From: Octopus sinensis
Lineage: Eukaryota
Assembly: GCF_006345805.1 (NCBI RefSeq)
Contig: NW_021833371.1
Location: 1-29,220 of the forward strand
Reading direction: 5' to 3'
DNA length: 29,220 nucleotides
Made by a program: the position numbers and the translations under genes. This document shows positions 1-29,220 of this stretch, piece after piece. The first letter of the stretch is position 1. Each line of letters starts with the position of its first letter. Under the pieces are notes generated by a model. The model ran no database searches. It saw only the letters and a program-made list of their open reading frames with translations, and was not told where the DNA came from.

Positions 1-95
1 ATTATTATTATTATTATCATTTTCATTTGCCTCTTCTTTCAATTGTTTCCATTTATTATTATTATTATTATCATTATTATTATTATTATTATTAT
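1..95. repeat. (ATT)n microsatellite
   Basis: Direct reading; interrupted ATT repeats. Confidence 0.9.
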
Positions 96-445
96 GTTTT
101 GCATTTATACAAGTTGGCTCCAAGTCTCACCCAGAGACCTCAAGAGACAAGTTAGAAGTTCATGCTGGTGTTATGCCTAGGGTGCCATATATTTGGTTTT
201 GTACATAGTGTTGTTCTAGAGAATATTCAAGAAACCATAAGAAAATTATGTGTTTGTTTTAAAATTTGAGATTACATAGACAGTTTTTATGTAGGATATG
301 AGCAGTTCCCATGAGCACTATCTTTTGAATTTCTGCCATTTTGGGGTCTTTTGGTATCTGAGCTAGGTAACAATCATCCACTTTTGCATTCATGGAAATA
401 ATATCAGTCAAGGATTAATATTGTTTTATAATTATTTCTTCTTTA
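96..445 (-). mobile_element. 3' end of an R4/Dong-like (RLE-type) non-LTR retrotransposon, decayed
   Basis: Minus strand at about 275-380 translates DCYLAQIPKDPKMAEIQKIVLMGTAHIL, resembling the conserved C-terminal LQKxxLLGTAxIL motif. It is followed by a 3' UTR and (TAA)n. Confidence 0.62.
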
Positions 446-539
446 GATTTTTACAAATACTCTCTGCCTAAAAGTGTTTTGCTTTCTTGCTTGTTTGAGT
501 TCTCGACTATTTGTAGAGTTGTGGGGTGCAGCTATAATA

Positions 540-761
540 TATGAGGGAGGTACTAAAAGTTTCCTCATTTTGGGCAAAAGAAAACACAGGAAGATCAGGT
601 AATTATGATTTTATTCAACATATACCTCACTTGGGTTCACACACTTATTTTAGCTGTCCTTCAGTTTTTCTAAGCCCTGTGAAAGAAATCGGAAGGTTGG
701 GCCTCAAATCAGGCTTTTAGCAATACCCTGAAAGCCAGGAACTTTTCAGCATCCCCTTGTA
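540..761. mobile_element. Tc1/mariner-type MITE
   Basis: Imperfect TIRs (TA)TGAGGGAGGTACTAAAAGTTTCC and GGAACTTTTCAGCATCCCCTTG(TA), each bounded by TA. Confidence 0.55.
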
Positions 762-897
762 CTGTCCAGCAGTGTCCCCCATCTGCCATACTTGTATGTC
801 TGAACTCAAAGTTCCACTATATATTTGGTTCTTTCTGTTTTGTTCACTACATTTCGATTCCTGGTCTGAATGTCTTCAAGACAAATTTTCTTTTTTA

Positions 898-1135
898 TCT
901 TTTACTTGTTAGAACTACAGCTATGAAGGGTTTAGTCAAACAAATCAGTCCCAGTGCTTTTTAAGTCAGATATTCATTCTATTAGTCTCTTTTGCTAAAC
1001 TGCTAAGTTACAGTTTGTAAACTGCCAACACCAGTTGTCAAGTAGTGGTGTGAAACAAAAACAAACATAAAAACACACACACATATTTATATGCATGTGC
1101 ATGTGTGTGTGTATGAAAATATGTATGTTTATATG
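898..1135 (-). mobile_element. Decayed 3' half of the abundant tRNA/CORE-type SINE
   Basis: Matches the TCTTTTACTTGTT...CTCTTTTGC..AAC.GCTAAGTTAC...GTTGTCAAG body seen at 3592, 12325 and 19553. Confidence 0.6.
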
Positions 1136-1142
1136 TGTCTGT

Positions 1143-1173
<31 letters not shown>

Positions 1174-1181
1174 TGTTATAT

Positions 1182-1654
1182 TTCGGAATGGTCATATTGC
1201 CAGTTTAGCCAATAAAAACACACGCACTATATATTTGGTGTTATTTTTGCTTCAGTGATATTTATTTTTACATTAATCTTAATCTTATTTCGGCCAAAGT
1301 TCTTTCGTCACACTCCTGTGACCGCATCAGTGGTCCTTTGTTTTCTTCTCACTTACTTGTGTCTCTCCTTACTAACCGTCAACCATTTTGTATTTCTATT
1401 GTATGTCTTCATTTGCGCATGCTTATATCTCCATGTGCGTCTATGTTTATTTAGTGTGTGTGTGTGGGGGGGGATGCCTGTAATATTTCTATCTTCTGTT
1501 TATATACATTCTTGTAATTTGTATTTTGTTTTTGTTGTTGTTGCTTTTGTTCGAATTTTGTTCATGTGTTTACATCCACCCATTATTATCATTACATATG
1601 CTTGTATGTATGTATAACAACAATATTAGTAATAATAATAATAAATCTAATCGA

Positions 1655-1699
<45 letters not shown>

Positions 1700-2030
1700 T
1701 ATATACATATATACACACATGTATACACATATACATATACACATATATATACACACATACATATATATAGTTATTCATTTCTATTTCTTTAACTATCTGT
1801 GTATTTATTATGTTTGCAGGATCCACTATCGTCATATGTTGTGGTGTGTGCTATTGCTCCATTCTAGTTTTCTATTCAGGCTAGGTTTATTTTCTATTAT
1901 ATGTGTAGCTTCTGTAATTTGTCTAATTGTTGCATCTGTTCTATGTGTGGACAATATCTTAATCTCTATGTTATTGATTGATCCCCCGTGTTCTTGTTCG
2001 GCGTGTTGGTACAGAATCGATGGACTAACA
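1182..2030 (-). mobile_element. Penelope-like element 3' remnant (GIY-YIG C-terminus plus pLTR), interrupted by microsatellites
   Basis: ORF 1832-2050 contains SILYQH...IKILS...RQITEATHI...PSLNRKLEW, typical of the PLE endonuclease C-terminus. A hammerhead-like motif lies downstream at 1292-1336. Confidence 0.6.
1292..1336 (-). ncRNA. Minimal type I hammerhead-like motif, variant core
   Basis: GGACCA-CUGAUGCG-GUCAC(AGGAGU)GUGAC-GAAA-GAACUU/UGG. Stem II is 5 bp, stem I is CCA/UGG, and A9 is replaced by C. Confidence 0.5.
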
Positions 2031-2623
2031 CAAATATATAAAGATACCATGCATTCATCACTTCAAGCTAAAACTTATATTCTTTAAATATCATTTTTAC
2101 TATTGTTGTTATTACTATCATTTTTATTATAAATGATATGACAATTTGAAATGCAATTGTCTATGCAGATTTATATTATTAGAAAATAATATAAATAAAG
2201 TGTTAAAATCTGAAAGTTAAGTTAACAAGCAATTATATAAAAAAGATAATGCAAATGAAGCTAAAATGATAGTTTTATAATTTGGGTTTTATTGAAGAAA
2301 TCAAAAGAGTTGTCTCCCCTTACTCACAACACAGAAACTGAAGAACCAGGACCACAATTACTACTACTTCCTGTCCTGCAAACATGCTGAATTTAACAAC
2401 ACAAACACAACACAACACATGCTCTTAATCCCTTTGGATCTTAACACCTCAAGGTAATTTTTTCGTAAACAACCATAAAACTCAAGATACACAACGAACT
2501 CACAATGTATCGGAGAACTTATTTTTAATTTTTGTACATTTTTATCATTATTCTTTTACAAAAAACAATGCAATTTTCTTTTTTTCCCCTTTCTAATTTA
2601 AAAAAAACTTCTTAAAACATAAA

Positions 2624-2664
2624 TATTCTTGACAAGTCATACAATGACGAAAACCGGTTGAATA
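2624..2664 (+). ncRNA. Decayed minimal hammerhead-like motif
   Basis: UAUUC-UUGACAA-GUCAU(ACA)AUGAC-GAAAA-CCGGUU-GAAUA. Stems I and II are intact, the core is mutated, and stem III is the palindrome ACCGGU. Confidence 0.5.
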
Positions 2665-2756
2665 AATATATATTTATATATTTTATCATTTACTCATTTT
2701 ATTAAAATTTTCTTTCATTTGAGCATTCTGCATTTTTAAAAAAATTTTTCCTTACT

Positions 2757-2815
<59 letters not shown>

Positions 2816-2817
<2 letters not shown>

Positions 2818-3199
2818 AGGCGCAATGGCCCAGTGGTTAGGGCAGCGGACTCGCGGTCATAGGATCGCGGTTTCGATTCCCAGACCGGGCGTTGTGAGTG
2901 TTTATTGAGCGAAAACACCTAAAAGCTCCACGAGGCTCCGGCAGGGGATGGTGGTGATCCCTGCTGTACTCTTTCACCACAACTTTCTCTCACTCTTACT
3001 TCCTGTTTCTGTTGTACCTGTATTTCAAGGGGCCGGCCTTGCCACTCTCTGTGTCACGCTGAATATCCCCGAGTACTACGTTAAGGGTGCACGTGTCTGT
3101 GGAGTGCTGAGCCACTTACACGTTAATTTCACGAGCAGGCAGTTCCGTTGATTCGGATCAACCGGAACCCTCGTCGTCATAACCGATGGAGTGCTTCCA
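2816..3199 (+). mobile_element. tRNA-derived SINE (octopus OK/OR-type), between (TG)n and (TA)n
   Basis: Head GGAGGCGCAATGGCCCAGTGGTTAGG with A box and B box GGTTTCGATTCC, followed by about 300 bp of non-tRNA body. Confidence 0.8.
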
Positions 3200-3220
3200 T
3201 ATATATATATATATATATAT

Positions 3221-3536
3221 GGAAAAAAAGTAAAGGTAGGAAATGCTAAAATAATTTTATAAAAAACATTTCAGTACTGGTTTCTCTTGTTTACTCTTGT
3301 GGGTTTGAGGTCGAACCCACAAGAGTAAACAAAAGAGACAGAGACAGGCAGAAACAAGGAAAATGCCACTTGTATTTGAATACTATGCAAATATTCTTTT
3401 AAAAACCTTTTCTTTTAACTTTTCCAAAGTTTAATTGTTTTCCATGCTTACAGTTGAAAAAGTCTCAATGATTGAAACTGGTAATGAAATGTTTTTTATA
3501 AAATTATTTTAGCATTTATACCTTGACTTTTTTTCC
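3221..3536. mobile_element. Inverted-repeat element (about 64-bp imperfect arms) with an internal 19-bp hairpin
   Basis: 3221-3284 matches the reverse complement of 3474-3536. Perfect stem at 3287-3305/3314-3332 with an 8-nt loop. Confidence 0.75.
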
Positions 3537-3591
3537 ACATACATCAACTCGTGTGTTCCTTTTCAAACTTCTACATGCATATATATATATA

Positions 3592-3857
3592 TACTCTTTA
3601 CTCTTTTACTTGTTTCATTCATTTGACTACAACCATGCTGGAGCACCACCTTTAGTCAAGCAATCAACCCCAGGACTTATTCTTTGTAAGCCTAGTACTT
3701 ATTCTATTGGTCTCTTTGCCGAACTGCTAAGTTACGGAGATGTAAACACACCAGCACCAGTTGTCAAGCGATGTTGGGGGCACAAACACAGACACATAGA
3801 CACACAAACACAGACACATAGACACACAAACACACACACACACACACACACACATAT
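3592..3857 (-). mobile_element. 3' half of tRNA/CORE-type SINE
   Basis: Matches 12325-12540, including the TACTCTTT tail and the internal (CA)n. Confidence 0.8.
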
Positions 3858-4339
3858 ATGGATATTTTCACTTGTTTCTTTTATGTCCTGTTTTCAACTC
3901 TAGAATGGATTAGATGTGTAGTTTTCAACTGGGGTCCACATGACCCTTGTTAGTTCATATAAAATTTCGTTCTTAAAATTTATGTGCAGAAAATTTACCA
4001 TACTTCTATAATACACAAAATGTTTTAACAATGTTTTTTATGCAGTTCCTCATAATATTTGTTTATGGAAATACAAGAGGATTTTTTTTTAAACACCAAA
4101 TGGTTATGGGGTCCAATAGAATAAAACAGAAACAAAGGGTTTCATAAATAAAAAAAATAATTTAGAAGAATATACTGCTGAAGCATTGTTTTACAGCCAG
4201 ATGCTTTTCTTGTCACTGACCCTTACTGCTTTTCAAATAAGGGGTCATTGATTCCACAAATCTTTGAATGTGAAAAGCCAGTGAATGATTTATTGACAGG
4301 GGAAATGAAAACAACCTATAGCTCAGGGACTTTCAAAGA

Positions 4340-4685
4340 GACCCAAATGTTAACAAATGCATAGACATGCACACACACACATACACACATGCACGCATGC
4401 ATGCACACACACACACACATGCACACACATGTAAACACATATGCAAGTGTGTACACATGTACACATGTGCAGACAGATGCACATGCACATGTGCACACAA
4501 AACATGCACACACACACAACAGGCTTCTTTCAATTCCCATCTACCAAAGCCACTCACAAGGCTTTGGTCAGCCTGAGACCATAACAGAAAACCTACCAGA
4601 CAAGACACTTGACCACTGTGGGACTGAACTCAAAGCTATGTGGTTATCAAGTTAATTGCTTAACCACCCAGCCATACTTGTGCCC
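4340..4685 (-). mobile_element. 5' half of tRNA/CORE-type SINE with expanded (CA)n/(CATG) microsatellite
   Basis: GGCTTCTTTCAATT..CTACCAAA.CCACTCACAAGGCTTTGGTC...GTGGGACTGAAC matches 12545-12700. Confidence 0.7.
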
Positions 4686-4727
4686 CGATGACTCAGCCTT
4701 AGTATTACAAATGATAAGTGCACTTAC

Positions 4728-4766
4728 TTTCAAATACTCCAGTGTTTCTGAAATTTGGTCTTCTTT
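4728..4766 (-). CDS. Candidate 39-nt coding micro-exon of an unidentified host gene
   Basis: Acceptor TTTTATGTTACAG| and donor |GTAAGT; length divisible by 3. Open as KEDQISETLEYLK (phase 0) or RRPNFRNTGVFE (phase 1). Confidence 0.4.
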
Positions 4767-4831
4767 CTGTAACATAAAACAATCATGTTTTTTATCATTC
4801 AATATAAATCCCTGCACAAATAAACAGCACT

Positions 4832-5432
4832 CCTACACTTGAATATTACCCTAACACTTAAATACCATCCCTACACTTAAATGGTACCCTTACACTTAAA
4901 TAGCACCCCTACACTTAAATAGAACCCCTACACTTAAATAGCAACCCTACACTTAAATAGCACCCCTACACTTAAATAGCACCCCTACACTTAAATAGCA
5001 TTCCTACACTTAAATAGCACCCCTACATTTAAATAGCACCCCTATACTTAATATACACCTACACTTAAATAACACCCTACACTTATATAGTACCCTTACA
5101 ATTAAATAGCACTGCTACACTTAAATAGCACTGCTACATTTAAATGGCACTACTACTCTTAAATAGCACCCTTACACTTCAAAAGTACTGCTACATATAA
5201 ATGGCACACCTACACTTAAATAGCACTGCTACACTTAAATAGAACTACTACAGTTAAATAGCAGTGTTACACTTAAATAGCACTCCAACACTTAAATAGC
5301 ACCCCTACACTTAAATAAAACTCCTACATTTAAGTGATATGCTTACACTTAAATAGCACCCTTACACTTAAGTGGTACTACTACACTTAAACAATACTTC
5401 TAAGCTTAAACAACACTGATACATTAAACAAG
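4832..5432. repeat. Minisatellite, about 19-bp unit CTACACTTAAATAGCACCC, about 30 diverged copies
   Basis: Direct reading; units abut with no unique spacers. Confidence 0.95.
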
Positions 5433-5744
5433 AGTCCTAGAGACAATTCTCCTAAACCCTAAAGACGACAGTGATATCAACAGATCAGAGAATCTTTCCG
5501 GATCAAGCTGCAACTTCTCTGTATTGAGAGGTCACAACCCTGGTACTATGGACTCGAAAGTCATAAGAAAGAATTACAAGATGGATTCTTCAAGTTGAGT
5601 CAACTGGCAGGAGACCTAGAGGTATATAGATATAGAGATGTATATACATATATGTATGCATGTATCAAGATATATATATATATGGATGTATGCATCCCCC
5701 ACACACACACACAGAGTTAGGAGTCTTGTCATTCAAGTAACTTA

Positions 5745-5910
5745 GTGACCTCACTAGTGCTGGGACCATGAAAAGCACTCAGTATAGACTCTGAAAAGTG
5801 GTTGGCATGAAGAAGGGTATCTGGCCATGGGAACTATGCCCAAGCAAACATTGACCATGGTGTTGTCCTTCAGATTCTGTCAACCCATCTAGGCATTAAA
5901 TGATGATGGT
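5745..5910 (+). mobile_element. Decayed SINE/RTE-type 3' tail
   Basis: AAAAGCAC...GTGGTTGGCAT..GAAGGG.ATC...CAACCCAT...TTAAATGATGATG, similar to 18600-18780. Confidence 0.55.
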
Positions 5911-5919
5911 TATACAGTT

Positions 5920-6100
5920 CTCTATTTGAGAGATGAGGAATTATGTACATTATTTACATTATTTACATTTGATGGATATTTGTCCTCATCTTGTTTGCTT
6001 TTAACAAACCATTTCTGATGATGTACTCTCCAGCCTTCATCAGGTGTCCTGAGGGAATTTTGAATCTGGGTTCTCATTCCAAAGGTATTTTTCCGATGTT
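5920..6100 (-). mobile_element. Solo pLTR of the PLE family at 7677-8277 and 15594-16922, with decayed hammerhead (6003-6048)
   Basis: Reverse complement reads GACACCTGATGAAGGCTGGAG...CAAACAAGATGAGGACAAATATCC...AATTCCTCATCTCTCAAATAG. Confidence 0.8.
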
Positions 6101-6111
6101 ATTATTATTAA

Positions 6112-6142
<31 letters not shown>

Positions 6143-6165
6143 TATTATTATTATTATTATTATTG

Positions 6166-6771
6166 AATGAGAGAGCAGTGCATGGCATCAAAGTGACACC
6201 AGGGTAAAATATACGAAGCCCAGTATACCCATCATGACTACCAATCTGATAAGGGTACACTAGGCACATGCATCACGACCATATTTGCACGACATGGTGA
6301 TCTCATATCAAGATAAACAGCGCATGAGCTTGCAGGTGGGGCCCAGTTAGAATTTTCTTCTGGTCGAGTAACCCATCCCGCTCAAAAGGTCCCTGAATAA
6401 GGGTTGTTTAAGGATGTTGAAGGAAACATCCATGTTTTCAGAGGTGAATTATTCAAACCTCAAAGAATCCCTCTCAACACAAGGCTATGATGCTCCCCAC
6501 TACTTCTGCTCATGATCAGAGATGCACATATTGTCACCCACTAAGGGACATGCTCAACATGTTAAGGTCAAACAAATCTGTGGTATTGAGCAGAATATTT
6601 GCTGTAGCCCATCTTTTATACCAAGACAAAACAATGTACATGATAACACCTCCAGTCGGTTAAGATCTGAAGCCTCGAGAGCCACTGCCTGGTACTGTAT
6701 CAAGGCATCTGTGGTATTGAGCAGAATATTTGCTGTAGCCCAACTTTTATACCAGAACAAAACAATGTACA
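6166..6771 (-). mobile_element. Non-coding retroposon-like repeat ending in an (AAT)n tail, with an internal 65-bp direct duplication (6576-6640 / 6707-6771)
   Basis: (ATT)n at 6100-6165 abuts its minus-strand 3' end and the duplication is visible directly. Family not identified. Confidence 0.5.
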
Positions 6772-6774
6772 GGA

Positions 6775-6775
<1 letters not shown>

Positions 6776-6834
<59 letters not shown>

Positions 6835-6962
6835 CATCATCATCACCATCATTATTATTATTATTATTATTATTAATATTATTATTAATCAGGTCACTGC
6901 CTGGAATCAAAATCTTGGGGTTAGTAGCCCATGCTGTTGTTAACCACTATGCCTTATGCTTG
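6776..6962 (-). mobile_element. Short tRNA-derived SINE head (6888-6962) with (AAT)n(GAT)n tail
   Basis: Reverse complement GGCATAGTGGTTAA...GGGCTACTAACCCCAAGATT.TGATTCCAGGCAGTGACCTG shows decayed A and B boxes, followed by the microsatellites. Confidence 0.55.
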
Positions 6963-7043
6963 TGAGCAATTATGGAATGAATTTTAGGGATTATAAACCT
7001 AATATTTTCCTTTCTGTCCTTAATACCAGTTCCCATATGCTAT

Positions 7044-8277
7044 TCATATTGGCCACATATCTTTTGTATCTATTCAGAGAGGCCTTTCTCATAGTGTAGA
7101 CAGAGTGTGGACAGTTTATTGGTTTCATCCTTTCTTTTCTTCATAATTGGAGTGGATAGTATGTTTTTGGGGTAGTTGTTGCTTAATAGATTGTTACTTA
7201 GCTTGATCATTTCTTTGTGGTGGATATCAGGATTGCTACTTATATTCTTTGCTCAATGTTTTAGGTACTGAGCAATCACTCTCTTTACACTGTGGAATTG
7301 AAGTTGAGGTATCGTCCAGTGAAGGTTGGCTTGCAGTATACAGATGTCCTGGATCCATAATTGGGGCATGTTAATAATACGTCCAGGAATGCTAACTGAT
7401 TGTCTTTTTCCTTTTCTTTTGTGAACTGTATGGATGGCTTTATTGAGTTCACGTAATCTAACAGTACTTGAACATCTTCCTGTCAGGTCAGAGTATGAAG
7501 GTATCATCAACATATTGCAGCCATAGGATTGGTTTTAGTGGTGTTGATTCTAAAGCCAAATTCTTAAAAACAAATTCCATGTATATATTGGCTACCATCA
7601 GTGATAATAGTGAACCTATAGCTAAACCCTCTTCTTGTCCACATATATCAGTGTCCATTCTGAAGTAGGTACAAAAAAAAGATACAAAAGATATGCAGCC
7701 CATATGACATCAGGACAGTATTCAAGAGTAATACAACACTTCGCAAATATCTCCTTCGATTAAAACCACCAATAGAAGAGAATATGACCAAAGACTGTGT
7801 AATACTCCATCCCATGCAGCTGTGGTAGGTTATACTAAGATTAAACATGCTGCCCTCTCAAAATAAGGGTAGAGGAACATTGCAAAGCTGTGACATGAGG
7901 AGATATTGATAAATTGGGTATAGCTAATCATGTATGGAAAAATGGAGACCACCTTTCCCTGTGGGATGAAGTTAAAATAGACAGAGAACACCACTGGAAA
8001 ATATGAAAACTAAAAGAAGCAGTACATATGGTAGGACACAACAACCTCCTAAGCAGACTGAGTGCAGTTAGGAACAGCATATAGAAACCGGTATTAAGGA
8101 AGGATAGGAGAATATTAAATTTATAAGCCCTTGTTAATAACAACACCAACATCGAAAAATACCTTTTCCTAAGACACCTGATGAAGGCTGGAGTGTATAT
8201 CAGCCGAAACATTGTGTTAACAACAAACAAGATGAGGATAAATATCTGTCAATTGTAAATTCTTCATCTCTTAAATA
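7044..8277. mobile_element. Penelope-like element with inverted 5' (RT) part (7044-7672, minus) and forward 3' (GIY-YIG plus pLTR) part (7677-8277, plus)
   Basis: Minus piece encodes GLAIGSLLS...WLQYVDDTF. The plus piece is collinear with 16319-16922 and ends in the hammerhead pLTR. Confidence 0.85.
8173..8218 (+). ncRNA. Minimal type I hammerhead in PLE pLTR (stem III decayed)
   Basis: GACAC-CUGAUGAA-GGCUG(loop)CAGCC-GAAACAUU-GUGUU. Confidence 0.7.
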
Positions 8278-9670
8278 GATGTCCATTCATGCGAATTACC
8301 GAACGGATGCCTCTGTACAAGGCATCTATCCAGCTGCGGAAGACGGGACCAAAACCAACCACTATGAGGACAGCCTCCAAGTATCGATGGTCTACCCAAT
8401 CAAAAGCTTTGGATTGATCCAAATTGATCAGGGCCCCACTCATTCCAGGTTCCTTAACTACCCTGTCTATGATGTAGCGCATCAGATGGAGGTTGTTATG
8501 GATGCTCCGGCCTGGCATGGCGCATGTTTTACACCTTGTCAACCAGTTTCTCAATGACAAGCACCAACCTCTTGGCTAACACCATGGCCAAAATTTTCAA
8601 GTCTGCATTGAGAATAGTGATGGGCCGTAAGTTATATATTACGTTCCCCTTGTTTAGATCTTTCTTATGCAGTGTTATGGCTCCTCAGCCAGTTGCAGTA
8701 CACTGCTGCCAAGACATCTCCGAACAAGTCTGGCATACAACTGTTAAGCTCATAGGGTAGACCATCTAAACCCGGTGATTTGTCCCTCGAGCATTCCGCC
8801 ATTATGTCCCGCACTTGCGCCACCATGATGGCACCTTCGCAGCACTCTGCCTCTCTTGTCGAAAGTCGTGACAGGCTGTGCTGGTAGGCACTGAAATCCA
8901 CCCTGCGTTCTCGCTCACTACTCGTCCTGAACAGTCGGGCAAAATGCTGTTGAAAAGCCACACACATTTTACTTGGTTTGAGTAATTCGTGCCCTTATTC
9001 ATCTACCAGAGACCGAATGTTGGCTTTGTTGCCCTTTTGTGCCTCTGCCACCTGGGCCTCTTATGCGACTCCAACACATTCGTTCCTTAAAGCACGCATC
9101 CTAGCTCTGACAACACACCATTCGTGTTTAGCATTGAAGTGTTGGTCGAGGGTCAACCTCGCCGTCAAAATGTCGAATGCGAAGCCACTTCTAATCGCTT
9201 CTTCTAGCTTCTAAACTAGGTCACCCTCTACACTGTTTCTATCTATTGCTAGTGCTTTACTATAATTAATCGCTTCCGCTTTTACTGCTCTCAAGGGTAA
9301 ACCACCATTTGTTGTTGATGATGGCTCCCGTCGAAGCCCTCTTTACTAGTGTGCTAATCCGGTCTCTGAAAACCTGTCTCAACGGGAAACATGCGTTCAG
9401 TTTCCAGTAACCGGGACCCTGCCTATCTGTCTTATCTATGTCTAGCGTACACGTCACAAATTTGTGATCCGTGTAGCTGACTATGTAGAATTGTGGACAC
9501 CCTACGCTATCTCTATCTACTGTCCTACACAGTATCCTATCTAGATACTATCTCGACGACCCGATGCAGTTGCTCCATCTGTTTCCAAGGTAGCATTCCA
9601 ATCCCCCACTCGAGGAGATCACTATAAAGTTTCTTGGAAGAGTACTCCTGGCATCTTCCAACCGCATTGG
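8278..9670 (-). mobile_element. Tx1/L1-clade LINE fragment (APE endonuclease C-terminus, linker, RT N-terminus), decayed
   Basis: Motifs GDWNA, YLDRIL, TDHKFV, GPGYWKLN, KSPGLDGLPYE, SIHNNLHL, LDQSKAFD in shifted frames. Confidence 0.85.
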
Positions 9671-9944
9671 GGTAATTGGATTTTAGTGTGATGCAGGGTT
9701 GGTGTGATGTGCAATATTTTAATGTGTTCTGGTGGTGTTGTGTATAGGTGGTTGCTTGTTTTTATGTGTCAGGTTTTTTTTTTTGTGGTTTTGGCCAACT
9801 TACGTGGAGCCCATTTGAATAGCGTTTGTCTAGCAGATAGATAGATTAATATGAATATATATATATATATATATATGTATAAAGATATATATATATATAT
9901 ATACGTATATACGTGTGTTTGTATGTATATACATATATGTATGT

Positions 9945-10535
9945 ATATGGGACAGGAAGTAAATATGTGCCGAGATATCAAAAAGGAGATCTCACGGAGA
10001 GTAAGGGCCGGATGGAAGGCATTTAATGGCATAAGGGATATCCTCAAGGGAGGTTGGACAGGACCACCCGTGCCAACCTCATTAACAGTGCAGTTCTGCC
10101 TGCAATGTTATATGGTAGTGAAACATGGGCTACCACAAAGAGAGAAGAGCAAAGACTGGTAACGGCTCAAAGTGCCATGGAAAGGTCAATGCTTGGTATC
10201 TCGTTGAGAGAGCACATCAGTAGCGAGATCATCAGAAAGAAGTCCAGTGTGAGAGATGTCATCGCAGAGTATACACGCAGCAAGTATAGATGGGCTGGAC
10301 ACGTCGCCTGGCTCACCGATAATCGGTGGACCCACGCAGTTGTCGAGTGGTACCCGCGCGAGCGGAAAAGACCACCCAGAAGACCTCCACGACGGTGGAG
10401 TTATGATTTCAGGAGGATGATTTGGATCACGTGGATGATAAAGGCGCGATCCAGAGAGGAGTGGACAGCGTGCTGTGACCAGCAGTGTCAAATGGACGCC
10501 TGACGGACTGGTCAGTCAAGGTGATCAAGGTGATA
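9945..10535 (+). mobile_element. RTE-clade LINE 3' fragment (a second RTE family)
   Basis: YMGQEVN..EISRRVRAGWKAF, VLPAMLYGSETW, RWAGHV..DNRWT..EWYPR..RP..RP..RW, and a short tandem CAAGGTGA tail. Confidence 0.85.
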
Positions 10536-10668
10536 TACATATATACATATAAAAGACAAAATAAAGTGAAAAACTTCAGAAGACTTGTTTATATGGTTAA
10601 AGAATATATTTAAATCGTCTTGTTTTTAAAAATGCTATAAATTTTTGTGTATAGTAACATTGTTTTTG

Positions 10669-10707
10669 GAGAAATAACCGGTTTCGTATTTGCTTCTCAA
10701 ATTTCTC
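10669..10707 (-). ncRNA. Decayed minimal hammerhead-like motif in a TA-flanked module (about 10545-10900)
   Basis: GAGAAAU-UUGAGAA-GCAAAUAC-GAAA-CCGGUU-AUUUCUC. Stem I is a perfect 7 bp and stem III is ACCGGU, but the core and stem II are degenerate. Confidence 0.45.
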
Positions 10708-11229
10708 GAATTTTTTACCGATACTGTGTCATCTCTTCACTATGATTTGAAGTATGAGAGTTTCAGACAGGGGAAGGTAATCAGGGATTTTTTCGGTATA
10801 AGAGAGATAATTATAAATATTGGGAATGACTAGGTTTTATTAATTTAAAATGATTTGGGTTAGAAAGAATAGAATGTTAGAAGTGGTTAGGTTTTGATTT
10901 ATATATATATATATTTTCCAATGAGGTAAGTTTCCTCATTTAAAAATGCTAGAAAAAGTTAACTTTGGGCTTATATTATAAGTAGGTTTCCTTATTTAAT
11001 CTAACTTGTGTTGGTGTACCAATAGCACATTGATAAAATGGAAAGATTAGAAATTGTGGCAGTAGTTACTTTGCTCATTTCTCAATGTGTTTACTAAAGG
11101 GTATCATTCTGTATGTTGGGAATGCAATCTGCTGTAAATGCAGAGTGCATCTGCATCTGAGTGATAATCCCGTGGACCCTATGTAGTTTTGGTGGCAGCC
11201 CGAGCATCCAGGGGACCTATAATTACAAT

Positions 11230-11600
11230 CCATTATAGCTGAAATTCAGTTCTGGCTGAATCAATATCCAGAAGAAATACCGTAAAGAATCAGCAAAGAA
11301 TTCATAATTGAATCGGTTGAATTCATCCTATGAAACAACCACTTTATGTTTGACAACATGTTTTATCAACAAAAATCCGGGACTGCCATGGGTACTAGGG
11401 CAGTCCCAGTCATTGCGAACCTAACAATGAGCTATCTGGAAATAATAATATACCAGGAATCTTTATCTACATTTGGAAACCCTCTTTCCCAATACATAAA
11501 AGAAAATTGGAAAAGATTTCTAGATGACTGTTTCAACCTCTGGAATGAAAACACAAATTCCTGAAATTCAAAAGACTTGAATATTTTTGTTTAAATTTGT
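11230..11600 (+). mobile_element. PLE reverse transcriptase fragment, second family (mirror 28865-29220, minus)
   Basis: NHFMFDNMFYQQKSGTAMGTR.APVIANLTMSYLE...WKRFLDDCF. Confidence 0.8.
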
Positions 11601-11849
11601 AAAGTATTTCAGAAACTTTGTGATAAGGTTCCTGCCTAGGAACATAGCCATGACATCCCCAAAAATATCAACATCTTTATTTTGGTATTTAGGAAGAAAT
11701 AAGAGGGAAATCATGCCAGGGTCAATACTGCAGTCCTTAACAAAAAAGGTTAAAAGGAACCCTCAAAACCTCAGTCTACCAACCAATAACCTAAGTTACA
11801 GTTGTCCCATTGTGTCAAGGTTACACAAAATATCAGCAAAGGAGTCACA

Positions 11850-12040
11850 TCACCATCATTATCATCATTTAACATCTGTCTCCCATGCTGGCATGGGTTG
11901 GACAGTTTGAGAGGAGCAGGTAAGCCAGTGGACTGTGTCAAGTTTGAGTCTGTTTTGGAATGGTCTCTACATCTGGATGCCCATCCTAATGCCAAACACA
12001 TTACAGGGTGTACTGGATGCTTTTCATGGAGCACCAACAT
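11850..12040 (-). mobile_element. SINE/RTE-type 3' tail (mirror about 28421-28611)
   Basis: Reverse complement has TTGGCATTAGGAAGGGCATCCAG...CCAACCCATGCCAGCATGG..GATGTTAAATGATGAT. Confidence 0.65.
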
Positions 12041-12324
12041 TGGAGACGTCTGTTTTGGCATAGACATGGACAAAAGATGGTGCTACAGGACCAAAGTAGA
12101 TTAAATCATTGTATAAGAAGAAATAAGACGTTTTCAAATATTTTAAATATTTATTTATTTAAAAAAAACAGCCATATATAAGTACATGTTTGGTAAAGTT
12201 TTAGTAATATCAGGATCAGTTTTTGTTAATTACATTATAATTCGGTCTTGTTTCTTGACATTTCATGACCCACTTTTCCTACAAATCTCATCCACTTATA
12301 AAACAGGACCCACACATATGTATA

Positions 12325-12707
12325 CATTCTTTTATTTATTTCAGTCATTTGACTGCGGCCATGCTGGAGCACCACCTTTACTCGAGAAAATCGACCCTAG
12401 GACTTATTCTTTGTAAGCCTAGAACTTATTCTATCGGTCCCTTTTGCCAAACCGCTAAGTTACGGGCATGTGAACATGCCAGCATCGGTTGTCAGGTGAT
12501 GTTAGGGACAAACGCACACACACACACATATATATATATATACGATGGGCTTCTTTTAATTTCTGTCTACTAAATACACTCACAAGGATTTGGGCGGACC
12601 CGAGGCTACAGTAGAAGACAGTTGCCCAAGGTGCCACACAGTGGGACTGAACCCAGAACCATGTAGTTGGTAAGCAAGCTACTTACCACACAGCTACTCC
12701 TGCACCT
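12325..12707 (-). mobile_element. Full-length tRNA/CORE-type SINE
   Basis: Head with A box TAGCTGTGTGG and B box GGTTCAGTCCC, CORE-like GGCACCTTGGGCAA.TGTCTTCTAC, internal (TA)(TG)n, and a 3' body ending ATGACTGAAA.AA.TAAAAGA. Confidence 0.85.
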
Positions 12708-13224
12708 ATATGTACACACACATGTATATATGTACACACACACACTTACATACATATATGTGTGTGTGCAATCATTAATCCAGACACATTTTCTTCTCTC
12801 CGTTTTTTACTTCATTCCTTTCTGTTCCTTGTTTGTTCTTTTCTTGGCTGTCTTTGTTTGTACAATTTTCAACTATACATTTACACACACTAATACTTTT
12901 CCCTCAATGAGATATTCCTCTTAACATGATAAGGCCTTTGTGGACAGTTCTTTTTATCAATGCTTACTGGTTACACTGAGTATTGGTCTACATGTGTACT
13001 TCATATGCATAACATGCTGCATGTATTTATATGTGTTTGTGTGCATGTATATTAGTAAAATTAAAATATTAGTGTATATTAGTAAAATTACAGTACAGTG
13101 AAAAAAAGGTATAGTGAAGCTGCCATGAAGAGTGGAAGATCCAACATTTCAAATAGACTCTTCCAGAGAATAGTTGCCAAGAAAGAAATTAATAAGGGAC
13201 AACAGCTTTACATCCTCTGCCATG

Positions 13225-14630
13225 TCGAGTATGCACACTGACATTACACATCCATCAGAGCATACTGGCTTCATTCCTCGCGAGTTTACGCATGTCCTCA
13301 GCAGTCACAGCCCATGTTTCACTGCCATGTAGCATGGCTGTTCGTACACATGCATCATACAGTCTGACTTTTACTCTGAGCGAGAGGCCTTTAGTCACCA
13401 GCAGAGGTAAGAGCTCTCTAAACTTAGCCCAGGCTATTCTTACTCTAGCAGTTACACTTTCAGTACACCCACCCCCACTACTGACTTGGTAACCTAGATA
13501 ACGGAAGCTATCAACTACTTCTAGTTTTTTCTCCTGGAAAGTGACGGAAGTTGTTTTCTGCAGATTTTCAGTGTTTATTGCTCCTGAGCATCTGCCAAAT
13601 ACAAAAACTATCTTCCCAGTTAGCCTTCCTTTAACATTGCTGCACCTCTTATGTGTCCATAGCTTACACTGGGTACATCTTATAGAGTTTCTACCTACAC
13701 CTTTCCTACAGATCGAGCAGGGCCATCTACTTGAAGGCATTTGTGGTTTATCTACCTTCCTACTTATTAGGACTTTGGTTTTAGCTAGGTTGACTCTAAG
13801 GCCCCTCAATTCTAATCCTTGCTTCCACACCTGAAACTTCTTCTCCAGTTCTGATAGTGACTCAGCAATTAGAGCAAGGTCATCAGCATAGAGGAGCTCC
13901 CAGGGGCATCCTGTCTTGAATTCCTCCGTAATTGCCTGGAGGACTATGATAAATAGGAGGGGGCTGAGGACTGAACCCTGGTGGACCCCAACCTCTACCT
14001 TGAATTCTTCAGTGTACACGTTGCCAACCCTAACCTTACTTACAGCATCCCTGTACATGGCTTGCACAGCTCTCACCAGCCATTCATCTATCCCTAGTTT
14101 CCTCATTGACCACCAGATAAGGGATCGGGGGGACCCTGTCGAAGGCTTTCTCCATGTCAACGAAAGCCAGGTACAGGGGCTTATCTTTGGCTAGGTATTT
14201 CTCCTGCAGAAATATGGCATCAGTGGTTCTTTTCCCTGGCACAAAACCAAACTGCATCTCATCCAAGTTGACTCTCTCCCTAATCAGTTGGGCTATGACC
14301 CTCTCCGTAACCTTCATTACCTGATCCAACAGCTTGATACCTCTGTAACTATTTGTATCTAGGGCGTCACCTTTACCTTTGTAGCAGTTGACTATTATGC
14401 TGCTACACCAGTCATTGGGTATGACTCCTTCGTGTATCACCTGGTTAACTATAAAGGCGACTAGGCTATAGCCGACACTGCCAGATATTTTGAGCATCTC
14501 TGCAGTAATTCCTGATGGGCCTGGGGCTTTCCCTATCTTCATGCTTCTAATTGCCTTAACTACCAAAGAACTGTCAACTCGGATAGCTGGTCCCTCTGTT
14601 GGGTTGACATTCGGCAGGCTCTCTTTATCC
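13225..14630 (-). mobile_element. RTE-clade LINE, 5'- and 3'-truncated, RT with inserted PHD finger
   Basis: ORFs 14084-14749 and 13255-14160: KAPGPSG, YRGIKLL, QFGF, DMEKAFD, GVHQGSVLSP, YADD, FRYLG, LHGSETW. One frameshift and a CGA>TGA stop. Confidence 0.95.
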
Positions 14631-14879
14631 CATATACTTATATATACATATATATATATATATATAATACACACACGATATGCATATATGACTGTGAAAA
14701 ACCATAACCATTTATTAAGAAAATTAGTTATCAATATTTTCACTAACATATTTCCTATAGAATCATGAAACTAATTCCTTCCAAGTGTTTTCCTCAGGAG
14801 AATATTCTTCTATCATAATATTTCTGTTGGAATATTGAAACCTTTACATCACACCTATTTATTAAATCAAAACAAATTT

Positions 14880-14965
14880 TAAATTTAATTTTTAGAAAAA
14901 TTCAATTTTAATTTTTAGAAAAATTCAATTTTAATTTTAGAAAGAATTCAATTTTAAGTTTAGAA
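14880..14965. repeat. 23-bp tandem repeat ATTTTTAGAAAAATTCAATTTTA; the left arm has one more unit than the right (about 26150-26215)
   Basis: Explains the 41117 to 41094 shift in mirror coordinate sums. Confidence 0.85.
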
Positions 14966-15160
14966 AATCTAACACAAGTATAATCAGTCCATGCCATGAC
15001 AGCCGGCTTAATTTTCAAGATGAAATATTAAAAGATCTTTCAACAACTCGTAAGATTGTAGCAATAAACATGACCAAATAATTAAGTTTCCTGTTCTGTC
15101 TTTCCTGTGTATCAAGTAAGTCTTATCTCCAAACAAACAAGTTTTCCATCTGATGTTCTG

Positions 15161-15312
15161 CTAGACGTGTTCCAGTAAACTCAGATAATCTGAAAGGATC
15201 TGTGATTCTTCTATAAGTAAGAAATCAAGGTAATCTTCAGAATCTCTGGGTAGAATTTTCCTGAAATTATCCAACACCTCCTTCTCTTTCATGTCTTGTT
15301 CTTGAGTATTTT
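15161..15312 (-). CDS. Candidate terminal coding exon of an unidentified host gene
   Basis: Acceptor CCTTTCTATTTTGACAG|. Only the phase-1 frame is open: NTQEQDMKEKEVLDNFRKILPRDSEDYLDFLLIEESQILSDYLSLLEHV*. No TE motifs, and AATAAA about 275-300 nt downstream. Confidence 0.5.
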
Positions 15313-15354
15313 CTGTCAAAATAGAAAGGATTATAAATGTAAAATGCCAGTTAT

Positions 15355-15515
15355 CATTTTATCTTTTACTTGTTTCAGTCATTGGATTGCAGCCATGCTG
15401 GAGCACTACCTTGAAGGATTTAATCAAATAAATTAACCCCAGGACATATTTTCTTTTTAATCTGATGCATATTCTATCAGTCGATTTTGGCGAACCATTA
15501 AGGGGATGTAAATAA
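15355..15515 (-). mobile_element. SINE 3' tail fragment (mirror about 25602-25762)
   Basis: TCTTTTACTTGTTTCAGTCATT.GA.TGC.GCCATGCTGGAGCAC. Confidence 0.75.
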
Positions 15516-15593
15516 AACTGGGACAGACCCAAAGGGAGGCCTGAGGGACACATGTCTCCCTCAAGAAAAGAAGTGCGCCCTTTTAAATAATAT

Positions 15594-16922
15594 TATAAGT
15601 CTGTTCACCGAAGTCCCAACTGGTGAAGCACTATCAATGATTCAAGAAAAACTAAGGACAGACATCCATATAAAAGAACGCACTAGTATGCCAATAAGAA
15701 ACCTGATGAAAATGTTGACTTTCTGTGCAGAAACTACCTATAGATAGATATACCTACAGTATAGATAGATATCGACATGAAGAGAGTTTAGCTATGGGTT
15801 CACCATTATCACCAATAATAGCCAATATATACATGGAATACTTTAAGAATTTGGCTTTAGGATCAACACCACTAAAACCAACACTATGGCTGCTATATGT
15901 TGATGACACCTTCATACTCTGGCCCCATCAGGAAGATGTCCAAGTGTTGTTAGATCATGTGAACTCAATAAAGCCATCCATACAGTTCACAATGGAAAAA
16001 GAAAAAGACAATCAGCTAGCATTCCTGGACGTGTTAATAACACACACCAGGTATGGATTCAGCACATCCGTATACTGCAAGCCGACCTTTGCTAGACGAT
16101 CCTTCAACTTCAGCTCCCAACATCCATACAGTGTAAAGAGAGGGATTGCTCAGTGCCTAAAACCTCGAGCAATGAATATAAGTAGCAATCAAGCTCAGTA
16201 ACAATCTATTAAGCAACAACTACCCCAAAATCACTCTCCACTCCAATCATGAAGAAAAGAGAGGATGAAACTGATAAACTAATCACAGTCTGTCTACCCT
16301 ATGTGAAAGGCCTCTCTGAAAAGATACAAAAGATATGCGGCCTATATGACATCAGGGCAGTATTCAAAAGTAACATAACACTTTGCAAATATCTCCTTCA
16401 AGTAAAACCACCAATAGAAGAGAATATGACTAAGAACTGCATGTACTCCATCCCATACAGCTGTGGTAGGTAATACAAAGGCAAGATATGCTGCCACCCC
16501 AAAATAAGGGTAGAAGAACATCGCAAAGTTGTGACATGGGGAGATATTGATTAATCGGGTATAGCTGATCAAGTATGGAAAAATGGAGACCACTTTCCCC
16601 TGTGGGATGAAGTTAAAATAATAGACAGAGAACACCACTGAGAAATACGAAAACTAAAAGAAGCAGCACATATGCTAGGACACAACAACCTCCGAAGCAG
16701 ACTGAGTGCAGTTAGGAACAGCATATGGAAAGTGGTATTAAGGAAGGATAGGAGAATATTAGATTTATAAGCCTTTGGTAATAACAACACCAACATCAAA
16801 AAATACCTTTTCCCAAGACACCTGATGAAGACTGGAGGGCATATCAGCCGAAACATTGTGTTAACAACAAACAAGATGAGGACAAATATCCATCAATTGT
16901 AAATTCCTCATCTCTTAAATAT
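15594..16922 (+). mobile_element. 5'-truncated Penelope-like element: RT, GIY-YIG endonuclease, pLTR with hammerhead
   Basis: SLFTEVP; LAMGSPLSPIIANIYME; WLLYVDDTF; IQFTMEKE..QLAFLDV; NCMYSIPYSCGR*YKG..RVEEH; RKLKEA. Several stops. Confidence 0.92.
16817..16862 (+). ncRNA. Minimal type I hammerhead in PLE pLTR (mirror 24255-24300, minus)
   Basis: GACAC-CUGAUGAA-GACUG(loop)CAGCC-GAAACAUU-GUGUU. Confidence 0.65.
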
Positions 16923-17051
16923 AGAACTGGAATATATATATACATATTGATACAAATGGTAAGACAACAAAAGAAAGAAAGAGACCTCGATATTATGTAA
17001 ATAGAGGAATTTGTCTGTAAATGTAATATGTGACAATTATTCGGTAGCCAT

Positions 17052-17112
17052 GATAAAACTCCAAGTTTCAGATGTCAGACTGGAAATCCACGCCGCCCTC
17101 TCTTCAGTTATC
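17052..17112 (-). ncRNA. Type I hammerhead-like motif in an approximately 200-bp TA-flanked module (16925-17132); mirror 24005-24065, plus
   Basis: GAUAA-CUGAAGA-[stem II with UGG/CCA hairpin]-GAA-ACU(UGG)AGU-U-UUAUC. Stem I is 5 bp, stem III is 3 bp, and the triplet is GUU. Confidence 0.6.
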
Positions 17113-17150
17113 CAGCCATCGGAAAAAATGCTATATATATATATATATAT

Positions 17151-18780
17151 ATTTATCATAGTCCTCCAGGCAATAACGGAGGAATTCAAGACAGGATGCC
17201 CTTGGGAGCTCCTCTATGCTGATGACCTTGCTCTAATTGCTGAGTCGCTATCAGAACTGGAGGAGAAGTTTCAGGTGTGGAAACAAGGATTAGAATCGAA
17301 GGGCCTCAGAGTCAATCTAGCTAAAACCAAAGTCGTAATCAGTAGGAAGGTAGACAAATCACAAACACCTTCAGGTAGATGGCCCTGCTCGATCTGTAGA
17401 AAAGGTGTAGGTAGAAACTCTATAAGATGCACCAAGTGTAAGCTATGGACACATAAGAGATGCAGCAATGTCAAAGGAAGGCTAACTAGGAAGATGGTTT
17501 TTGTATGTGGCAGATGCTCAGGAACAATAAACACTGAAAATGCTCTGAGACCAACTTCCGTCACTTTCCAGGGAGAAAAACTAGAAATAGTTGATAGTTT
17601 CCGTTACCTAGGTGACCAAGTCAGCAGCGGGGGCGGGTGTGCTGAAAGTGTAACTGCTAGAGTAAGAATAGCTTGGGCAAAGTTCAGAGAGCTCTTACCG
17701 CTGCTGGTGACAAAAGGCCTCTCGCACAGAGTGAAAGGCAGACTGTATGATGCGTGTGTACGAACAGCCATGCTACATGGCAGTGAAACATGGGCCGTGA
17801 CTGCTGAGGATATGCGTAAGCTCGCTAGAAATGAAGCCAGTATGCTCCGATGGATGTGTAATGCCGGTACTCACACTCGGCAGAGTGTAAGTACCTTGAG
17901 AGAAAAGCTGGACCTAAGAAGCATCAGTTGTGGTGTGCAAGAGAGACGTTTGCGCTGGTATGGTCATGTGGCGAGAATGGATGAAGATAGTTGTGTGAAA
18001 AAGTGCCACACCCTAGCGGTTGAGGGAACCTGTGGAAGAGGCAGACCCAGGAAAACCTGGGACGAGGTGGTGAAGCACGACCTTCAAACTTTAGGTCTCA
18101 CTGAGGAAATGACTAGAGACCGAGACCTCTGGAAGTGTGCTGTGCGCGAGAAGACCCGGCAGGACAAGTGAGTCCATAACCCGTGGCCTTCTACATGGGA
18201 TGGAGCCAGCCTACGTATGCATACCTTCCCTTCTTGGGACACAAAACTCTACTTGTGAAGACGTGATGAGGCAAGTGAGGATCAGAATCGAAATCGATCA
18301 ATGGAAATTGCGGATGTGCTACCAGTGCCGGTGGCATGTCAAAACTCTGCTTGTGAAGACCCGTTGAGGCAAGTGACGATCAGAATCGAAATCGATCAAT
18401 GGAAATCGATCAATGGAAATTGCAGATGTGTTACCAGTGCCGGTGGCATGTAAGAGAACTTTCCGTTTCGCGACCGTTGCCAGCACCGCCCCGTTTCGTG
18501 TCCGTTGCCAGCCTCGCCTGGCCCTCGTGCCGGTGGCACATAAAAAGCACCATCCGTTCGTGGCCGTTTGCCAGCTCTGTCTGGCACCAGTGCGGGTGGC
18601 ACGTAAAAAGCACCCACTACACTCACGGAGTGGTTGGCGTTAGGAAGGGCATCCAGCCGTAGAAACACTGCCAGATTTGACTGGGCCTGATGAAGCCTTC
18701 TGGCTTCACAGACCCCAGTAGAACCGTCCAACCCATGCTAGCATGGAAAACGGACGCTAAACGATGATGATGATGATGAT
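17151..18780 (+). mobile_element. 5'-truncated RTE LINE with intact 3' end, PHD finger in RT, (GAT)n tail
   Basis: Open from IIVLQA through YADD, PHD, FRYLG, LHGSETW, RRLRWYGHV, GRGRPRKTW to the stop at 18171. The 3' UTR has a 98-bp tandem duplication and ends GACGCTAAACGATGATGAT. Confidence 0.96.
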
Positions 18781-18788
18781 ATATATAC

Positions 18789-19117
18789 GGCTTTGTAAGT
18801 TACTGAGAAAAAGCTACTATGGAAGGCTTATAGTATAATAACTGTATAACATATAATAATATTTTATTCCTGGTTTGAAGCAACAATTTATAAATACAAA
18901 CAAATAACTTAAAAATGTTGAGCTAACCCCACACAGAATCAAACCCACAAATCAACACTAACATCCAATTGGCCAAATGCTCATTCATCAATTTCAGCCA
19001 AATTTAGTTAATATATACTTAAAGAGAGAATAAAATATTGCTACGGTATGTTATTATACGGTTACCGGTATACTATGAACCTTCCATTGTAGCTTTCTCT
19101 CCATAACTTACAAAGCC
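18789..19117. mobile_element. MITE-like element with about 85-bp imperfect TIRs (mirror 21997-22325); a diverged inverted interior copy lies at about 19329-19517
   Basis: GGCTTTGTAAGTTA..GAGA.AAAGCTAC.ATGGAAGG at both ends; no clear TSD. Confidence 0.7.
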
Positions 19118-19134
19118 TTCTGCGTTGCTTTACA

Positions 19135-19305
19135 AATATTATATGTAGTATGTCTTTCCATTCTGACTTCAAATTCCATCGAGGTCGACTTTATCTTCCA
19201 TCCTTTTGGAGTTGATAAATTAAATACCTGTTGCGTATTGGGTTGATCTAATTGACTGCCCCCACCAAAAAACAATTTCAGGCCTTGTGCTTAGCATAGA
19301 AAAGG
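19135..19305 (+). mobile_element. Decayed SINE body (mirror about 21809-21979)
   Basis: TTCAAATTCC..CGAGGTCGACTTT..CTTCCATCCTTT.GG.GT.GATAAAT motif; family not assigned. Confidence 0.5.
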
Positions 19306-19552
19306 TTATATATAGTACATGTTAGACGGTATATATTAACTAAATTTGGCTGAAATTGATAGGTGAGTGTTTGGCTAATCAGATACACAAGAATCCGTAT
19401 TGTCGTCAATTTGTAGGTTCGTTTCTAGCTGGGGTTAATTCATTATTATCCAGTCATTTGTTGGTATTTATAAATTGTCACTTCAAAACAGAGAATAAAA
19501 TGTTATTATACAGTTGTATATATATATATATATATATATATATGAAGATATA

Positions 19553-19874
19553 TACTCTTTTACTTGTTTCAGTCCTTTGACTGCGGCCATGCTGAAACAC
19601 CGTCTTTAGTCAAGCAAATCGACCCCGGGACTTATCTATCGGTCTCTTTGCCGAACCACTAAGTGACGTAAACACACCAGCATCAGTTGTCAAGCAATGC
19701 TAAAGGGACAAACATAGACACACAAACATGCACTCACATATATATATGCATATATACGACAGGCTTCTTTCAGTTTCTGTCTACCAAATCCACTCACAAG
19801 GCTTTGGTCGGCCCGAGGCTATAGTAGAAGACACTTGCCCAAGATGCCACGCAGTGGGACTGAACCCGGAACCA
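19553..19874 (-). mobile_element. tRNA/CORE-type SINE truncated in the head by (TA)n (mirror 21240-21561)
   Basis: Same body as 12325-12660. Confidence 0.85.
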
Positions 19875-19947
19875 GATATATATATATACATATATATATA
19901 CATACATACATATATATAAATAATTTATATCTATATATATATATATG

Positions 19948-19998
<51 letters not shown>

Positions 19999-20005
19999 TA
20001 TATAT

Positions 20006-20472
20006 AAAAATAATTAAATAGTGTTCAGTCCAGATTCTCTCACTCTGCAAAAGTTTCTAGTTCGAATCACACGTGTCTCGAGATGTGCCGAAGATTTTCT
20101 ATTTTGGATATATTTGGGGTACTTAGGTCTGCTCTGGACTTAGTGCTTGCTTTTTCCATGGGTATGAGTAAGTATTTCATTTATATCTCACGTATTTATC
20201 GCTGAAGAGAGGAAAATTCTTATGAATTAACCCCGAAATTGGGACCAATACGGTAATAACGGATTTTTTAGAAATTTCTATCTGTTTGTTTCGAGATGCA
20301 CAAATTATAATGGTTATTGACAATTTTGTCTTTTTTTCGGCATATTTGGCATTAGAATTTTTCTTTTGCCCTTATTTTGTAAATTATTTATAAATTTAAC
20401 CTTTAGAGGTATTTTTTGATATGCTGGCCATTGATAAAATTTTTTTCGAGAAAAAAATTTTATCTTCATTAG

Positions 20473-20473
<1 letters not shown>
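20006..20473 (+). mobile_element. Non-coding, (TA)n-flanked hammerhead module (retrozyme- or pLTR-like); mirror about 20647-21115
   Basis: About 470 bp of complex sequence between two long (TA)n tracts, with a central hammerhead and a 14-bp terminal hairpin. Confidence 0.55.
20191..20261 (+). ncRNA. Type I hammerhead ribozyme with intact catalytic core
   Basis: Stem I UUAUCG/CGGUAA plus 2x2 loop plus CGU/ACG; CUGAAGA; stem II GAGG..AAUUC(UUAU)GAAUU..CCCC; GAA; stem III AUUG(GGAC)CAAU; triplet AUA, with cleavage predicted after 20250. Confidence 0.78.
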
Positions 20474-20510
<37 letters not shown>

Positions 20511-20616
20511 ATATATATATACATATATATATACATACATACATATACATATATATATATATATATATACATATATATGTATATGTATGTATGTATATAT
20601 ATATGTATATATATAT

Positions 20617-20646
<30 letters not shown>
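20474..20646. repeat. Compound (TA)n/(TACA)n microsatellite forming the palindrome axis
   Basis: C20548 pairs with G20579 (axis about 20563.5). The 30 nt between them are pure alternating AT except a single C at 20570. Confidence 0.95.
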
Positions 20647-20647
<1 letters not shown>

Positions 20648-20859
20648 ACTAATGAAGATAAAATTTTTTTCTCGAAAAAAATTTTATCAATGGCCAGCAT
20701 ATCAAAAAATACCTCTAAAGGTTAAATTTATAAATAATTTACAAAATAAGGGCAAAAGAAAAATTCTAATGCCAAATATGCCGAAAAAAAGACAAAATTG
20801 TCAATAACCATTATAATTTGTGCATCTCGAAACAAACAGATAGAAATTTCTAAAAAATC

Positions 20860-20930
20860 CGTTATTACCGTATTGGTCCCAATTTCGGGGTTAATTCATA
20901 AGAATTTTCCTCTCTTCAGCGATAAATACG
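20860..20930 (-). ncRNA. Mirror copy of the type I hammerhead
   Basis: Reverse complement of 20191-20261 (coordinate sum 41121). Confidence 0.78.
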
Positions 20931-21106
20931 TGAGATATAAATGAAATACTTACTCATACCCATGGAAAAAGCAAGCACTAAGTCCAGAGCAGACCTAAGT
21001 ACCCCAAATATATCCAAAATAGAAAATCTTCGGCACATCTCGAGACACGTGTGATTCGAACTAGAAACTTTTGCAGAGTGAGAGAATCTGGACTGAACAC
21101 TATTTA

Positions 21107-21168
<62 letters not shown>

Positions 21169-22333
21169 CATATATATATATAGATATAAATTATTTATAT
21201 ATATGTATGTATGTATATATATATGTATATATATATATCTGGTTCCGGGTTCAGTCCCACTGCGTGGCATCTTGGGCAAGTGTCTTCTACTATAGCCTCG
21301 GGCCGACCAAAGCCTTGTGAGTGGATTTGGTAGACAGAAACTGAAAGAAGCCTGTCGTATATATGCATATATATATGTGAGTGCATGTTTGTGTGTCTAT
21401 GTTTGTCCCTTTAGCATTGCTTGACAACTGATGCTGGTGTGTTTACGTCACTTAGTGGTTCGGCAAAGAGACCGATAGATAAGTCCCGGGGTCGATTTGC
21501 TTGACTAAAGACGGTGTTTCAGCATGGCCGCAGTCAAAGGACTGAAACAAGTAAAAGAGTATATATCTTCATATATATATATATATATATATATATACAA
21601 CTGTATAATAACATTTTATTCTCTGTTTTGAAGTGACAATTTATAAATACCAACAAATGACTGGATAATAATGAATTAACCCCAGCTAGAAACGAACCTA
21701 CAAATTGACGACAATACGGATTCTTGTGTATCTGATTAGCCAAACACTCACCTATCAATTTCAGCCAAATTTAGTTAATATATACCGTCTAACATGTACT
21801 ATATATAACCTTTTCTATGCTAAGCACAAGGCCTGAAATTGTTTTTTGGTGGGGGCAGTCAATTAGATCAACCCAATACGCAACAGGTATTTAATTTATC
21901 AACTCCAAAAGGATGGAAGATAAAGTCGACCTCGATGGAATTTGAAGTCAGAATGGAAAGACATACTACATATAATATTTGTAAAGCAACGCAGAAGGCT
22001 TTGTAAGTTATGGAGAGAAAGCTACAATGGAAGGTTCATAGTATACCGGTAACCGTATAATAACATACCGTAGCAATATTTTATTCTCTCTTTAAGTATA
22101 TATTAACTAAATTTGGCTGAAATTGATGAATGAGCATTTGGCCAATTGGATGTTAGTGTTGATTTGTGGGTTTGATTCTGTGTGGGGTTAGCTCAACATT
22201 TTTAAGTTATTTGTTTGTATTTATAAATTGTTGCTTCAAACCAGGAATAAAATATTATTATATGTTATACAGTTATTATACTATAAGCCTTCCATAGTAG
22301 CTTTTTCTCAGTAACTTACAAAGCCGTATATAT

Positions 22334-23966
22334 ATCATCATCATCATCATCATCGTTTAGCGTCCGTTTTCCATGCTAGCATGGGTTGGACGGTTCTACT
22401 GGGGTCTGTGAAGCCAGAAGGCTTCATCAGGCCCAGTCAAATCTGGCAGTGTTTCTACGGCTGGATGCCCTTCCTAACGCCAACCACTCCGTGAGTGTAG
22501 TGGGTGCTTTTTACGTGCCACCCGCACTGGTGCCAGACAGAGCTGGCAAACGGCCACGAACGGATGGTGCTTTTTATGTGCCACCGGCACGAGGGCCAGG
22601 CGAGGCTGGCAACGGACACGAAACGGGGCGGTGCTGGCAACGGTCGCGAAACGGAAAGTTCTCTTACATGCCACCGGCACTGGTAACACATCTGCAATTT
22701 CCATTGATCGATTTCCATTGATCGATTTCGATTCTGATCGTCACTTGCCTCAACGGGTCTTCACAAGCAGAGTTTTGACATGCCACCGGCACTGGTAGCA
22801 CATCCGCAATTTCCATTGATCGATTTCGATTCTGATCCTCACTTGCCTCATCACGTCTTCACAAGTAGAGTTTTGTGTCCCAAGAAGGGAAGGTATGCAT
22901 ACGTAGGCTGGCTCCATCCCATGTAGAAGGCCACGGGTTATGGACTCACTTGTCCTGCCGGGTCTTCTCGCGCACAGCACACTTCCAGAGGTCTCGGTCT
23001 CTAGTCATTTCCTCAGTGAGACCTAAAGTTTGAAGGTCGTGCTTCACCACCTCGTCCCAGGTTTTCCTGGGTCTGCCTCTTCCACAGGTTCCCTCAACCG
23101 CTAGGGTGTGGCACTTTTTCACACAACTATCTTCATCCATTCTCGCCACATGACCATACCAGCGCAAACGTCTCTCTTGCACACCACAACTGATGCTTCT
23201 TAGGTCCAGCTTTTCTCTCAAGGTACTTACACTCTGCCGAGTGTGAGTACCGGCATTACACATCCATCGGAGCATACTGGCTTCATTTCTAGCGAGCTTA
23301 CGCATATCCTCAGCAGTCACGGCCCATGTTTCACTGCCATGTAGCATGGCTGTTCGTACACACGCATCATACAGTCTGCCTTTCACTCTGTGCGAGAGGC
23401 CTTTTGTCACCAGCAGCGGTAAGAGCTCTCTGAACTTTGCCCAAGCTATTCTTACTCTAGCAGTTACACTTTCAGCACACCCGCCCCCGCTGCTGACTTG
23501 GTCACCTAGGTAACGGAAACTATCAACTATTTCTAGTTTTTCTCCCTGGAAAGTGACGGAAGTTGGTCTCAGAGCATTTTCAGTGTTTATTGTTCCTGAG
23601 CATCTGCCACATACAAAAACCATCTTCCTAGTTAGCCTTCCTTTGACATTGCTGCATCTCTTATGTGTCCATAGCTTACACTTGGTGCATCTTATAGAGT
23701 TTCTACCTACACCTTTTCTACAGATCGAGCAGGGCCATCTACCTGAAGGTGTTTGTGATTTGTCTACCTTCCTACTGATTACGACTTTGGTTTTAGCTAG
23801 ATTGACTCTGAGGCCCTTCGATTCTAATCCTTGTTTCCACACCTGAAACTTCTCCTCCAGTTCTGATAGCGACTCAGCAATTAGAGCAAGGTCATCAGCA
23901 TAGAGGAGCTCCCAAGGGCATCCTGTCTTGAATTCCTCCGTTATTGCCTGGAGGACTATGATAAAT
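22334..23966 (-). mobile_element. Mirror copy of the RTE
   Basis: ORF 22946-24106 has a translation identical to ORF 17011-18171. Confidence 0.96.
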
Positions 23967-24194
23967 ATATATATATATATATATAGCATTTTTTCCGATG
24001 GCTGGATAACTGAAGAGAGGGCGGCGTGGATTTCCAGTCTGACATCTGAAACTTGGAGTTTTATCATGGCTACCGAATAATTGTCACATATTACATTTAC
24101 AGACAAATTCCTCTATTTACATAATATCGAGGTCTCTTTCTTTCTTTTGTTGTCTTACCATTTGTATCAATATGTATATATATATTCCAGTTCT

Positions 24195-25523
24195 ATATTT
24201 AAGAGATGAGGAATTTACAATTGATGGATATTTGTCCTCATCTTGTTTGTTGTTAACACAATGTTTCGGCTGATATGCCCTCCAGTCTTCATCAGGTGTC
24301 TTGGGAAAAGGTATTTTTTGATGTTGGTGTTGTTATTACCAAAGGCTTATAAATCTAATATTCTCCTATCCTTCCTTAATACCACTTTCCATATGCTGTT
24401 CCTAACTGCACTCAGTCTGCTTCGGAGGTTGTTGTGTCCTAGCATATGTGCTGCTTCTTTTAGTTTTCGTATTTCTCAGTGGTGTTCTCTGTCTATTATT
24501 TTAACTTCATCCCACAGGGGAAAGTGGTCTCCATTTTTCCATACTTGATCAGCTATACCCGATTAATCAATATCTCCCCATGTCACAACTTTGCGATGTT
24601 CTTCTACCCTTATTTTGGGGTGGCAGCATATCTTGCCTTTGTATTACCTACCACAGCTGTATGGGATGGAGTACATGCAGTTCTTAGTCATATTCTCTTC
24701 TATTGGTGGTTTTACTTGAAGGAGATATTTGCAAAGTGTTATGTTACTTTTGAATACTGCCCTGATGTCATATAGGCCGCATATCTTTTGTATCTTTTCA
24801 GAGAGGCCTTTCACATAGGGTAGACAGACTGTGATTAGTTTATCAGTTTCATCCTCTCTTTTCTTCATGATTGGAGTGGAGAGTGATTTTGGGGTAGTTG
24901 TTGCTTAATAGATTGTTACTGAGCTTGATTGCTACTTATATTCATTGCTCGAGGTTTTAGGCACTGAGCAATCCCTCTCTTTACACTGTATGGATGTTGG
25001 GAGCTGAAGTTGAAGGATCGTCTAGCAAAGGTCGGCTTGCAGTATACGGATGTGCTGAATCCATACCTGGTGTGTGTTATTAACACGTCCAGGAATGCTA
25101 GCTGATTGTCTTTTTCTTTTTCCATTGTGAACTGTATGGATGGCTTTATTGAGTTCACATGATCTAACAACACTTGGACATCTTCCTGATGGGGCCAGAG
25201 TATGAAGGTGTCATCAACATATAGCAGCCATAGTGTTGGTTTTAGTGGTGTTGATCCTAAAGCCAAATTCTTAAAGTATTCCATGTATATATTGGCTATT
25301 ATTGGTGATAATGGTGAACCCATAGCTAAACTCTCTTCATGTCGATATCTATCTATACTGTAGGTATATCTATCTATAGGTAGTTTCTGCACAGAAAGTC
25401 AACATTTTCATCAGGTTTCTTATTGGCATACTAGTGCGTTCTTTTATATGGATGTCTGTCCTTAGTTTTTCTTGAATCATTGATAGTGCTTCACCAGTTG
25501 GGACTTCGGTGAACAGACTTATA
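24195..25523 (-). mobile_element. Mirror copy of the PLE
   Basis: Identical translations for ORFs 24644-24868 and 24916-25392. Confidence 0.92.
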
Positions 25524-25804
25524 ATATTATTTAAAAGGGCGCACTTCTTTTCTTGAGGGAGACATGTGTCCCTCAGGCCTCCCTTTGGGTCTGTCCCAGT
25601 TTTATTTACATCCCCTTAATGGTTCGCCAAAATCGACTGATAGAATATGCATCAGATTAAAAAGAAAATATGTCCTGGGGTTAATTTATTTGATTAAATC
25701 CTTCAAGGTAGTGCTCCAGCATGGCTGCAATCCAATGACTGAAACAAGTAAAAGATAAAATGATAACTGGCATTTTACATTTATAATCCTTTCTATTTTG
25801 ACAG

Positions 25805-25956
25805 AAAATACTCAAGAACAAGACATGAAAGAGAAGGAGGTGTTGGATAATTTCAGGAAAATTCTACCCAGAGATTCTGAAGATTACCTTGATTTCTTAC
25901 TTATAGAAGAATCACAGATCCTTTCAGATTATCTGAGTTTACTGGAACACGTCTAG
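25805..25956 (+). CDS. Mirror copy of the candidate terminal exon
   Basis: Reverse complement of 15161-15312; AG at 25803-25804, TAG at 25954-25956. Confidence 0.5.
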
Positions 25957-26230
25957 CAGAACATCAGATGGAAAACTTGTTTGTTTGGAGATAAGACTTA
26001 CTTGATACACAGGAAAGACAGAACAGGAAACTTAATTATTTGGTCATGTTTATTGCTACCATCTTACGAGTTGTTGAAAGATCTTTTAATATTTCATCTT
26101 GAAAATTAAGCCGGCTGTCATGGCATGGACTGATTATACTTGTGTTAGATTTTCTAAACTTAAAATTGAATTCTTTCTAAAATTAAAATTGAATTTTTCT
26201 AAAAATTAAATTTAAAATTTGTTTTGATTT

Positions 26231-26236
26231 AATAAA
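26231..26236 (+). promoter_or_regulatory. Candidate polyadenylation signal AATAAA for the terminal exon (mirror 14858-14863)
   Basis: Canonical hexamer followed by GTGTGATGT. Weak evidence in AT-rich DNA. Confidence 0.3.
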
Positions 26237-26262
26237 TAGGTGTGATGTAAAGGTTTCAATAT

Positions 26263-26562
26263 TCCCAGGGGCATCCTGTCTTGAATTCCTCCGTAATTGC
26301 CTGGAGGACTATGATAAATAGGAGGGGGCTGAGGACTGAACCCTGGTGGACCCCAACCTCTACCTTGAATTCTTCAGTGTACATGTTGCCAACCCTAACC
26401 TTACTTACAGCATGCTGTAAGTAAGGTTAGGGTTGGCAACGTGTACACTGAAGAATTCAAGGTAGAGGTTGGGGTCCACCAGGGTTCAGTCCTCAGCCCC
26501 CTCCTATTTATCATAGTCCTCCAGGCAATTACGGAGGAATTCAAGACAGGATGCCCCTGGGA
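26263..26562. repeat. Nested spacer-less 150+150 bp hairpin (inverted duplication of RTE RT sequence) in the right arm
   Basis: 26263-26412 is a same-strand copy of 13898-14047 and folds at CAGCA|TGCTG (26412/26413). One mismatch (T26384 vs G26441). Confidence 0.95.
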
Positions 26563-27236
26563 GCTCCTCTATGCTGATGACCTTGCTCTAATTGCTGAGT
26601 CACTATCAGAACTGGAGAAGAAGTTTCAGGTGTGGAAGCAAGGATTAGAATTGAGGGGCCTTAGAGTCAACCTAGCTAAAACCAAAGTCCTAATAAGTAG
26701 GAAGGTAGATAAACCACAAATGCCTTCAAGTAGATGGCCCTGCTCGATCTGTAGGAAAGGTGTAGGTAGAAACTCTATAAGATGTACCCAGTGTAAGCTA
26801 TGGACACATAAGAGGTGCAGCAATGTTAAAGGAAGGCTAACTGGGAAGATAGTTTTTGTATTTGGCAGATGCTCAGGAGCAATAAACACTGAAAATCTGC
26901 AGAAAACAACTTCCGTCACTTTCCAGGAGAAAAAACTAGAAGTAGTTGATAGCTTCCGTTATCTAGGTTACCAAGTCAGTAGTGGGGGTGGGTGTACTGA
27001 AAGTGTAACTGCTAGAGTAAGAATAGCCTGGGCTAAGTTTAGAGAGCTCTTACCTCTGCTGGTGACTAAAGGCCTCTCGCTCAGAGTAAAAGTCAGACTG
27101 TATGATGCATGTGTACGAACAGCCATGCTACATGGCAGTGAAACATGGGCTGTGACTGCTGAGGACATGCGTAAACTCGCGAGGAATGAAGCCAGTATGC
27201 TCTGATGGATGTGTAATGTCAGTGTGCATACTCGAC
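26413..27236 (+). mobile_element. Mirror of the 3' part of the RTE at 13225-14047
   Basis: ORF 26441-27205 has a translation identical to the corresponding part of ORF 13255-14160. Confidence 0.95.
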
Positions 27237-27753
27237 ATGGCAGAGGATGTAAAGCTGTTGTCCCTTATTAATTTCTTTCTTGGCAACTATTCTCTGGAAG
27301 AGTCTATTTGAAATGTTGGATCTTCCACTCTTCATGGCAGCTTCACTATACCTTTTTTTCACTGTACTGTAATTTTACTAATATACACTAATATTTTAAT
27401 TTTACTAATATACATGCACACAAACACATATAAATACATGCAGCATGTTATGCATATGAGGTACACATGTAGACCAATACTCAGTGTAACCAGTAAGCAT
27501 TGATAAAAAAAAACTGTCCACAAAGGCCTTATCATGTTAAGAGGAATATCTCATTGAGGGAAAAGTATTAGTGTGTGTAAATGTATAGTTGAAAATTGTA
27601 CAAACAAAGACAGCCAAGAAAAGAACAAACAAGGAACAGAAAGGAATGAAGTAAAAAATGGAGAGAAGAAAATGTGTCTGGATTAATGATTGCACACACA
27701 CATATATGTATGTAAGTGTGTGTGTGTACATATATACATGTGTGTGTACATAT

Positions 27754-28136
27754 AGGTGCAGGAGTAGCTGTGTGGTAAGTAGCTTGCTTACCAACTACAT
27801 GGTTCTGGGTTCAGTCCCACTGTGTGGCACCTTGGGCAACTGTCTTCTACTGTAGCCTCGGGTCCGCCCAAATCCTTGTGAGTGTATTTAGTAGACAGAA
27901 ATTAAAAGAAGCCCATCGTATATATATATATATGTGTGTGTGTGTGCGTTTGTCTCTAACATCACCTGACAACCGATGCTGGCATGTTCACATGCCCGTA
28001 ACTTAGCGGTTTGGCAAAAGGGACCGATAGAATAAGTTCTAGGCTTACAAAGAATAAGTCCTAGGGTCGATTTTCTCGAGTAAAGGTGGTGCTCCAGCAT
28101 GGCCGCAGTCAAATGACTGAAATAAATAAAAGAATG
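27754..28136 (+). mobile_element. Mirror copy of the full-length SINE
   Basis: Reverse complement of 12325-12707 (coordinate sum 40461). Confidence 0.85.
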
Positions 28137-29220
28137 TATACATATGTGTGGGTCCTGTTTTATAAGTGGATGAGATTTGTAGGAAAAGTGGGTCATGAAA
28201 TGTCAAGAAACAAGACCGAATTATAATGTAATTAACAAAGACTGATCCTGATATTACTAAAACTTTACCAAACATGTACTTATATATGGCTGTTTTTTTT
28301 AAATAAATAAATATTTAAAATATTTGAAAACATCTTATTTCTTCTTATACAATGATTTAATCTACTTTGATCCTGTAGCACCACCTTTTGTCCATGTCTA
28401 TGCCAAAACAGACCTCTCCAATGTTGGTGCTCCATGAAAAGCATCCAGTACACCCTGTAAAGTGTTTGGCATTAGGAAGGGCATCCAGATGTAGAAACCA
28501 TTCCAAAACAGACTCAAACTTGACACAGTCCACTGGCTTAACTGCTCCTCTCAAACTGTCCAACCCATGCCAGCATGGGAGACAGATGTTAAATGATGAT
28601 AATGATGGTGATGTGACTCCTTTGCTGATATTTTGTGTAACCTTGACACAATGGGACAACTGTAACTTAGGTTATTGGTTGGTAGACTGAGGTTTTGAGG
28701 GTTCCTTTTAACCTTTTTTGTTAAGGACTGCAGTATTGACCCCTGGCATGATTTCCCTCTTATTTCTTCCTAAATACCATAATAAAGATGTTGATATTTT
28801 TTGGGATGCCATGGCTATGTTTCTAAGCAGGAACTTTATCTCAAAGTTCCTGAAATACTTTACAAATTTAAACAAAAATATTCAATAGTCTTTTGAATCT
28901 CAGGAAATTGTGTTTTCATTCCAGAGGTTGAAACAATCATCTAGAAATCTTTTCCAATTTTCTTTTATGTATTGGGAAAGAGGGTTTCCAAATGTAGATA
29001 AAGATTCTTGGTATATTATTATTTCCAGATAGCTCATTGTTAGGTTCGCAATGACCGGGGCTACCCTAGTACCCATGGCAGTCCCGGATTTTTGTTGATA
29101 AAACATCTTGTCAAACAGAAAGTGGTTGTTTCATGGGATGAATTCAACGGATTCAATTATGAATTCTTTGCTGATTCTTTCCGGTATATCTTCTGGATAT
29201 TGGTTCAGCCAGAACTGAAT

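What the first reader, a model, noticed from the sequence alone, without database searches (positions are those of the whole stretch)
11244..29220. Spacer-less palindrome of at least 18 kb with its axis inside a (TA)n microsatellite
Seen: everything from 11244 onward is mirrored about 20563.5 with no unique spacer; the axis is pure (TA)n with one C. Established: (TA)n is its own reverse complement, extrudes cruciforms, and can prime fold-back synthesis at a break, the classic route to giant palindromes. Perfect multi-kb palindromes are normally unstable. Established caveat: the same self-complementarity makes assemblers strand-flip at (TA)n. Inference: this is either a rare stable animal palindrome or a fold-back joining two haplotypes.
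Basis: partly seen in the sequence, partly recalled or inferred. Interest (0 to 1): 0.85.

Follow-up and report, generated by a model that had tools for sequence, protein, structure and literature searches.

The report
Spacer-less 18-kb palindrome, probably fold-back artefact
The last 18 kb of this octopus-like, transposon-rich window really is a giant inverted repeat hinged in a (TA)n microsatellite, but the sequence alone cannot show it exists in the animal, and it most likely comes from a fold-back DNA molecule or read that put one locus into the assembly twice.

Summary
Window 11244-29220 is an inverted repeat with no unique spacer. Its axis lies in a TA-rich compound microsatellite (20474-20647, core (TA)10 plus one C). 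It is not a perfect mirror:
- Within 7.5 kb of the axis the arms differ by one SNP, four microsatellite lengths and one 23-bp VNTR unit.
- The right arm lacks 780 bp of a LINE that the left arm has (14049-14828). It carries a 150-bp inverted duplication instead, which forms a second spacer-less palindrome (26263-26562).
- 31 of 39 SNPs sit in the outermost 1 kb (3-4% divergence).

So the arms are two different versions of one sequence, not the two strands of one molecule. They also did not diverge uniformly after a duplication. Two readings survive:
- A false inverted duplication, about 0.65. A hairpin-capped or fold-back read at (TA)n joins two alleles, and the right arm ends at the window end.
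- A genuine palindrome, about 0.2, homogenised by arm-to-arm gene conversion and eroding at its outer edge.

No independent copy of the locus could be found, so read mapping is decisive. The host DNA is octopod intergenic sequence made of degraded retrotransposons. Interest is low to moderate.

The parts
11244..20560 (.). Left arm of the inverted repeat (9.3 kb). It continues leftwards into sequence (1-11243) whose partner would lie beyond the window end.
20561..29220 (.). Right arm (8.66 kb), cut off by the end of the window.
   Evidence: Position 29220 pairs with 11244.
20474..20647 (.). TA-rich compound microsatellite that holds the axis: (TA)n AAAGA (TA)5 CA (TA)5 CATACATACATATACA (TA)10 followed by its mirror. 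The core is 20549-20582, with a single asymmetry (C at 20571, or equivalently a TATATG indel). The left copy has three extra TA units at 20474-20479.
   Evidence: Sequence; TRF (I3); hairpin fold.
14049..14828 (-). Left-arm-only 780 bp. It comprises the 5' part of a 5'-truncated LINE reverse-transcriptase gene (RT ORFs 13255-14160 and 14084-14749 on the minus strand) plus about 200 bp of flank. The left arm is the intact, ancestral state.
   Evidence: (RVT_1 profile positions 5-83 and 93-204 are continuous across 14049).
26263..26562 (.). Right-arm-only second spacer-less palindrome. 26263-26413 is a forward copy of left-arm 13898-14048 with one CpG C>T change (26384). 26412-26562 is the exact reverse complement of 13898-14048. 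The axis is AGCA|TGCT with a 2-nt AT overlap. The other junction, at 26262/26263, has TCC microhomology. This element replaces the 780 bp missing from this arm.
   Evidence: I12; I2.
11244..12250 (.). SNP-dense outer zone of the left arm: 31 substitutions and 2 small indels against its partner, about 3.1% (4.4% in the first 500 bp). It is derived from a degraded reverse-transcriptase fragment (ORF 11346-11564).
28211..29220 (.). Partner of the SNP-dense outer zone, at the very end of the window.
14884..14967 (.). 23-bp tandem repeat, 3.7 copies here and 2.7 copies in the partner at 26150-26210. This difference explains the three apparent SNPs at 14900-14906.
17011..18171 (+). LINE ORF (RT C-terminal part plus PHD finger) inside the left arm. 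It is mirrored identically at 22946-24106 (-). It is 92% identical to the other copy at 13242-13955 and its mirror. This is ordinary octopod transposon content, not part of any mechanism.
15725..16201 (+). RT fragment of a second retroelement family in the left arm, mirrored at 24916-25392 (-).

Best explanation
This is a false inverted duplication: one genomic locus (flank, arm, (TA)n, then unknown distal sequence) is represented twice, head to head.

The most likely route, which I infer and have not shown, runs as follows. A DNA fragment ended inside the (TA)n array. Its self-complementary single-stranded tail snapped back and was sealed or extended during library preparation, or the end was already hairpin-capped. 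The sequencer then read down one strand, round the (TA)n turn, and back up the other strand. No adapter and no spacer would be left at the junction. The assembler joined this fold-back read to ordinary reads of the same locus.

On this view the left arm and flank (1-20560) come from one allele or from the consensus. The right arm (20561-29220) is the other strand of a molecule from the other allele, and it stops where that molecule stopped, at the window end. The arm differences would then be allelic: microsatellite and VNTR lengths, one 780-bp deletion with an inverted duplication, and a dense SNP patch in a transposon fragment.

Shown: the structure and the nature of the differences. Inferred: the molecule-level origin, the allelic status of the arms, and that 29220 is a contig end.
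For: (a) The junction has no spacer and lies exactly in a self-complementary (TA)n run. TA-rich arrays make up only a few per cent of the window, so the axis position depends on a hairpin-forming sequence.

(b) The right arm runs to the last base of a window of unrounded length (29,220). The mirrored span (17,977 bp; arms 8.7-9.3 kb) is the size of one long read.

(c) Ko et al. [quoted passage not shown]

(d) Inverted-repeat or fold-back chimeric reads are common. They make up 0.55-0.6% of ONT gDNA reads (PMC12870357) and 0.18-7.33% in ONT ligation libraries (PMC13141652). Fold-back inversions are also the main filtered artefact class in PacBio libraries (bioRxiv 10.64898/2026.06.24.734375).

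(e) The arms are different versions of one sequence, and the variation looks biological: 23 transitions to 16 transversions, microsatellite and VNTR length changes, and a microhomology-mediated SV carrying a CpG>TpG change. This is what two alleles look like.

(f) The symmetry is intact right up to the axis, including the mirrored interruptions of a hypermutable microsatellite. That implies a very young junction, yet the outer arms differ by 3-4%. A young junction between already diverged copies fits an artefactual joining of alleles.

(g) From established knowledge, with review PMC7999016 and the abstract of PMC8053094: long spacer-less palindromes are breakage-prone, and fold-back priming in vivo yields hairpin-capped ends and palindromic chromosomes rather than a quiet interstitial 9-kb duplication.
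Against: No reads, depth, contig coordinates or second assembly could be examined, so the key predictions are untested.

The SNP pattern is awkward for two random alleles. There is one SNP in 7.5 kb next to 3-4% in 1 kb, and the divergence decays monotonically towards the axis (22, 9, 1, 3, 0... per 500 bp). A real palindrome with gene conversion predicts the dense patch at the outer end. The allele model places it there only by chance (roughly 0.2, my estimate).

HiFi data show almost no fold-back reads in the one HiFi gDNA dataset tested.

There is no adapter remnant at the axis (sequence). ONT follow-on fold-backs usually carry about 35 bp of adapter, so that particular sub-mechanism is disfavoured.

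The second, non-TA fold-back junction in the right arm must be taken as a genuine allelic SV or as a second artefact in the same molecule. Either way it is a coincidence.
Confidence: 0.65

Rival explanations
1. This is a genuine germline palindrome: an old inverted duplication of at least 9 kb of transposon-rich intergenic DNA. Arm-to-arm gene conversion keeps the arms near-identical, as in primate sex-chromosome palindromes. The outer edge escapes conversion and erodes, and the centre of symmetry lies in a (TA)n array.
For: The divergence profile is what this model predicts. Divergence is about 0.013% over the inner 7.5 kb (1 SNP) and rises stepwise to 0.3%, 1.8% and 4.4% towards the outer end. 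In human Y palindrome P6, 16 of 29 arm differences lie within 20 kb of the outer boundary (arms of about 110 kb, from my own knowledge), with multi-kb conversion tracts (PMC3723533). Fast-mutating microsatellites and an SV that conversion cannot cross are the only inner differences. The substitutions have a biological spectrum. The CpG>TpG change inside the small inverted duplication suggests that this SV has existed in vivo for some time.
Against: 3-4% outer divergence implies great age, yet there is no spacer at all, and the hypermutable central microsatellite is still mirror-symmetric apart from one base and three TA units. Known long-lived palindromes have spacers in the kilobase range, whereas spacer-less ones are breakage hotspots (established knowledge; PMC7999016, abstract of PMC8053094). 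The arms hold only degraded retrotransposon fragments and no genes. The outer boundary would have to lie just beyond the window end by coincidence. The prior for a true spacer-less palindrome of 18 kb or more in an animal is very low compared with the frequency of assembly fold-backs.
Confidence: 0.2
2. This was a real molecule but is not a heritable structure. An in-vivo hairpin-capped break or a somatic fold-back inverted duplication formed at the (TA)n array, through cruciform cleavage or fold-back priming. It was present in a fraction of the sequenced tissue and was captured by the assembler.
For: The axis lies in a cruciform-prone (TA)n array and there is no spacer. The mechanism is described in review PMC7999016. 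The second fold-back junction, with 2-3 nt of microhomology, is the kind of product that replication template switching gives.
Against: This origin predicts arms copied from one chromatid, hence identical. The outer 3-4% divergence and the SV then still require the left arm to come from the other allele. With the data in hand it cannot be told apart from the library artefact. Assemblers rarely keep low-fraction somatic structures.
Confidence: 0.08
3. This is pure single-molecule snap-back: both arms are the two strands of one duplex, and all arm differences are consensus errors.
For: The inner 5.6 kb differ only at microsatellites, a typical long-read error site. All homopolymers of 7 or more are equal.
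Against: A 780-bp deletion with a 150-bp inverted duplication cannot be a consensus error. Nor can 31 substitutions with Ts:Tv of about 1.4 and only 2 indels in 1 kb.
Confidence: 0.03
4. These are the long terminal inverted repeats of a giant fold-back-type transposon or another long-TIR element.
For: The repeat is inverted and has no spacer.
Against: The arms are a mosaic of unrelated, degraded retroelement fragments in both orientations plus SINE-like repeats and microsatellites. They are not subrepeat arrays or the body of one element. No transposase was found. The outer ends and any target-site duplication lie outside the window.
Confidence: 0.02

Closest known systems
False palindromic (inverted) duplications in long-read assemblies, caused by chimeric fold-back reads (Ko et al. 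2022, PMC9516828; fold-back read artefacts in PMC12870357, PMC13141652 and bioRxiv 10.64898/2026.06.24.734375; WGA palindromes in Pacasus, bioRxiv 10.1101/173872)
   Same: Head-to-head duplicate of one locus. The arm length (8.7-9.3 kb) falls in the reported 7-17 kb range and about equals half a read. There is no spacer. One arm ends at the sequence end.
   Different: Depth, linked-read or spanning-read evidence, which defines the class, is not available here. The arms are not identical (SV plus SNP gradient), so a second allele must be invoked. The axis is in (TA)n, not at an adapter.
Primate sex-chromosome palindromes (for example human Y P6) maintained by arm-to-arm gene conversion (PMC3723533, PMC8600007)
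   Same: Arms longer than 8 kb with more than 99.9% identity over most of their length. The differences are concentrated towards the outer boundary.
   Different: Those palindromes have unique spacers in the kilobase range, arms of 9 kb to 1.45 Mb that often carry testis genes, and conservation across species. Here the spacer is 0 bp, the content is only dead transposons, and conservation is untestable.
De novo palindromes from fold-back priming or hairpin-capped breaks, and breakage-fusion-bridge cycles (review PMC7999016)
   Same: Spacer-less inverted duplication hinged on a short self-complementary sequence.
   Different: That route gives initially identical arms and a palindromic, often dicentric, chromosome. 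Here the outer arms differ by 3-4%, and nothing can be said about chromosome-scale structure.
Palindromic AT-rich repeats (PATRR11, 17 and 22; PMC1851657)
   Same: An AT-rich, nearly perfect, spacer-less palindromic centre of about 170 bp that is predicted to extrude a hairpin or cruciform.
   Different: PATRRs are a few hundred bp in total and AT-rich throughout. Here the symmetry continues for 9 kb through ordinary 36-48% GC sequence.

Membership tests
Assembly fold-back / false inverted duplication | Two inverted copies of one locus abut without unique sequence between them | tested here: met
   arms meet inside (TA)n, spacer 0 bp.
Assembly fold-back / false inverted duplication | Half-normal or very low read depth on the duplicated arms, and no independent non-symmetric reads across the junction | not testable with these tools
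   No reads are available. No second copy of the locus was found.
Assembly fold-back / false inverted duplication | One arm truncated at a contig end, with arm length about half a read | tested here: inconclusive
   The right arm ends at the last base of the window, and the mirrored span is 17,977 bp. Whether 29220 is a contig end is unknown.
Assembly fold-back / false inverted duplication (heterotype) | Differences between the copies look like allelic variants (haplotype-specific k-mers) | tested here: inconclusive
   Ts:Tv 23:16, microsatellite and VNTR length changes, and one SV are compatible with alleles. Old paralogous arms would look the same.
Gene-conversion-maintained large palindromes (sex-chromosome type) | Arms of many kb with at least 99.9% identity | tested here: met
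   One SNP in about 7.5 kb nearest the axis. The outer 1 kb falls to about 96-97%.
Gene-conversion-maintained large palindromes (sex-chromosome type) | Unique non-duplicated spacer between the arms | tested here: not met
   Spacer 0 bp, with one asymmetric base in the centre.
Gene-conversion-maintained large palindromes (sex-chromosome type) | Structure conserved between individuals or species, with arm differences being fixed paralogous variants | not testable with these tools
   No orthologous sequence is accessible.
De novo fold-back-priming / BFB palindrome | Arms copied from one template, hence identical apart from new mutations spread evenly | tested here: not met
   31 of 39 SNPs lie in 12% of the aligned length (p = 5e-22), and there is an arm-specific SV.
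PATRR | AT-rich palindrome of a few hundred bp in total | tested here: not met
   Only the central 174 bp are AT-rich. The symmetry extends 9 kb through 33-48% GC sequence.
Fold-back / long-TIR transposon | Arms built of the element's own subrepeats or TIR, with target-site duplication at the outer ends and multiple copies | tested here: not met
   The arms are a mosaic of unrelated degraded retroelements. The outer ends are not in the window, so the TSD is not testable.
PacBio missed-adapter read | SMRTbell adapter sequence at the axis | tested here: not met
   No match with up to 3 mismatches anywhere in the window. The axis is pure TA.

The most novel reading that the evidence does not exclude
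This is a genuine, heritable, spacer-less palindrome of at least 18 kb in an octopod genome, hinged in a (TA)n microsatellite. Arm-to-arm gene conversion keeps it near-perfect while its outer edge erodes (4.4% falling to 0% divergence over 2 kb). That would make it a long-lived perfect palindrome in ordinary autosomal-type intergenic DNA, which current views of palindrome instability say should not persist.
Probability: 0.2. Interest if true: 0.7.

Novelty: not a real feature. Interest (0 to 1): 0.3.

Why it matters
If it is an artefact, it matters only as quality control. The contig should be trimmed at the (TA)n array, and the right arm should be treated as a haplotig. Such fold-backs inflate repeat and duplication counts in cephalopod assemblies. 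It would also be a clean example of a fold-back read hinged on a natural (TA)n hairpin rather than on an adapter.

If it is real, it would be a rare natural test case. It would show how an animal genome tolerates a spacer-less multi-kb palindrome. The visible conversion gradient would also allow tract length and edge erosion to be measured directly.

Tried and rejected
(1) Independent copies of the locus: none found.
- An exact 28-mer next to the axis was scanned against JGI metagenome contigs and gave 0 hits.
- Exact-product look-ups of seven window ORFs, including the ORF that reads through the axis, found nothing on record.
- A protein search with the 386-aa LINE ORF gave no hit of 90% or more. 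The best named hits were Octopus bimaculoides at 84% and O. vulgaris at 73%. The source genome is therefore not in the protein collection, and the species could only be narrowed to an octopod.

(2) Structured RNAs and tRNAs: none.

(3) SMRTbell adapter at the axis: none.

(4) Uniform divergence after duplication: rejected.

(5) Both arms as strands of one molecule: rejected for the outer 3.7 kb.

(6) Twin priming as the origin of the right-arm inverted duplication: rejected. Both arms share the same element, the same 3' part and the same upstream flank. The inverted piece duplicates the adjacent 150 bp instead of upstream element sequence.

(7) A purely graph-level strand flip: judged unlikely, because the pure (TA) run is only 20 nt.

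(8) Pfam scans of ORFs in the SNP-dense zone and in the GC-rich block 18137-18731 found nothing. The RT nature of 11346-11564 rests only on a BLASTP match to the RVT_1-bearing ORF at 15725-16201 (E = 2e-8).


Full report
**Observation**

The window (29,220 bp, no N) was compared with its own reverse complement. Two collinear inverted blocks appear:
- 14897-20560 against 20561-26220, 99.63% identity;
- 11244-14055 against 26406-29220, 98.54% identity.

Position 11244 pairs with 29220, the last base of the window. The outer limit of the repeat is therefore imposed by the window and not by the biology.

The arms meet inside a TA-rich compound microsatellite (20474-20647). The long-range register is 20558.5-20560.5 because the (TA) counts differ between the arms. 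The central 280 nt fold as one DNA hairpin (-121 kcal/mol, z = -34.5 against shuffles).

**How the arms differ**

A base-by-base alignment shows three kinds of difference.

1. Within about 7.5 kb of the axis there is a single true SNP (T at 15057 vs G at 26060).
   - The other differences here are length changes in four of seven microsatellites, one unit of a 23-bp tandem repeat, and (TA)3 / TATATG in the axis array.
   - All homopolymers of 7 or more are equal.
2. The right arm lacks left-arm 14049-14828 (780 bp).
   - In its place, 26263-26413 is a forward copy of left-arm 13898-14048.
   - That copy abuts its own reverse complement (26412-26562). This makes a second spacer-less palindrome of 300 bp with axis AGCA|TGCT.
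   - The junctions show 2 nt (AT) and 3 nt (TCC) of microhomology.
   - The extra copy carries one CpG>TpG change (26384).
   - The missing 780 bp are the 5' part of a LINE reverse-transcriptase gene that is continuous in the left arm (Pfam RVT_1 positions 5-83 and 93-204 across the breakpoint). The left arm is therefore ancestral and the right arm derived.
3. Of 39 substitutions (23 transitions, 16 transversions), 31 lie in 11244-12250.
   - Counts per 500 bp from the outer end are 22, 9, 1, 3, then zeros.
   - The exception is four in the 14744-15243 bin: the 15057 SNP and three false calls caused by the VNTR.
   - Concentration of 31 of 39 in 1,007 of 8,469 aligned bp has a binomial p of 5e-22.

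**Context**

The DNA is octopod. A 386-aa LINE ORF (RT plus PHD finger) has its best named relatives in Octopus bimaculoides (84%) and O. vulgaris (73%). Nothing in the protein collection reaches 90%.

The whole window is transposon-rich intergenic sequence:
- LINE RT fragments in both orientations;
- a second RT family (15725-16201);
- a degraded RT piece in the SNP-dense zone (11346-11564; BLASTP E = 2e-8 against the former);
- SINE-like repeats, a 19-bp satellite and many TA-rich microsatellites.

There are no Rfam families and no tRNAs. The arms are thus ordinary genomic mosaic and not a single element with long terminal repeats.

**What the differences exclude**

- Pure single-molecule snap-back, with both arms being the two strands of one duplex, cannot produce a 780-bp rearrangement. 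It also cannot produce 31 substitutions with a biological spectrum and almost no indels. It is excluded for the outer 3.7 kb.
- A young fold-back duplication that then diverged evenly is excluded by the gradient.
- A missed PacBio adapter is excluded.
- An ONT 'follow-on' read normally leaves about 35 bp of adapter at the junction. None is present here.
- A purely graph-level strand flip is unlikely (my inference). The self-complementary run is only (TA)10, far below long-read overlap lengths. At least one sequenced molecule must therefore have contained the fold-back.
- The axis falls in a (TA)n array although such arrays occupy only a few per cent of the sequence. This points to a hairpin-dependent event, either in vitro or in vivo.

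**The two surviving models**

*Model A, artefact (about 0.65).* The proposed route is as follows.
- A fragment ended in (TA)n and became hairpin-capped. The tail snapped back and was ligated or extended during end repair, or the end was an in-vivo hairpin.
- It was read as strand, turn, then complementary strand.
- The assembler merged this fold-back read with normal reads.

The left arm then reflects one allele or the consensus. The right arm reflects the allele of the fold-back molecule and stops where that molecule stopped. This model explains:
- the absent spacer;
- the perfect symmetry up to the axis in a hypermutable array, which implies a young junction, alongside 3-4% outer divergence, which implies copies that had already diverged;
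- the read-sized span of 17,977 bp;
- the arm ending at the window end.

This error class is documented. False chimeric palindromic sequence of 7-17 kb persisted in curated VGP assemblies (PMC9516828). Fold-back or inverted chimeric reads make up 0.2-7% of ONT reads and are a main artefact class in PacBio libraries.

*Model B, real palindrome with arm-to-arm gene conversion (about 0.2).* The profile has near-zero inner divergence, faster-mutating microsatellites and one conversion-resistant SV as the only inner differences, and stepwise erosion towards the outer edge. That is what such a palindrome should look like. Human Y palindrome P6 has 16 of its 29 single-nucleotide arm differences within 20 kb of the outer boundary (PMC3723533). 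Model A puts the SNP cluster at the outer end only by chance.

Several points count against Model B:
- An age sufficient for 3-4% divergence is hard to reconcile with a zero-length spacer and a still-symmetric (TA)n centre.
- Spacer-less palindromes are breakage hotspots, and long-lived natural palindromes have kilobase-range spacers (established knowledge; review PMC7999016; abstract of PMC8053094).
- In-vivo fold-back priming leads to hairpin-capped ends and palindromic chromosomes, not to a quiet interstitial duplication.
- The arms carry no genes.

**Unexplained under both models**

A second, non-TA fold-back junction lies within the same 29 kb, in one arm only. Its CpG>TpG change hints that it is a genuine variant that existed in vivo. 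That supports the view that the right arm is a real, distinct allele or paralogue and not noise. It does not discriminate between A and B.

**Comparison with known classes**

The structure works like a heterotype false duplication created by a palindromic read. It resembles sex-chromosome palindromes in arm identity and edge divergence, but it fails their spacer criterion. It resembles PATRRs only in its central 170 bp. It fails the identical-arms expectation of de novo fold-back palindromes. Membership in the artefact class cannot be proven here, because the defining evidence (depth and spanning reads) is outside the tools. All attempts to find an independent copy of the locus failed.

**Verdict**

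It is most likely not a feature of the animal's genome. Interest is 0.3. The novel reading, a stable spacer-less palindrome with a visible conversion gradient, keeps a probability of about 0.2 and would deserve about 0.7 if confirmed. Read mapping and k-mer depth would settle the question quickly.

Noticed in passing
window 26263-26562: A second spacer-less palindrome (2 x 150 bp, axis AGCA|TGCT, not in a microsatellite) is present only in the right arm. It is coupled to a 780-bp deletion of LINE sequence. The junction microhomologies are AT and TCC, and the duplicated copy carries one CpG>TpG change. This is either a fold-back-type allelic structural variant or a second artefact.
   Followed up: yes
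window 7044-8277 vs 15764-16921: 7044-7649 is inverted (82%) and 7677-8277 is direct (90%) relative to a continuous RT-bearing element in the left arm. The two pieces overlap by about 30 bp at the junction. This is the geometry expected of a 5'-inverted, twin-priming-type retroelement insertion.
   Followed up: partly
window 4821-5391: A 19-bp satellite (TAAATAGCACCCCTACACT), about 30 copies, 78% matches.
   Followed up: no
window 3579-3802, 12328-12661, 19530-19874 (and mirrors): A SINE-like repeat of about 200-350 bp (80-84% between copies). Each copy lies next to a TA- or CA-rich microsatellite. Such arrays (1663-1769, 9855-9948, 19876-20006) are about as long as half of the axis array.
   Followed up: no
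window 18137-18731 (mirror 22386-22980): A GC-rich (about 48%) block with 63-bp and 14-bp tandem units and overlapping ORFs on both strands. There is no Pfam hit and its nature is unknown.
   Followed up: partly
window 6775-6887: A (CAT)26 run followed by (ATT)12. It creates spurious poly-Ser / poly-Asp ORFs on the two strands.
   Followed up: no
window 11244-12250: Arm-to-arm divergence decays monotonically from the outer end towards the axis: 4.4%, 1.8%, about 0.3%, then about 0. The zone overlaps a degraded reverse-transcriptase fragment (11346-11564).
   Followed up: yes
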